From NCBI GenBank assembly GCA_963842525.1, contig CAWJGT010000023.1, positions 256,001-320,000 of the forward strand: DNA of 64,000 nt, read 5' to 3'. This DNA is from an uncultured Holophagales bacterium. Its GTDB lineage: Bacteria; Acidobacteriota; Thermoanaerobaculia; Multivoradales; UBA5704. Shown in pieces: positions 1-64,000 of this stretch (the stretch's first letter is position 1; each line of letters begins with the position of its first letter). The translations under genes and the position numbers were made by a program. The notes beneath the pieces are model-generated. The model searched no databases. It was given only the letters and a program-made list of their open reading frames with translations, and was not told the DNA's origin.

Positions 1-166
1 CCACGCCGGTCAGGTTCCAGTCGACCGGGTTCATCGCCGCATTGAGCAGATACTCCCATGCGACGACGGCGAGGGACAACAGCACCGCCAGCCTCGGCTT
101 CGTCAACCGGGCCCGGCGTGCTGCTCCCTCATCTTGAGTCTTGGAGACCGTGAACAATGAATCCAT
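1..166 (-). CDS. Hypothetical membrane protein, 5' part (continues beyond window)
   Basis: ATG at 166 preceded by AAAGGAGGAAGGC (strong SD); manual translation MDSLFTVSKTQDEGAARRARLTKPRLAVLLSLAVVAWEYLL..., open to the window edge. Confidence 0.65.
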   Translation of the reverse strand, partial: MDSLFTVSKTQDEGAARRARLTKPRLAVLLSLAVVAWEYLLNAAMNPVDWNLTGV

Positions 167-552
167 GCCTTCCTCCTTTGCCAGAGGGCCCCCCGAAAGG
201 GAAGGACCCTGGACAGCGCGGAACGGAGGTCCGGGCAAAGCCCGGCGGCAGGGAAAACGCCACTCCTCAGTGCTGGTCGTACCGAGTTGTCAGGCAGCGC
301 TCGACCTGACCGATCGACAGCTCATCTCCTGGAGGCACGACTTGGCGTCGTGTCCGGAGAGCACGTCCACGGTGATGAAAGGCACGAAACCTGGGAGACG
401 GTCGCGTTGGGGCAGGAATGCTTAGATGGGTGCGCCGAGTGCCCCCTCCACAAAATCAAGAACTTCAGGATCTCCCATAGTATAGAGTGCGGCGCTCGTC
501 GAAAGCGTGACAAGCTTGTTGAAATGACTTCCCATCCCGTCGATGGGCGGAT

Positions 553-1083
553 CTACTTGACCTCGAACGAAGCGTCCGCGCGAGCCTCGGCCCCGCTGTT
601 GCGGTCGCGCGCCACGGCGACCACCTTGTAGGTGCCGGCGAGGTCCTTCGGCTCGAGCTGGATCTTCATATAGGAGGTGCCGAGCTGGATGATCCCGGGG
701 TGCGGCGCCTTCTGGTTGCGCCAGAGCGGGGCTCCCTTGCGGTTTTCAAAGGCCGAGCCGCGAGGGTCGATGCCGAGCAGGTCGAGGTCGACGTTGCACT
801 TGCCGGCATTGTCCGGCTTGCAGTTCTGGAAGAAGACGAACGCGGCGATGGGCTTGCCGCGCGGAGCGACCTTGACCGGCTGGGCGATGGCATGCTTGCC
901 GTCCGGCCCTGTCGTGGGGCGGAACACCTTGTCGGGCTCCGCCGTGACCAGCAGGCGGATGTCGAGCTTCCCCATCGGAACCGCTCCCGGTGTGGCCGGC
1001 GTGCGGGCCTGTGGGAGAGCCGATGGGACGGCGGTCAGGAGCGAGGCGAAGAAGGCCAGGGAGAAAAGAGTCGGGCGCATCAT
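553..1083 (-). CDS. Hypothetical secreted protein
   Basis: Signal-peptide-like MMRPTLFSLAFFASLLTAVPSA followed by a beta-rich domain; GC3-biased codons. Confidence 0.7.
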   Translation of the reverse strand: MMRPTLFSLAFFASLLTAVPSALPQARTPATPGAVPMGKLDIRLLVTAEPDKVFRPTTGPDGKHAIAQPVKVAPRGKPIAAFVFFQNCKPDNAGKCNVDLDLLGIDPRGSAFENRKGAPLWRNQKAPHPGIIQLGTSYMKIQLEPKDLAGTYKVVAVARDRNSGAEARADASFEVK

Positions 1084-1208
1084 AGGACGGATTCTGCCAT
1101 AGACCTCCACTCGATTCCTTCTGGAGGGCTTCCCCTGGTCGTTGTCGTATCGTCAAAAGGCTACCTCCGGCTTGCACCGGCGGATCGAAGATGGTCTGAT
1201 CGGGAGCT

Positions 1209-2507
1209 GTGACGACGGCCACCGAGACCCATCGCGCGATCGACGCAGTCTGGAGGATCGAGTCGGCCCGGCTCATCGCCGGCCTCGCGCGGATCGTGCG
1301 CGACGTTGGACTTGCCGAGGAGCTCGCGCAGGATGCTCTCGTCGTCGCGCTGGAGCAGTGGCCGGAGTCGGGCGTCCCGCGCAACCCGGGCGCCTGGCTC
1401 ATGGCCACGGCGAAGCACCGCGCGATCGACCAGATCCGTCGAAGGACGATGCTCGAGCGCAAGCACGAGGAGCTCGGGCGCGACCTGGAAGCCCGGCAGG
1501 AGTTGGCCGTGGCAGAGCTCAATGCCGCGATCGCCGCGATCGACGACCCCGTCGGCGACGATCTCCTGCGCCTCATCTTCACGGCCTGCCATCCTGTCCT
1601 CTCGACCGAGGCGCGCGTTGCGCTCACGCTCCGCCTGCTCGGAGGCCTGACGACCGACGAGATCGCGCGGGCCTTCCTCGTCCCGGAGCCGACCGTCGCC
1701 CAGCGCATCGTCCGGGCCAAGCGGACCCTCGCCGAGGCGCGCGTCCCTTTCGAGGTCCCCCGCGGCGCCGAGCTCGCCGCCCGCCTGTCCTCGGTGCTGG
1801 AGGTGATCTACCTCGTCTTCAACGAGGGCTACTCGGCGACCGCCGGCGACGACTGGATGCGGCCCGGGCTCTGCGAGGATGCGCTCCGTCTCGGCCGGAT
1901 CCTGGCCGAGCTCGCCCCCGACGAGCCCGAGGCCCACGGCCTCGTCGCGCTGATGGAGATCCAGGCGTCGCGCTCCTGGGCGCGCGTCGGCTCGTCGGGG
2001 GAGCCCATCCTCCTCCTCGATCAGAACCGCGTGCTCTGGGACCGGCTTTTCATCCGCCGCGGCCTCGCGGCGCTCGAACGAGCCGAGACGCTCGGCGGCG
2101 CGCTCGGCCCGTATGCATTACAGGCCGCAATCGCCGCCTGTCACGCGCGAGCGCAGACCGCGGAGGAGACGGACTGGGTGCGCATCGCGGCGCTCTACCA
2201 GGCCCTCGCCCAGGTTGCGCCGTCACCCGTCGTGGAGCTGAATCGAGCGGTCGCGCTCGCCATGGCGTTCGGCCCAGCCGTGGGCCTCGAGCTCGCCGAT
2301 ACGCTGACCGCCGAGCCGTCGCTCAAGAGCTACCATCTCTTGCCGAGCGTCCGCGGCGACCTCCTCGCCAAGCTCGACCGCTTCGACGAGGCCCGGGTGG
2401 AATTCGAGCGCGCGGCCTCGCTCACCCGCAACACCCGCGAGCGCGAGCTGCTCCTCGAACGCGCCGCCGCCTGCGCACGCAGGCCGGCAACACTCGAGCC
2501 GCAGTAA
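1209..2507 (+). CDS. ECF sigma factor with C-terminal TPR-like extension (ECF42/DUF6596 type)
   Basis: AEELAQDA, NPGAWL, LRLIFTACHP, YLVFNEGY and YALQAAIAACHA motifs. Confidence 0.9.
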   Translation: MTTATETHRAIDAVWRIESARLIAGLARIVRDVGLAEELAQDALVVALEQWPESGVPRNPGAWLMATAKHRAIDQIRRRTMLERKHEELGRDLEARQELAVAELNAAIAAIDDPVGDDLLRLIFTACHPVLSTEARVALTLRLLGGLTTDEIARAFLVPEPTVAQRIVRAKRTLAEARVPFEVPRGAELAARLSSVLEVIYLVFNEGYSATAGDDWMRPGLCEDALRLGRILAELAPDEPEAHGLVALMEIQASRSWARVGSSGEPILLLDQNRVLWDRLFIRRGLAALERAETLGGALGPYALQAAIAACHARAQTAEETDWVRIAALYQALAQVAPSPVVELNRAVALAMAFGPAVGLELADTLTAEPSLKSYHLLPSVRGDLLAKLDRFDEARVEFERAASLTRNTRERELLLERAAACARRPATLEPQ

Positions 2508-2722
2508 GAGGGCGTCTGGAAAACTCTGCTGCGGGCGTCGCCTTGGCCCCTCCCCCCCGGCCCCTCTCCCATCCGCACTCACACCCGCCCGGGAGAGGGG
2601 AGCCCCCACCCAGGAGCTTCCTGATCATGCATTTCTCCCCTCTCCCGGGGGAAGGGAGTGCGGATGGGAGAGGGGCCGGGGGTGAGGGACCAGGGCTCGC
2701 GCAGGAATTTCCAGACACGCTC
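2508..2722. repeat. Family-A REP-like composite palindrome filling a convergent intergenic gap
   Basis: CCCCTCCCCCCCGGCCCCTCTCCC...GGGAGAGGGG arm and inverted GGGAGAGGGGCCGGGGGTGAGGG arm; outer IR GCGTCTGGAAA / TTTCCAGACAC. Confidence 0.85.
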
Positions 2723-2729
2723 GAAGAGC

Positions 2730-3302
2730 CTATTCACCGCCCTTGGGGATTTCCAGGCGGCGCCATCCCTCATGGCCGAGGCGGCGCATCGTCTCGATGT
2801 TCTTTTCGGAAATTTCGGAGGTGTCGGGAACAGAGGCCACCGCGCGCTCGACGCTCGCCTCGCGCAGCAGATGGAGCATCGGATAGGGCGAGCGATTGGT
2901 GTAGTTCCCGATGTCGTCCGGCTCCGTGCCGGCGAACTGGTACCGGGGGTGGAAGCTGGCGACCTGGATCTCCCCCTCCAACCCCAGATCGGCGACGGCG
3001 GCGTCGGCGACGTCCAGGAAGTCGTTGTAGTCCGGGAAGTCGCCGAGCACCCGGGGATGGATCAGCAGCGTGGTGTCGATCGCCTCCGGATCGGCCGCCG
3101 CCAGCGCCCGCAGCTCGTCGTTCAGATCGGCCAGGAGATCCTCCGGCGCCTCCGCTTCACTGACCACGTACCGGATCTGGTCCCGGACATGGACCGCCCG
3201 GGCGAACGGGCACAGGTCGAGGCCGATGACGGCCTTTTCGAGCCAGGCCCTGGTCGCGGCGATGACCTCTTCGTGGGGCGGGTCGGTGGTGTGAGGATCC
3301 AT
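2730..3302 (-). CDS. DUF1415 family protein
   Basis: WLEKAVIGLDLCPFA, IQVASFHP and NYTNRSPYPMLHLLRE motifs; start set at MDPHTT. Confidence 0.9.
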   Translation of the reverse strand: MDPHTTDPPHEEVIAATRAWLEKAVIGLDLCPFARAVHVRDQIRYVVSEAEAPEDLLADLNDELRALAAADPEAIDTTLLIHPRVLGDFPDYNDFLDVADAAVADLGLEGEIQVASFHPRYQFAGTEPDDIGNYTNRSPYPMLHLLREASVERAVASVPDTSEISEKNIETMRRLGHEGWRRLEIPKGGE

Positions 3303-3638
3303 GGCGCTTGGGGGCTGTCGCCTCACCGCTCCCGGTGGGGATGATCCCATTTCATAGTATCGACCGGCAGCCCTGCAGGTGTGGAGAGATCGTACCAGGG
3401 TATCAACTGTTGACCTCTTTGGAGGCCGCCCCCTTCGAGGGTGACGGTCTGAGGAGCTCTGCGCGAAGGAAACACTTGGCCGGCGGAATCCGTATACATA
3501 TAGCTTCGAGCATATGCAGGGTAACCGATTTTGACCGCTCCCCACATCGCCTCGACAGCGTCAATCCGTCGCGGGATCGGATCGTGACGTTCATAGGGAA
3601 CCGCGCTCCGAGCCGCGTCTTCTGAAAGGAGCAGACTG

Positions 3639-3998
3639 ATGAGAAAGCCGCTTTACGCCTTTCTACTTGTCGCCATCGCCCTGATCGCTGCGCCAGTGCT
3701 GGCCCAGCCCTCCGTCACCGTCAATGGTCCGTCGAGCGTCACGATCGTCGACACCTGTGAGAACGTGAGCTGGACCTGTTCCCCCAGCGGCGGCGTGCCG
3801 CCCTATGTCTGGTATGCGTGGAGGCGGAACGGGGCGCTGGTGGCTGAAGGCGAGAGCGTCACCGGCTATACGAAGGCGTACTGCCATCCCGAGGGCTCCC
3901 CGCCGCCGCCCTTCACCGACACGATCTCCTGCACCGTCACCGACAGCAACGGCCGCGATGGCGTCGGCTCGAAGAACACGACGATCACCTTCCAGTAA
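3639..3998 (+). CDS. Small secreted Ig/PKD-like protein
   Basis: SD AAAGGAG; signal peptide; SGGVPPYVWYAW and ISCTVTDSNG; four Cys. Confidence 0.75.
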   Translation: MRKPLYAFLLVAIALIAAPVLAQPSVTVNGPSSVTIVDTCENVSWTCSPSGGVPPYVWYAWRRNGALVAEGESVTGYTKAYCHPEGSPPPPFTDTISCTVTDSNGRDGVGSKNTTITFQ

Positions 3999-4006
3999 GG
4001 AAAGCT

Positions 4007-4041
4007 GAGGCCCAGGCTCCAGGGAAAGGAGCCGGGGCCTC
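4007..4041 (+). terminator. Hairpin after stop codon (possible terminator)
   Basis: GAGGCCCAGGCTCC-loop-GGAGCCGGGGCCTC; no U-tract. Confidence 0.4.
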
Positions 4042-4074
4042 TGTCATGCCTGGGCGAGTTGGTGAACCGGTCGT

Positions 4075-4385
4075 GATTCGCCGTGAACGGAGACGAGATC
4101 GCCGCGAACGCGGCCGATTCATGATGAACGGGGCTGATTCACGGGAAACGGCTTCGCGGTCACGGCGAATCGGGCCGGTTCACGGCGAATCGGGCCGAGA
4201 TCATGACGAACAGCGGCCGGATCGCCGCGATGAGGGCCGGTTCACCATGAATCGGCCCGCGTTCACGGCAAATCAGAGCCAGTTCACCGTGAATTGGCCC
4301 GCGTTCATGGCAAACTAGAGCCAGTTCACCGTGAATTGGCCCGCGTTCGTGGCAAACTAGAGCCAGTTCACCGTGAATCGGGACC
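4075..4385. repeat. Degenerate 21-bp-period tandem array; the 3' part is a 42-bp unit x3
   Basis: Units such as GTTCACCGTGAATTGGCCCGC and GTTCACGGCAAATCAGAGCCA with an internal TTCAC-N-GTGAA dyad. Confidence 0.85.
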
Positions 4386-4511
4386 GGTGCTGTTCGCCCG
4401 CCAAATAATAGCACGCGGCTCCCCTCTCCCGGGCGGCGGGTTGCGGACAAGGAGTAGATTGGCGTATCCTTACGTAACCTAGACGGCCAGGCCTAGTAAG
4501 GGAGAGCATGA

Positions 4512-4772
4512 GTGCCTGAGATCAGCCGATTCTTCGGAATCATCGTTTTGATGTACTTCAACGATCACCCTCCGCCCCACTTTCACGTCCGCTATGCTGG
4601 ACAGCGGGCGCTTATCGGCATCGAGTCGCTTACCATCCTTGAGGGGAAGTTGTCGCCGAGGGTTCTAGGGCTGGTTGTCGAGTGGGCGTCCATGCATCAG
4701 GAAGAGCTCATGGTCGATTGGGAGCTTGCTCGGAGGCAGGTGCCTCTTGAGCCCATTGTTCCTCTGGAGTAA
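4512..4772 (+). CDS. DUF4160 family protein (putative TA component)
   Basis: MPEISRFFGI, DHPPPHFHVRY, VVEWA. Confidence 0.9.
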   Translation: MPEISRFFGIIVLMYFNDHPPPHFHVRYAGQRALIGIESLTILEGKLSPRVLGLVVEWASMHQEELMVDWELARRQVPLEPIVPLE

Positions 4773-4777
4773 GAAAC

Positions 4778-5056
4778 ATGCTTAAAGACATCGTTGAAGC
4801 TCGGTCTATCGGCGGGCATCGGCTCTACATTCGGTTCGAGGATGGAGTCGAGGGAGAGATCGATCTCGAAGCGTTGATCCCCTTCAAGGGAGTCTTTGAG
4901 CCTCTCAAGGATCCAGATGAGGTCGCGAAGGTGAGGGTTGATTCCGAGCTTGGTACGATCTGCTGGGAGAGTGGCGCCGACCTTGATCCTGACGTGCTTT
5001 ATGCGGAACTGACTGGTGAACCGATCCAGCTTCGGGAATCGGCCTCCACTCGCTGA
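4778..5056 (+). CDS. DUF2442 family protein (partner of DUF4160)
   Basis: LYIRFEDGVEGEID, GTICWESGADLDPDVLY; canonical pairing with DUF4160. Confidence 0.9.
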   Translation: MLKDIVEARSIGGHRLYIRFEDGVEGEIDLEALIPFKGVFEPLKDPDEVAKVRVDSELGTICWESGADLDPDVLYAELTGEPIQLRESASTR

Positions 5057-5112
5057 GAGAGGCCCAAAATCAGGCTATGCCGCTTTCAAAGTAGGGGCCC
5101 TTCGCCGAAAAA

Positions 5113-5212
5113 GGCCCCAGAGGGGCCCACGGCGTGTAGCCCGGGGTCAGAGCGACGAAGGAGCGGCGACCCCGGGTAAATAGCCGAAATATTTCCAAGC
5201 CCCAGAGGGGCG
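5113..5212. repeat. Family-B REP-like element (intergenic)
   Basis: GCCCCAGAGGGGC hairpins at both ends and internal TAGCCCGGGGT...ACCCCGGG. Confidence 0.7.
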
Positions 5213-5243
5213 GCAGCAGATGCGACAGGGCACGGGCAACTCC

Positions 5244-8200
5244 TCACCGCACCAGACTCCACCGTCTCTTGCCCCCTCCTGCCTCCGCCGTGGTCTCAAT
5301 CGCCACACCGACCGCCGCGAGGCTTTCGAGAAGCTTCTCCGCCTGGTCGACCTGAACCCCCTTGAATCGCCGCGGGATCTCATCGGCCGTTGCCTCCCCG
5401 AGCTCGGCCAGGAGGTCGCGCACGGCCACGACGCGGGCAGGCAGATCCTTCGGCCAGGCAAGCTTGGCGGCCTTTTTACCCTTGGCGGCTTTCGCAGGCT
5501 CGGCGGCCTCGAGACCTGCTTCGACGAGAGTGACCTGGGTCGCAGCCTTCGTGCCCTGCGGGTTCTGAAACTCCGGCCGCAGCCAGCGCACGAGGCCGCG
5601 CTTCTCCTCCTCGGCGCGCTCGTGGTTTAGGGCGACCAGGCGCTCGAGGATCTCTTCGTCCGTCAAGGTCCGCGGCCAGCCGTAGGCATCGAAGACGGCC
5701 GCGTCGAGGTCGTCGTGGATCTGTTTCAAAACCGAGACCAGACCCTGCTCGTGGATCTCGCGCTCCTTGTCGGTGAGCGCCTCGCCGCTCCGGAGCTTCT
5801 CTAGCACGTTATACATCCCGGTCATCGTGAGTGTCGGGTGCTGAGTCTGCTGACGCTTACGGTGAGCGTCGAGAGCTTCGCCGAGGGCTCGGATGCGATG
5901 CTTTAGGATATCCGAGCAGGCAGGGAAGGGGAAGCGGTCGAAACAGACACTTTTTGTATATCGAGGATCATTTCCGACCCCCATTCTGCCGCCGGCTGCC
6001 AGACTCCAGAGCACGTGTATCCGACACGAGAGTATACCGAGCATGGCCGCGTCCTCAAGGGCGACCGCGATAAGCATATTGTCTGGAACAACCTCTGAAG
6101 GGAGAAAGACAAAGAATCGATGCTTCGACGTTTCAACGGTGGCAATAAACCGAGGAAGTCCCCTTAGAGCAGATCGAAGTTCTGTATTCTTTCTCCCGAA
6201 GAGCCACCAGTTCTCGCGCCGGTATCTCTCGTTATTGAGCTCTCGTTCGGGCTTTACGCGCTCAACCACCCACTGGAAGACTTCAGGAAAACGCTCTTTC
6301 AGTTGCGCCTGGGTAAGACCGTGTAAATCGATAACGAGTACACCGCGGCTTCGGTTCGTCAGATCCTTGCCGTTCCGGTAAGGGCGAATGTGCTCTTCAA
6401 GCCCCTTGACGCGGCCGAGACCAAGCCGCTTAGCTTCGTCAGGGGAAACGATGAAACCTGCACCATGAAGCTTTACTCCGGGGCTAGCGAGGCTGTCGTT
6501 GGCTTGAAGCGGCGAAGCCGAAGTGACATCCGCACCGATGGTCAGATTGGAATGAATGCGTCCGCGGTGCTCCACAAGGTCAACTTGGGCGTACTCATCA
6601 TTTGCTTGAGTCTCTCCCAAGACCTCAAACAACTGCCCACTGCCTTCGCCGTTCTTGCCCACGGTCATCGCCACCCTCACCGCGGCGCCGTCCTCTGAGT
6701 TGACCCACGGGTGATCTGGAACGGCGAATACGATCGTTCCTCCTTGATCGAGCAAACTTCTCTCCACGACCCGGCGCCCCAGTGACTGCGAGATGCTGTT
6801 GGTCGTGATCAATCCAAACCGACGCGTACCGCCGGAGCAGACCTGTTCGGCTGCTCGGTGCCACCAATAGAGTACGTAGTCACTGGATTGGGGGACTTCC
6901 GGATAAGTCGAGCGCAAGCTCTCAACATAGCCATCGCCAAAGACTTGGCGCATCCTCCAGTTCCCGATGTAAGGCGGGTTTCCAATGATGAAATCCGCCA
7001 CCGGCCACTCTGCTCGGCGTGGATTCTCATACCGATAGACTGGCACGCGAGCTTTCTCATCCGGTATTTCCTCTCCCGTCGCCGGCGAGACCTTCATCGT
7101 CTCGCCATCCCACCGCGTCACCGGCTTGCCCTTCTCGTCGCGCAGCAACTCCTCCCGGTCGTACGCCAGCACTGCATCACGGCATACGATGTTGCCGTAG
7201 TCGCGCAGGACCGGCTGCGGAACGGTCAGAGCGCCGCCGGGTTGACGCACCTGCCATTGCAGATAGCCGATCCACAGAACGAGCTCCGCCATCTCTTTCG
7301 CCCATCGCTTGACCTCGATTCCCAGGAACTGCTCCGGCGTCACGCGGTAGTCCTTCATCTCGAGACCCAGTTGCTTGTAACCGAGTTCCGTCAGAAGCGC
7401 GAGGACCTCGCTCTCCAAGCGCTTGAACAGGTCGAGCGTCACATAGAGGAAGTTCCCCGTGCCGCACGCCGGATCGAGCACCCGTGTTCTGCACAGCATA
7501 TGGTGAAAACTCAGGACGCGCTTCTGCGCCTCCTCGACCTTGCCCAACTCCACGAGCTGCTGCACCTCCGCCCGCACCAGATCCCAATCGCCTCGCAACG
7601 GTTCTTCGATCGTCGGCTTCACCAGCCGCTCCACATACGCCCGCGGCGTGTAGTGCGCTCCGAGCCGGTGGCGCTCCTTGGGATTCAACGCGCGCTCCAG
7701 CAGAGTCCCAAAAATCGACGGGTCCACCTGCGACCAGTCGCTCTTCGCCGCCTTGAGGAGCAGGATGAGTTGCTCCTTCGTGAGCACCGGCGCGTCATGC
7801 GTCGAGAACAAGCCGCCGTTGAAGTGCAGGAGCTTGCCGGTGACGAAGTCCGCTCCCCGATCCATCGCCCGCCAGAGCGAGCTGACACCGCTGGGGAACG
7901 AGGCAGGATTCGGCAGCCACCAGTTTTCGAGCGCGTGCGAGAAAGGCTTGTCTGTCAGGAGCCCGACATCCTCCGCGAACATTGTGAACAGGCATCGCAT
8001 CAGGAACGTCGCCACCCTCTCTGGATCTTGCCCTGCCGCCTCCAGAGCCCGCGCCAGCGCCGCAATCTGTTCGGCGATCTCACGCGTGACGGCAGCCGTC
8101 CGCTTCGATGGGTCGAGCGAGAACGGATCGTTCCAGACCGCACGCAGCAACTCCACATGCTCAGCGAGATCTCGCAGGAAGAAGCGCTTGCGGTGACCAT

Positions 8201-8245
8201 CCGGGAAGACTCGGTAGACGCCTGTTCCGTTCGAACGAGGCGTAG
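5244..8245 (-). pseudogene. MmeI-like (Type IIL) N6-adenine DNA methyltransferase, N-terminal nuclease domain missing
   Basis: GAHYTP, VLDPACGTGNFL (motif I), IIGNPPY (motif IV) and a TRD; upstream remnant GTGVYRVFPDGHRKRFFLRDL ends at ~8245. Confidence 0.85.
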
Positions 8246-9316
8246 ACGGCGCCGGACTCTGGAACCCCGGCGGAGATCTCGGGCCTTCTCGCCTCGATTC
8301 GTGCTGAGCATGGGGTGCCCGCCCTGGTTGCCGCCGTGGGGCATGCGGACGGCTCCATCCAGACCGGCGCCGTCGGAGCCCGCGTCCTGGGAAGGCCCGA
8401 CAAGGTCACGCCGGACGATTGGTTCCATATCGGTTCGGTCACCAAGCCGATGACGGCCACCGTGGTCGCTCTGCTTGTCGAGGAAGGGAAGCTCCACTGG
8501 TCGACTCCGGTCATCCAGGCGCTGCCGGAGTGCGGCTCGACGATGCGGCCGGAGTACAGGGAGGTGACCGTGGCGGACCTGCTGGCTCATGAAGGGGGTC
8601 TGCCGGCGTTCGACGACGAGAAGGCTCTCCAAACGGTTCCCCGCCTGGCTGGCTCCCTGACCGCGCAGCGGCTCGCGTTCTCCTGCCTGGCGCTCTCCAG
8701 GCCGCCGGTGGTCGGGCCAAGGAAGGCGTTCTCGTACTCGAATGCGGGCTTTACCGTCGTCGCCGCGATCGCCGAGAAGGTTTCGGGGGTCTCTTGGGAG
8801 GAGCTGATGCGGACCCGCGTCTTCGCGCCGCTCGGCATGAGGACGGCGGGGTTCGGGTGGCCGGCGAAGGGCGGGGCGCCTCAACCCTGGGGTCACTGGA
8901 AGCGGCTGTGGAGAGTCGTGCCGCAGAATCCCGACGGCAAGTACCAGCTCCCCTCCTTCCTCGCGCCGGCGGGAGACGTCCACATGAGCATGCCGGATCT
9001 CGCCCGCTTCCTGGCTGCGCATCTGCGGGCCCTTCATGGCGATTCCGCATTGCTGAAGCCGGAGACCGCGCGCCTGATGCACACGCGGCGCATCCAGAGC
9101 GGGCTCGGTTGGGGGGTGCAGCCGCTGGCGGGCTTCGACGCGGTCAGTGTCTATCAGGGAAGCGCGGACACGTTCATCACCCTCGTCGCCATCGTGCACG
9201 ACGGCGATCTGGTGGTCGCCGTCTCGGCAAATTCAGCCACCCAGGAAGCCGACGCCGCGACCAAGCAGGCCTTCAAGCAGCTCCTGGCGCGGTATGCCAG
9301 GCAGCTCGGGAGCTGA
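8246..9316 (+). CDS. Serine hydrolase (beta-lactamase class C-like), 5' end apparently truncated
   Basis: FHIGSVTK (SxxK), YSNAG and APAGDV; frame open upstream (LLASIRAEHGVPAL) to a stop at 8243 with no signal peptide; GTG at 8315 is a possible start. Confidence 0.85.
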   Translation, partial: TAPDSGTPAEISGLLASIRAEHGVPALVAAVGHADGSIQTGAVGARVLGRPDKVTPDDWFHIGSVTKPMTATVVALLVEEGKLHWSTPVIQALPECGSTMRPEYREVTVADLLAHEGGLPAFDDEKALQTVPRLAGSLTAQRLAFSCLALSRPPVVGPRKAFSYSNAGFTVVAAIAEKVSGVSWEELMRTRVFAPLGMRTAGFGWPAKGGAPQPWGHWKRLWRVVPQNPDGKYQLPSFLAPAGDVHMSMPDLARFLAAHLRALHGDSALLKPETARLMHTRRIQSGLGWGVQPLAGFDAVSVYQGSADTFITLVAIVHDGDLVVAVSANSATQEADAATKQAFKQLLARYARQLGS

Positions 9317-9399
9317 GCCGGAGAGCGGAAACCCGGCGGCATCACTTTCACCAATTTACACGCTCTGGGCATGCTGAATCACCATATTTTATTCCCCTC

Positions 9400-9427
9400 T
9401 TGACAAGCGCGTTTCGGGCTGTACAAT
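9400..9427 (+). promoter_or_regulatory. Sigma70-type promoter for M23-secA
   Basis: TTGACA-16nt-TACAAT with an AT-rich upstream tract. Confidence 0.75.
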
Positions 9428-9529
9428 ACGCAGGCTTACATCGTTCCGGTCGTTTCCGGGTCCTGTTGCACCCTGCTGAGCTGACGCAGTTTTGGTGTCG
9501 TCTACTGGATGGTCTTTTGTAAAACGGAC

Positions 9530-10417
9530 ATGGCTCACCAGCACCATACGATCATCTTCGTCCCTCACGCCCACGCCCGGCTGCGCAAGTGGCGGGTGAC
9601 GAACCTCCAGATCGGCCTGGTTGCCGGCGCCCTCGCTCTCCTCACCCTCGCCTCCCTCTACTTCATCTGGTCGCACTTCCACACTCCGGTCAATCCGGTG
9701 GAGATCGCGCGCCTGAAGAAGGAGAACGAGTCGTTGCGGCAGGTGAACACGCAGTTCGAGACGAGCCTCCAGAAGCTCCAGGGTCAGCTCAACAGCTACG
9801 AGGAGCGCACCCGCGACCTCGCCCTCGTGGCCGGTATCGAGAGCCTCGGCGAAGGCGTGGAGGCCGGCATCGGCGGCGATGTGCCCGTCGAGGAAGCTGA
9901 AGAGGTCGGGATCGGGGACCTCCCCCAGATGGCGGCCCGGGCGGCCCAGCTCTCCGGGGCCCTCGACGCGGTCGAGACCCGGCTCGACGAGCGCAAGCAG
10001 TGGATCTCCTCCACTCCGACCATCGCTCCGGTCAAGGGGATCTTCACCAGCGGCTACGGCTCGCGCACCGATCCGTTGACCCATGGGCGCGGCAACCACC
10101 AGGGCGTCGACATCGCAGCGGCCCCCGGCCAGCCGGTGCAGGCGAGCGCCGACGCGATCGTGATCCGCACCGGCGTCCAGGGCGGGTATGGCAAGGCTGT
10201 CTTCCTCTCCCATGGCTACGGCATGACGACCCTCTACGGACACCTGTCGGCAATCACCGTCAAGCCGGGCCAGCGCGTCAAGCGCGGCGACATCGTCGGC
10301 CGGGTCGGCAACACCGGGCGCTCGACCGGCTATCACCTCCACTATGAGGTGCGCCTGGACGGCGACGCGGTGAACCCGGTGGGGTACATCCTGAACGACG
10401 CGGGCTCCGCGCAGTAG
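9530..10417 (+). CDS. M23 family metallopeptidase (TM, coiled coil, M23)
   Basis: HQGVD, GYG, YGHL and [10 protein letters not shown] motifs. Confidence 0.92.
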
Positions 10418-10431
10418 GGCCCGCCCCAGAT

Positions 10432-10490
10432 CCTCACCCCCTGTCCCCCTCTCCCATCGCCCTCCCACCGACCGGGAGAGGGGGGACGTA
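10432..10490. repeat. Family-A REP-like half element (intergenic)
   Basis: CCTCACCCCCTGTCCCCCTCTCCCATCGCCCTCCCACCGACCGGGAGAGGGGGGACGTA, nearly identical to the arm at 31877. Confidence 0.9.
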
Positions 10491-10598
10491 GGCGGTGCTC
10501 TGCGGGAGGGCCGGAGGAATCTTTCTGCTAGACTGCGGGTTGTACCCCGTCGCGGGGTAACACCCCACGCTTCTCCAATTCCTGACGAGATCTCCTCG

Positions 10599-13302
<2,704 letters not shown>

Positions 13303-13322
13303 GGTATCGCTCCGCCGCCCAA

Positions 13323-15052
<1,730 letters not shown>

Positions 15053-15087
15053 TAGAAGCCGGCGGGAATGGGCTATCCTGACCGGCC

Positions 15088-16311
15088 ATGCGGGCCGGTC
15101 TGCCGATTGTGGTCGTGGGTGCCGGAGCCGCTGGGCTGGCGGCCGCGATCTTCGCTATAGGCCGGGGCCGGCGGGTGCTGCTCCTCGAACGTACCCGCGA
15201 CGGCGGGCGCAAGATCCTGGTCAGCGGCGGCGGGCGGTGCAACGTCCTTCCCTCGCAGCTTGAGCCGGGCCGGTTCGTCACCGGCTCCTCTCCGAACACA
15301 TTGCGGAAGATCCTGCTCTCCTGGCCTCTGGCCGAGCAGCGGCAGTTCTTCGAGGAGGAGATGGGGCATCCCCCTGGCCCTGGAGGCCGAGACCGGCAAG
15401 CTCTTTCCGGTCTCGAACCGCGCCCGCGACGTGCGCGACGGCCTCGTAGCCCTCGCGGCCCGGCGCGGCGTGGAGACCCGCTTCGATGCCGTGGTGGACG
15501 ACCTCGCGCCGCGGTCCGGCGGCGGCTGGTCGGTGAGTCTCCGGGATGGCGAGGAGATCGCGGCGGCGGCGGTGATTCGTGGCGACCGGCGGCCTCTCGC
15601 TCCCAGGCACCGGCAGCGACGGGATCGGCTTCGAGATCGTCCGCCGGCTCGGCCACACAGTTCACCCCACCTACCCTGCGCTCACACCCCTCACTGCCGA
15701 TCCCCCCCGGCATGCGCACCTGGCAGGGATCTCCTTGACCGTCACACTCACAACCGGCTCCCGGCAGACCCGGGATGGCTTTCTCTTCACCCACCACGGC
15801 TACAGTGGTCCGGCGGTGCTGGACATCTCCGACATGGCTGTCCGCTCGCGCCTCGCCGGCGGCCCTCTCCAGCCGATCCTCGTCCGGTGGACGGACCTGG
15901 ACGACGCAGCCTGGGACCAGAAGTTGAGGGAGGGGTCCGGCACCGTCGCCGGCCTCCTCCGCCGCGAGCTTCCCCGACCGCCTCGCCGAAACCCTGATCG
16001 ATGAGGCCCGGATCGATGCCGTCCAACCCCTCCACCAGCTCCGCCGCGAGGATCGGCGCCGCCTGGTCGACCTCCTCGCCCGCTATCCTCTTCCCTGGAC
16101 GGACGACGGGGGCTACCGCAAGGCCGAAGTCACCGGAGGGGGCGTCGCGCTCGCCGAGGTCGACCCGTGGACCCTGGAGAGCCGCCGCCACCCTGGGCTC
16201 TTCCTCTGCGGGGAGATCCTCGACGCTTTCGGCCCGATCGGCGGCCACAACTTCGCCTGGGCTTGGGCCACCGGAAAGGCGGCGGGAGTGGGGGCGAGCC
16301 GTGCTGCTTGA
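15088..16311 (+). CDS. HI0933/BaiN family FAD-dependent oxidoreductase (frameshifted)
   Basis: VVGAGAAG, KILVSGGGRCN, ATGGLS, FTHHGYSGPAVLD, EVTGGGV, GPIGGHNF. Confidence 0.9.
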
Positions 16312-16313
16312 AA

Positions 16314-16629
16314 GGGAGCGGTTCGACTGCTCGCGGTGGATGGAGCTGCTCCAGCAGTGGCGTCGATCGGTCCCGCGGGAGCGGTTCGACTGCTCGCGGT
16401 GGATGGAGTTGCTCCAGCAGTGGCGTCGATCGGTCCCGCGGGAGCGGTTCGACTGCTCGCGGTGGATGGAGCTGCTCCAGCGGTGGCGTCGATCGGTCCC
16501 GCGGGAGCGGTTCGACTGCTCGCGGTGGATGGAGCTGCTCCAGCAGTGGCGTCGATCGGTCCCGCGGGCGCGGTTCGAACTGCTCGCGGTGGATGAAGCT
16601 GCTCACGCGGTGGCGTCTACCGGTCCCGC
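16314..16629. repeat. 63-bp tandem repeat, four near-perfect units plus one degenerate
   Basis: Unit GGGAGCGGTTCGACTGCTCGCGGTGGATGGAGCTGCTCCAGCAGTGGCGTCGATCGGTCCCGC; no spacers. Confidence 0.95.
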
Positions 16630-16631
16630 GG

Positions 16632-16656
16632 GCCGGCGAGACGCCGGCGCTCCCAG
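16632..16656. repeat. Family-C REP-like hairpin
   Basis: GCCGGCGAGACGCCGGCGCTCCCAG; related copy at 57855. Confidence 0.7.
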
Positions 16657-16729
16657 CGGGCGATGGCTCGGCTCACGTGCCGCAGGCGACTGATGCAGCC
16701 CTCGGCGAGACCCGGATAGGCTCTCCGCG

Positions 16730-17277
16730 ATGGCCCTGACCTCGACGATCTACCAGCTCGACATCGCGCTTTCGGATGTGGACCGGGGCGTCTACGAGAC
16801 GCTCGCACTGCGGGTGGCGCTCCATCCGTCCGAGTCCATGGAGCACATGCTGACCCGGGTGCTCGCCTACTGCCTCCAGTACGAAGAGGGGATCGCGTTC
16901 TCGAAGGGCGGCGTGTCCGACGGGGACCAGCCGGCGGTCTCGATCGTCAGCCTGGATGGCCGGCTGCGGGCCTGGATCGACGTCGGCATGCCCGACCCAG
17001 AGCGGCTCAACCGGGCGGCCAAGGCGGCCGAGCGCGTGGCGGTCTACACCTGGCGCGATCCGGCCCAACTCCGGCGGCAGGCCGCGGGCCAGCGCATCCA
17101 CCGCGCCGGCGAGATCGCGATCCACGCCCTCGACCGCCGCTTCCTCGAACCGTCGTGCCGCTGATGGACCGGAGGACGAGCTTCGAGCTGACGGTGACCG
17201 GTGGACAGCTCTATCTGACCGTGGGCGGGCAGAGCTTCTCGGGAGAGGTTGCCGAGCACCGGCTGGATGGGGTCTGA
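16730..17277 (+). CDS. yaeQ: YaeQ family protein (frameshift near 17155)
   Basis: MALTSTIY, SDVDRGVY, ALHPSES, WIDVGMPD. Confidence 0.88.
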
Positions 17278-17355
17278 GGCACCGCCCGGCGATGAATCGC
17301 CGGCATTCATGCCCGGGCGGCGAGCCGGCCCAATGCTGATACTGTCCCACAGGTG

Positions 17356-18160
17356 GTGGACAATCCCTATCTCGAGCTGACCAAAGAGCTCGAATCGGGG
17401 GCGCCTGCGGGTCCTGCTCAGCTCGGGCCAAGCGGTGGTTGTCCACCGGTTGGCCGTCATGAGCAAGGACGGTGACTGGATCGTGCGCGAGGACGCCGAG
17501 GCCGTCGGCCACGTGCTGCAAGCTCTCTCCAGCCATGGGGCGCGATACCGCTTCGGAGCGCCGCTCGATGTGCGCTGGCTCGCCGGAGGTTGGAGCGCCC
17601 ATCTCGAATCCCGCCGGGAGTCTCTGCGGCTGCGGACCGATTTCGTCACCCGGCCACCGCGGATCGCTCCGGAGCAGTTGGCTCGCATGTGGGACGAGGC
17701 GGAGGCGACGGGCGACGACGTCGTCGGCCTGGAGCCCTTGGCGGCGCTGAAGCTGACGAACCGGGAGAAGGATTACGCCGTGATCGGTGAGCTGGCTCGC
17801 ATGATGGCCGATCCTCGCTCGCAGCTCCTGTACTCTCGCAGCAGCCGCGATCTGATCGAGCTCGCCGAGGAGCATCCTGAGGCGCTGGCGGAGGCGGTCC
17901 CGCAGCGGCCGCTCCTGGCCCGCATCCCCGAGGGCCGGGACGCCTTGGACGAAGCACTCGATCGGGAGCGCCGCGTGTTGATGCGGGTCAACGAGGAACG
18001 CCTGGCGCGCTACCAGGCCGCGGCCGAAAGCTGGTCCAGGCTCTGGCCGGAGGTGCAGCGCCAGGTGGAGGGCCTTCCGCTGCCGGAAGCCCATCGCCTG
18101 ATCACCGCTCGTGCCGAAGGGGTGCTTCCCTTCGAGCCCGAAAAGGGAGAGACGCCGTGA
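17356..18160 (+). CDS. Putative nucleotidyltransferase-fold protein (frameshift near 17395)
   Basis: Joined N-terminus VDNPYLELTKEL...VLLSSGQAVVVH...SKDGDW and later LKLTNREKDY, resembling the G-x-A / DxD / K..R.KD pattern of AbiEii/DUF6036-like NTases. Confidence 0.55.
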
Positions 18161-18411
18161 CCGGTATGAGAGACGAGTTTCTGAGCGAGGAAGACCTCGA
18201 CCTGCGCAATCTGTCGTGGGATGAGCTCATCGCCTACTGGAACCTGTGGCTCCACCAGGCCCAGGCGACGAACGACCTCGACGAGGCACTCTACTCCCAC
18301 GGCGTTTTCGATCGGGATCCGGCGGTGGTGGAGAAACAGTCGGCCAAGCCCCGGAGCGGTAAAGCCCTCATTGCCCGTAACGGGGACATGGGGAACGCGC
18401 TCTATTCGTGA
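18157..18411 (+). CDS. Small acidic hypothetical protein coupled to the upstream gene
   Basis: GTGA overlap; SD GGGAGA; DLDLRNLSWDELIAYWNLW. Confidence 0.7.
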   Translation: MTGMRDEFLSEEDLDLRNLSWDELIAYWNLWLHQAQATNDLDEALYSHGVFDRDPAVVEKQSAKPRSGKALIARNGDMGNALYS

Positions 18412-18423
18412 GGAGGTCCCTCG

Positions 18424-19791
18424 ATGAGCCCACGGCTTCGGCTCGCATCCATCCTGACCCTCGCCGTCCTCCTCGCGGCGCTCACGCCCGAGGATGGCTA
18501 CGACCTGATCTCGACCGTCCTCGCAGGGAAGGACGCCGAGCGTGCTGCCGCGGCCCGGAGGCTGGCGGAAACGCGCGACCCTTCGCTCGTGCCCGCCATG
18601 GTGGACGCCCTGTTCTTCACCCCGAAGGCCGGGCGCGAGCCGCTGGTCGAGGCGCTGCGGAAGCTGACCGGCGAGGACGCGGGTCCCCGCTACCACGACT
18701 GGGTGGAGCTGGTGGGCCGGCGCGCCGACCTGAAGCCTGCACCCGGCTATCTCGCCTGGAAGGGTGGCCTCTTCGCCCGCATCGACCCGCGGTACCGGCA
18801 GGTCTTCGACCCTGGCGCCCCGATCCGCCTGCGCCCCGAGGAGATCGTCTGGGGCGGCGTGCCGCTCGACGGCATCCCGTCGCTCGACGATCCGCCGCGG
18901 GTGCCGGCCGCGAAGGCGCGCTCGCTGGACGACCGGGAGAGGGTCTTCGGCGTCAGCCTGGGCGGCGAGCACCGGGCCTATCCGCTGCGCTACCTCTCCT
19001 GGCACGAGATGCTCAACGACACGGTCGGCGGGCAGCCGCTCAGCCTGAGCTACTGCACCCTCTGCGGCACCGGCATCGCCTACGCATCCCGCCTGCCGGA
19101 CGGCACGCGCCATACCTTCGGCACCTCGGGCCTCCTCTATCGCAGCAATAAATTGATGTTCAACCGGGAGACCCTGACGCTGTGGAGCAACCTGACCGGC
19201 GAGCCCGTGCTCGGCAAGCTGGCTGGCAGGCCGGTCCGGCTCGAGATCCTGCCCATGACCCTGACGACCTGGGGAGAGTGGAAGGCGCTGCACCCGGAGA
19301 CGACGGTGCTGGAGCTGGATGCCGCGTATGGCGCGAAATGGGGCTACCGGTATCTTCCTGGCAGCGCGGACCAGAAGCGTGCCGGGGTCTCCTTCCCGAT
19401 CTGGGCGAAGAGCCGGCTCCTGCCCGAGAAAGAGGAGGTCTACGGCCTCCGGCAGGGCGACCGGGCGAAGGCCTGGCAGATCGAACGAGTGCTCCGGGAG
19501 CGGGTGGTCAACGACCGGCTCGGGGACCTGGAGCTGGTCCTGGTCGGGAGTCCGGAATCCGGCGCCGTGCGGGCCTACCGCCGGGACGGCAGGGTATTCC
19601 GTACCAGCGCCGCGCCCGGCGAGCTGCGCGACGAAGCGGACCGGATCTGGAAGGTCACCGAGGACGCGCTGATCGCTGAAGGGGCGGCCCCGCTGCCGCG
19701 GGTCCCCGGCCATGTAGCCCTCTGGTTCGCATGGTTCGGCTTCTTTCCCGAGACCGAGCTGGCGGGCCGTGAGGTAGGCTCTCTCCCATGA
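18424..19791 (+). CDS. DUF3179 domain protein with N-terminal HEAT-like region
   Basis: WGGVPLDGIPSLD, RAYPL, WHEMLND, YCTLCG, SGLLYRSN, WFAW. Confidence 0.88.
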   Translation: MSPRLRLASILTLAVLLAALTPEDGYDLISTVLAGKDAERAAAARRLAETRDPSLVPAMVDALFFTPKAGREPLVEALRKLTGEDAGPRYHDWVELVGRRADLKPAPGYLAWKGGLFARIDPRYRQVFDPGAPIRLRPEEIVWGGVPLDGIPSLDDPPRVPAAKARSLDDRERVFGVSLGGEHRAYPLRYLSWHEMLNDTVGGQPLSLSYCTLCGTGIAYASRLPDGTRHTFGTSGLLYRSNKLMFNRETLTLWSNLTGEPVLGKLAGRPVRLEILPMTLTTWGEWKALHPETTVLELDAAYGAKWGYRYLPGSADQKRAGVSFPIWAKSRLLPEKEEVYGLRQGDRAKAWQIERVLRERVVNDRLGDLELVLVGSPESGAVRAYRRDGRVFRTSAAPGELRDEADRIWKVTEDALIAEGAAPLPRVPGHVALWFAWFGFFPETELAGREVGSLP

Positions 19792-20315
19792 GCGATCTCA
19801 GCTATCCCATTGGCAAAGAGGACGTGAAGCACGAGCTCACCGACGCCGAGCGGCGGGAGGCGATCGAGGTGATTGCCGGCACGCCTGCCCGTTTCCGTTC
19901 CGCCGTCGAGGGCCTCACGGACGAGCAGCTCGACACCCCATACCGGCCCGGTGGCTGGACCGTGCGCCAGCTCGTCCACCACCTGCCGGACAGTCACGTC
20001 AACGCCTACATCCGTTTCAAATTCGCTCTCGCGGAGGACGAGCCGACGATCAAGCCCTACGACCAGGATGTCTGGGCAGCTCTGCCGGATTCACGGACCA
20101 CGCCGGTCGAGGTGTCGTTGACCCTCCTCGACTCCCTCCACCAGCGCTGGGTGGAGGTGCTGCGCGGGATGAAGCCGGAAGATTTCCGGCGCCGGCTGCA
20201 TCATCCCGAACGGGGCATCCTGACGCTCGACGCGATGCTCAATTCGTACGCCTGGCACAGCCGACATCACGTGGCGCACGTCACGGCGCTGCGGGCACGG
20301 ATGGGATGGGGGTAG
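19788..20315 (+). CDS. YfiT family (DinB-like) thiol transferase
   Basis: LDTPYRPGGWTVRQLVHHLPDSH, IKPYDQ, YAWHSRHH. Confidence 0.92.
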   Translation: MSDLSYPIGKEDVKHELTDAERREAIEVIAGTPARFRSAVEGLTDEQLDTPYRPGGWTVRQLVHHLPDSHVNAYIRFKFALAEDEPTIKPYDQDVWAALPDSRTTPVEVSLTLLDSLHQRWVEVLRGMKPEDFRRRLHHPERGILTLDAMLNSYAWHSRHHVAHVTALRARMGWG

Positions 20316-23300
20316 CAGTCCGCCCAATCGCCTGAAGGAGACGGTCCGCCAGCACCCGGACGTTCTCCGGGTCCTCGATCGCGGTCACATGGTTGCCCGG
20401 CACGGGCACGATGTCGATCTCTCTAGTCAGGGCTGCCCAGCCATGGGACAGATCGCTGTCAGTCCCGTCCGGTTGCTCCTCGGCAGCGAAGAAGGTGACG
20501 CGGCCTGGATAGGGGGCTGGATGATCGGTACGCGCCACCTCCAAGTGAGCCTTGAACCGGGCGAGAAGACGGCGCGCGTTGTCGGGGGACCAGTCCGGCG
20601 GCAGGTCGCCCCGGCGCTTCGCCTGCTCGACCAGGGCGGCGACCGGATCGGCGGCGCGCCGCAGCTCGTCGCGGTCGGCCGGAAAATCGCCCAGCGCTTC
20701 GATCAGGAGATCGGCATCGCTCGCTCCCGGCCGGCCGGGCGGCTCGACGAGGCCGGTGTCGATCATCCCCAGGAAAGCCACCTCTTCGCCTTCGGCTCGG
20801 AGCTGGCGGGCCATTTCAAAGACGACCCGGCCGCCGAAGGACCAGCCTGCCAGGAGGTAGGGTCCGGCGGGCTGGACGGTCCGCACATGCCGCAGGTACT
20901 CCGCGGCGAGGCCGGCCAGGCTGCGCGAGGTCTCGGCGGGTGCCACGTCCTGGAGCCCCCAGACCGGCTGATCCAGGCCGAGGGCGCGCGCCAGGTCGAA
21001 ATAGGAGAGGACCTGGCCGCCGGCCGGATGGACCAGGAAAAGCGGCGGACGCGCTCCTCCCTCCTGAATGCGCACGAGCGGTGACTCCTCTCCTTCCGTC
21101 GCCTCCCGGCGCAGGAGCCGAGCCAGGTCCTCGACCGTGGGCGCCTGGAAGAGCGTCGCGAGCGGGAGCGTGCGATCCAGATCCTGCGCGATGCGGGCCA
21201 TCAGGCGGACGGCGAGCAGGGAGTGGCCGCCCAGGTCGAAGAAGTTGTCCGTGACTCCGACCGGCGCGGTCTCCAGCACCTCCTCCCAGATGCAGGCGAG
21301 ACGCAGCTCGAGACCGTCCCGAGGTGGCACCCGGAGGGCGGCGCGCTCGACCGTCGGCAGCAGGTCCGGCAGGGCGCGGCGGTCGACCTTGCCGTTGGGG
21401 TTGAGAGGCAGCCGGTCGAGCGGCACGAAGACGGACGGGACCATGTAGGCGGGAAGGCGTTCCCGCAGCCGCTCGCGCAGCTCGTCCAGAGCCGGAGGCT
21501 GGGCCGAATCGAGCACCACGAAGGCCACCACCCGCTTTTCTCCGCTCGGAGCATCGCGCCCCACGACCACCGACTCGCGCACGCCGGGCAGCCGGCCCAG
21601 CTCGGCCTCGATCTCGCCGGGCTCGACGCGATAGCCGCGGATCTTGATCTGCTGGTCGGCGCGACCGGCCGCCGCCACCTCGCCGTCGGGCAGGTAGCGG
21701 CCGAGGTCGCCGGTCAGGTAGACCCGATCGGCCGGATACCCCGTGAATGGATTGGCCACGAACCGCCTCTCGGTCTGCTCGGGGTCGTCCAGATAACCGT
21801 GCGCGAGGTGCGGGCTGCGGATGGCGATCTCGCCGACCTCCCCGATCCCTGCCAGTCCGGCACCGCGTGAGAGGACGAGAAGCTGGACGTCGCGCTTGCC
21901 GCGGCCCAGAGGCAGGATCTGCCGCTCGCGCGCCTCGCCCTCGCCTTCGAGGCACCCCTCCTCCACCAGGTGATAGCTCAGGGCGCGCTGGGATTCCGTG
22001 GCGCCGTAGACGTTCACGCAGACCGCCTGCGGAGCGAGCCGCCGGACACGGGCGACATCGCGCCGGGTCAGGATGTCGCCGGCGAGGACGGCGCAGCGCA
22101 GATCGGGGAGAACCTCACCCTCTCCCTCCGTCAGGAGCTGCGCCATGGCCGGGGTGAGGTGAGTGACGGTGATCCGCTCGTGCCGCATCCAGTCCGCGAG
22201 ATAGCCCGGCTCGCCGATCCGGCCGGGGTCGGGGATGCAGAGGGTCGCGCCGATCGACAGGGAGTAGAAGACATCGCGCTGGAGCGGGTCATGAGCGAGC
22301 CCCGAGAGCAGGGTGAAGCGGTCGGACTGGTGATAGCCCAGGACGTCCTGGTGCCAGGGGATGAAATGCGACATGGACCCGTGCGTCTGGAGGATCCCTT
22401 TCGGGACCCCGGTTGATCCCGAGGTGAAGGCCACGGCGGCGATATCGTGCGGACCGATGTGGGAAGGAAAGGCCGGCCCTCGCCCTGGGTTTACACCCTG
22501 GGCTACCGAATGCCGCCCTCCGGGCTCTTGAGAGCCGAGGATTCCAGAGCCCGGAGGGCGGAACTGGGTAGCCCCGGGTGTCAACCCGGGGCGAGTGATG
22601 GCCAGCCGGAACACCCCCTCGCCAGCCACATACTCCTCCACCACCGCCGGCAACGGCCCGGCCGCCTCGACGTGCAGCACGGCGCGCGGTCGGGCGAGGC
22701 GAAGAATGTCCACGAGGCGGGCCGGCGGGTAGACAGGGTCCAGGATGCCGAAGGCCGCACCGGACCGCAGAATGCCCAGCAGAGCCTGGATCAGCCCCGA
22801 GCTGCGATGAGCATAGACGGCCACCCGGTCCCCCTTGCCGATCCCCTCGGATCGCAAAAGGTCGGCCAGGTGGTCCACCGCCCGATCGAGCTCGCCGTAC
22901 GTCCAATCACCACAGGGCTCGGTGAGGGCGATACGCTCCGGATGGCGCCGCGCCTGCTCTGTAAAGAGGTCGTGGACCGCTCCCACCCAGAGTGGATCGA
23001 GACGCGCCTGCGGATCGGGCAGCACGGTCCGCGCCTCGACAGTCAGCAGCGAGTAGGTGTCGATGGGCGCTTCGGGCCGCTCCGCGATCTGGGCGACCAG
23101 GCAGGCGTACTGGCGCAGCATCTCCTCCATGCGATTCCGGTCGAAGAGGTCCGTGTTGTAGACCAGGTTCAGGATCAGGCCGTCCCCCCGCTCCGCCAGG
23201 TAGAGGGTGAGGTCGAACTTGGCGAGCACGCCGCCGGGTTCGTAGGGCTCGATCTCCAGCCCCGGCAGGTCGAGCCGGGCGGCCGGCGCGTTGAGCATGT

Positions 23301-26300
23301 TGAAAAGGACCTGGAAGAGCGACGGCCGCGACAGGTCGCGCTCCGGGCGCAGCTCCTCTAGAAGCTTTTCGAAGGGGACGTCCTGGTGGGCATAGGCCCC
23401 GAGGGCGGTCTCGCGCACCCGGCGGACCAGCTCCGGGAACGCCGGACGGCCCGAGAGGTCGGCGCGCAGCACCAGGGTGTTGAGGAAGCAGCCGATCAGC
23501 CCTTCGACCTCGGGCTGGGTACGGCCTGCGATGGGCGACCCCACGGCGAGGTCCTCCTGTCCGCTCAGGCGAGACAGCAGGATCTGGAACGCGGCAAGCA
23601 GGACCATGAAGAGCGACGCGCCCTGCGTCTGACCGATCCTCCGGAGGCGATCGACGAGGGCCGGCGGCAGGAGCCGCAGCTCCGAGGCGCCGTGGAAGGT
23701 CTGGACCGGCGGACGCGGCCGGTCGGCTGGGAGATCCAGAACCGGCGGCAGGCCACGCAGGCGCTCGCGCCAGTAGCCCACCTGGGATTCGAGCGCCTCG
23801 CCCGCGAGCCAGCCCCGCTGCCAGCGGGCGAAGTCGGTGTACTGGACCGGCGGCTCGGGCAGGATCTCGCCGCGATAGAGCGCGGCGATCTCGTGCGCCC
23901 AGAGCCCCATGGACCAGCCGTCGCAGGCGATGTGGTGGGTGAGGAAGAGTGCAGCGCTCTCGTTCCCGCCCAGCCGCACGAACAGGGCTCGGACCAGGGG
24001 GCCGCGTTCGAGGTCGAACGGCCGCAGCGCCTCCTCCCCCATCACCCGTCGCGCCTCCTCTTCTCGGACAGTTTCAGGGAGAGCCGCGAGATCGACCGTC
24101 GCCAGAAGGCTCGCAGGCCCGGGCTCGACCACCTGGAGCGGCTGGCCATCCTGGACCGGGAACCGCGTGCGCAGCGTCTCGTGCCGCCGCACGATCTCGC
24201 AGAGCGCCCGGTCGAGGGCCGCCGCGTCCAGGCCGCCGTGCAGCCGGAAGGCCGTCGGCATGTTGTAGGCCGCGCCGTCGATCTCGAGCTGCTGCAGGAA
24301 CCAGATCCGCTCCTGGGAGAAGGAAAGCGGCGCCGGACCGGCTCCTGGATCGCGACGGATCGTTGGCACGACGGCCGCCGCCGGATGGCGCGCCTCCAGC
24401 CAGGCCGCCAGACCCGCCACGGTCGGTGCATCGAAGAGGGCCGTCACGTGCAGCGTCTCGCCAAGGCGCCGCCGCAGACGATTGATGAGCACGGCGCCCT
24501 TGATCGAATCGCCGCCGAGCGCGAAGAAGTTGTCGTCCACGCCGAAGGGGACCCCCAGGGCTTCGCGCCAGAGCTCCGCGATCAACTCTTCGAGCGGCGT
24601 CTGCGGAGCGGTCCTCTCCTCTGTGCCGGCTTCGATGCCGACGAACGGGTCGGGCAGGGCACTGCGGTCGATCTTGCCGCTGGCGGTAAGCGGCAGGGCT
24701 TCCAGCTCCACGAAGATGGTCGGGAAGCATGTAGTCGGGGAGGCGGTGGCGGAGGAAAGTGTGGACCTCACCCCCTAGCCCCCTCTCCCATCGCCCCCCC
24801 ACCGACCGGGAGAGGGGGAACGTAGTGCTTGCAGGTGTGGCGATAGCAGGCGGCAAGCCCTCCAGGTGTTCCCGCAAGGCCGATGCCTGGACCTCGCCGG
24901 AGAGCTGAGCATGCGTCCCCCCTCTCCCGGTGGAAGAGGGGGCGATGGGAGAGGGGGACAGGGGGTGAGGACCCGGCACCACATACGCCACCAGCGCCAG
25001 CCCCCCGCCTCCCTGCGGCCGGGCCACGACCACGCACTGCCGCACGGCAGGGATGCTCGGCCACGACAGCGGTCACCTCTCCGACCTCGATGCGGAAGCC
25101 GCGGATCTTGACCTGATGGTCGCGCCTGCCCAGGAACTCCAGCACGCCATCGGGCAGGAGGCGAGCGAGGTCGCCGGTGCGATAGAGGCGGGCACCGGCC
25201 TCGAACGGGTCCGGCACGAAAGCCTCGGCGGTCCGTGCCGGATCGCCGAGATAGCCGCGGCCCACTCCCGTTCCGCCGATAAAGAGCTCACCGGCTGCAC
25301 CAATCGGCAGCGGACGCAAGGCAGCATCGAGCACGTGCAGCCGGATGTTGGCAAGCGGCCGGCCGATCGGAGTGACCACCGCGGAAGGACCCGGCGGAGT
25401 ACGCTTCAGGTGCTGGCTCACCCGGTCGGTGCACTCGGTCGGGCCGTAGGCATCGACCAGCGGGATGTGGGGATAGATCGCGTGCCAGCCGCGGGCGAGA
25501 TCAGGCGGCAGCGCCTCGCCGGTGGCGATCAGCCAGCGCAGCGCCTCGAGCCGTGGGTACGAATCGACCGCATGAAGCATGGCACCCAGGAGCGACGGCA
25601 CGACCTCCAGGACCGTGATCCGTTCGCGATCGGCCTCCTCCAGCAGGGAGACGGGATCGCGCACGACCTCGGTCCGGACGATCTGCACGCGGCCTCCCAC
25701 GAGCAGGGCCGCCAGGGACTGCCAGATGGAGATATCGAAGATCTGGGGAGCGGTCTGGGCGACCACGTCCTTCCCGGTCAGATCGAGACTGGCGATCCTG
25801 GCCCGCAGGTGGTTGAGCAGGCCGCGGTGGGTCAGCATCGCGCCCTTAGGTACCCCGGTCGAGCCCGACGTGAAGATCACATAGGCCAGGTTGTCCGGCA
25901 GAGGGCGGACGGGCAAGGCGGCGAGAGCCTCGTCGTTGCCAGAAGCCAGGAGTTGGGCGAGATCAATGATCTCGGGAGTCGGATAGGTGGCGGAAAAAGC
26001 CCCCGCAGGGGGCGCAGGCATAAAGCCTGGGGTTTCAACCCCAGGAAGGGAGTCCCCCCGATTTTCCCCAAGCCCCGAAGGGGCGCAGGCAGCTTCTCCA
26101 CCCACTCGGGGTTGGAACCCCGCTCCCGATGCCTCCGCCCCTTCGGGGCTTGGAATCAATATGGGCTGCTGTCCTGGGGTTGAAACCCCAGGCTTTATGC
26201 CGACGCCCCGTTGGGGCTTCCCCACCCGATCCGCCGCTGAGTCGGGTGATGAAGAGACGATCACCCACCGCGCACCGCTCTGCTCCAGGATCTGCTCCCG

Positions 26301-29300
26301 CCGGCGCGGCGGGTGGGCAGGAGCGAGAGGCAGGTAGACGCTACCAGCCTCCAAGATCGCCAGCAGAGCGATCAGATATTCGGGGCTCCGCTCGCCGAGG
26401 ACGCCAACAACCATCTCGGGACCGACACCGCGGGCGATCAGCCGGCGGGCGGCACGTTTGACGCTCTCGCGCCAACTCGGCATAGGTGAGCGTCCGGCCC
26501 TCGCAGGCCACCGCGATTACTCCCGGCGTGAGCTCGGCCTGGCGCGCGAACAGCTCTGGGAAGCAGGCTTCCGACAGCTCGGTGGCCCGATCGTTCCATT
26601 CGATCAGCGCCTGATGGCGCTCGCCTTCCGTCAGCAACGGCAGGTCAGTCAGCGAGCACCCGGGATCAGCCAGGAGCCCGCGCAGCAGCACCTGGAGCTG
26701 GCCGATCAGGCGCTGGACGGTCGCGCCGTCGAACAGGGCCGTGTTGTAGCGCCACTCGCCGGAAAGGCCGTCCTCCCCCGCTTCGAAGTGGAGCACCATG
26801 TCGAATTTCGTGGTCCGGCTCTCGACCTCCGGGATTTCCAGGACCAGGCCGGGCAGGTCGATCCCGGCGGCCTGGTCGCCCGGCATCTCAAGGACCTGGA
26901 AGAGAACCTGGAAGAGCGGCGTATGGGAGAGAGAGCGCTCCGGCCGCAGCTCGGCGACGAGCTTCTCGAACGGCATGTCCTGATGGGCAAAGGCCGAGAG
27001 CGCTGTCTCGCGCACACGTCCGATCAGCTCCAGGCCGCCCATGTCGGCCGATATCGGGACGCGCAGCACCAGGGAGTTGACGAAGAAACCGATCAGTCCC
27101 TCGATCTCGCCGCGATTGCGGTTTGCGCTCGGCACCCCGACCACGATGTCGCCCCCGCCCGTGAGCCGGTGGAGCAACGCGTCGAACGCGGCGAGGAGGG
27201 TCATGAACAGCGTCGAGCCGGCGCGGCGGCCGAAGGCGTGCAGGGCGGCCGTCAGCTCGGCGTGCAGCACCACCGGTCGCGCATCGCCTTCGAAGGACTG
27301 GGCGGCCGGCCTTGGGCGGTCGAGAGGCAGGTCGAGCACCGCAGGGGCGCCGGCCAAGCGCTCGCGCCAGAAGCGGAGGTACTCCTCCAGGACCTCTCCC
27401 CGCAGCCACTCCCGCTGCCAGAGAGCGAAGTCCGCGTACTGGATCGGCAGCTCGGGCAGGGGCGCCAGCTCGCGCGATCCACCTTGCCGGTAGAAGGTGG
27501 CCAGCTCGCGGATCAGGATGCCCATGGACCAGCCGTCCGAGACCACGTGGTGCATGGTCAGAAGCGCCAGATGCTCGGTCCTTGAGAGCCGCAACAGGGC
27601 GGCGCGCAGCAACGGGCCATCGACCAGGTCGAACGGCCGCTCGGCCTCCTCGCAGGCCAGCCGGCCGGCTTCCGTCTCCCTGAGCCCGGCCGGCAGGACT
27701 TCCAGATCGACCTGCGGCAGCGTGCCGGACCGCGGCGGATCGATCACCTGGACGGGATGCCCTTCAACCGTCGGGAACCGGGTGCGCAGACTCTCGTGAC
27801 GGGCCACGACGGCGTCCAGTCTGCGCCCGAGCGCCGCCGCATCGAGGGTCCCGGTCAGCCGGACCACCATCGGCATGTTGTAGGTCGAGGTCCCGGGCTG
27901 GAGCTGTTCCAGGAACCAGAGCCGCTCCTGGGCGAAGGAGAGCGGCAGGTCCGCCGAGTCGTCCCCATCGCGCGGCACGATCGGCGGTGCCTGCCGGGCC
28001 GGATCGGCGCGCAGGAGGCCGCCGATCCGCAGGGCCAGACCGGCGATCGTCGGCGCTTCGAAGAGCCAGCGCAGTGGGATCTCGACGCCGAATACCGAGC
28101 GCACCCGCGAGACCGCCTGGATGGCGAGCAGCGAATGCCCGCCGAGCGCGAAAAAGTCGCTCTCGATCCCCGGGCGCTCGATGCCGAGCACATCGGTCCA
28201 GACCGCCGCGAGCATCTCCTCCACCGGATCGCGCGGCGCCGTGGTCCCCTCCTCCACCCCCTCCGATTCCAGATCCAGCCGCGCCAGAACACCGCGGTCC
28301 GGCTTGCCGTTCGGCGTGAGCGGCATGCTCGGAAGGACCAGGATCGCCGCGGGCAGCATGTACTCGGGGAGGCGCGCCGCGAGCCAGTCCCGTACCCGGG
28401 CGGCCACCCCCTCCCCCGACCCCTCCCCCGCGCGTCCACCATCCCCCACCCCGAGCGGGAGAGGGGCGCCACCACCCAGCCCGCTCTCCTTCCCCCTCTC
28501 CCGTTCGGGGAGGGAGGTCGGGGGACGCACGGGAGAGGGGGCCAGGGGGTGAGGGCTCGGCACCACGTAGGCCACGAGGCCGCGCCCGCCCGGCAGACCC
28601 TCCCGCACACCGACGACCGCCTCCCGGAGGCCCGGACAGCCGGAGAGCGCCGCCTCCACCTCGCCGGGCTCGATGCGGAACCCGCGGACCTTCACCTGGC
28701 GGTCGATCCTTCCCACGAAGCGGAGGTTGCCGTCGGGCAGCCAGAGGACCCGGTCGCCGGTGCGGTAGAGCCGCGCCCCGGGCTCGCCCTGGAGAGTGCC
28801 CGACGGATCAGGCACGAAGCGCTCGGCCGTCACGTCCGGCCGGCCGAGATAGCCGCGCGCCAGGCCGTCGCCGCCGGTCAAGAGCTCCCCAGGGACACCC
28901 GGCGGCACCGGCTGGAACGCCTCGTCCAGGACCTGAACGGTCGTGCCGGGGATCGGCTGGCCGATCGGCACCGGGCTCCCGGGCGGGATCGGCTCGCGGA
29001 TCGTGAACATGGTCGTGTGCGTGGTGTTCTCGGTCGGGCCGTAGCCGTTGATCAGCGTGCACCCCGGCATCTCGGCCAGCATCCGGTTGACCGCTTCGGG
29101 CGCAAGGACATCGCCGCCGGGCAGGGCCTCCGCGAGGTCGCGCAGGATTTCGATCCCGTGCGTCACGATCTGATGGAAAAGCCCCGTGGTCGGCCAGAGG
29201 ATGGTTACGGCGTGCCGCTCCAGCAGCCCGCGCAGCTCCCCCAGAGAGAGGGCTTCGCCCGGTCCCAGGACCAGCCGGCCGCCGTTCAGCAGCATCCCCC

Positions 29301-32300
29301 AGATCTCCGCCGTGGAGCCGTCGAAGGTGATCGGCGAAATCTGGAGCATGGTCGCGTCCGGCGGGAACCGGCCAAGAGTCAGCCGCACGATGCCGCGGTG
29401 CTCGATCGCAACGGCCTTGGGCACGCCGGTCGAGCCGGAGGTGAACATGACGTAGGCGAGGCCCTCACCCCCCTGGCCCCCCTCTCCCAACCGCACTCCC
29501 ACCTCCCGGGAGAGGGGGGAAAAAGCAGGAGAGATCTCGGAGTTGGAGAGAGCCACATCTCCCCTCTCCCGGAGGTTCGGGAGTGCGGATGGGAGAGGGG
29601 CCGGGGGTGAGGGGTCTGGGCCGACCGTGCGCGCTCCTGGGATCTCGAGGCTCTGCGCGCCCTCCGTCACGATGAGCCCGACCCCTGCCTGCGCCACCAT
29701 CTGCGCCAGCCGCTCCTGCGGATCGCCGAGGTCGAGCGGGACGTACGCACCTCCCGCCTCGAGGAGCGCCAGGAACAGGACGATCCGCTCGATCGAGGGT
29801 CCGAGAGCGATGCCCACCGGAGACTCAGGTCCTACGCCCTGGGCACGCAGCCAGTGGGCCACCTGGTTGGCCCGGACGTTCAGCGCGCCGTAGCTCAGGC
29901 AGGCGTCGCCGTCGACCAGGGCGATCCGGTCCGGCTCTTCCACGGCCTGGCGCTCGAAAAGACGGTGGACAGGGATTTCGGTATCCGGGACCGACCCGCC
30001 GTCTCCCCACGCGCCGAGTTGACGCAGCTCGGTCTCGGACAGCAGAGAGGCCTCCTCGTGGAGCACGTCCGGCGCGGAAACCATGGCGGCAAGCGCGCGA
30101 ACGTAGGTGCCGGCCATGGCCTCGGCCTGGCGGGAATCGACCTCCGATTCCTGATAGCTCAGCCGCAAGTCGAGCCGAGTGCCCGACGGATCGAGCTGAA
30201 AGCTCGGACCCAGCGGAAAGTCGGTCTCCTCGTAGCCGTACCAGTCGAGCAGCTCGACGCCCGGGGCCTCCTGAACCGCCTGGTAGACGTGGAAGTGGAC
30301 GAAGTTGAAGACCGTGTCGAAGAGCGGTCCGCCGTCGCGCTCCGCCTGCAACTCGGCCAGCGGAAAGCGCCGGTGCGGCAGCATCTCCCTTTCCGTCTCG
30401 AAGGTCGCGCGGACCAGGCCGGCCCAGCTCTCGGCGCCCAGATGTGCCCGGAACGGCAGGGTGTTGAGGAAGAGCCCCAGTGCCCGGTCGCTCCCCTCGG
30501 TCTCGGGCCGGCCGTTGGCGACCAACCCGGTGATCACCTCGCGGCGGCCCGTCCACCGGGAGAGCACCTTGAGATGGGCCGCGAGCAGGACGCTCTTCAA
30601 GGGGACGCCGACCGCGCGGGAAACTGCCCGCAGACCGTCGAGGGTCTCGCCGGGGATGGCCACGACCACATCGCGCGCCCTGCCGGCGAGCTTCCCTTCC
30701 ACGGGCCAGCGCGGCAGCCGGCTCGGCTCGGCCCCGGCAAGCCGTTCCCGCCAGAAGCCGCGGGTCTCGGACGATGCGAGGGCCATCTGTTCCAGCCGCA
30801 CGAAGTCGCGGAACGCGGCGGGCGGCGGCTCCTCGTTTACGGGCTTCTCGGAGACATAGCCGCGGAACAGCTCGGCGAGGAGCGACGCCGCGCTCCAGCC
30901 GTCGAGCACCGAGTGATGGAAGCTCAGGGTCAGTTGAAAGACGTCCTCGTCCAGCCGGTGGACGTGGAAGCGCACCAGCGGCGGCCGGCTCCAGGAGAAG
31001 CCGCGGTGCCGCTCCGACTCCAGCCAGGCCGCCACGACTTCCGCCCGCTCGCCCTCCGGCAGGCCCCGCAAGTCCTCCAGCTCGAACGGCGCCTCGACCT
31101 CTCCATGGACGAGCTGGATCGGCTCGTCGAACGAATTCAGATCGAACGAGGTCCGCAGCACCGGGTGGCGGGCCAGGGCGCTCTCGACCGCGAGACGCAG
31201 CCGTGCGGCATCGAAGGGAGCGCGCAGGCGGGCGCTGAAGACGTCGTGGTAGACCGCTGTCTCCGGGCTGTACTCGGTGTGGAAGAGCATGCCGGCCTGG
31301 AGGCGGGCTAGGGGGTAGGCGTCGATGATGGAGACCTCACCCCCTGTCCCCCTCTCCCATCTCCCACCCTCCCATCCCCGGGAGAGGGGGGACGTAGTTG
31401 TTGCCTGTGTGGCGAGCTCGCGGAACGGCTCCGAATGCGTTCCCCCTCTCCCGGCGGGGGATGGAAGGGAGATGGGAGAGGGGGCCAGGGGGTGAGGACT
31501 CCCGCCCACCTCCCGCGCCAGCTCCCGCAGCACCGGATGATGAAAGAGCTGCTGAAGGCTCAGCTCGATCCCACGTTCGCGCGCCAGGGCCAGCACCCGC
31601 AGGCTCAGGATCGAGTCGCCGCCCAGGGCGAAGAAGCTGTCCCGCGCCCCCACCCGCTCGACGCCCAGGACTTCCTCCCAGACCTCGGCGAGCGTCTCCT
31701 CCACCAGCGTAGCCGGCGGCTCGAAGCCCTCCGTGGCCACCACCTCGGGCCGGACCTCCAGCCGCGCGAGAGCCCGCCGGTCCAGCTTGCCGTTGGGTGT
31801 GAGCGGCAGCGCGTCGACCTCCACGAAGGCGGCCGGAATCATGTGGTCGGGGAGACGGATGCGGAGGAAAGCCAGAACCTCACCCCCTGTCCCCCTCTCC
31901 CATCGCCCCCCCACCGACCGGGAGAGGGGGGACGTAGTGCTGGCTGGTGTGGCAATAGCGGGCGTCAAGTCCTCGGGGCGTTCCGCGGGAACAACATCCT
32001 GCGTCCCCATATGCTCCCGTGAGGCCGATGCTTGGATCTCGCCGGAGAGCTCCGGACGCGTCCCCCCTCTCCCGGTCGGGGGGAGGGTGATGGGAGAGGG
32101 GGACAGGGGGTGAGGCACCACATACGCCACCAGCATCCGTCCCTCTCCGCCCACCCGCTCCCGTGCCAGAACCGCGGCCTCGGCCACGGCCGGATGCGCC
32201 GCAAGGGCCGCTTCGATCTCCCCCGGCTCGATACGGAAGCCGCGGATCTTGAGCTGGTCGTCGCTTCGCCCAAGGTACTGGAGGTCCCCGCCGGGAAGCC

Positions 32301-35144
32301 GCCGGGCGAGGTCGCCCGAACGGTAGAGCCGCGCCCCGGGCTCGGAGGCATCGGGGACGAAGCGCTCGGCCGTCAGCTCCGGACGGCCGAGATAGCCGCG
32401 CGCCAGGCCGCGCCCACCCACGCAGATCTCGCCGGGCACGAGGTCCGGCACCGGCCGGCCGTGGCCGTCGAGGAGCGAGATCCGGAGGTCCGGGATCGGC
32501 TCTCCGATCATGCTGCCGGGCGCATTCGCGAGGTCGGCCTGCACGATCCGCCGGAAGGTCACATGCACGGTCGTCTCGGTGATGCCGTACATGTTGGCCA
32601 GCCGGGGCCGCTCGCCGCCATGCCGCTCGATCCAGGGCGCCAGGACCGGCAGCTCCAACGCCTCGCCGCCGAAGATCACCCACCGCAGGGACGGCCCCAC
32701 GGGGACTGCGCCAGCATGGTCCCGCTCCCACTGCACAAGTTGGCGGAAGGCCGACGGGGTCTGGTTGAGGACGGTCACCCGCTCCTCCGCCAGCAGGCGG
32801 GCCAAGGCCTCGGGCGAGCGGCTCACCCAGAACGGCACCACCACGAGCCGGCCGCCCCACGCCAGGGCGCCCCAGATCTCCCACACCGAGAAGTCGAACG
32901 CAAAGGAGTGGAAGAGCGTCCAGACGTCCTGGGACGAGAAGCCGAACCGGGGCTGGCAGGCGGCGAGCAGGCGGGCCACCTCGGCGTGACGGACCACGAC
33001 ACCCTTGGGCCGCCCCGTCGAGCCGGAGGTGTAGATCACATACGCGGCGTTGTCCTCCTCTGCACCACCCGCGAGGCGTTCGGGGTTTTCCAGGTCCTGC
33101 AGGTCATCGAGTCGCACGAGGGCCAGGCGGTCCGCCCCGGGCAGGCGCCCGGCAAGCTCATCCCGGGTAACTACGACACGGACGCCCGAATCCTCCACAA
33201 GGAACGCCAGCCGCTCGGTCGGAAGGTCCGGATCAAGTGGGACATAGGCGCCGCCGGCCTTGAGGATGCCGAGGATGCCGAGCGGGGTCTCGGGCGAGCG
33301 CTGGAGGCAGAGCCCGACCCGGATCTCCGGGCCGACGCCGAGGCGCCGGAGCCGGCGGGCCAGCCGGTTCGAGCAGCGCGTCGAGCTCGCCATAGGTCGT
33401 CCCGCGTCCCTCGAACAAGACGGCGACCGCTCGAGGGTCCCGGTCCGCAGCGGCTTCGAAGAGGCGGTGCAGAGCCCTCTCCCCCTGACCCCCTCTCCCG
33501 TGCGGCCCCCATTCCTCCACCCCGAACGGGAGAGGGGGAACGCTGTGGTGATCCTCGGAAGAAACAACTGACGGTTGGGTGGCGGCGCCCCTCTCCCGCT
33601 CGGGATGGGGGGTGGTGGACGCGCGGGGGAGGGGTCGGGGGAGGGGGCTCACAACGGCCCTGATCTCCTCCTCCGTCAGCATCGGCAGCTCGGAAAGCCG
33701 GCGCTCCGGATCGGCCGCCATCCCGGCGAGGAGCGCCTGAAAATGGCCGGCGATGCGGGCGGCGGCCGGGGCATCGAAAAGGTCGGTGCTGTACTCGAAA
33801 TAGCCCTCGAGGTCGTCGCCCGCCTCGGTGACCGACAGCATCAGGTCGTAGCGCGCCGTCCGCGCCTCGGTATCCAACGCGGCAAGCTCGACGCCGGGCA
33901 GGTGGAACGCGACGGGTGGCGTGTTCTGGAAGGACAGGACCACCTGGACGAGCGGCGGGCGCAGCGGATCGCGGTCAATCCGCAGCTCCTCGATCAGCTT
34001 TTCGAAAGGGAGGTCCTGGTGTGCCTGGGCGCCGACGGTCGCCTCGCGGGTGCGCGCCAGGAGGGTGCGGACCGAGGGGTCGCCGGACAGATCCGCCCGC
34101 AGGACCAGGGTATTCACGAAGAGCCCGATCAGTCCTTCGAAGCTCCGCCCGGTTGCGCCCGGCCACCGGCGAGCCCACGAGCAGGTCGGTCGCGCCGGAG
34201 TAGCGGTGCAGCAGGATATCGAGCCCGGCGAGAAGGATCATGAAGAGCGTCGCTCCCTCGCCGCGGGCCAGCGCCCGCAGCTCTGCCGGGAGATCTCCCG
34301 CCAGAGTGAAGAGCTGGTCCGCACCGCCGGAGCCGCGGACGGCCGGCCAGGGACGGGTGACCGGCAGCTCGACGACCGGCGGCGCCCCGTCGAGAGCCTG
34401 CCTCCAGTAGCCAAGCTGCGCCTCCAGCCGCTCGCCTTCGAGCCACTCCCGCTGCCAGACGGCGAAGTCGGGCACCTGGACCGGCAGCTCCGGCAGCGGC
34501 GAGGGCCTCTCCAGCAGGCGCGCTTCGTAGAGGGCCGCGAAATCGCGCACGAACACGGCGATCGACCAGCCGTCGGACACGATGTGATGCATCGTCACCA
34601 GCGCGACGTGCTCCTCCGGCCCGCAGCGCAGCAGGGCGGCCCGCACCAGCCGGTCCCGGGAGAGGTCGAACGGCAGCAGCCCCTCCTCCTCGACGATGCG
34701 CTCCACCTCGGCCGAACGGACCTCCGCGGGCAGGCCAGCCAGGTCGACGATCGGCGCCGGCAGCGGCTCCGGCGGGCGGACGACCTGGACCGGCCGCCCC
34801 CCCACGACATCGAAGCCGGTCCGCAGGCTCTCCTGCCGCCGCACCAGCTCGTCGAAGGCCCAGCGCAGCGCCGGAATGTCGAGGCGTCCCTGGAAACGGG
34901 TGGCCGACGAGATGTTCCATGCCGGGTTGCGCGGCTGCCACTGGTCCATGAACCAGAGCCGCTGCTGGGCGAAGGAGAGCGGCAGCTCACGGTCGCGCGG
35001 CACCGGCCGCAGCTCGAGCTCGTCCGGCTCGCGTTCGGCCGCCTTCCGCCGCAAGCGAAGCATGAGCAACGCCCGCTGCTCCGGCGTGAGGCCGGCCAGG
35101 CTATCGTTCAAAGCGGTCGAATCGATGACTTCGGGGCTGCTCAT
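20281..35144 (-). CDS. Four-module NRPS C-A-T-C-A-T-C-A-T-C-A-T-TE (probably one gene broken by frameshifts)
   Basis: C motifs HHIVSDG, HHSVLDG, HHVVSDG, HHIACDG; four TSGSTG A3 motifs; T motifs GGDSI, GGHSL, GGDSI, GGHSL; TE GWSFGG; spread over overlapping ORFs 33975-35144, 33233-34117, 26341-33567, 24768-26483, 24074-25045 and 20281-24771. Confidence 0.93.
22481..22593. repeat. Family-B palindromic element in frame in NRPS A4 (loop before motif A3)
   Basis: CCCTGGGTTTACACCCTGGGCTAC...GTAGCCCCGGGTGTCAACCCGGG; encodes RPGLTPGATQFRPPGS...PGGRHSVAQGVNPGR. Confidence 0.85.
24765..24970. repeat. Family-A composite in frame in the NRPS A3 C-terminal subdomain
   Basis: Encodes PHPLSPSP...GGRWERGLGGEV between LVAYVV and LRHRLPDYM. 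Confidence 0.9.
25997..26219. repeat. Family-B composite palindrome in frame in NRPS A3 (loop before motif A3)
   Basis: GGCATAAAGCCTGGGGTTTCAACCCCAGGA and its inverse TCCTGGGGTTGAAACCCCAGGCTTTATGCC; AAGCCCCGAAGGGGCG and its inverse. Confidence 0.92.
28407..28555. repeat. Family-A composite in frame in the NRPS A2 C-terminal subdomain
   Basis: Encodes PHPLAPSP...RAGEGSGEG between LVAYVVP and RLPEYMLP; one arm matches intergenic 45807-45877. Confidence 0.9.
29462..29614. repeat. Family-A composite in frame in NRPS A2, directly before LAYVMFTSGSTG
   Basis: Encodes PSPPAPLPSALP...GEGGQGGEG; one arm matches intergenic 2631-2688. Confidence 0.9.
31334..31497. repeat. Family-A composite in frame in the NRPS T1-C2 linker
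   Basis: Encodes PHPLAPSP...WERGTGGEV; near-copy of intergenic 14819-14979. Confidence 0.92.
31877..32115. repeat. Family-A composite in frame in the NRPS A1 C-terminal subdomain
   Basis: About 80 aa PHPLSPSP...WERGTGGEV between LVAYVV and LRIRLPDHMIP. Confidence 0.92.
33475..33647. repeat. Family-A composite in frame in the NRPS C1-A1 linker
   Basis: Encodes [20 protein letters not shown]...GRGGQGE before LHRLFE; inverted relative to 28407-28555. Confidence 0.88.
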
Positions 35145-35359
35145 GGCCAGAGGGAATGACCGGAGGGAAGCCGGTCAGAGGAAGAACGTAGACGGTCTCA
35201 CAGATCTCTCATGGATTCAACCGGGGCCTCCGCGGCTCGCCGCGCTTTCTCTACGGAGTGACCTAAAAGGCATGGATTGGAGCGGCTCCTTGCCGCTTTT
35301 CACCCTACGATCCGACACTGACGCCGGAGGGGCTGCGAGCGGTTTTTGCCGTCGCACCT

Positions 35360-36079
35360 CTACCCTGACGAGCTTCCCTCTGCCTCGGGAGAAAACAGCG
35401 ACAGCACCGGCAGCCCCAGCCGCTGGCGCACGATCTGGAACCGCAGCCGCTCGCGCGAGCGCTCCAGCTCCTCGGCAGGCAGCCGGGCGCGCAGTCCGGC
35501 GAGGGTCTTCTCCACCGCCGCCTCCACCTCGGCCCAGCCGGCCTCATCCAGCGCGGCTCCGGCTCTGGCGAGCATCTCGGTGTCCAGATCGGACAACCCT
35601 TCCTCCACCGTCGGGGGATCTCCCGCCAGCATTGTGATCCGGGAAGCGATCTCTTCGCGGCCCGGGAGGCTCTGCGGTAGCGCCGCAGCGAGGGCGTGCA
35701 GGCGACCAGGGATGTGGAACGGCGGCGCCTTCGCACGCTCGCCAGGGGCGGTCAGCTCGCGCAGCTCCGCCCAGGCGGCCTCGACGGCAGGGGCGCAGTA
35801 GCGAAGGCTCGAAAGCCTGCCTCTGGCGCCACGCTCCTTCCCACGCTCCTTCCACTTGGCGAAGGCATCCTCCAGGACACGCTCGATCAGGTCCAGAGGA
35901 ATGCCCGCCTCATACCAGCGGAAAGCGACGTGGTAGTCAGCCGGAGGGAGCAGCGTGGCGGAATTCCGGAGCCTGAGGAAGATGTCCTCGATGGCCAGGA
36001 AGTATGCGTGGCCACCAAGATCGTCTTGAACCTCCATCATGGTGTCCGGAGGTGTTTTCCCCTCAGGGGGTGAGGTCAT
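35360..36079 (-). CDS. Hypothetical protein
   Basis: ATGA-coupled to coaX; YFLAIEDIF...WYEAGIPL...SLRYCAPAV. Confidence 0.75.
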   Translation of the reverse strand: MTSPPEGKTPPDTMMEVQDDLGGHAYFLAIEDIFLRLRNSATLLPPADYHVAFRWYEAGIPLDLIERVLEDAFAKWKERGKERGARGRLSSLRYCAPAVEAAWAELRELTAPGERAKAPPFHIPGRLHALAAALPQSLPGREEIASRITMLAGDPPTVEEGLSDLDTEMLARAGAALDEAGWAEVEAAVEKTLAGLRARLPAEELERSRERLRFQIVRQRLGLPVLSLFSPEAEGSSSG

Positions 36080-36894
36080 CCCCGATTCCGGTCATAGATC
36101 AGCTTCAGCCCCGCCAGGGTGAGCATCGGGTCCACGTCCCGGATGTACTTCGAGCCCTCGGCGATCAGGTCGGCCTGGCCGCCGGTGGCGACCACGGTCT
36201 TGATCCCCGGGATGTCGGCGAGCAACCGCTCCAGGATGCCGTCCACCAGGCCGATGTAGCCGTAGTAGATGCCGGCCTGCATGGCCCCGGCGGTGTTCTT
36301 CCCCACCAGCTCGTGCGGCTTGCGGACGTCGACCCGGTAGAGCCGCGAGGCGTGCGCGAAGAGCGCCTCGGCCGAGATCATGATGCCGGGCGCGATGATG
36401 CCGCCCACGTACTCCCCCGCCGCGCTCACCACGTCGAAGGTGGTCGCCGTGCCGAAGTCCACCACGATGACCGGCGCGCCGTAGCGCTCGCGGGCGGCCA
36501 CGGCGTTGACGATGCGGTCAGCCCCGACCTCGGCCGGGTTGTCGTAGCGGATCGGCATGCCGGTGCGCACGCCCGGCTCGATGAAGAGCGGCTTCTGGCC
36601 GAAGTAGCGGCGCGCCAGGTGGTCGAGGGTCATATGGAGCGGCGGCACCACCGACGAGATCACCACGGCCTCGGCCGCCATGGGGTCGACTCCCCCGCGG
36701 GTGAAGAGCGGCAGCAGGAGCGAGCCGTACTCGTCCGCCGTCCGCTCCGTGTCGGTGGAGAGCCGGAAGCTCTCGATCAGCTCGTCCCCTCGATAGACCC
36801 CGAACACCGTGTTGGTGTTGCCCACGTCGACCAGGACGATCAGTCCGCTCGTGCTCCCCTCGCCGTCCCGCGTCCGCCTCCGTCCGTCTGTCAT
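36076..36894 (-). CDS. coaX: Type III pantothenate kinase
   Basis: VDVGNTN, ISSVVP, VGADRIVNA, VDFGTATT, ATGG. Confidence 0.95.
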   Translation of the reverse strand: MTDGRRRTRDGEGSTSGLIVLVDVGNTNTVFGVYRGDELIESFRLSTDTERTADEYGSLLLPLFTRGGVDPMAAEAVVISSVVPPLHMTLDHLARRYFGQKPLFIEPGVRTGMPIRYDNPAEVGADRIVNAVAARERYGAPVIVVDFGTATTFDVVSAAGEYVGGIIAPGIMISAEALFAHASRLYRVDVRKPHELVGKNTAGAMQAGIYYGYIGLVDGILERLLADIPGIKTVVATGGQADLIAEGSKYIRDVDPMLTLAGLKLIYDRNRG

Positions 36895-37724
36895 TCGAGC
36901 ACCTCCCCCGAGGACAGGAGCAGCTCCTCGCCATCTTTCGTCGCTAATTTGAGCCGTCCCAGATCGTCGAACCCGCGGAACGTCCCTTCGACGGTCCCCT
37001 GCCCGACCTGGCAGGTGATGGGCTCGCACTCCCGATGGACCGACAGACCGCGGTACTGCTCGACGGCGTAGGCGGCGTCGCCCAGATGGACCAGCTCGGC
37101 CTCGAGGCCGGCGACCAGGTCCCAGACCAGCCGGCCGAGCGGTATCAGGATGGGTTCTCCGCCGAGCAGGCGGAGCGAGGTGCCGGTCTCCGGCAGCTCG
37201 CCGGCCTCATGGCCATGGTTCACTCCGAAGCCGATGATCGCCAGAGCGCAGTCATCCGGCCGGACCACCGCCTCGATCAGGATCCCCCCGATCTTCTTGC
37301 GTTCTCCATGGGTCTCGACCACCAGGTCGTTCGGCCACTTGAGACGGCAGGTGGCCGGCAGGTGCCGGGCGAGCCCGCGGCAGAGCCCGATGCCGACCAG
37401 CAGCGGGAGGGTCTGCAGGAGCCCGGCCTCGTGGGCCCACAGCACCCGCGTGGCATAGACCCCCTTGCCCGGCGGGCTCATCCAGCTCCGGCCCTGCCGC
37501 CCGCGCCCGCCGCGCTGCTCCAGGGCGAGGATCAACACCGAATGGAGCTCCTGCTCCTCCTGGTCGTACTCCTTCACGATCTCGCGCGCCAGCAGGTTGG
37601 TCGAGTCCACGCTGCGCACGATGACGAGGTTCTCGGGGATGCGGTACTCCGTTCGATCTTCCTGGGGCGGCCGGGTCCGCTCCAACTCGTCCAGATAGGC
37701 GGCGAAAAGGTCCCCGGAGCCCAC
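36891..37724 (-). CDS. birA: Biotin-[acetyl-CoA-carboxylase] ligase
   Basis: VDSTN, QRGGRGRQGRSW, LKWPND, KIGGILIE. Confidence 0.93.
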   Translation of the reverse strand: MGSGDLFAAYLDELERTRPPQEDRTEYRIPENLVIVRSVDSTNLLAREIVKEYDQEEQELHSVLILALEQRGGRGRQGRSWMSPPGKGVYATRVLWAHEAGLLQTLPLLVGIGLCRGLARHLPATCRLKWPNDLVVETHGERKKIGGILIEAVVRPDDCALAIIGFGVNHGHEAGELPETGTSLRLLGGEPILIPLGRLVWDLVAGLEAELVHLGDAAYAVEQYRGLSVHRECEPITCQVGQGTVEGTFRGFDDLGRLKLATKDGEELLLSSGEVLE

Positions 37725-37725
37725 C

Positions 37726-40413
<2,688 letters not shown>

Positions 40414-40478
40414 GTCTGCCTCGTCGTCTGTCTCGTCGTTGTCTCGCCGCAAGGGAAATCCCTCGCCTCTCGTATTTC

Positions 40479-40537
40479 TTCCCCCTCTCCCGGGGGGTCG
40501 CGAGGGCGGATGGGAGAGGGGGTCAGGGGGTGAGGGG
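40479..40537. repeat. Family-A half element (intergenic)
   Basis: CCCCCTCTCCCGG...GGATGGGAGAGGGGGTCAGGGGGTGAGGGG. Confidence 0.85.
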
Positions 40538-40541
40538 TTCC

Positions 40542-41646
40542 CTACAGGTCCTCGGCCTGGCTCTCGAGCTCGCGCAGGCGCTCCCGGATGACCACCTCGG
40601 CCATGTCCGGGATGACCTCCCAGGCGACGTCCCGGACGGTCTTGTCGCCCAGCAGCTCGACGACCCGCCGCGCGATCCGATCCACGTCGTCGTCGCTCAG
40701 CCCGCCGCCGCCGTTGGCGGATGCAGGGGTGACCGAACCTACCGCTAAAGGCGCCGATAAAGGCGCCGGTAGAGGGGTCGCCAACGGCGGCGGGGCGGAC
40801 CAGGAAGACTCCGGCTCGTGCGCGGCTGCGAACGACGGCGGAGGTGGCGCCTCGATCCGCGCTTCCATCTCGGAAAAGCTGTCCACCAGAGGCGCCGCCT
40901 CCAGCGGCACACCGAGCCGCTCTTCGGGCGTCGCGGCGAAGCCGGCCGGGCTGCTCACTTCGGGAAAAACGGGGTCGGCGAACACCGGTTCGTCGAGCGA
41001 GACCTGCGGGCTCTCGAGGTCGAACAGCGGCTCGTCCACCGGGAAGGCGGTCTCCGGAGCCGCGTAGGCCAGGGCCGAGCGGTCTTCCTCCAGGACGAAG
41101 GGGCTCTCCTCGTCGAGGAACGGGCTCTGCAGGGGCGGCTCCGGCTCGGCCTGCACCTCGGGCCACTCCGGCCAAGCCGGGGCGGGAGGGGCCCCGGCCG
41201 CCTGGGCCATGGGATCAGTGACCGAAAGGTCCGGCTCCGGCTCGGACAGCGAGAGGGGCAGCTCGGCGACCCGGGCCGACGGAGACCGGGCGAGCAGCTC
41301 GTCGACCCGCTGCAGCAGCTCCTGGGAATCGAAAGGCTTCTTCAGGAACGAGTCGGCGCCCGCGGCACGCGCCTGGCTCTCGTCGAACGGCTCGAAAGTG
41401 CCCACGAGCAGCAGCACCGGCAGGTCCGGGCGCGTCGCCTTGGCGCGCCTGCAGACCTCATAGCCGTTGGCCCCGGGCATGTGCACGTCGGCGATGACGA
41501 AGTCCGGGTCGAGCTTCCGGCAGCGCGGCAATGGCGTCGTCGCCGTTGCTGACCGCTCGGACGTCGTAGTCCTCGTCCATGAACGTCAGCTCGATCACCT
41601 TCTGGATCGTGACGCTGTCGTCGGCCAGCAGAATACGTCTCTTCAT
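40542..41646 (-). CDS. Response regulator with receiver domain, acidic/Pro-rich linker and conserved C-terminal helix (frameshift near 41525)
   Basis: [26 protein letters not shown]; C-terminal [11 protein letters not shown]. Confidence 0.88.
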
Positions 41647-41674
41647 AGCTCCTCCGCGAGATTTGGCGACGGGA

Positions 41675-42076
41675 TCAGGCCGCCTGGATGCGGTCCTGCA
41701 GATAGCGCACGATGTCCTTGGTGGAGGTCCCCGGCAGGAAGATCTCGTCGATGCCCGAGCCCTTGAGCACTGCGACGTCCTGCGCCGGGATGATGCCGCC
41801 GGCAAAGACCAGGATGTCCGCGGCTCCCTGCTCCTTGAGCAGGCGCGTCACTTCGGGCAGCAGCGCATTGTGCGCCCCGGAAAGGATCGAGAGCCCCACC
41901 GCGTCGACGTCCTCCTGGACGGCGGCCGAGGCGATCTGCTCCGGCGTCTGGCGCAGCCCGGTGTAGATCACCTCGTAGCCGGCGTCGCGCAGGGCCCGCG
42001 CCACCACCTTCGCGCCACGGTCGTGCCCATCCAGGCCCGGCTTGGCGATCAGGATGCGAATCGGTCTGTCCCTCAT
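41675..42076 (-). CDS. Cobalamin-binding subunit of methylmalonyl-CoA mutase family
   Basis: [22 protein letters not shown]. Confidence 0.95.
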
Positions 42077-42093
42077 GGCGCGCGATTGTAACA

Positions 42094-42127
42094 CCTCACC
42101 CCCACCCCCCTTTCCCGGGGGGTGAGG
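42094..42127. repeat. Short family-A-related hairpin
   Basis: CCTCACCCCC...GGGGGTGAGG. Confidence 0.6.
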
Positions 42128-43354
42128 TCAGAACGTCTCCAGGTCCACCAGCCGCAGGCCCTGGCCGAGGAGCTCCTTCCACTTGGCCGCGAAGGCCGGC
42201 CACTCGGCGGGCGGCTGCAGGTCGCCCTTGAGCCCGCTGTGGAGCCCGGCATCGAAGAGGCGCTTGCCGCCCTCGGTGTAGCCCTCGATGTCGAAGATCT
42301 GCGTGCCGCCGTCGCTCGCCCTCTTCCACTCGCTGTAGAGCTTGTCCCAGTCGTACTCGAACCACAGGCCGTAACCTCCGGCGCCGGCCCGGAAAACGCC
42401 GGCATAGAGGCGCTTGCCGCTGTCCGACCGGTAATGCTCGAGGTCGACCAGGCGCAGGTCCTGACCCGACAGCTCGTACCACTTCTTCTGGAACTCGTCC
42501 TTGTCCTGCCCGACCCAGAACGACTCCGGGTCCCATCCGTTGTGGAAGAGGCCGTTGAAGAAGCGCTTCCCCCCCTGCTCGTAGATGACGACGTCCACCA
42601 GCCGCATCCCGTCGTCGGTGAGGTTCTTCCACTTCCCGGAGAAGGCCTCCCACTCCAGGCCGGTGACGATCTCGCTCTTCTCCGGGCCGGAGTAGAAGAT
42701 GCCGCTCCACAGGCGCTGGCTGCCGTCCATCCAGGTCTCCAGCATGGCCGGGTGCGACCCCTTGGCGGCGAGCCGGTCCGACCGCGCCTTGAAGCGGTCC
42801 CAGGGCAGGCCGACCACCACCGCGCGTCCGCCCGGCAGCTTCTCGTAGACGCCGATCCACGTGCGCGCCGCCGCGGGCTTCTTTTCCTTGGCCGCAGCCG
42901 GTGCAGGCGGTGCTGGCGGCGTCCCGATCTCCAGGCTGTCCACGGCCAGCGTGACATGCACCGTGCCCTCGTCCTCGCTCCCCAGCTTCAGCACATAGTC
43001 GCCGCCTCCGGGGATGCTGATCGACTCCTTCTGCACCTCGTCCCAGGCCTCGGAGAACCAGCCGTCGTCCTCGAACAGGGTGCAGGCCAGGGCGACCGGG
43101 AAGCTCTGGACGTCGAACGTCTTGTTGATGTCCAGCGAGCTGGCCCCGACGACCTCTCCGGCGACGATCTCCTGGTCGCGGCCGCTGCCGATCCGGCAGG
43201 CCAGCCGCCATTCGCAGGCACCGCCCTCCTCACACCTTTCAGCCTTCATCTTGGTGAACGCGATCCGTCCCTCCGCCCGCGCGCCGGCCGCTCCGCCCAG
43301 CAGGAGCAGCCCTCCCAGCGCGGCAGGCAGGGCACGGCGAGAGACTTGGCGCAT
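42128..43354 (-). CDS. Secreted protein with C-terminal tandem repeats (BTRD1/polyglycine-hydrolase-like)
   Basis: Signal peptide; repeated W..F..KW..L...G.RLVD.E.Y units. Confidence 0.7.
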   Translation of the reverse strand: MRQVSRRALPAALGGLLLLGGAAGARAEGRIAFTKMKAERCEEGGACEWRLACRIGSGRDQEIVAGEVVGASSLDINKTFDVQSFPVALACTLFEDDGWFSEAWDEVQKESISIPGGGDYVLKLGSEDEGTVHVTLAVDSLEIGTPPAPPAPAAAKEKKPAAARTWIGVYEKLPGGRAVVVGLPWDRFKARSDRLAAKGSHPAMLETWMDGSQRLWSGIFYSGPEKSEIVTGLEWEAFSGKWKNLTDDGMRLVDVVIYEQGGKRFFNGLFHNGWDPESFWVGQDKDEFQKKWYELSGQDLRLVDLEHYRSDSGKRLYAGVFRAGAGGYGLWFEYDWDKLYSEWKRASDGGTQIFDIEGYTEGGKRLFDAGLHSGLKGDLQPPAEWPAFAAKWKELLGQGLRLVDLETF

Positions 43355-43445
43355 CGTGGCCAGAACCATCTGGAATGTCATAGGGATACCCTCCGTCGCA
43401 GAATCCGTGGCCTATCTTAGGCCAGAAATCGCGATCGGGGGGTAG

Positions 43446-43940
43446 TTATCGTAAAAGATAGTCGACCAGGTCGGTCGCGGGGGGCTGGTGGCCGAGCTGG
43501 CGCAGGAGAGAGGTCACCTGGCCGCGGTGGTAGGAGGTGTGGTTCACCAGGTGGAGCACCAGTTGCCAGAGCGGTGCGGTGCGGGTCTCGCCCTCCGAGC
43601 TGGTCCAGGTGATGAGGTCGGCGAGGTGAGAGTCCGTCAGGCTGGCGACGAAGGCTTCGACCTCCGAGGCCATCTCCTCCCAGCCATGGATCCAGGAGAG
43701 GAGGTCCGGGAAGTCCTCCAGCCTGGGCCGGTGGTCCAGCGGCTGGCCCGAGAAGCGCGACAGCCAGAGCTTCTGCGAGCCGAGCGTATGGACCATGGTG
43801 CCGAGGAGAGACCCGAAGCTGACCCCGGCCTCGCGGGTCAAGTCGTCGGGCGACACCGCCCGCACCGCGCTGAGCGTCGTGCGGTCGGCCCACAGCATGT
43901 AGAGAAGCAGGTCCCGCACTGCCGCAGAAGAGATCGACAT
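43446..43940 (-). CDS. DinB family protein
   Basis: SFGSLLGTMVH, HLVNHTSYHRGQ. Confidence 0.9.
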   Translation of the reverse strand: MSISSAAVRDLLLYMLWADRTTLSAVRAVSPDDLTREAGVSFGSLLGTMVHTLGSQKLWLSRFSGQPLDHRPRLEDFPDLLSWIHGWEEMASEVEAFVASLTDSHLADLITWTSSEGETRTAPLWQLVLHLVNHTSYHRGQVTSLLRQLGHQPPATDLVDYLLR

Positions 43941-43955
43941 GGGCGCCCTCCGCGG

Positions 43956-45719
<1,764 letters not shown>

Positions 45720-45806
45720 CGAGGGCTCTCCTTTCCAGGCGGGCGGGGCAAAGCAGTGCCGGGCGCCCCTCCCCGGGTCCCGACAAGTATAGCCGACACG
45801 CGCTCT

Positions 45807-45877
45807 CCCCTCCCCCGACCCCTCCCCCGCGCGGCCACCACACGCCCACCCCAAGCGGGAGAGGGGCGCCACCACCC
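45807..45877. repeat. Family-A half element (intergenic), same subtype as 28407 and 33575
   Basis: CCCTCCCCCGACCCCTCCCCCGCGCGGCCACC...GCGGGAGAGGGGCGCCACCACCC. Confidence 0.88.
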
Positions 45878-45932
45878 GGCCCTCTGACTGGATGGAAAGG
45901 TGGCGGGTCAGATGCGGAGTTGGCTCGCCACC

Positions 45933-46030
45933 CGGCCCAACGGGCCGGCAGAGCATAGCCCGGGGCTGAGGCCGCAGGCCGATGCCCCGGGTAGAAAGGC
46001 AACCAACCAATGCGGCCTGAAAGGCCCGCG
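45933..46030. repeat. Family-B-like REP element (intergenic)
   Basis: GGCCCAACGGGCC...TAGCCCGGGGC...GCCCCGGGT...GGCCTGAAAGGCC, same layout as 5113-5212. Confidence 0.65.
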
Positions 46031-46111
46031 AGAGATTTTTCTGATCGGGTCGGCCTCGCCGGTCCGGCGCGTCCCATCCTCGCAAATGCAGCACCCGGAG
46101 CCTTTGAGACT

Positions 46112-46470
46112 CCGCGCGACCCGGACCGCGAGTCCGGTCACAGGGACCGCGCAACGCCCCACACGGACCACGGGTCCTGTGACCGGACCCGCCAATGTGC
46201 ATCCGGTTTGGCGAAGCCAGTGACAGGGACCGCGGTCCGCGTGACCGGACCCACGGTCCGCGCAGCGGGCTTCGCGGTCCCGGCCACACGGAGCGGAAGA
46301 CGGGGCCGCGTTTTGCGAGGCGGATGACGGGAACCACGAAACCAGGAGCGCGACCCGCGGTCCGCGCCGGGGATCGCGTGGGCCCGCAGGCCTCGACATC
46401 CCAGGAGCCGACGCGGCTCGCGAGGCCCGTCGCTGGAGCGGCAGGTCCGGTCGCCGGCTCCGGGACCGGC
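46112..46470. repeat. Degenerate 21-bp-period array
   Basis: Units such as GACAGGGACCGCGGTCCGCGT, GACCGGACCCACGGTCCGCGC and CACACGGACCACGGGTCCTGT. Confidence 0.7.
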
Positions 46471-46478
46471 CACCGCCC

Positions 46479-46505
46479 AGATCCTCTCGCTACGCTCAGG
46501 ATGAT
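46479..46505. repeat. REP-like hairpin (family D)
   Basis: AGATCCTCTCGCTACGCTCAGGATGA resembles the widespread GATCCTTCGCTnCGCTCAGGATGAC repeat; single copy here. Confidence 0.5.
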
Positions 46506-46552
46506 ACGACGGAACTGACGCTTGGCTGGTCCATCTCGTTCGCTGGCAAGCC

Positions 46553-46606
46553 CTACGCCGACCCCAAGACGAACTGATTCCCGTCCGGATCGGCGAAGAT
46601 GGCCGG
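46553..46606 (-). pseudogene. C-terminal remnant of a VOC/glyoxalase protein
   Basis: Manual translation [16 protein letters not shown]. Confidence 0.45.
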
Positions 46607-46767
46607 CGAGGCCACGGTCCAGATAAGCCTTCTGGACATCTCTGAGGGAACCGGCCTGTCGAAGCGACTCAGTGCAGGAGGCGTTCCGCTTGCTCTCCAA
46701 GCGCCGGCTGCTTTCGATTCAGCGCGAGAGCATCACGGCGATCCCTCTCTACACCGTGCTGCGCCCG

Positions 46768-47157
46768 TCAGACCTTCTCCACGATGACGTCGTGTGCGTA
46801 TTGAGCGAGAGCGCCGAGATCGCCAGGATCCGAGGTGAGCACCGTTCCGCCTGGCTCGGCCAAGGCGACTACGAGCGCATCGACCGCGGAGCCTCGCCGT
46901 GCCAACCTCCGCAACAGCGCAGCTCGCCGTGCCAGCGGCTCGCCGATCTCCTCCACGAGATCGCACGTCTTGAGAAAGCTGTTGGAGAGAGCGTCGCGGC
47001 CCGGATGCCCGTGCAAACACTCCACGAGCACGATGGAGGGAACAAGGGGCGGCCACAGCCCCTCTTCGCGAAGCGCCAGGATCAGCGCTGCCACCTGCCG
47101 GGACCGCTCGGCCAAACGGCTGACTCCGCCCGAATCGAGGACCAGCACGGCGGTCAG
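46768..47157 (-). CDS. PIN-domain (VapC-like) toxin
   Basis: LVLDSGG, VLVE, SAVDALVVA, LTSDPGD. Confidence 0.85.
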   Translation of the reverse strand: MTAVLVLDSGGVSRLAERSRQVAALILALREEGLWPPLVPSIVLVECLHGHPGRDALSNSFLKTCDLVEEIGEPLARRAALLRRLARRGSAVDALVVALAEPGGTVLTSDPGDLGALAQYAHDVIVEKV

Positions 47158-47402
47158 CCCGCCTGACGCGTGCGCTGTCGCGCAAGCCGCCGCGCGACGG
47201 CGGCGGCGCGCGTCCGATCAGATGCGGCGGGTGGCCCCACCTCGGCGACCAGATCCGTAATGTAGCGGTCGGTTTCGGCGAGCAGATCCAGCCGTCGCAG
47301 CTCCGCGCGCACAGCCTTCTGAAGCAGCTCCGAGGCCGGAAGACCGCGGGCCTTCACCTGTGTGTACAGGTCGTCGGGGAGGTAAACCTGCATGCGAGCC
47401 AT
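47154..47402 (-). CDS. RHH antitoxin (CcdA/VapB-like)
   Basis: MARMQVYLPDDLY...ASELLQKAVRAEL; adjacent to the PIN gene. Confidence 0.85.
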   Translation of the reverse strand: MARMQVYLPDDLYTQVKARGLPASELLQKAVRAELRRLDLLAETDRYITDLVAEVGPPAASDRTRAAAVARRLARQRTRQAG

Positions 47403-47409
47403 ACGCCTA

Positions 47410-47415
47410 AGTATA
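47410..47415 (-). promoter_or_regulatory. -10 box of a probable leaderless TA promoter
   Basis: TATACT 7 nt upstream of the antitoxin ATG. Confidence 0.5.
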
Positions 47416-47432
47416 CACCGGGAAGTGGTGCG

Positions 47433-47612
47433 TCACTCACCGAGAAGGGCTTCCACCTGGATCGCGAAAGAACTCTCGACATCGGCTTCTGCCGAGTCCT
47501 CGGCAAGCATGTCGTAAGCCCTGCTCAGGCGTTCCGCCACCGACCGGTCTGCCATGTTTCTAGCCGCCCGATAGACATCGTCGGGCAGGTTCACAGTGAA
47601 CTCATGGTCCAT
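47433..47612 (-). CDS. Small orphan antitoxin-like protein (59 aa, not in the ORF track)
   Basis: MDHEFTVNLPDDVYRAARNMADRSVAERLSRAYDMLAEDSAEADVESSFAIQVEALLGE*. Confidence 0.55.
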   Translation of the reverse strand: MDHEFTVNLPDDVYRAARNMADRSVAERLSRAYDMLAEDSAEADVESSFAIQVEALLGE

Positions 47613-47651
47613 CTCCGTGGGACCCTCCTTATTGGAGCTGCCAGCCGCGGC

Positions 47652-48065
47652 TCACTGGGAAAAGCGCCGCGCCGCATCAAGGGCGGTGCCGAGGGCCGGC
47701 TCGATCTCTCGCCCTTGACGCAGCCAATCCACCACGGAATGCCCCTCCAGCGAGCGAGACGGCGCGACCAGCCAGCCTGCCAGGGTCCAATCATCGACGC
47801 CGGTATTCCGGAAGCACTGCAAGATGTCCGGCAGACGCGGCAGGGTACCGTTGTGCTCGTCGAACTGGAAGGCAGGATAGACAACGACGCCGTCAGCCGT
47901 CCGCAGACCGAGCAGCGTCCGCCGGGCGCGGCGGTTGGCAACCGCCTGGCGGGAGACGTCTCCCAGGAGCTTCGAAACCGTGCTCACGGTGTAGAAGGGG
48001 CCAAGGAGATCTTCCCAGCGCGATGGCTCCGGGATGGTTTCGACCGTCCTCTGCACAGGCACCAT
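47652..48065 (-). CDS. Xre/MbcA-like antitoxin, orphan
   Basis: HTH-like VSRQAVANR, YPAFQF, WTLAGWL..P...LEG.S..DWL; no RES toxin downstream. Confidence 0.65.
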   Translation of the reverse strand: MVPVQRTVETIPEPSRWEDLLGPFYTVSTVSKLLGDVSRQAVANRRARRTLLGLRTADGVVVYPAFQFDEHNGTLPRLPDILQCFRNTGVDDWTLAGWLVAPSRSLEGHSVVDWLRQGREIEPALGTALDAARRFSQ

Positions 48066-48229
48066 GTCGCAACGTTACGCTGCGGGCGCAATCCTGTCCA
48101 GGTCGTCAAGGAGAGCCACCCTGGCATCATGGCGATCCGTGTTTATACTGTGCTACCGCCCGTGGGCCTGCTAGCCGCGACCGCCCCTTCGGATACGAGC
48201 CCGTATTCCAGTACAATCCTCAGGGAGCC

Positions 48230-48583
48230 ATGCTCATGAACCTGCCCGCCGTGTCCGATCCCGTGCCTCTGACCCTGGCTGAGGACAGCGGTGTGATCCG
48301 TGTGGCCGGGACGCGTGTCACTCTCGACACGGTCATCGGAGCCTTCAAGAGCGGGGCGACTCCCGAGGAGATCGCTCAGGACTACTCGTCGGTCCCGCTG
48401 GCGGACGTGTACGCCGTCATCACCTACTACCTCCGGCATCGATCCGAGGTCGAAGAGTACCTGGACAGGCGTGCGCGGGAGCACCGGGAGCTACGGTGTG
48501 AGATCGAGTCACGCCCCGGCTACCAGGAGTTTCGCGAGCGGCTCCTCGCCCGCATGCAGAAGGCACGGGCAAGCGCGGCCTGA
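48230..48583 (+). CDS. DUF433 family antitoxin
   Basis: IRVAGTRVTLD, GATPEEIAQDY, DVYAVITYY. Confidence 0.92.
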   Translation: MLMNLPAVSDPVPLTLAEDSGVIRVAGTRVTLDTVIGAFKSGATPEEIAQDYSSVPLADVYAVITYYLRHRSEVEEYLDRRAREHRELRCEIESRPGYQEFRERLLARMQKARASAA

Positions 48584-48933
48584 TGCTTCGCCTGGCCGCC
48601 GACGAGAACTTTGACGGCCGCATCGTACGTGGGCTGTTGCGAGTCCTTCCCGACCTCGATCTGGTCCGCGTGCAGGACACTCCCCTTGCGGAGGCCCCCG
48701 ATGAGGAGGTCTTGGAATGGGCAGCCCGCGAAGGGCGCTTGGTGCTGACCCACGACGTTGGCACCATGACGGCGGCCGCTTGGGCTCGTGTCCGGGCCGG
48801 CCTTCCGATGCCTGGTCTCATCGAGGTGAGCTCCGAGCAGCCGATTGGCCGGGCGATCGATGAGATCCGCTTGGTCGTCGTGGCATCCCGAGAGGGAGAG
48901 CACGAAGCGCAGGTGCTCTTCCTCCCGCTTTGA
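48583..48933 (+). CDS. DUF5615 PIN-like toxin
   Basis: LAADENF, DEEVLEWAAREGRLVLTHD. Confidence 0.9.
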   Translation: MLRLAADENFDGRIVRGLLRVLPDLDLVRVQDTPLAEAPDEEVLEWAAREGRLVLTHDVGTMTAAAWARVRAGLPMPGLIEVSSEQPIGRAIDEIRLVVVASREGEHEAQVLFLPL

Positions 48934-51198
48934 CACCACTCGACCGCCAGCCTGACTCCATGATCGAAGCTCCCTACGCACGGGACCTGCTGCTGCTCGG
49001 CGGCGGGCATTCTCATGCCCTGGCTCTCCGCATGCTTGGGATGCGGCCGCTGCCCGGCGTGCGCGTCACGCTGGTGAGCGACGTCTCTTCCGCACCCTAC
49101 TCGGGCATGCTGCCCGGGCATGTTGCGGGCTTCTATTCGTGGGAGGAGATGCACATCGACCTGCGCCGGCTGTGCGCCTTCGCCGGCGCGACGTTCGTGC
49201 TCGGCCACGTCGAGGGCCTGGAGCCGGAGGCCCGTCTCGTCCACGTGGGCGGCCGGCCGCCGATGCATGCGGACGTCATCTCCCTCAACATCGGCAGCAC
49301 GCCGAGCTTGCGGGACGTGCCGGGCGCGGAGGCTTGGGCCATCCCCGCCAAGCCGGTACCGCAGCTCCTGGCGGGCTGGGAGCGGGTGAAGGCCGCGGCT
49401 GCGCAGCGCGAGCAGCGCCTCGTCCTCGTCGGCGGCGGCGCCGGCGGTGTGGAGCTGGCCTTGACCATGCACCACCAGCTCGGCCGGCGAGGCTCCATCA
49501 CCGTCGTGCACGAGGGCCCACATCTGCTGCCGGGCCACAACCCGCGCGTGCGCAAAATCCTGTCCCGGCTGCTCATGGAACGCGGCATCGCGGTCCGCAT
49601 CGGCACGAGGGTCGTCGAGGTCACCCCGGAGGGCGTGCGCCTTGCGACCGGCGAGCTTCCTGGAGGCGGACTCCGTGTTCTGGGTCACCCAGGTCTCGGC
49701 GCCGCCCTGGGTCGCGGCGAGCGGGCTGGCCACCACGGCGGAGGGGTTCGTCCGCGTGACGCCGACGCTCCAGGCGGTCGATCACCCCTGGATCTTCGCC
49801 GTGGGTGACGTGGCGACGATCGACGGCGAAGCCCGTCCCAAGTCCGGCGTCTTCGCCGTCCGCATGGCCAAGCCGCTCGTGGACAACCTGCGGGCGTCGT
49901 TTGCCGGCCGGCCGCTGCGGATGTACCGTCCCCAGAGCCATCATTTGGGCCTCCTCGGCACCGGCGACGGCCGGGCGGTGGCCTCGCGCCGCTGGCTGGC
50001 GGGCCATTCCGCCTTTTTCTGGCGCCTCAAGGACCGCATCGACCGCCGCTTCATGGCCAAGTTCGAGGACCTGCCCGTGATGCAGGAGGAGCCCGCGGCC
50101 GGTGAGGCCGGCGACGGGCTGGCCGGGCTCCGGCAAAGGGCTCACATGCGTTGCCTCGGCTGCGCGGCCAAGGTGGGCAACACTACGCTCGACCGCGTGA
50201 TCGCCCGCCTGCGCGCAGAGCACGGCACGGCCTGGCAGGATGCCGCACGTACCGGCGCCGTGCTCGCCGGCCTGGAAGCGCCGGATGACGCCGCGGTCTT
50301 CTCCGTGCCGCCGGGCCGGGCGCTGGTCCAGAGCGTCGACTACATGCCGGCTTTGGTCTCCGATCCATTCCTTTTCGGGCGCATCGCCACGCTCCACAGT
50401 TGCAGCGACCTGTTTGCCATGGGCGCGGCGCCGCATAGCGCGCTGGCCGCCGCGCTGGTCCCTTTCGCCTCCGAGGAGGTGACCGAGGAGACGCTCTATC
50501 AACTGCTCAGCGGGGTCCTGCGCGAGCTCACGGCCCTGGACGCCACGCTGCTCGGCGGGCACAGCGCGGAAGCCTCCGTGCTCGGCCTGGCCCTCACGGT
50601 GAACGGCCTGATCGATCCTGCCCGGATCCTGCGCAAGGGTGGGCTGCAATTTGGCGAGGCGCTCCTCCTCACCAAGCCTCTCGGCACAGGCGTCCTCTTC
50701 GCCGCGCACATGCGGCTGCAGGCCAAGGCGGCATGGATCGAGGAGGCGATCGCCTCGATGCTGGCCTCCAATCGGGCCGCGGCCACGATCCTGCGCGATC
50801 ATGGAGCCCGCGGCTGCACGGACGTGACCGGCTTCGGCCTCGCCGGCCATCTCCTGGAGATGCTGCGGCCGCAGCGTCTCGGCGCGAAGCTGCGTCTCGC
50901 CGAGGTCCCTGCCCTGGCAGGAGCCCTGCCGTGCCTGCAACGCGGGCTTGCCAGCTCGCTGCAGCCGGCGAATCAGCGCGCCGTGTCCGCCATTGCGAAT
51001 GCCGCGGCCTTCGCCGGGCACGAGCGATTGGGGCTGCTCTTCGATCCCCAGACCTCCGGCGGCCTCCTGGCCGGCGTGCCGGCGGAGCGCGCCGCCGATT
51101 GCGTCGAGGCTCTCCGTGCGGCAGGCTACGTCCACGCCGCGATCATCGGACAGGTCACCGAGCGCGACGACGCCGAGGCGCCCATTCTTGTGGAGTGA
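48930..51198 (+). CDS. selD: Selenide,water dikinase fused to an N-terminal NDH-like FAD oxidoreductase (frameshift near 49655)
   Basis: LLGGGHSH, YSGMLPG, GGGAGGVE; GCAAKV, DDAAV, SDLFAMG, LTKPLGTG, TDVTGFGLAGH, DPQTSGGLL. Confidence 0.92.
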
Positions 51199-51208
51199 TC
51201 GATACGTG

Positions 51209-52198
51209 ATGAAGCGCTGGAAGACCTGGCTCGTCGTGCTCGGATTTCTCGTCGTGGTGTTCCTGCTCACCCGCGGTCCGGAAGCGCCGACGCCGAATCC
51301 ACCGGGGACCTTTTCCTTTGCCGTTCTGGGCGACGCTCCCTATTACGCGTGGGAGGAGATCCAGTACCGCTTCGTCCTGCAGTCGCTCGACGCCCACGAC
51401 CTCGGCTTCGTCGTCCACGTGGGCGACATCTTCTGGCGGCCCTGCACCGACGAGCACTACCGGCAAGCCCTCGGCTGGCTCAACGGTCTGCGGCACCCGG
51501 TGATCTATACCCCGGGCGACAACGAATGGGTGGATTGCTGGGAGCCGGGCTCCGGCGGCTTCGTGCCGCGCGAACGGCTCGACCGCCTCCGTCAGATCTT
51601 CTTCGCCGACCCGACCCGCAGCCTGGGCGGCAGCCGCCTGTCGCTGGTCAGCCAGGGAGGCCGCGAGCCCTATCCCGAATTCGTCGAGAACGCCCGCTGG
51701 GTCCACCAGGGGATCGTCTTCGCCACCGCTCACATGCCGGGAAGCATGAACGGTCTGGATACCACCTGGCGCATCGAACCCCCTGACGACAAAGCGGGCC
51801 GGAGGACGGAAGCGGCAGCCGCGTGGGTGCGCGAGACGTTCGCCGAGGCCAGGGCTGCGAACGCCTCGGCAGTGGTGCTCGGCTTCCAGGCGAACGCGGA
51901 TTTCGAGAATCCCGTCGACGATTCTTACCGCCGGGCGTTCAACCCGTTCATCCTGGCGGTCGAGGAAGAGGCCGAACGGTTCCCGCGTCCGGTGCTCCTG
52001 GCCCATGGGGACGGCCACAATTACACCGTCGATCACCCGCTCGTCCGGCGCACCACGCGCCGGCGCTTGAAGAACCTCACGCGCCTCCAGGTCCCCGGCT
52101 CACCTCTGGTCGGCTGGGTGCGGGTCGTGGTCGCCCCCGGCGCCGAGAGTCCGTTCGCCTTCGAGGAGCACGTGGTCCCGCGCTGGAAGTATTGGTAG
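51209..52198 (+). CDS. Calcineurin-like metallophosphoesterase, membrane-anchored
   Basis: GDAPY, HVGD, PGDNEW, HGDGH. Confidence 0.85.
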   Translation: MKRWKTWLVVLGFLVVVFLLTRGPEAPTPNPPGTFSFAVLGDAPYYAWEEIQYRFVLQSLDAHDLGFVVHVGDIFWRPCTDEHYRQALGWLNGLRHPVIYTPGDNEWVDCWEPGSGGFVPRERLDRLRQIFFADPTRSLGGSRLSLVSQGGREPYPEFVENARWVHQGIVFATAHMPGSMNGLDTTWRIEPPDDKAGRRTEAAAAWVRETFAEARAANASAVVLGFQANADFENPVDDSYRRAFNPFILAVEEEAERFPRPVLLAHGDGHNYTVDHPLVRRTTRRRLKNLTRLQVPGSPLVGWVRVVVAPGAESPFAFEEHVVPRWKYW

Positions 52199-52201
52199 GA
52201 G

Positions 52202-53962
52202 TCAGGCTTCACCACCGGCCGCCCGCGTCCAGGCCGGCTCGAGGCGACGCCACAGGCCCACGAGGATCTCCTCGTCGTCGGCCAGCGGCCTTTCCCGGGC
52301 GCCGGTGACGCCGGACGTGGCCAACTCCCGGTTCCTCAGAAGGACGTGGACTCCGCGCTCCGTACGCAGCGCTGAAGGCTTGGCGCCGGCCCATTCGGCG
52401 CCGGCCTTGCGCAGTTGGAGGACGAAGAGGCGGTCCTGGACGAGGAACGCCTTGACCACGTCCGAGAAGAGCGCGGCGGCGACGAAGGTGGGAGCGGCGA
52501 TCCGGGAGGCCCCGAAGGCCACGTCGATGCCCAGGGTGCTCTCGACCTTGCCGGCGAAGTCCGGGTCGAAGAGGCGGACCACGGTGCGGATCTTCGGGCT
52601 CATGCGCCGGGCGGCGAGGCCGATCCCCAGGTTCACGGCGTCGTCGCTGGTCGCCGCGACCACGGCCCGGGCTTTCGGCAGCCCCGCGCGGAGCAACGTG
52701 TCGTCCAGGCGCGCATCTCCCACGACCAGCGGCGCCTTGGTCCGCACGGTGGCCAGGAAGGCGCCGTCCGGATCAGCGTCCACCGCCACGACCGGCACCC
52801 CCAGCGCCACCAGCTCATCGACGACGCGATACCCGACGTTGCCCATGCCCACGACCACGACATGGCGGGACGCCGGCATCGGCGGACTACCAATGAGCTT
52901 GCGCAGCCGCGAGCCCACCAGGTAGTCGGTGAGCATCGAGTAGATGGTGGCCACCGTGATCGAGCCGAGAACCATCAGCAGGATCTCGTACATCTTGATC
53001 TCGGGCCCGGCCTCGGTGAGACCGACCTCGCCGTGCAGGCTGGTCACCGTGAAGAAGACCGCATCCGCCACGGACGCCCGCAGATAGGAGCGAAAGAAGA
53101 GGATCGAAAGCGGGATGAGGAGGCACAGGGCGAGGAAGATCGCACGCAGCGCCAACGGCTCGTCGAGCCAGGCGGAGACCATCCGGCGGCCGAGCCGCGC
53201 GAGCCGCTGGCGGAGGTGATGCAGGAGCGGCTTCCTCTGGTCCAGGAGCGGCACCTCCGTCGGATTGAAGAGCGCATCCCAGTCCTCCTTGCGGCAGAGG
53301 AGGGAGAGACGGTCGCCGGGCTTGAGCGGCTCCTCCCCCGCCGGCAAGGCCAGGGGCTCCTCCTCCGGCCGTTCCCGCGCCAGGACCAGCAGGCCGAAGC
53401 GGCGGGCCACGGCATCCACGGTCGGGCAGCCCGCCAGCGGACCTGCTCCCACCTCCTGGCGTCCGACCACGTACGCGTCGTCACCGAGTGAGAGGCTCGC
53501 CAGGACCGCGTCGCCCAGGGCCGCGGCCGTGAAGCTGGGCGCGGCGAGAGCCGACATGCCGAGCGCCCGGCGGATCGCGAGCGAGGTCTCGAGCTGGCGG
53601 GCGAGCATCTGGTCGAACAGTCGCGCGACGACCGGCAAATCAGGTCGCCGGCGGCGGACGTCGAGAGCGACCTCGATGTTGACCAGATCCTCACCCGTCG
53701 CAGCAATCACCGCCTGTGCCGTCGCGAGGCCGGCTTCCTCCAAAAGGCGGTCGTTGCGGGCATCACCCAGGAGGATACGGACGCCGAAAGCCTCGGCCGT
53801 CTGCCGCCGCTCGTCCCGGACCCGCTCCGTGATCACGACCACGCTCTCGCCCAGCCGGTGCAGGAGCTCCACGATCCGGTATCCCACGTCCCCCATACCG
53901 CAGACGATGAAGTGGCCTGCCACGCGGTGTGCCCTCCTCTTCGGGACCTCTTGGAGCCTCAC
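52202..53962 (-). CDS. TrkA/RCK-domain potassium channel family protein
   Basis: Two TrkA-N domains (VCGMGDVG, VGMGNVG) flanking TM segments. Confidence 0.85.
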   Translation of the reverse strand: MRLQEVPKRRAHRVAGHFIVCGMGDVGYRIVELLHRLGESVVVITERVRDERRQTAEAFGVRILLGDARNDRLLEEAGLATAQAVIAATGEDLVNIEVALDVRRRRPDLPVVARLFDQMLARQLETSLAIRRALGMSALAAPSFTAAALGDAVLASLSLGDDAYVVGRQEVGAGPLAGCPTVDAVARRFGLLVLARERPEEEPLALPAGEEPLKPGDRLSLLCRKEDWDALFNPTEVPLLDQRKPLLHHLRQRLARLGRRMVSAWLDEPLALRAIFLALCLLIPLSILFFRSYLRASVADAVFFTVTSLHGEVGLTEAGPEIKMYEILLMVLGSITVATIYSMLTDYLVGSRLRKLIGSPPMPASRHVVVVGMGNVGYRVVDELVALGVPVVAVDADPDGAFLATVRTKAPLVVGDARLDDTLLRAGLPKARAVVAATSDDAVNLGIGLAARRMSPKIRTVVRLFDPDFAGKVESTLGIDVAFGASRIAAPTFVAAALFSDVVKAFLVQDRLFVLQLRKAGAEWAGAKPSALRTERGVHVLLRNRELATSGVTGARERPLADDEEILVGLWRRLEPAWTRAAGGEA

Positions 53963-53993
53963 GCAGTGTAGCGTAGGGGCAGGTCAACGCATC

Positions 53994-54033
53994 TTGACAT
54001 CGACCGGCCGGAACAAGCATGATGCATTCATGC
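53994..54033 (+). promoter_or_regulatory. TA promoter and operator
   Basis: TTGACA at 53994, CATGAT at 54018, inverted repeat GCATGA-TGCAT-TCATGC overlapping the -10 box and ATG. Confidence 0.6.
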
Positions 54034-54241
54034 GACCGGAAGCAGCGGCAAAGGTCTCAAGGTGACAGTCAACGAGCCCCTGAGAACCGGCCTCGGAAGG
54101 ACGGAGATGCCTGTCCATCCGTCGAAGTTCAGGATCCGGGCCTTCCTCGACGGTCTCGAGCCGGGTATCGATCCCGACAAGATGAATCGGCTGTCGGACG
54201 AGATCGAAGCCAAAGAGCTTGCGCGGAAGCACCGCGGGTGA
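54030..54241 (+). pseudogene. VapB-like antitoxin with N-terminal deletion
   Basis: C-terminal half SGKGLKVTVNEPLRTGL...GIDPDKMNRLSDEIE is out of frame with ATG 54030. Confidence 0.6.
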
Positions 54242-54676
54242 TCCTACCTGACCTCAACCTCATCCTCCACGCTCACAACCGCGGGTCGATGTTTCATGTG
54301 CCCGCGCGGCGCTGGTGGGAGGCGACGATGAGCAGCTCGCACCCGGTGGGGCTCTGCTGGGCGGTGATGCTGGGATTTATTCGCCTGTCCACCCGGCGTG
54401 TCGTCTTTCGTGAGCCTCTGTCAGTCTCTCTCGCCTGTGACGAGATCCGTGCTTGGCTTGCCCAGCCGCAGGTGATCATCCTCGAACCCGGCCGGCACCA
54501 TGCTGCGATCGTCTTCGATCTTTTCGAAACGCTCGGCGCTGGCGGAAACTTTGACGACCGACGCTCACCTGGCTGCTCTCGCGATCGAGCATCAATGCCA
54601 GTCTCTGCACGACGGACGGCGACTTCTCCCTCTTTCCGGGCTGCACTGGTCGAACCCGTTGACGGCTGCGCGATAG
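54238..54676 (+). CDS. vapC: VapC PIN toxin (frameshifts near 54550-54600)
   Basis: ILPDLNLILHA, WAVMLGFIRLST, TDAHLAALAIEH, TTDGDF, W.NPL. Confidence 0.85.
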
Positions 54677-54702
54677 CCCGTTGCGGCGTCACTCCGCGAG
54701 CA

Positions 54703-54843
54703 AAGGCCCACCTGAACCGCGAAAGGGTTCTCGACTTCGATCTCTGACGAGTCCTCGGCAAGCATATCGTACGCACTGCCCAGACGTTCCTCCATCCACC
54801 TTTCCGCCTTCTCTGCCAGAGCTTCCTGCTCCAGTCGGTCCAT
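54703..54843 (-). pseudogene. Degenerate paralog of the 47433-47612 antitoxin-like ORF
   Basis: ERLGSAYDMLAEDSSEIEVENPFAVQV vs ERLSRAYDMLAEDSAEADVESSFAIQV; shared DNA CGAGTCCTCGGCAAGCAT. Confidence 0.6.
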
Positions 54844-54884
54844 GCTGATCTCTCGCCGGTCCGCCGCCTTGCTGCGGAGACGGA

Positions 54885-55850
54885 TCAGGGCCGTCGAAGT
54901 CCAAACGGAGCGAAGGGTAGCGGCAACCGACGACGGTGCATATCAAAGGGCCAGATTTCCGGAACCTTTAACTGCACGAGCGCAGAGCGTTCAGCAATAG
55001 CCAGTGGCCAAGTGAACTCCGGGGCTGATCGCTCCGGCACAATGATATATTGACCATTGGATTGTACCCCGATATGAATCGTTCCTTCGCATCGGGTAGT
55101 CAGTACGAAACGTCGCCTGAGACTGGGCAATGGTAAAACCGGAATGCCTCGTGCGCGCCATCGATACCGATCTGTCGTATCTTGACTAGCATAGCGGCGC
55201 CTAGCATCAGAAATAACAAAAACATCAGGTTGACAGAATTGAAACACATCTTCACAGCATCCGTTCTCCCGTCCGTGGTGGGAAGCCACAAACACAGTGA
55301 CGGAGGCAAGATCTGCGACGAAACCGGGCTGCCGCAACAGTGCACGCCAACCAGCAGTCTCTAGATCACCGGCAAACAAGATCGTGAAAGCGCCATAACG
55401 GATGAAAACGGCCAAGCTAAGATTGTTCGTATCGGTGAAGTCATTTCCATATTGATTAAAGTAGGCCCATGCTCGAACACCCCCGCCATCGGCGATACTA
55501 CCAACCAGTCCTGATCCAAAGCGCTTGAGGATGCCCTGCATCATCCGCACTCCTCTTCCCATACCTCCAGCGCGTTTCATCGCCGCGAGCGCATCCGCAT
55601 GGACAGTTGGGTTGCTAAATATGGAACGGATCGACACATCCCGCCAGAGATAAGATAAATCTCCGACATGATCTTCATCGAGATTTACGATTGCGAGAAG
55701 ATCGATCGGGCTTCCTCTAAAGGCTATAGAGGGGAACCACGGAGGTTCCAAACGGTAACCACAATCAATCATTACACGGGCGCCATTTGGACAGGTAATT
55801 CCAGCACAACTACCGTGGCCTACGTCAAAAATGTCGATGAGCATTTTCAT
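54885..55850 (-). CDS. MBL-fold (ComEC/Rec2-like) metallohydrolase
   Basis: FDVGHG, MIDCG, NLDEDH, NNLS, LFAGDLE, SHHG; visibly lower GC. Confidence 0.82.
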   Translation of the reverse strand: MKMLIDIFDVGHGSCAGITCPNGARVMIDCGYRLEPPWFPSIAFRGSPIDLLAIVNLDEDHVGDLSYLWRDVSIRSIFSNPTVHADALAAMKRAGGMGRGVRMMQGILKRFGSGLVGSIADGGGVRAWAYFNQYGNDFTDTNNLSLAVFIRYGAFTILFAGDLETAGWRALLRQPGFVADLASVTVFVASHHGRENGCCEDVFQFCQPDVFVISDARRRYASQDTTDRYRWRARGIPVLPLPSLRRRFVLTTRCEGTIHIGVQSNGQYIIVPERSAPEFTWPLAIAERSALVQLKVPEIWPFDMHRRRLPLPFAPFGLRRP

Positions 55851-55863
55851 TCTAACCTCTTCA

Positions 55864-56370
55864 TTACAACAGCTCTCGGAAGGAGCCGATCTCCATCCGA
55901 TAGCGGTTCTTCTCTAACACGGATCTTGCCTCTTCAGCTTCATCCACGGTCCAGTAGCCTGTCCGGATGGCGAGAAGGAAGAGGCCTGGAGTGTTGAGGA
56001 GGCGATCAGGCCCAAGGAGCCTCTTGGCTTCACTGCGGACGCTCCGCTTTTCATCGCAAGCAAATAGCCATCCTCTGGATACCGCGAGCGTGAGGCATGC
56101 AGCCTCTCCCAGCTTCATCTGCTTGCGAAATTTGAAGAGTTGGACCAGCTCCGATGGCTGGTCGAGGGAAACTTCCTGCAGGATCCCGACCTCAAGCGCT
56201 GCACGCACGCGACTCTTTTGGTCGGGCTTTTTCACCTCTGCCAAGACTTCGGCAGGAATCACAAACTGAAGTCGGTCGAGTGCTCCGAAGAGTTCGAGCC
56301 GGTCGAGTATGACCATGTTGATCAGCACCGAGGTGTCCATTACAACAGTCTCTGGCTCGCCTCCGCTCAC
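55864..56370 (-). CDS. PIN-domain protein (DUF3368-like)
   Basis: VMDTSVLIN, VLAEV, LGEAACL, ACDEK. Confidence 0.82.
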   Translation of the reverse strand: MSGGEPETVVMDTSVLINMVILDRLELFGALDRLQFVIPAEVLAEVKKPDQKSRVRAALEVGILQEVSLDQPSELVQLFKFRKQMKLGEAACLTLAVSRGWLFACDEKRSVRSEAKRLLGPDRLLNTPGLFLLAIRTGYWTVDEAEEARSVLEKNRYRMEIGSFRELL

Positions 56371-57652
56371 TCAAGTCCCTCAGGTAGGAGGACCTCGCTC
56401 TCCGGCTCTTCCTCCATGCCTACCGCCCGAAGCACCCGATCCAATGCTGAAGAGGAGAAATCTACGATCGAGGCCAGCTCGGAGAGCTTCCCGCGGGAAA
56501 TTTTTTCTCGCCGGTATGCCTCGACCGCAAAGGCGAGGAAGCGGGACCGAAAGTCTTTTGAGCCCGCCGGTCGTTTCCCTTTCTCCTTGCGGGGAACGGC
56601 AAGGCGTAACGATCGTTCGATCTCCTTTCCTCGACCCTCCTGCTCTTCGCGCAGCAGCTCGTCTAGCTTGGCCTGTGAGATCACGCCAAGGTTCTTGAGC
56701 CGATAAAGGGCAGCGAGGCGACTGACCCCAAAGTGATGTGCCATGAGCACGACATCGTAGAGCTGGAGAGCCTGGGAACCCGGTTCGGCTCGCGCCTCGG
56801 CGGAGACCACCTCTTCTTCGTCGAAGATTGCCCATTTGTCGCGGCTCGGCTGACCCTTTCCGATTCCCGCGAGAAACTCGCGCACTCCAAGCTCGGGCAT
56901 TAGGAAAGCAGCAGCGAAAGCGTTGGCCCGAACCTCGGAAAAATCGGCACGGTCCGACTCCCGACTGACCGTGCCTTTGAGGTTGCGATCGAACAGAATA
57001 TGAGCGTACTCATGCACCCAAGAGAACCGAGCCCGCAACGGGTGGTGACGCTGGTTCGCCACCACAAGGAAGCTAAGGTTCGGCTCCATGAGGGTGAAAC
57101 CAGAAACATCTTGGGGCAGGTCTCGGAGGACCGTCCGAATCCCTTGGCTCTGTAGGAGGTCTTCAATATCGCCGAGAGGCACCTCGCCCAGGTTGAGGCG
57201 ACGCCGCTCCGCGGCCGCCGCACGAGCTCCCTGTTCGAACGCCCTGCCATTTTGAGTTGAGCACGGGATCGGCATAGGCGGGTGCACGGAGGGAAGACCG
57301 GTCGATACCGAGCAGATCTTCGAGGTTCGCAAGTTGCCGAGCCAAAGCGATGCAGAGGGAGACTGCCTCGGCAACCTCTTGTGCCTCGGCAAAGCCGGCT
57401 TCCGCTCGGAAGAGCGCGAACAGAGACTCCTCCGGGTGGAATTCCTCGGCGAAGAACTCCTCGACTCCCCGGCCATAGTGCCGAGCCAACGCCTCCAGCT
57501 CAAGTCCCGAGACAGTACGATTCCCGAGCTTCCACCTGGGCCAGCGACGAACGTGGCAGTCCCAACTTGCGCGCAACCGCCTCCTGAGTCAGCCTTGCCG
57601 CTTCGCGAGCCATTCGGAGGCGTGAGGCTAACTCCTCTTGAGTGATCGGCAT
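56367..57652 (-). CDS. XRE HTH-ImmA/IrrE metallopeptidase (frameshifted)
   Basis: MPITQEELASRLRMAREAARLTQEAVA (HTH); RFSWVHEYAH (HExxH); EVRANAFAAAFLMP. Confidence 0.9.
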
Positions 57653-57854
57653 CAAGGGCTCCTTCCCGTAGCGCTTCGACCCAAGCCCATGCTACACAAT
57701 CGAACAGGCTGTGTCAAGAAAATCCGGCCTGTGCTGCAAAAGAGAACAAGCCTGTGGGGAGACATCTCTGCCAGCTTGGAAAATCCTGGCGTGGCGGCAG
57801 GAAGCCTGGCGACAGGTGCGGGCCGGGCCGCACGCTAACATTCCGGCCGACAAG

Positions 57855-57879
57855 GCGGGCGAGACGCCCGCGCTCCCAG
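57855..57879. repeat. Family-C REP-like hairpin
   Basis: GCGGGCGAGACGCCCGCGCTCCCAG. Confidence 0.7.
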
Positions 57880-57887
57880 GAACTCTC

Positions 57888-60114
57888 CTACCGGGCCTTC
57901 CGCTCCTCGGCCGCCGGCTGGGCGAGCCCGTAGACGTGGTTGAGGGTGCGCACGACGAGCAGGCCACCGGACATGGCCGGCGTCGACATCACCGTCTCGC
58001 CCATCGGTTGAATGGTGAGGAGCTCCGGCTCGGGGCCCGCGCGCAGGACGTAGACCTCTCCCGTCTCGCTGGCGATGTAGAGCCGGCCGTCGGCCGCCAC
58101 CGGCGAGGCGGAGAACGAGGCGCCGGCGGCGCTCAGGCGGATCTGCGAGAGCTGCTCGCCGGTCTCCGCGCGGTAGGAGGTGAGGATGCCGTTGTTGTTG
58201 CAGGTGTGGAGGATGCCGCGGTAGAGGATCGGCGTCGGGATATAGGTCCCGCCGCGGGGATGGCTCCAGGCGACCGCCGGCGTCGCGCTCTGGCCCGCGG
58301 GCAGGCTCAGGTCGCCGCGGTGACCCGGTCGCACGGCATAGACCGGACGCACCGGCGGGTAGCCGGCGGTCACGAAGGCCATCCCGTCGCCCACCACCGG
58401 CGTCGCGACCACGACCTCGGAGCTCGGCCCCAGGCTCCAGAGGAGCCGGCCGGAGCGCGGATCGTAGGCGCGGATCGTCGAACCGTTGGTGATCAGCTCG
58501 TCGCCGGAGGGTGAGGGGAGCACGTTGGGCGTCGCCCAGGTCGAGGGCTCATCGCGGGCAACGCGCCAGACCTCCTCGCCCGTCGCCAGCCGGTAGGCGG
58601 CGAGGAAGGAGTCCTTGCGGCGGTCCCCCTGGATGAGCACCAGGTCGCCATAGAGGACCGGTGAGCTGGCGTGCCCCCACTCGGCGCTGCCGGACTGCGG
58701 GTCGTTGCAGTCCAGGATGCCGATGTCGCGCTGCCAGAGCTGCTTGCCCTCGAAGTCGTAGGCGGCGAGCTTGCCGATCGGGCCGAAGAGCACGACGATG
58801 CGCTCGCCGTCGGTGGCCGGGGTGGCATTGGAGAGGCTCGATTTGAGGTGGCGCCGCACCTGGGGCGTGCCGCGGTGGACCTCGCGCTCCCAGAGCACCT
58901 TGCCATTGGTCGCGTCGAGGGCGTAGAGCCGGAAGGAATGCTCGGAGAGGTCCTCGACCGAGGTGGGGTCGCCGTAGAGGCCGGTGCGGAACGTCGTGTC
59001 GCCCTTGCTGCTCACCGCCGTGGTGAGGAAGATCCGGTTGCCCCAGATGATCGGGCTGGACAGCCCGATGCCCGGGATCGGCGTCTTGAAACGAACGTTT
59101 TCGCCGGCCGCGACGTTCCAGGCGGCCGGTGCGCCCTGACCGTCGCCGATCCCCGCGGCCCGCGGGCCGCGGAACTGCGGCCACGGGCGGGCAGGAGCGA
59201 GCGCCGCCGGCTCGGCTTTGGCCTTCTCATCGGGGCCCGGCGCGGCAGTCCGCACCGGCGTCGGATCGGAGGTCATCAGGCCGAGGAAGGAGACCTCGCC
59301 GCCGCGGTTGACGCGCGCCCATTCGACGATCCCGCCTCGCCCGCCGAAGAAGACCGACAGGTTGCCGTCGGGACTGTCGAACCGGCGCTCGGCCACCGCG
59401 CCGAGCACCGTCTCTCCCTGGCCTGCGTGCCTGGTCAGGAAAAACGACTCCAAGGCCTTCGCCGCGCACGGTCACCGTGACCTCTTTGCCGATCTCCGTG
59501 CGGTAGCGCCCGGCATAGATGGACAGTTGCTCCGGTGCAGCCCGGTACGGGGGGCGTTGCCGCGGCTTCGCCGTGGCCGCGGCGAGCAGATCGCGCAGGG
59601 CCGGCGCCACGCCTTCTCCTGCGGTCACACGGCGCGCTGCCGCGAGGTCGAGCGGCTCGAGGAATCCGGTGGCGAGCGCGGCGCGCGCCAGCTCGAGGTC
59701 ACCGCGATCGATCGCCACCTCGAGGACGGTAGCGGCGTCCTCGGCCCCATGGGCGAGGAGATACCGCACCAGCTCGAAGTGCTCGCCCTGGAGCGCCATG
59801 CCCACCACCGAGGCACCGAAGAACCGGTCCGTGGCATTGACGTTGGCCCCGCGCTCGACGAGCAGCCGCGCCGCGGCAAGGTGCCCCTTCTCGGACGCAA
59901 AATAGAGCGGGGTCTGGCCGTAGCGGGCCGGTGCGTCGACCGGCGCCCCGGCGGCGAGCAGCGCCTGGATCCGCGCCACGTCCCCGGCACGCGCCGCTTC
60001 GCGGAGGGCCTCACCGGGATCGTCGGCGCCGGCTGCGGGCACCGCGGTCGCGGCGACAAAGAAGAAAGCGAGGCAGAGGAAGAGAGCGCGACGGCAGGAG
60101 TGCGAGACGGTCAT
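57888..60114 (-). CDS. Secreted ankyrin-repeat plus PQQ-binding-like beta-propeller protein (frameshift near 59455)
   Basis: Signal peptide; GQTPLYFA ankyrin repeats; WPQFRGP, SSPIIWG and ASPVAADGRLY propeller motifs. Confidence 0.85.
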
Positions 60115-60249
60115 GGGGTGCCTCCAGAAAAGGTTCGGACGACAAGGCCTTTCCTACCACAAGAGGGGGGCCATGCTCCAGGCTGGCCTGTACCCCCGCT
60201 CGGCAGGATACGACAACTTCGCCAGCGTCCCGATTGGCCGCTCTGCGCT

Positions 60250-60485
60250 ACTCTTGCGGCCGCGATCGCGGTCACCTCGAAAAGGATGTGGAACTGGGAC
60301 GAATCGGGATCGAGCAGCTCGTAGCGGCTGTACTCGTCCGCCTCGCGGGGCGGCGCCTCGACAGGCTCAGTGCCGCTCGCCTGAGCGGCGGCCTGCGGAG
60401 GCGCCGGTGCTGTCACGACACGGGGCTGCCCTGCGCAGGCGACGAGCAGTGGCAGCCCGAGGCAGAGGACAACGAGACACAGCAC
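60250..60485 (-). pseudogene. Truncated lipoprotein fragment
   Basis: Lipobox-like LLVAC and EADEYSRYELLDPDSSQFHILFEVTA, followed by non-protein-like sequence. Confidence 0.45.
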
Positions 60486-60504
60486 AGCGCGAGTATATCC
60501 GCCT

Positions 60505-63500
60505 TCAGAAACCGGGCAACGCGCTCGTGTCGCCGACGCTGGTGTAGCTCCCCTTCGGATTCGTATACGTCTTTACATTGCCGGTCGAGACGTCGGTCAC
60601 GGTCAGCGTGTATTCGGCGTTGGACAGGCCGCCGTAGAAGACCCAGAACCTGTTGTTGACCGGGCGTCCGTCGATGACTTTCATCAGCAGGTCGAGGGTG
60701 CTCCCTCCGAAGCTGAAGTAGCCGCTGCCGTCTCCCAGCGACGTGGCCTTCGCCGCAGTGACCTTGCCTTTCGCATCCTTCCAGGTGACCTCGACCTTGA
60801 ATCGCTTGCTGCCGAGACAGAGGGTCGTCGAGCCGGCCTTGCAGGTGCCGCCACCACCGCTGGCGGTCTCCTGGCCGCGCAGACGGAAGACGAAATCGGG
60901 CTCGTCACCGGCACCGCACGTCGAGCGGCGGGTCCAGTCGGAGCAGCCGGTGTTGTAGCCGTTGCCGGGGTTGCGCCACACCGAGGCTCGCTCCTTTTGG
61001 ACCGTACGCTCCAGCCAGCCCCACTGGCCCGCCGTGGTCCGGTTCTGGTTCGCCTGCACGGCGATCCAATAGCGGCCGGCGGCCAAGCGGCAAGAGCCGC
61101 TCAGATTGACCTCGAACGAGCCGGTGTCGAGGCCGCTCCGCGGTCGGAGCTGGCGCTGGTTGCACAGCAGACTGCCGGGCCGCCCGTTCTGATCGCCATA
61201 GACGAAGACGTTGACCGACTGTGCCGGACCCTGCGGAACGTTGTCTCCATAGTAGGCGCCCACGACGTCGATCCCCTCGACCAGCCAGGTCTTCTGTGCC
61301 GGGACCACGAAGTCATCGGCCCCCTCGCTGTTGAACGGCGTACCGCCCGCGTCGAGCCGGTTTTCGCTGCTGACGATGACGTTCCCCAACTGGTCGCCCT
61401 GGTACCAGAGCACCTTCTGCGTTGCGGGCTGGGTTGCCGAAAGGATCGCGAAGCGCGCCTCGCCCTGAACCTGCTCGACCTCCGCCGGCCAGCGCGAGGA
61501 CGGACGGGAGCCGTCGGCCCGCACCACCGTCTGGGGCAGGACCTCCGCGTCGCCGCCGAATTCAACGCCTTCCTCCGGAGGCGGACCGAAGGCGGTGTCG
61601 TCCGCGAAGCTGCGGAATTCCCCTTCCACGCTCGAATAGACGCGCGTGTCGCCGGTCTTCGAGTCGGTGACGAAAATCGAGTAGTCGAGGCTGGTGAGCG
61701 CTCCCGAGAAAACCCAGATGTGCGCATTGGCGGCCCGGCCGTCGACCAGCTTGACGCCCAGCTCGGCGTTGGCCTTGTCGACGAACCAGAAATATCCGGC
61801 CGCATCGCCCAGAGCCACGGCCTTGGCGAAGCCGCCACCGCCCTGCGGCAGCCGCCAGAGCACCCGCACCTGGTATCTCCCCTGGAGAAGACAGAGCGTT
61901 TCCGGGCCCTTCGTACAGGTGAAGCCGTTGGCCGGGACTGCGATGGTGAACGTTTGATCGGAACGTGCAGTATGGCCGGTCGCGCGGTCGGCGACCACGG
62001 CGCTGTACAACGGGCCGGCAGGCAGGAAGTCGATGTTGATCGGTTGCGAGCCGTCGTCCGCGGTGTCCAGCAGGTACCAGATTTCGGAGCCGTCCGAGAT
62101 CGCCAGGCCCACCGTCGAGCCGCAGGAAGGGCCGGTGGTCGTCCAGTCGATCCTCTGCTGCTTCCCCTTGGTCCAGACCTCCCCGCCGTTGGGCCGGACG
62201 ATGCGGGGATCGCAAATGGCGGTCGGCGGCGGGCAGCCGGTCGTTCCGCTCTGGGAATAGGTGGTGGATTCCTGATCGAAATCGGGGCCGTCGGACACCG
62301 TGACCTCGATGTTCTGTGTGCCGCCGGAGATGAAATCGGTGGCCCAGCTCAGGAGGTATTGCTGCGCGAACGTGCGGCCGATCGCCGCCAGGATCGCCTG
62401 CAGGTCGGCCGAGCTGCCGCCGAGGAAGAAACGGGCGCCGGTCTGCACGGCAATGTTGCTCAGCACGGAAGAGTCGACGCCGCCAAAACCGATGGTGAAC
62501 ACGGGGACGCCGACGGCGCGGGCGGCGTTGATCGGCACCTGCGGGTCGCGCGTGCCGGTGTTGTTCTGTCCGTCGGTCATCGCCACCAGCGCGCGCCTTC
62601 CGAGGGCCTGGGTGGAGTGCTGCGCGGACTCGATGATGGCATCGAACAGCGCGGTCGCATTCCCGTCGCCCACCGCGCCGCCGCGGTTGTCGAGGGCATT
62701 GATCGCCGCTTTGGCCCGCGCCTTGTCGGAGGTGTAGTCCTGGACGAGGACCACGCCGTTGGCAAAGTGATAGACGGCCACTTTGTCGCGCGGCCCGAGG
62801 AGGTCGACGAACCGCCGCGACGCGTCCCGGATGTTGTCGACGTCGAAACTCGAGAGGCTGCCGCTGGCGTCGAGCACCAGGGCCACCGAAATGGCGCTGT
62901 CGCTCACCTGGGCCTGCTCGACGTCGACCGCCTGCGGAACGCCGTTCTCGTTGAGCGTGAAGTTGGCGCGGGTGAGGTCCGGCACGGGCTGGCCGCTGGT
63001 GCCGAGGACGCTGACGATCGCCTTGACCAGGGGGCATTTCTGGGCGTCCACCTGGTTGATGGTCAGATTCACGCCATTGCGGGTCTGCGGGGTCCAGCGC
63101 ATCCATTCCGAAATCAGGTCGATGTTCTGTGCGACGAGACGCGCGCCGCTGTTGCCGTTGTTGGTGGTGTCTCCGGTCGAATGGACCGCGATGGCGCGGA
63201 CCTGCCCGCCGCCGAGGACCTGCCAGACCGGGCTGCCGCTGTTGCCGGGGCTGGTGTCGACCTTGTAGCGCAGGAGCCGTCCCAGAACGCCCACGACCTT
63301 GTCGGAGTGCGTCCACTGGGCCTTGGTTTCTTTTTTGCTCACCTCTCCGGGATAGCCGGCGACGTGAACGGTCGATCCCGCGGCCGGGCTGACGTCGAAA
63401 GCGAGCGGCATGTAGGTCGAGATGCCGGCGAACGGCGTATCGAAAAAGGCGGCCGCATAGTCGAACTGGATCTTGCCCGTGGCAACCCAGCCGGGGTTGG

Positions 63501-64000
63501 TGGCGAGGCGTACGGCGCTGCGCACGCCCGCGGGCTGCTCGATGCCGAGCGAGGACTCGTACTGGCCCGGCACGATCGTCATATTGCGTACCAGCGCCCT
63601 CTTCTCCCCGTCCCAGACCACATGGCCGTTGGTGAGGAGCACGTAGGGGCCGACCAGGAAGCCGGTGGCGCGGCTGACCGCCGGCTGGCCCCGGAGGGTG
63701 GTCAGGAAGCTCAGGTACGAGATGAGCTGATGCGGAAAAGCCCTGGTGTTGGGGACGCGGGTCCGGTCGTCCTTGCCGCCGATGACTGCGCCGCCGGTCT
63801 GGACGCTCAGCCCCCCACCGACCTTTGCGTGGTCGTCCGTCTCCCCTTCCCCCTCCGGCTCGTCAGGCCCTTCGGGGCCTACCCAGCCGACGACGCCGCG
63901 GTCCGGCTGCCGGTCCGGCGACAGGTCCGGCGTCGCATCTCCCTTCCAGGGGATGGGGGTTCCAAAGAAGGGATCGCCCGCAGAGAGGGTATTCGCCTCG
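60505..64000 (-). CDS. Large secreted protein: trypsin-like (V8-type) protease, VWA, Ig-like and two copies of a C-terminal beta domain (5' end outside window)
   Basis: Catalytic triad TNGH / FDYA / GNSGSP; MIDAS DASGS, TALFDA, MTDG; repeated TLCL...RF/Y.V.V.W...GYF...K..DGR..N...WVF; frame open to 64000. Confidence 0.88.
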   Translation of the reverse strand, partial: EANTLSAGDPFFGTPIPWKGDATPDLSPDRQPDRGVVGWVGPEGPDEPEGEGETDDHAKVGGGLSVQTGGAVIGGKDDRTRVPNTRAFPHQLISYLSFLTTLRGQPAVSRATGFLVGPYVLLTNGHVVWDGEKRALVRNMTIVPGQYESSLGIEQPAGVRSAVRLATNPGWVATGKIQFDYAAAFFDTPFAGISTYMPLAFDVSPAAGSTVHVAGYPGEVSKKETKAQWTHSDKVVGVLGRLLRYKVDTSPGNSGSPVWQVLGGGQVRAIAVHSTGDTTNNGNSGARLVAQNIDLISEWMRWTPQTRNGVNLTINQVDAQKCPLVKAIVSVLGTSGQPVPDLTRANFTLNENGVPQAVDVEQAQVSDSAISVALVLDASGSLSSFDVDNIRDASRRFVDLLGPRDKVAVYHFANGVVLVQDYTSDKARAKAAINALDNRGGAVGDGNATALFDAIIESAQHSTQALGRRALVAMTDGQNNTGTRDPQVPINAARAVGVPVFTIGFGGVDSSVLSNIAVQTGARFFLGGSSADLQAILAAIGRTFAQQYLLSWATDFISGGTQNIEVTVSDGPDFDQESTTYSQSGTTGCPPPTAICDPRIVRPNGGEVWTKGKQQRIDWTTTGPSCGSTVGLAISDGSEIWYLLDTADDGSQPINIDFLPAGPLYSAVVADRATGHTARSDQTFTIAVPANGFTCTKGPETLCLLQGRYQVRVLWRLPQGGGGFAKAVALGDAAGYFWFVDKANAELGVKLVDGRAANAHIWVFSGALTSLDYSIFVTDSKTGDTRVYSSVEGEFRSFADDTAFGPPPEEGVEFGGDAEVLPQTVVRADGSRPSSRWPAEVEQVQGEARFAILSATQPATQKVLWYQGDQLGNVIVSSENRLDAGGTPFNSEGADDFVVPAQKTWLVEGIDVVGAYYGDNVPQGPAQSVNVFVYGDQNGRPGSLLCNQRQLRPRSGLDTGSFEVNLSGSCRLAAGRYWIAVQANQNRTTAGQWGWLERTVQKERASVWRNPGNGYNTGCSDWTRRSTCGAGDEPDFVFRLRGQETASGGGGTCKAGSTTLCLGSKRFKVEVTWKDAKGKVTAAKATSLGDGSGYFSFGGSTLDLLMKVIDGRPVNNRFWVFYGGLSNAEYTLTVTDVSTGNVKTYTNPKGSYTSVGDTSALPGF

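Follow-up and report, generated by a model that had tools for sequence, protein, structure and literature searches.

The window (the whole stretch of DNA analyzed, 64,000 nt) carries on its minus strand, at positions 20281 to 35174, a four-module NRPS with the domain order C-A-T-C-A-T-C-A-T-C-A-T-TE, which was delineated from ORF lists, Pfam searches (Condensation, AMP-binding, AMP-binding_C, PP-binding, and Thioesterase domains), and collinearity with an intact ORF of the congener G002. In this assembly, the NRPS is not a single ORF. Three-frame translations set against the nucleotides detected at least six frames (33975 to 35174, 33233 to 34237, 26341 to 33648, 24768 to 26516, 24074 to 25072, and 20281 to 24774, all on the minus strand), which were split by five single-nucleotide indels at approximately 34150, 33375, 26465, 25050, and 24725 (within a span of 24690 to 34250, minus strand).

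Eight long imperfect palindromes, all mapped on the minus strand, are embedded in these frames, and each keeps the reading frame of its local flanks. In module 1, a family A composite palindrome (e1; 33478 to 33652) occupies the C-A linker, where it is read in frame between LTEEEIRAVV and ALHRLFEAA, and a long family A composite of 240 nt (e3; 31877 to 32116) lies in the A8-A9 loop between LVAYVV and LPDHMIP, with arms of 57 nt that are 95% complementary. A further family A composite (e2; 31333 to 31499) is found in the T-C linker of modules 1/2. Module 2 contains two more, one immediately upstream of A3 (LAYVMFTSGSTG; e4, 29469 to 29611) and one in the A8-A9 loop (e5; 28405 to 28556). Module 3 carries a family B composite with Acido-Lenti-1-type hairpins upstream of A3 (e6; 25990 to 26222) and a long family A composite in the A8-A9 loop, in frame with LVAYVVP and LPDYML (e7; 24765 to 24973), while a family B REPIN-like pair (e8; 22470 to 22605) precedes A3 in module 4. 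The initial annotation had placed eight palindromic elements at these positions, had assigned them to the C-A linker (e1), the T-C linker (e2), the loop before A3 (e4, e6, and e8), and the interval between LVAYVV and LPxYM (e3, e5, and e7), and had located four of them in one uninterrupted frame. Mapping of the boundaries of all eight bore this out: e3, e2, e4, and e5 share a stop-free frame of 2435 codons (26341 to 33648), and e1, e6, e7, and e8 likewise keep the frame of the sequence on either side. No such insert had been noticed in any other CDS of the window, and the five further family A copies that were detected there are all extragenic, one of them (14818 to 14979) starting at the TGA stop of guaB (IMPDH) and the others lying at 2549 to 2691, 10431 to 10509, 40475 to 40536, and 45807 to 45882. 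The NRPS thus holds 8 elements in 14.9 kb compared to 1.14 expected if loci were spread at their genome-wide density (Poisson P = 2.5e-5), and the probability that 8 of 8 would be in frame by chance is (1/3)^8 = 1.5e-4 when stop codons are left out.

None of the five frameshifts is located inside a palindromic element, and frame breaks comparable to those of the NRPS were found in the SecA (10395 to 13739) and IMPDH (13480 to 15055) genes of the same window. The sole full-length SecA exhibits at least six frame changes, the alignment of a partial SecA-like locus on contig C21 runs through 3 frames, and guaB is also split. Since the same kind of breakage affects IMPDH and the two SecA homologues, the NRPS frameshifts most likely reflect indel errors of the assembly and not gene decay, and hence the inserts do not appear to be confined to pseudogenes; the five frameshifts could nevertheless be real. 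A decaying pseudogene or an assembly artifact that merely accumulated repeats would be in keeping with five frameshifts in 15 kb and with a MAG-like assembly (completeness, 96%; contamination, 3.4%). We regard this as extremely improbable, given the local reading frame kept by every element and the indels of SecA and IMPDH and given that in-frame copies occur elsewhere in the genome in ORFs of 5669, 5379, and 4469 codons and that the same junctions are present in other assemblies, those of relatives. Public sequencing runs were also searched. One DNA-type run (X1) contained 8% of the words sampled from the locus, and none of the matches listed was an RNA run containing it. Contigs of X1 (151 to 198 nt) matched parts of the locus exactly, and some were identical to the inside of e6, which also speaks against an artifact, with the proviso that this run may stem from the source sample. 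The contig matching 26267 to 26464 ends one base before a frameshift site, and among the X1 pieces listed none spans any of the five frameshifts or a complete element junction.

A blastn search with 6 family A and 2 family B elements as queries detected 665 family A and 94 family B loci in the 9.95-Mb genome of this soil acidobacterium. Family A has a core of GGGAGAGGGG/CCCCTCTCCC and ends of CCTCACCCC...GGGGTGAGG, or (GGNC)CCTCACCCC...GGGGTGAGG(GNCC) with the flanking bases included, which are terminal inverted repeats as in MITEs. The features of a MITE (terminal inverted repeats, 70 to 300 bp, and no coding capacity) were found in this family, with blastn loci of 23 to 244 nt and length modes of ~60 nt (single unit) and ~145 to 165 nt (doublet), as were those of a REP/REPIN, namely a high-copy palindrome that is mainly extragenic and forms inverted doublets. 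Family B, a short imperfect palindrome of high copy number that occurs in inverted pairs, also has the properties of a REP/REPIN. The proposal of two families was partly upheld: A and B are unrelated, but family A comprises several subfamilies and is thus a superfamily.

Comparison with Rfam identified family B as the Acido-Lenti-1 hairpin (RF01687). Element e6 scored 38.8 bits at 26173 to 26218, above the gathering score of 37, and 31.8 bits at 25998 to 26045, while e8 gave scores of 33.1 and 32.5 bits, both under gathering. Of 2775 candidates across the genome, 150 were scored, and at least 98 hits among these exceeded the gathering score, many of them forming nearby plus/minus pairs. The other Rfam matches between 20000 and 36000 were sub-threshold microRNA models that merely fit long hairpins and were discarded. 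Three of the 8 strongest Y1_Tnp matches (C14:204236-204577, C3:199401-199745, and C32:133626-133973) have family B/RF01687 hairpins on both sides within ~270 nt, those around the C14 gene belonging to the subfamily of e8. Family B is therefore a REP with Y1 transposase genes, which are putatively RAYT-like rather than of the IS200-type TnpA kind. For family A, no core was found within 700 nt of any of 9 Y1_Tnp genes and no blastn locus within 1500 nt of these 9 loci; as the assembly is 96% complete, a cognate transposase gene may be unassembled.

Presence and absence of the inserts were compared between orthologues. The collinear orthologue in G002 is one intact ORF of 4620 aa with DNA that is 70 to 79% identical, and it lacks all eight inserts, with zero matches to family A or B. 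At the e5 site, the orthologue of another congener, G001, contains a different subfamily in another phase. A pattern comprising an element arm plus the A3 motif was then counted in the genome and its relatives. It occurred 17 times in the present genome (G000) and 20, 15, 7, 3, and 2 times in the five congeners searched; the counts in three genomes from two further genera of the same family were 7, 1, and 1. The reversed control pattern had no matches in any of the 31 genomes. The association of the repeats with A3 thus recurs beyond the species in which it was noticed.

The coding context of all copies was assessed with a codon-usage flank test. By this test, 92 of the 665 family A loci and 10 of the 94 family B loci were in frame and open between coding flanks, compared to 1312 of 3000 random positions; these counts are approximate, being derived from a home-made codon-usage score applied to an assembly with indel errors, and the automatic call missed e1, e6, and e7. 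Genome-wide, the repeats of both families are mostly extragenic. The 102 in-frame copies are spread over 78 ORFs, 43 of which encode C/A/T domains, and NRPS ORFs hold 66 of the copies. As NRPS-like ORFs account for 1.16 of the 7.25 Mb of called coding DNA, this corresponds to 57 in-frame copies per Mb in NRPS genes and 5.9 per Mb in other coding DNA, an ~10-fold difference (binomial P = 2e-28). The density comparison proposed at the outset consequently showed that long genes do not all carry inserts at the same frequency. Hosts outside the NRPS class include DnaE, UvrD, and LigD, and in some of these apparent "hosts" two genes may have been read through as one ORF, e.g., hisF-hisIE. NRPS genes occupy ~12% of the genome.

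Insert sites were projected on the insert-free G002 orthologue, and 62 of the 66 NRPS inserts could be placed. Thirty of the 62 lie in the loop before A3, 4 to 41 aa upstream of the motif. The remainder are distributed between T and C2 (9 inserts), in A8-A9 (6), 13 to 29 aa after C3 (4), in A3-A5 (4), in A5-A7 (3), and elsewhere (6). Enrichment before A3 was highly significant (P = 2e-27), a value computed for 31 of 62 inserts falling within a slot of 41 aa in a module of 1060 aa, one of these 31 actually being 307 aa from A3 and so removed from the count of 30. The pre-A3 loop is occupied by both families, by several family A subfamilies, and in all stop-free phases. The inserts had been expected to be nonrandom with respect to frame and structure, and the local frames at the locus together with the clustering at a few loops genome-wide agreed with this expectation. 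Auxiliary domains are known to interrupt A domains at A8-A9, A2-A3, or A4-A5 (PMC8097286, PMC11355689), and the mapped sites include all three of these positions.

The elements end very uniformly, 0 to 12 codons before LAY of A3, so that target choice, or gene conversion between A2/A3 nucleotide motifs, is possible. A mutational bias of this kind would consist either in DNA targeting beside the A3 (A8/A9) motifs or in conversion from module to module, with the conserved A2/A3 and A8/A9/A10 nucleotide motifs acting as homology arms. It would explain why, in nine genomes, dozens of modules have CTCGCCTAC (LAY) only a few bases downstream of GGGGTGAGG, and conversion would be favored by the ample homology of at least 205 A3-motif sites per genome and by the paralogous clusters on C18 and C19, which share inserts at matching positions with flanks that are 85 to 89% identical. 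However, unrelated families and several family A subfamilies are found in the same loop in differing phases, orthologous sites may carry different subfamilies, in-frame copies also occur in non-NRPS proteins, and the 4 bases beside the anchors are similar whether a copy is genic or extragenic, with no NRPS-specific target visible. Conversion is further opposed by the absence of a close paralogue (≥90%) of either 500-nt flank for 55 of the 59 inserts tested. On balance, a mutational origin of the site pattern is unlikely. The anchor-to-anchor length modulo 3 was 1, 0, or 2 in 26, 16, and 5 of 47 in-frame copies and in 51, 43, and 34 of 128 other copies, respectively, the anchors not being true insertion ends. 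In the terminal GGTGAGG, one of the three phases yields TGA, and this phase was never found in frame. Alignment of the locus with the empty G002 sites at the nucleotide level was too divergent for target-site duplications to be read.

The structural consequences of insertion were evaluated for module 2. Alignment to LgrA breaks exactly at e4 (LgrA residues 319/343) and e5 (LgrA residues 633/641), and this mapping placed the inserts at the sites that had been assigned to them. In an AF2 model of the A-T region of this module, most 10-residue blocks of the fold have pLDDT values of 85 to 97, while the two inserts are without secondary structure at values of 30 to 39 (<50 at model residues 128 to 171 for e4 and 485 to 523 for e5). 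The insert peptides are hence predicted to be disordered, with the A-T fold remaining confident. An intein or an extra domain was rejected as the identity of the inserts, since only C, A, A_C, PP, and TE matches were returned by Pfam. Folded as RNA, e4, e5, and e8 gave energies of -101 to -110 kcal/mol (z of -4.2 to -10.4), and none of 200 shuffles was as stable; e4 had an energy of -101 kcal/mol (z = -6.8), and e8, a single long hairpin, had an energy of -103.5 kcal/mol (z = -10.4).

Hairpins of ~-100 kcal/mol raise the question of co-option, the second option in the initial annotation (mRNA hairpins for stability or pausing, or recombination handles). In that case, translation would pause at the elements where domains or subdomains meet, or the elements would be dispersed homology handles that bracket the A3-A8 specificity core and promote subdomain swaps. 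The main sites do bracket the A3-to-A9 unit, which is the one most often exchanged in nature (PMC8097286), and the pattern recurs across a bacterial family. The elements are dispensable, however, judging from the intact orthologue that lacks all of them, and the same repeats are chiefly extragenic. A test for handles, in which the best non-self blastn identities of the 500-nt left and right flanks were compared and which has power for recent events only, detected one-sided close paralogy at 2 of 59 elements versus 17 of 300 random NRPS positions, which is no excess and offers no support for this option, and the cores between e4/e5 and between e6/e7 are without a close relative in the genome. 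Co-option is accordingly considered improbable. There is likewise a slim chance that the in-frame repeats, which are nearly identical and lie ahead of A3 and in A8-A9 in many modules, serve as portable homology handles around the specificity-determining A core that speed subdomain swapping and NRPS diversification in this NRPS-rich lineage or, equally, that they provide the raw material of interrupted A domains.

The first option is probably correct. In this view, the repeats are selfish and REP/REPIN-like, and within a functional megasynthase selection has retained them in permissive loops. It is supported by the orthologue lacking the inserts, the extragenic majority, the density in NRPS genes, the site clustering, and the predicted disorder. 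Under this explanation, two kinds of non-autonomous hairpin-forming repeats would have multiplied in a Thermoanaerobaculia-like (Acidobacteriota) lineage, landing mainly between genes. Copies in coding DNA would persist only if the frame were kept, if they were stop-free, and if they sat in a surface loop or interdomain linker, the tolerated cargo being 20 to 80 extra disordered residues rich in Pro, Gly, Arg, and Ser. Every NRPS module may offer such tolerant loops (pre-A3, A4-A5, A8-A9, the T-C region, the C-A linker, and the post-C3 loop), and the repetition of these loops in each module, together with the large share of the genome that is taken up by NRPS genes, would have led most in-frame copies to collect there. 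We infer that the inserts are translated and that the enzymes bearing them still work; selection, rather than target choice, would then be responsible for the site pattern.

The palindromic elements of Rickettsia (RPE), which Ogata et al. (2000, as cited in PMC3733652 and PMC3184786) are said to have described, reportedly lie in frame in ORFs that are probably still functional. The present repeats resemble them as in-frame palindromes of open ORFs that add peptides at tolerated places and have copies between genes as well, a likeness in behavior only. They differ in that the lineage is unrelated and the sequence probably so, that one enzyme class dominates the hosts (66 of 102 copies in NRPS genes), and that the same loops have been struck repeatedly across ~200 paralogous domains, giving a statistical site map. 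Intragenic GTAG/CGTC REPs of several phyla also lie in frame in ORFs (Di Nocera et al. 2013, PMC3733652), where singles and dimers encode 20 to 82 aa and the hosts include DnaE, UvrD-type helicases, and DNA ligase (PMC3733652). DnaE, UvrD, and LigD are hosts here too, and the REP-flanked RAYT genes of that system resemble family B (PMC3733652), but the consulted passages of that report describe no NRPS bias such as was found here. The phenomenon is thus best read as a megasynthase-focused variant of the in-frame repeats already known from Rickettsia RPE and intragenic REPs.

The initial annotation had stated that no description was known for NRPS genes, and this held in part. Palindromes within mcyA and mcyD of Planktothrix, which are REP-like and GC-rich and amount to only seven repeats of 43 to 45 bp in one cluster, are in print (PMC4766695), as are MITEs in mcyD of Anabaena (Fewer et al. 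2011, cited in PMC4766695) and the in-frame intragenic REPs considered above (PMC3733652). These cyanobacterial cases are similar in that an active cluster has short palindromic repeats within its NRPS/PKS genes (PMC4766695), but the discussion of the Planktothrix repeats in that paper concerns IS targets and inactivating insertions and not a genome-wide in-frame colonization of defined loops. For in-frame REP/MITE copies in defined NRPS loops, no description was found in the open-access literature searched (titles and the beginnings of abstracts, together with the consulted passages of PMC3184786, PMC3733652, and PMC4766695), and to this extent that part of the statement stood. Interrupted A domains contain folded catalytic inserts of the M, KR, and Ox types (Labby et al. 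2015, cited in PMC8097286; PMC11355689). They share with the present elements the extra polypeptide at A2-A3, A4-A5, or A8-A9 but differ from them in that the inserts described here are repeat-encoded peptides of 20 to 80 aa with no Pfam domain and with predicted disorder.

RF01687 was introduced as a likely noncoding RNA of unknown function (Weinberg et al. 2010, PMC2864571), and a 2026 preprint still lists the Acido-Lenti-1 motif as being of unknown function. Here it is a dispersed DNA repeat that occurs in inverted pairs, beside Y1 transposase genes, and in frame within proteins, which gives the motif a concrete identity as a REP of Y1 transposases. With about two-thirds of the in-frame repeats in one enzyme class and repeatedly at the same few loops, the data can be read as a natural screen for insertion tolerance in NRPS modules. 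Its hot spots (pre-A3, A4-A5, A8-A9, T-C, and post-C3) overlap the sites of auxiliary domains and the domain-insertion sites used by engineers, and those that were less expected could help in designing tags, linkers, or split points. In metagenome-derived clusters, domain calls made by homology and predictions of specificity are also disrupted by such inserts, which moreover place hairpins of ~-100 kcal/mol inside very long mRNAs.

The NRPS extended from 35174 to 20281 on the minus strand and was resolved by Pfam into four modules with the order C-A-T-C-A-T-C-A-T-C-A-T-TE. An inverted-repeat scan detected long imperfect palindromes at all eight of the places named in the initial annotation. 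Each of these elements (e1 to e8) was, as had been claimed, in frame with the directly adjoining coding sequence on both sides, as seen in the flanks of e7 (LVAYVVP...LPDYML) and e1 (LTEEEIRAVV...ALHRLFEAA). The claim of an uninterrupted ORF held for four of the elements, which lie inside a stop-free frame of 2,435 codons (26341-33648). The complete gene is not a single ORF. Three-frame translations, examined together with the nucleotides, located five single-base shifts, near 34150, 33375, 26465, 25050 and 24725, all outside the elements and two of them in CCC runs. The window's SecA gene (10395-13739), the sole full-length SecA in the source genome, contained at least six frame changes, the IMPDH gene guaB (13480-15055) was split over at least three frames, and a distant SecA-like locus on contig C21 aligned in three different frames. 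SecA is, to our knowledge, indispensable to any organism, and because it cannot be lacking we infer that the breaks in the NRPS, SecA and IMPDH are assembly indel errors rather than signs of NRPS decay. The assembly seems to contain clusters of single-base indel errors, and ORF-based statements on this genome therefore need care. The window also carries an MmeI-family type IIL restriction-modification gene (MmeI_hel, MmeI_Mtase, MmeI_TRD) at 5247-8405, where the G+C content is lower (59 to 61%); this gene was possibly acquired horizontally.

The elements fell into two families. Family A (e1, e2, e3, e4, e5 and e7) had CCCCTCTCCC...GGGAGAGGGG as a common core and CCTCACCCC...GGGGTGAGG as terminal inverted repeats, while family B (e6 and e8) was built of a different hairpin. 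Folded as RNA, e4, e5 and e8 formed near-continuous hairpins of -101 to -110 kcal/mol (z, -4.2 to -10.4), a stability reached by 0 of 200 shuffles. Family A occurred as single units of ∼60 nt and inverted doublets of ∼145 to 165 nt, an anatomy that is REP/REPIN-like, and none of the nine Y1_Tnp genes in the genome adjoined a family A copy. Hairpins of the RF01687 (Acido-Lenti-1) type were present at 22483-22591 and 25998-26218 of the window; the family B hairpin at 26173-26218 scored 38.8 bits against this Rfam model (gathering score, 37) and the other three family B arms in the window scored 31.8 to 33.1 bits, below the gathering score. At least 98 matches above this score were obtained genome-wide among 150 candidates scored, of 2,775, often as inverted pairs. 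Furthermore, among the eight strongest Y1_Tnp matches in the genome, three had family B hairpins on both sides; these RAYT-like genes and their hairpins lie within C14:203963-204885, C3:199294-199941 and C32:133447-134160. This is the same arrangement as that of RAYT genes flanked by their REPs, as described in the available text of PMC3733652. These results indicated that Acido-Lenti-1 behaves as a REP in this genome. The TGA stop of guaB (window 14800-14830) overlaps a family A terminal inverted repeat (..CCC TGA CCTCACCCC..), resembling the REP ends that supply stop codons in other bacteria.

The source genome, in which the window occupies C23:256001-320000, comprises 9.95 Mb in 34 contigs with 67 to 69% G+C, and its ValRS was closest to those of Thermoanaerobaculia MAGs (80, 77 and 69% identity). 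NRPS-like ORFs make up ∼12% of it, with at least 205 A3-motif sites, and it is an exceptionally NRPS-rich Thermoanaerobaculia-like genome. A blastn search with the eight elements as queries detected 665 family A and 94 family B loci. Coding was called from a codon log-odds score trained on 1,419 long ORFs, and the best-scoring frame in the 240-nt flanks decided the class of each locus. Only 92 family A and 10 family B loci were in frame and open between same-frame coding flanks, compared to 1,312 of 3,000 random positions in the same test, a conservative one that missed e1, e6 and e7 owing to nearby frameshifts. The in-frame share was far below that of random positions, and the repeats are therefore mainly extragenic, with a density of ∼243 per Mb of noncoding DNA. 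The 102 in-frame copies lay in 78 stop-to-stop ORFs, 51 of which exceeded 1,000 codons. A phmmer search with the window's own domains found C, A or T domains in 43 of these host ORFs, which held 66 of the copies. As the 168 NRPS-like stop-to-stop ORFs total 1.16 Mb of the 7.25 Mb called coding, NRPS carried 57 in-frame copies per Mb versus 5.9 per Mb for the rest of the coding DNA (binomial P = 2e-28), an over-representation seen in the comparison with other coding sequences that the initial annotation had proposed.

The 35 non-NRPS host ORFs included a KS-AT polyketide synthase, DnaE, a UvrD-type helicase, LigD, a class A PBP, CHAT-TPR proteins, an AcrB-type pump and ABC transporters. Some may be read-through of two neighboring genes, e.g., hisF-hisIE. 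In-frame REPs occur in several phyla, often in DnaE, UvrD-type helicases and ligases, according to the main text of PMC3733652, and these host classes recurred here. At locus L028 (C9:96832-96891), DnaE carried a 60-nt in-frame family A unit in its PHP domain region. This open frame has 1,180 codons, with a PHP match of 198 residues versus a profile of 164. At locus L053 (C9:302102-303322), a 169-nt family A element lies in frame and stop-free between the C-terminal part of HisF and HisI/HisE. This could be a fusion of two his genes by the repeat, or a stop could have been lost through an assembly error.

Insertion sites were mapped from NRPS motifs and by projection of both flanks onto the insert-free orthologue in the congeneric genome G002; both approaches agreed, and 62 of the 66 NRPS inserts were placed. 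Thirty inserts preceded the YTSGSTG part of A3 by 4 to 41 residues; of the others, 9 lay between the T domain and motif C2, 6 between A8 and A9, 4 at 13 to 29 residues after the C3 motif, 4 in the A3-A5 stretch (in three cases 34 to 43 residues before A5, i.e., A4-A5), 3 between A5 and A7, and 6 elsewhere in the NRPS. The binomial probability of the pre-A3 clustering was 2e-27, computed for 31 of 62 inserts in a 41-residue slot of a 1,060-residue module, although the count is 30, one insert being 307 residues from A3. Target preference could account for part of this peak, as could gene conversion between the A2/A3 coding motifs, which are conserved, and the very uniform junctions would fit such an origin. 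However, the pre-A3 site was occupied by both families, by several family A subfamilies and in both stop-free phases, and paralogues of ≥90% identity were found at neither flank for 55 of 59 inserts tested, a mixture and a lack of close paralogous flanks that argue against it. The phase reading TGA in GGTGAGG was used by none of 65 copies. The inserts at C18:39545 and C19:531787 had 100% identical flanks and may go back to one event or to a contig present twice; three further C18/C19 pairs had inserts in common, with flanks 85 to 89% identical. Contig C18 and C19:487-533 kb carry paralogous or duplicate NRPS clusters, 85 to 100% identical, with repeats at corresponding sites. The clusters could have been duplicated recently, they could come from a strain variant, or the contigs could be redundant (estimated contamination, 3.4%).

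The G002 orthologue was collinear with the window NRPS at 70 to 79% DNA identity and formed a single ORF of 4,620 codons, with no match to family A or family B. Protein alignments around each site showed that all eight inserts were missing from it, with flanks aligning, and orthologue fragments from congeners G001 and G005 were without e1 to e4 and e8 wherever those sites were covered. In the orthologue of G001, the e5 site was occupied by a different family A subfamily, read in another phase and surrounded by an open frame of at least 2,233 codons; the same loop was therefore hit independently, in a separate assembly. A selection filter on selfish repeats is the simplest account of these sequences. 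Selfish repeats would insert widely across the genome, and within genes the survivors would be frame-preserving, stop-free copies in loops and linkers that tolerate a disordered peptide. NRPS genes would gather most in-frame copies owing to their huge target and the repetition of the same tolerant loops, probably helped by weaker constraint. The in-frame NRPS density, the loop clustering and the absence from the G002 orthologue favored this first reading of the initial annotation, selfish elements filtered to tolerant loops. The second, co-option as pausing hairpins or recombination handles, gained no support: the flank-paralogy test of recombination handles (59 inserts) provided none, and a host function fits badly with the complete absence of inserts from the intact G002 orthologue. 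In-frame palindromic repeats were reportedly established for Rickettsia by Ogata et al. in 2000.

The module 2 A-T region aligned to LgrA, for which structures are solved, in three blocks, with breaks exactly at e4 (between LgrA residues 319 and 343) and e5 (between 633 and 641). Thirteen module sequences, taken from the window and its relatives, were aligned as input for an AlphaFold2 model of this region. The A-T fold had pLDDT values of 85 to 97 for most 10-residue blocks (whole-model mean, 78), and inserts e4 and e5 (model residues 128 to 171 and 485 to 523) were predicted without secondary structure (pLDDT, 30 to 39). Insert-encoded peptides comprised 19% Gly, 18% Pro, 9% Arg and 9% Ser. 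That the inserts are translated and that the enzymes stay active are predictions from sequence. Auxiliary domains interrupt A domains mostly at A8-A9 and also at A2-A3 or A4-A5, as stated in the available portions of PMC8097286 and PMC11355689, and these sites are among the repeat sites found here. The accessible text of PMC4766695 describes REP-like palindromes inside mcyA and mcyD and cites MITEs in mcyD; NRPS/PKS genes can therefore hold such repeats. In the titles, abstract openings and text passages of an open-access library, we found no description of NRPS as the dominant host of such repeats, of recurrent colonization of a few equivalent NRPS loops or of repeat sites matching those of interrupted A domains.

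Family A was present in all five congeners; at the level of the family, 12 of the 18 genomes searched had it. A pattern joining the family A core to degenerate A3 codons within 8 to 90 nt was searched in 31 genomes. It matched 17 times in the source genome, 20, 15, 7, 3 and 2 times in congeners G001, G003, G005, G004 and G002, respectively, and 7, 1 and 1 times in G010, G008 and G018, from two other genera of the family. The other 22 genomes had no match, and a reversed control pattern matched in none of the 31. The relatives are separate assemblies, many in hundreds of contigs, and the core-A3 junctions are therefore not an artifact of the source assembly. Overall, these sequence comparisons indicated that in-frame NRPS colonization is real, statistically strong and lineage-wide.

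Follow-up and report, generated by a model that had tools for sequence, protein, structure and literature searches.

The NRPS gene and its insertions

The window, the whole 64,000-nt stretch of DNA that was analysed, contains an NRPS gene on the minus strand (20284..35150). Pfam searches gave the domain order C-A1-T-C-A2-T-C-A3-T-C-A4-T-TE. The gene is collinear, at 65-78% nucleotide identity, with a single 4620-aa ORF of a same-genus genome (G002), in which none of the four modules carries an insert. Extra DNA in the window's NRPS was located in the a8-a9 loops of A1, A2 and A3 and in the a2-a3 regions of A2, A3 and A4. By tblastn, the gene ran through frames -3, -1, -2, -3, -1 and -2, giving five successive single-base frame changes. 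Three of these fall in the A3 region, and the sequence quality or functional state of A3 is therefore uncertain.

Adenylation domain A1 carries an insert in its a8-a9 loop, a 238-nt palindromic repeat copy (31878..32115, minus strand). The arms of this copy (31878-31934 and 32059-32115) are 57 nt long, 95% complementary and separated by 124 nt. The translation is continuous with the NRPS frame, the RNA fold has an energy of -172.3 kcal/mol (z -11.8), and the Pfam match to AMP-binding_C runs to position 37 of 76 in the profile and breaks off just ahead of the insert. A3 holds, in its a8-a9 loop, a sister copy of 205 nt (24766..24970, minus strand) with 60-nt arms (24763-24822 and 24914-24973; 87% complementary, 91 nt between) and a fold of -162.3 kcal/mol (z -12.8). 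The local frame of this copy is open throughout, but out of register with the NRPS frames on its upstream and downstream sides. Both inserts lie where the original prediction had placed them and, as it had proposed, have inverted arms and a spacer in common. They are set apart by indels of 33 nt (spacer) and 6 nt (left junction) and by approximately 20% substitutions.

No Pfam domain was found in the 68-79 inserted residues of the A domains, and ORFs with inserts returned only NRPS domains. The insert is probably translated. Homing-like transfer, which had also been proposed, is unsupported because no endonuclease or other ORF was found by Pfam in the element, a palindrome plus spacer of 205-238 nt.

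Further copies were found in the same gene, all on the minus strand. A2 had been taken as the insert-free comparator; its a8-a9 loop in fact holds a decayed copy directly after LVAYVVPS (approximately 28404..28554), recognised by partial inverted repeats and an arm match with three mismatches at 28528-28554 and missing from the G002 orthologue. A 163-nt copy of the main subfamily lies in frame in the T1-C2 linker (31335..31497), where orthologues have a native linker instead. Inverted repeats also marked two degenerate, family-like palindromes with approximate limits. One lies in A2, where it separates core motifs a2 and a3 (29470..29640), translates as PDPSPPAPLPS...GEGGQGGEG ahead of LAYVMFTSGSTG and is extra DNA relative to G002. 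The other lies in the C-A1 linker (33480..33650), and the NRPS frame changes across it.

Short native a8-a9 loops were found in the A1 orthologues of G001, G002 and G005 and in the A3 orthologues of G001 and G002. The inserts therefore postdate the divergence of the modules. Identity between the A cores of this NRPS is only 37-40%, with mutual ranks of 104th to 253rd among the paralogues. The strong difference previously described between the A1 and A3 cores was borne out (37% amino acid identity, rank 253 of 312 tblastn matches).

A dispersed palindromic repeat family

A genome-wide arm search of the 9.95-Mb Acidobacteriota genome returned 419 arm matches and 121 paired copies, spread over many contigs. 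The window contains 11 arm matches against 0 expected. Paired copies range from 65 to 294 nt, with size modes at 163 and approximately 202 nt, and 111 of the 121 have the canonical ends CCTCACC...GGTGAGG. Spacer subfamilies had 44 and 33 members, alongside three clusters of two and 17 singletons. Among MAGs carrying the labels Thermoanaerobaculia, Holophagales or Acidobacteriota, exact 27-nt arms occurred in at least 99 stretches. The inserts in A1 and A3 are thus copies of a non-coding, hairpin-forming mobile repeat of MITE/REP-like type, with 57-nt inverted arms and a variable spacer.

Most copies are intergenic, 101 of 121 lacking coding sequence on both sides. Long GC3-rich ORFs contain 19 paired copies, several of them with Pfam domains on both sides; 12 of these 19 copies lie in NRPS genes, and hosts of the others include a sulfatase, a PBP, a kinase and an Lhr helicase. 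The translated start is PHPL(S/A/T)PSPI in 12 of the 19. Of 20 copies flanked at both ends by coding sequence, 16 preserve the frame. Stop-free readings make up 31-43% of the total, against 28-31% in shuffles, and the copies are therefore not intrinsically open.

Bacterial MITEs include Correia, ERIC and Nezha. The family resembles such elements in having terminal inverted repeats (arms of 57-60 nt, 87-95% complementary in A1 and A3), in being small, non-autonomous and dispersed in many copies, and in forming subfamilies with common internal sequence and no transposase gene (as MITEs are outlined in PMC10969869). Unlike them, it shows no target-site duplication: direct repeats of 2, 3, 4 and 5 nt were found at 4, 1, 1 and 0 of 111 copies. 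Instead, the two bases flanking each end tend to be complementary (62% and 55%). No conserved insertion target was found in the family beyond RA|..|TY.

REP/REPIN elements of RAYT systems are likewise hairpin repeats that lack target duplications and often lie within or next to other palindromes; palindromic flanks of 14 and 21 nt were seen at two copies here. The genome has 20 matches to PF01797 (Y1_Tnp), 8 of which score at least 77 bits (approximately 8 full-length genes for Y1 transposases). A REP is far shorter than these arms, however, and no arm was found within approximately 1.5 kb of Y1_Tnp at the 4 of 20 loci fetched (exact pattern with two degenerate positions). Eight arm pairs are spaced 0.5-4.7 kb apart; the one inspected (1072 nt) held tandem repeats and no obvious transposase, and no autonomous partner with the same arms was found in it. 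The repeat was presumably mobilised by a transposase.

Kinship and flanks of the A1 and A3 copies

In a tree of 109 copies, those of A1 and A3 are sisters (support 0.963). Their central spacers are identical at 72 of 91 columns, the next best copy reaching 54 of 111, and form a separate 2-member spacer cluster. Genome-wide, each matches only the other (82% over 50 nt, 87.5% over 40 nt, E approximately 1e-6), all other matches having E values of at least 0.014. A search of 91 other genomes of the family gave no meaningful match to either spacer.

The flanks had been described as identical. The 21-mer GGCACCACATACGCCACCAGC does occur at both sites (24975 and 32114) and nowhere else in 9.95 Mb, but the junctions are not identical. 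The first GG of this 21-mer belongs to the element in A1. The element is preceded by GTGGTG in A1 and by GTGGTGCCGGGT in A3, where the six extra bases CCGGGT stand between GTGGTG and the element. Because the left junctions differ, conversion requires a later 6-nt indel. On the other side, GCGGAGGAAAG is present at 24749 and 31861, with 17 occurrences genome-wide.

The left co-identical tract of A1 (32116..32134, minus strand) comprises the LVAYVV codons plus one base. The identical 19-mer stands at 24977-24995 in A3, and these are its only two sites in the genome. A3 equals A1 at 18 of 18 bases of the LVAYVV codons, which none of the 69 other LVAYVV domains does, although 10 reach 17 of 18. 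The TAT codon, previously called uncommon, is used at this position by 40 of 70 LVAYVV A domains, and TAT:TAC ratios in the NRPS are 8:23 and 12:17; the rarer codon common to both flanks is GCG. The GCG-TAT pair is native to A3, being present in the G001 orthologue. In the left proximal columns, A1 shares 19 of 20 positions with A3 but 14 with an A1 orthologue, and A3 shares 16 of the 20 with an A3 orthologue. All four A3-derived sites equal A1, and the left side is therefore a mosaic. The split on this side gave a permutation p of 0.044, with only approximately 9 informative sites near the element.

On the right, a tract of A3-type states in A1 (FLRIRLPDHMIPAAFVE; 31819..31877, end approximate, minus strand) was delimited by alignment with three A1 and two A3 orthologues. 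Among 26 informative sites, the first six are of A3 type, followed by 15 of A1-orthologue type against 5 of A3 type. The max-chi-square permutation test gave p 0.003. Fisher's test gave p 0.0033 (7:1 vs 4:14), with distance bins set after the alignment had been seen; only the permutation test corrects for the choice of split. At the protein level, FLRIRLPDHMIPAAFVE of A1 resembles FLRRRLPASMIPAAFVE of the A3 orthologue, not FAAERLPEAMVPGRFVW or FVAGRLPEVMVPSRYVA of A1 orthologues. The matching right flank of A3 (FLRHRLPDYMLP...; 24707..24765, minus strand) keeps the A3-orthologue states, with its first four informative sites in the state of its own orthologues. The right side has the features of a conversion tract: contiguous donor-type states in A1, own-orthologue states outside them, and an A3 that is unchanged there. 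The flank of A3 also contains a single frame-shifting base that all ten other sequences in the alignment lack.

Flank identity was compared with the background of other A domains. In the proximal 45 nt on the left, A3 ranked first (ungapped) or tied for top (0.733, gapped) in likeness to A1 among 200 A domains, and in the proximal right flank it ranked 7th and 8th of 287. The distal flanks of A3 ranked below the median (157 of 200 and 246 of 287). Identity beside the element thus exceeds background, as the original prediction implied; in single windows, however, two other A domains share the 73.3% of A3 on the left, and on the right one has 84% identity to A1 where A3 has 80%.

The three A1 orthologues may form one clade, and the polarity of the A3-like states of A1 is therefore not secured by an outgroup.

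Origin of the paired inserts

The best reading, with a probability of about 0.7, is gene conversion, most likely from A3 to A1, in which a short stretch of flank was converted along with the element. Spread between modules rather than independent insertion, as originally proposed, is supported by the empty orthologue loops, the sister copies, the A3-type states in the right flank and the flank ranks. The event would be old, the spacers being 79-87% identical with a 33-nt indel, and the flank signal rests on few sites.

Two separate transpositions of one rare subfamily copy into the A1 and A3 loops, with flank likeness due to the LVAYVV / LP.YM.P consensus or to target preference, would account for junctions that lie 6 nt apart, and small spacer clusters are common in the family. 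The a8-a9 loop has also been struck repeatedly, in separate events. The G001 orthologue of A2 has an intact copy there in another phase and position, a metagenome A domain (L178) has one directly after LVAYVA, C3:726931 has a remnant and A2 its decayed copy. These cases raise the prior for independent insertion, and a common insertion site alone therefore proves nothing. Separate transpositions leave unexplained, however, the six consecutive A3-orthologue-state sites beside the element in A1, followed by reversion, and the six base-for-base identical codons within a genome-unique 21-mer. Insertion targets in the family are conserved only in the motif given above, and it is improbable that both members of a two-member subfamily would reach equivalent loops of one protein among approximately 280 A domains. 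We regard this explanation as rather unlikely. Less probable still is that a third, now unseen A domain gave a flank-element-flank segment to both A1 and A3 by conversion. The left-flank LVAYVVP is native to neither module, the orthologues having LVAW(I/Y)VP and LAAYLVA, and the left flank mixes A1-type and A3-type bases; A2 also has LVAYVVP beside its copy, where its orthologues have LAAFAV or LAAFVV. Against such a donor, no A domain of the genome fits the left flanks better than A1 and A3 fit each other, neither this genome nor 91 genomes of the family yielded a further copy of the spacer, and A3 keeps A3-orthologue states in its right flank.

A family copy in the same loop of three neighbouring modules could suggest an insert already present before A1, A2 and A3 duplicated and inherited by all three. 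The low identity and ranks of the A cores argue against it, and the empty orthologous loops in G002 (all four modules), G001 (A1, A3) and G005 (A1) already refute it unless every one of them lost the element precisely; it is very improbable. Equally slight is the chance of an assembly artefact, in which chimeric or collapsed repeats put the same element into two modules. The genome looks metagenome-assembled (34 contigs, 3.4% contamination), and the NRPS has its five frame changes. The approximately 20% difference between spacers and the 33-nt indel show that the copies are not a collapsed repeat, however, and each copy is collinear with the G002 orthologue on both its flanks. In one public soil run, which may be the source sample, small contigs match 24945-25027 and 32131-32288 without differences; the former spans the A3 junction but reaches only 26 letters into the element.

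Copies landing in frame and stop-free in permissive protein loops would persist and be read as Pro/Gly/Ser-rich stretches. Under gene conversion from A3 to A1, one copy would have entered the a8-a9 loop of A3 after the lineage had diverged from the congeners with sequenced genomes. Non-allelic gene conversion would then have carried a segment of approximately 317 nt, made up of approximately 19 nt of left flank, the element and approximately 59 nt of right flank, to the corresponding position in A1, replacing the native loop and a9 motif region there. The present differences between A1 and A3 (the spacer and left-junction indels and the substitutions) would stem from later changes. Both the direction and this order of events are our most plausible reconstruction.

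The closest analogue of the repeat is the Rickettsia palindromic elements, described as short (approximately 150 nt), multicopy palindromes, many of them in frame in unrelated protein genes (PMC10969869). Copies here are likewise in frame in unrelated genes and may be read as extra peptide where the fold tolerates it. The likeness is one of description; the host here belongs to another phylum (Acidobacteriota), most copies are intergenic and not intrinsically open, and NRPS genes are the main coding hosts. Conversion-borne spread between paralogous domains, as A1 and A3 probably exemplify, does not figure in the passages on these elements drawn on from that source. In exchanges between NRPS modules, Acore is mostly replaced and Asub stays native (Baunach et al. 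2021, PMC8097286, as excerpted). The present case resembles these in that a stretch of one module is more like another module than like its orthologue, and in its detection by comparing orthologues with paralogues. It differs from the exchanges in those excerpts in that the tract, of approximately 0.3 kb, lies in Asub and is centred on a mobile repeat, with the specificity-conferring core unchanged. Auxiliary domains naturally interrupt A domains between a8-a9 and a2-a3 (PMC11355689, PMC8097286), which speaks for tolerance of insertions there, and PMC11355689 names M, KR or Ox domains at these positions. The same two sites are occupied in this NRPS, but by 50-80 low-complexity residues with no Pfam domain rather than by a catalytic domain. 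Three other A domains of the genome carry 762-861 nt in the a8-a9 loop.

The locus is a neat case of genome evolution by a mechanism that is not new. A wider role is doubtful but conceivable: copies at equivalent permissive loops (a8-a9, a2-a3, linkers) of diverged modules might act as portable homology patches that seed conversion and crossing-over, so that the family would drive module shuffling in NRPS-rich Acidobacteriota, the A3-to-A1 tract would be one frozen example, and loop expansions could be a first step to interrupted A domains. If the conversion reading is true, inter-module recombination can move a repeat together with a piece of the A9 motif region between modules, a testable route for the creation of module-to-module homology. 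Annotators would be warned that A domains which look split or odd in these genomes may contain translated repeats. In soil Acidobacteriota, selfish palindromic repeats would then colonise the giant NRPS genes at the very loops that NRPS engineers use for domain insertion, marking insertion sites that are naturally tolerated.

Repeats in the NRPS gene and in the genome

On the minus strand of the window, the source genome (9.95 Mb, 68% G+C, 34 contigs) carries an NRPS gene that runs from about 35150 to 20284 and has the domain order C-A1-T-C-A2-T-C-A3-T-C-A4-T-TE, as assigned using Pfam and tblastn with an orthologue. The adenylation domains A1 and A3 contain inserts at 31878-32115 and 24766-24970, respectively, in the a8-a9 loop, named after the core motifs of the NRPS literature. 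Arm mapping bore out the insert positions of the original prediction. The A1 insert has 57-nt arms (31878-31934 and 32059-32115; 95% complementary) and the A3 insert 60-nt arms (24763-24822 and 24914-24973; 87% complementary). Folded as RNA, each insert formed one long hairpin (-172.3 kcal/mol, z -11.8 for A1; -162.3 kcal/mol, z -12.8 for A3), and 0 of 200 shuffles folded equally well. The Pfam AMP-binding_C match of A1 was interrupted at profile position 37 of 76.

Further repeats were mapped in the same gene. A 163-nt family copy is located in the T1-C2 linker (31335-31497), in place of approximately 30 residues retained in the orthologous loci L032, L033 and L036 (...GPFSL..P.DRAALP..L.DAYPLA); here a replacement, and not just an insertion, has occurred. 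A2 had been proposed as an insert-free comparator, wrongly, as its own a8-a9 loop contains a decayed copy after LVAYVVPS (approximately 28404-28554). Degenerate relatives of the family are found between a2 and a3 of A2 (approximately 29470-29640) and in the C-A1 linker (approximately 33480-33650). A different palindrome of 223 nt lies in frame between a2 and a3 of A3 (25997-26219; arms 26002-26055 and 26163-26216). One of its arms (26173-26218, plus strand) matched Rfam RF01687 (Acido-Lenti-1 RNA) at 38.8 bits (gathering score 37), the other (25998-26045, minus strand) matched at 31.8 bits, and 33 arm matches were found in the genome. The RF01687 'sRNA' motif is here the terminal repeat of a dispersed element within an NRPS ORF. 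A third repeat, a 133-nt hairpin with 61-nt arms and an 11-nt loop, lies in frame between a2 and a3 of A4 (22471-22603) and gave 91 BLAST matches in the genome, 25 of them of at least 100 nt.

The 27-nt arm end of the family occurred 11 times in the window at up to 3 mismatches, with 0 expected. Window copies include a 58-nt minimal hairpin (10432-10489), a 163-nt copy (14820-14982) and a lone arm (40509-40535) upstream of a valyl-tRNA synthetase domain that starts at ORF residue 279. Searching the genome with the 57-nt arm returned 419 matches and 121 paired elements of 65-294 nt, with size modes at 163 nt (16 copies) and approximately 202 nt. By spacer, they fell into two large subfamilies of 44 and 33 members and six small clusters, leaving 17 singletons. 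A 2-nt repeat was present at 4 of 111 copies, and target-site duplication was not seen. The two bases beyond the element ends are instead often complementary (62% and 55%), typically as RA/.../TY. Two 163-nt copies (C12:61234-61396 and C3:73175-73337) are flanked by perfectly palindromic host DNA of 14 and 21 nt, which looks like either insertion into the centre of a hairpin or a longer palindrome in those copies.

The exact arm was present in at least 99 public MAG stretches labelled Thermoanaerobaculia, Holophagales or Acidobacteriota and, among the matches listed, in one Gemmatimonadales stretch; this distribution makes the host an acidobacterium. Rfam held no family for the element, giving only sub-threshold miRNA-hairpin matches, and a literature search on MITEs, NRPS genes and Acidobacteria returned no description of such a repeat. 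No autonomous partner with the family arms was found at the one of 8 wide arm pairs inspected, and no link to a RAYT transposase at the 4 loci checked. A 55-aa peptide of the element matched seven longer proteins in the protein database, six apparently from this genome and the seventh a helicase on a 6.4-kb ENA contig; these are too few for gauging the spread of the element.

Copies within reading frames

Long ORFs with a flank GC3 of at least 0.8 contained 19 of the 121 paired copies. Twelve of these 19 start PHPL(S/A/T)PSPI and end ...GGRWERG.GGE when translated. NRPS genes, a large target because the genome has approximately 298 A-domain matches, host 12 of the 19 (two in the window and 10 of the 17 others). 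The remaining hosts include genes for a sulfatase, a PBP1C-like protein, a Ser/Thr kinase, an Lhr helicase, a DUF4350 protein and a WGR protein. Several in-ORF copies have domains on both sides. Where coding-like sequence flanks a copy on either side on one strand (20 copies), the frame was preserved in 16. Stop-free readings made up 31-43% for the element vs 28-31% for shuffled copies. The element is not intrinsically open, and the in-frame set is therefore attributed to selection after insertion, not to design. In paralogous A domains that are 75-90% identical over approximately 1 kb, copies at C20:60433-60595, C30:22984-23146 and C9:1337751-1337916 occupy an identical site (DTTYSTGS.VERGR/.../PRPEPSIG). 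The C9 spacer is unlike that of the C20 and C30 copies, which may reflect spacer replacement by recombination between element copies.

Alignment of the window gene with the NRPS protein of G002, a genome of the same genus, by tblastn passed through frames -3, -1, -2, -3, -1 and -2. The five changes, all in the same direction, lie near 34141, 33480-33650, 26463, 25060 and 24720, three of them in or beside A3. Each of the four inspected was one extra window base relative to the aligned orthologue(s). They may represent sequencing error or pseudogene decay. The only public run found, from soil DNA, contained a 0.09 share of the sampled words; among RNA runs, none with window words was listed. Contigs from the soil run covered the window as scattered pieces of 83-198 nt at a depth of 2-4; none bridged a junction by 31 letters on each side.

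Age, kinship and flanks of the A1 and A3 copies

The strong divergence of the A domains noted in the original prediction was confirmed, the cores being 37-40% identical at the protein level and ranking 104th to 253rd among each other's paralogues. The G002 NRPS is collinear with the window gene (65-78% nucleotide identity), is encoded by a single 4620-aa ORF, and has a shorter stretch at each repeat-bearing place. Orthologues of A1 in the related genomes G001, G002 and G005 have short native loops, RLVAW(I/Y)VPRP...ELR.F, as do A3 orthologues in G001 and G002, ALAAYLVARR..DP.DLRSFLR. Judged against these orthologues, both inserts are younger than the divergence of the modules. Inheritance from a module duplication was excluded, because the orthologous loops are empty and the cores only 37-40% identical.

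With the 57-nt arms removed, the A1 spacer matched that of A3 (82% over 50 nt and 87.5% over 40 nt) and neither had another such partner in the genome, all other matches there having E values of at least 0.014. Nothing meaningful was found in 91 other family genomes, where four matches of 20-30 nt had E values of 0.0055-0.009. In a tree covering each of the 109 copies of at least 150 nt, the two were sisters with a support of 0.963. Their central spacers were identical in 72 of 91 aligned columns, the next best pairs reaching 54 of 111 and 44 of 91. The spacer edges resemble those of the main subfamilies, so that the A1/A3 type is considered a diverged family member, not foreign DNA. By these comparisons the two copies have an exclusive common origin.

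The flanking 21-mer named in the original prediction was indeed found only at the A1 and A3 sites in the genome. The 18 bases encoding LVAYVV are the same in A1 and A3; among 69 other LVAYVV domains, none matched A1 at 18/18 and 10 reached 17/18. TAT had been put forward as a rare-codon marker and was rejected, as it is used in 40 of 70 LVAYVV domains; at this tyrosine it is a local codon preference. The TAT share of tyrosine codons in two long window NRPS ORFs was 8/31 and 12/29. GCG is the uncommon codon that both flanks share; the pair GCG-TAT belongs natively to A3, as seen in the G001 orthologue.

All A domains of the genome were ranked by identity to A1. On the left, A3 ranked 1st (ungapped) to 2nd (gapped) of 200 over the proximal 45 nt and 157th of 200 from -105 to -46. 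An extra base that follows LPDYMLP in A3 called for a gapped comparison of the right flank. Here A3 ranked 8th of 287 over the 21 nt before LP, 7th over the first 45 nt from LP and 246th over the next 60 nt.

Informative sites of A1 were scored X where they had the state of both A3 orthologues and O where they had that shared by the three A1 orthologues; this polarity has no outgroup, since all of these A1 orthologues may belong to a single clade. The first six informative sites of the A1 right flank were X X X X X X, and those beyond 15 O vs 5 X. A3 has its own states at those right-flank sites (O O O O, where O denotes the state of its own orthologues). A max-chi-square permutation test gave p 0.003 for the right flank and p 0.044 for the left, and Fisher's test on self-chosen bins gave p 0.0033 (7:1 vs 4:14), from few informative sites. 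In the right flank the A1 protein reads FLRIRLPDHMIPAAFVE, vs FLRRRLPASMIPAAFVE in the A3 orthologue and FAAERLPEAMVPGRFVW and FVAGRLPEVMVPSRYVA in A1 orthologues. The right end of the tract in A1 is near GTGGAG/GTCGAC, approximately 59 nt from the element. Over the left 20 nt, A1-type and A3-type bases are intermixed in a mosaic, as would fit patchy repair or a more complicated history.

Probable gene conversion between modules

Mosaic flanks of this kind are the mark of non-allelic gene conversion, and A3 is the likely donor of the converted tract. We therefore favour, at a probability of about 0.7 and on evidence that is good but not conclusive, the reading that gene conversion moved one copy out of A3 into A1 together with a short co-converted tract. 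Spread between modules with such a tract had been predicted, and the mosaic flanks with their permutation values, together with the sister relationship of the copies, support it. The accompanying term 'homing-like' does not apply, because neither an endonuclease nor an intein is present. The left junctions differ by six bases (GTGGTG/CCTCACC in A1 vs GTGGTGCCGGGT/CCTCACC in A3), and a 33-nt indel distinguishes the two spacers, so the conversion event would be old and would require later indels.

The shared site alone is no evidence of conversion, because the loop has been entered independently elsewhere. The A2 orthologue of the congener G001 (locus L044, contig C202, approximately 298-445) contains an intact 148-nt family copy in its a8-a9 loop, in another phase and position, after LAAFVVMRD and read as LTPRPPLPSPPLPPGEG...GGQGVR; the G002 orthologue of A2 has no copy in this loop. 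On a metagenome contig from another organism (locus L178, 3118-3283) a 166-nt copy directly follows LVAYVA and is read PHPLAPSPI...WERGPGGE. Its A domain has 72% DNA identity to A1 and is equally close to several paralogues. L178 was the only one of 76 loci kept in the metagenome scan with the element at the matched loop; the scan patterns included element peptides, and 1/76 is not a frequency. The A domain at C3:726931 contains a remnant of the element in its a8-a9 loop. This loop exceeds 100 nt in 8 of approximately 279 paired A domains of the genome, namely A1, A2, A3, C3:726931, the unrelated C34:701668 and three of 762-861 nt.

Excerpts of PMC11355689 and PMC8097286 describe a8-a9 and a2-a3 as known sites of interrupted A domains, which is why copies survive there. 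The family behaves like the Rickettsia palindromic elements, as far as these are covered in excerpts of PMC10969869. It is also like MITEs in general, but differs in the absent target duplication and in having no known partner. Recombination between NRPS modules is well known. In the module exchanges described in excerpts of PMC8097286, Acore is swapped and Asub stays native; here, in contrast, a 0.3-kb tract within Asub was involved, carrying a mobile repeat. The feature is real and belongs to a new repeat family with a known kind of behaviour, to which the present analysis adds the probable inter-module conversion, dating by orthologues and the finding that the a8-a9 loop is used recurrently.
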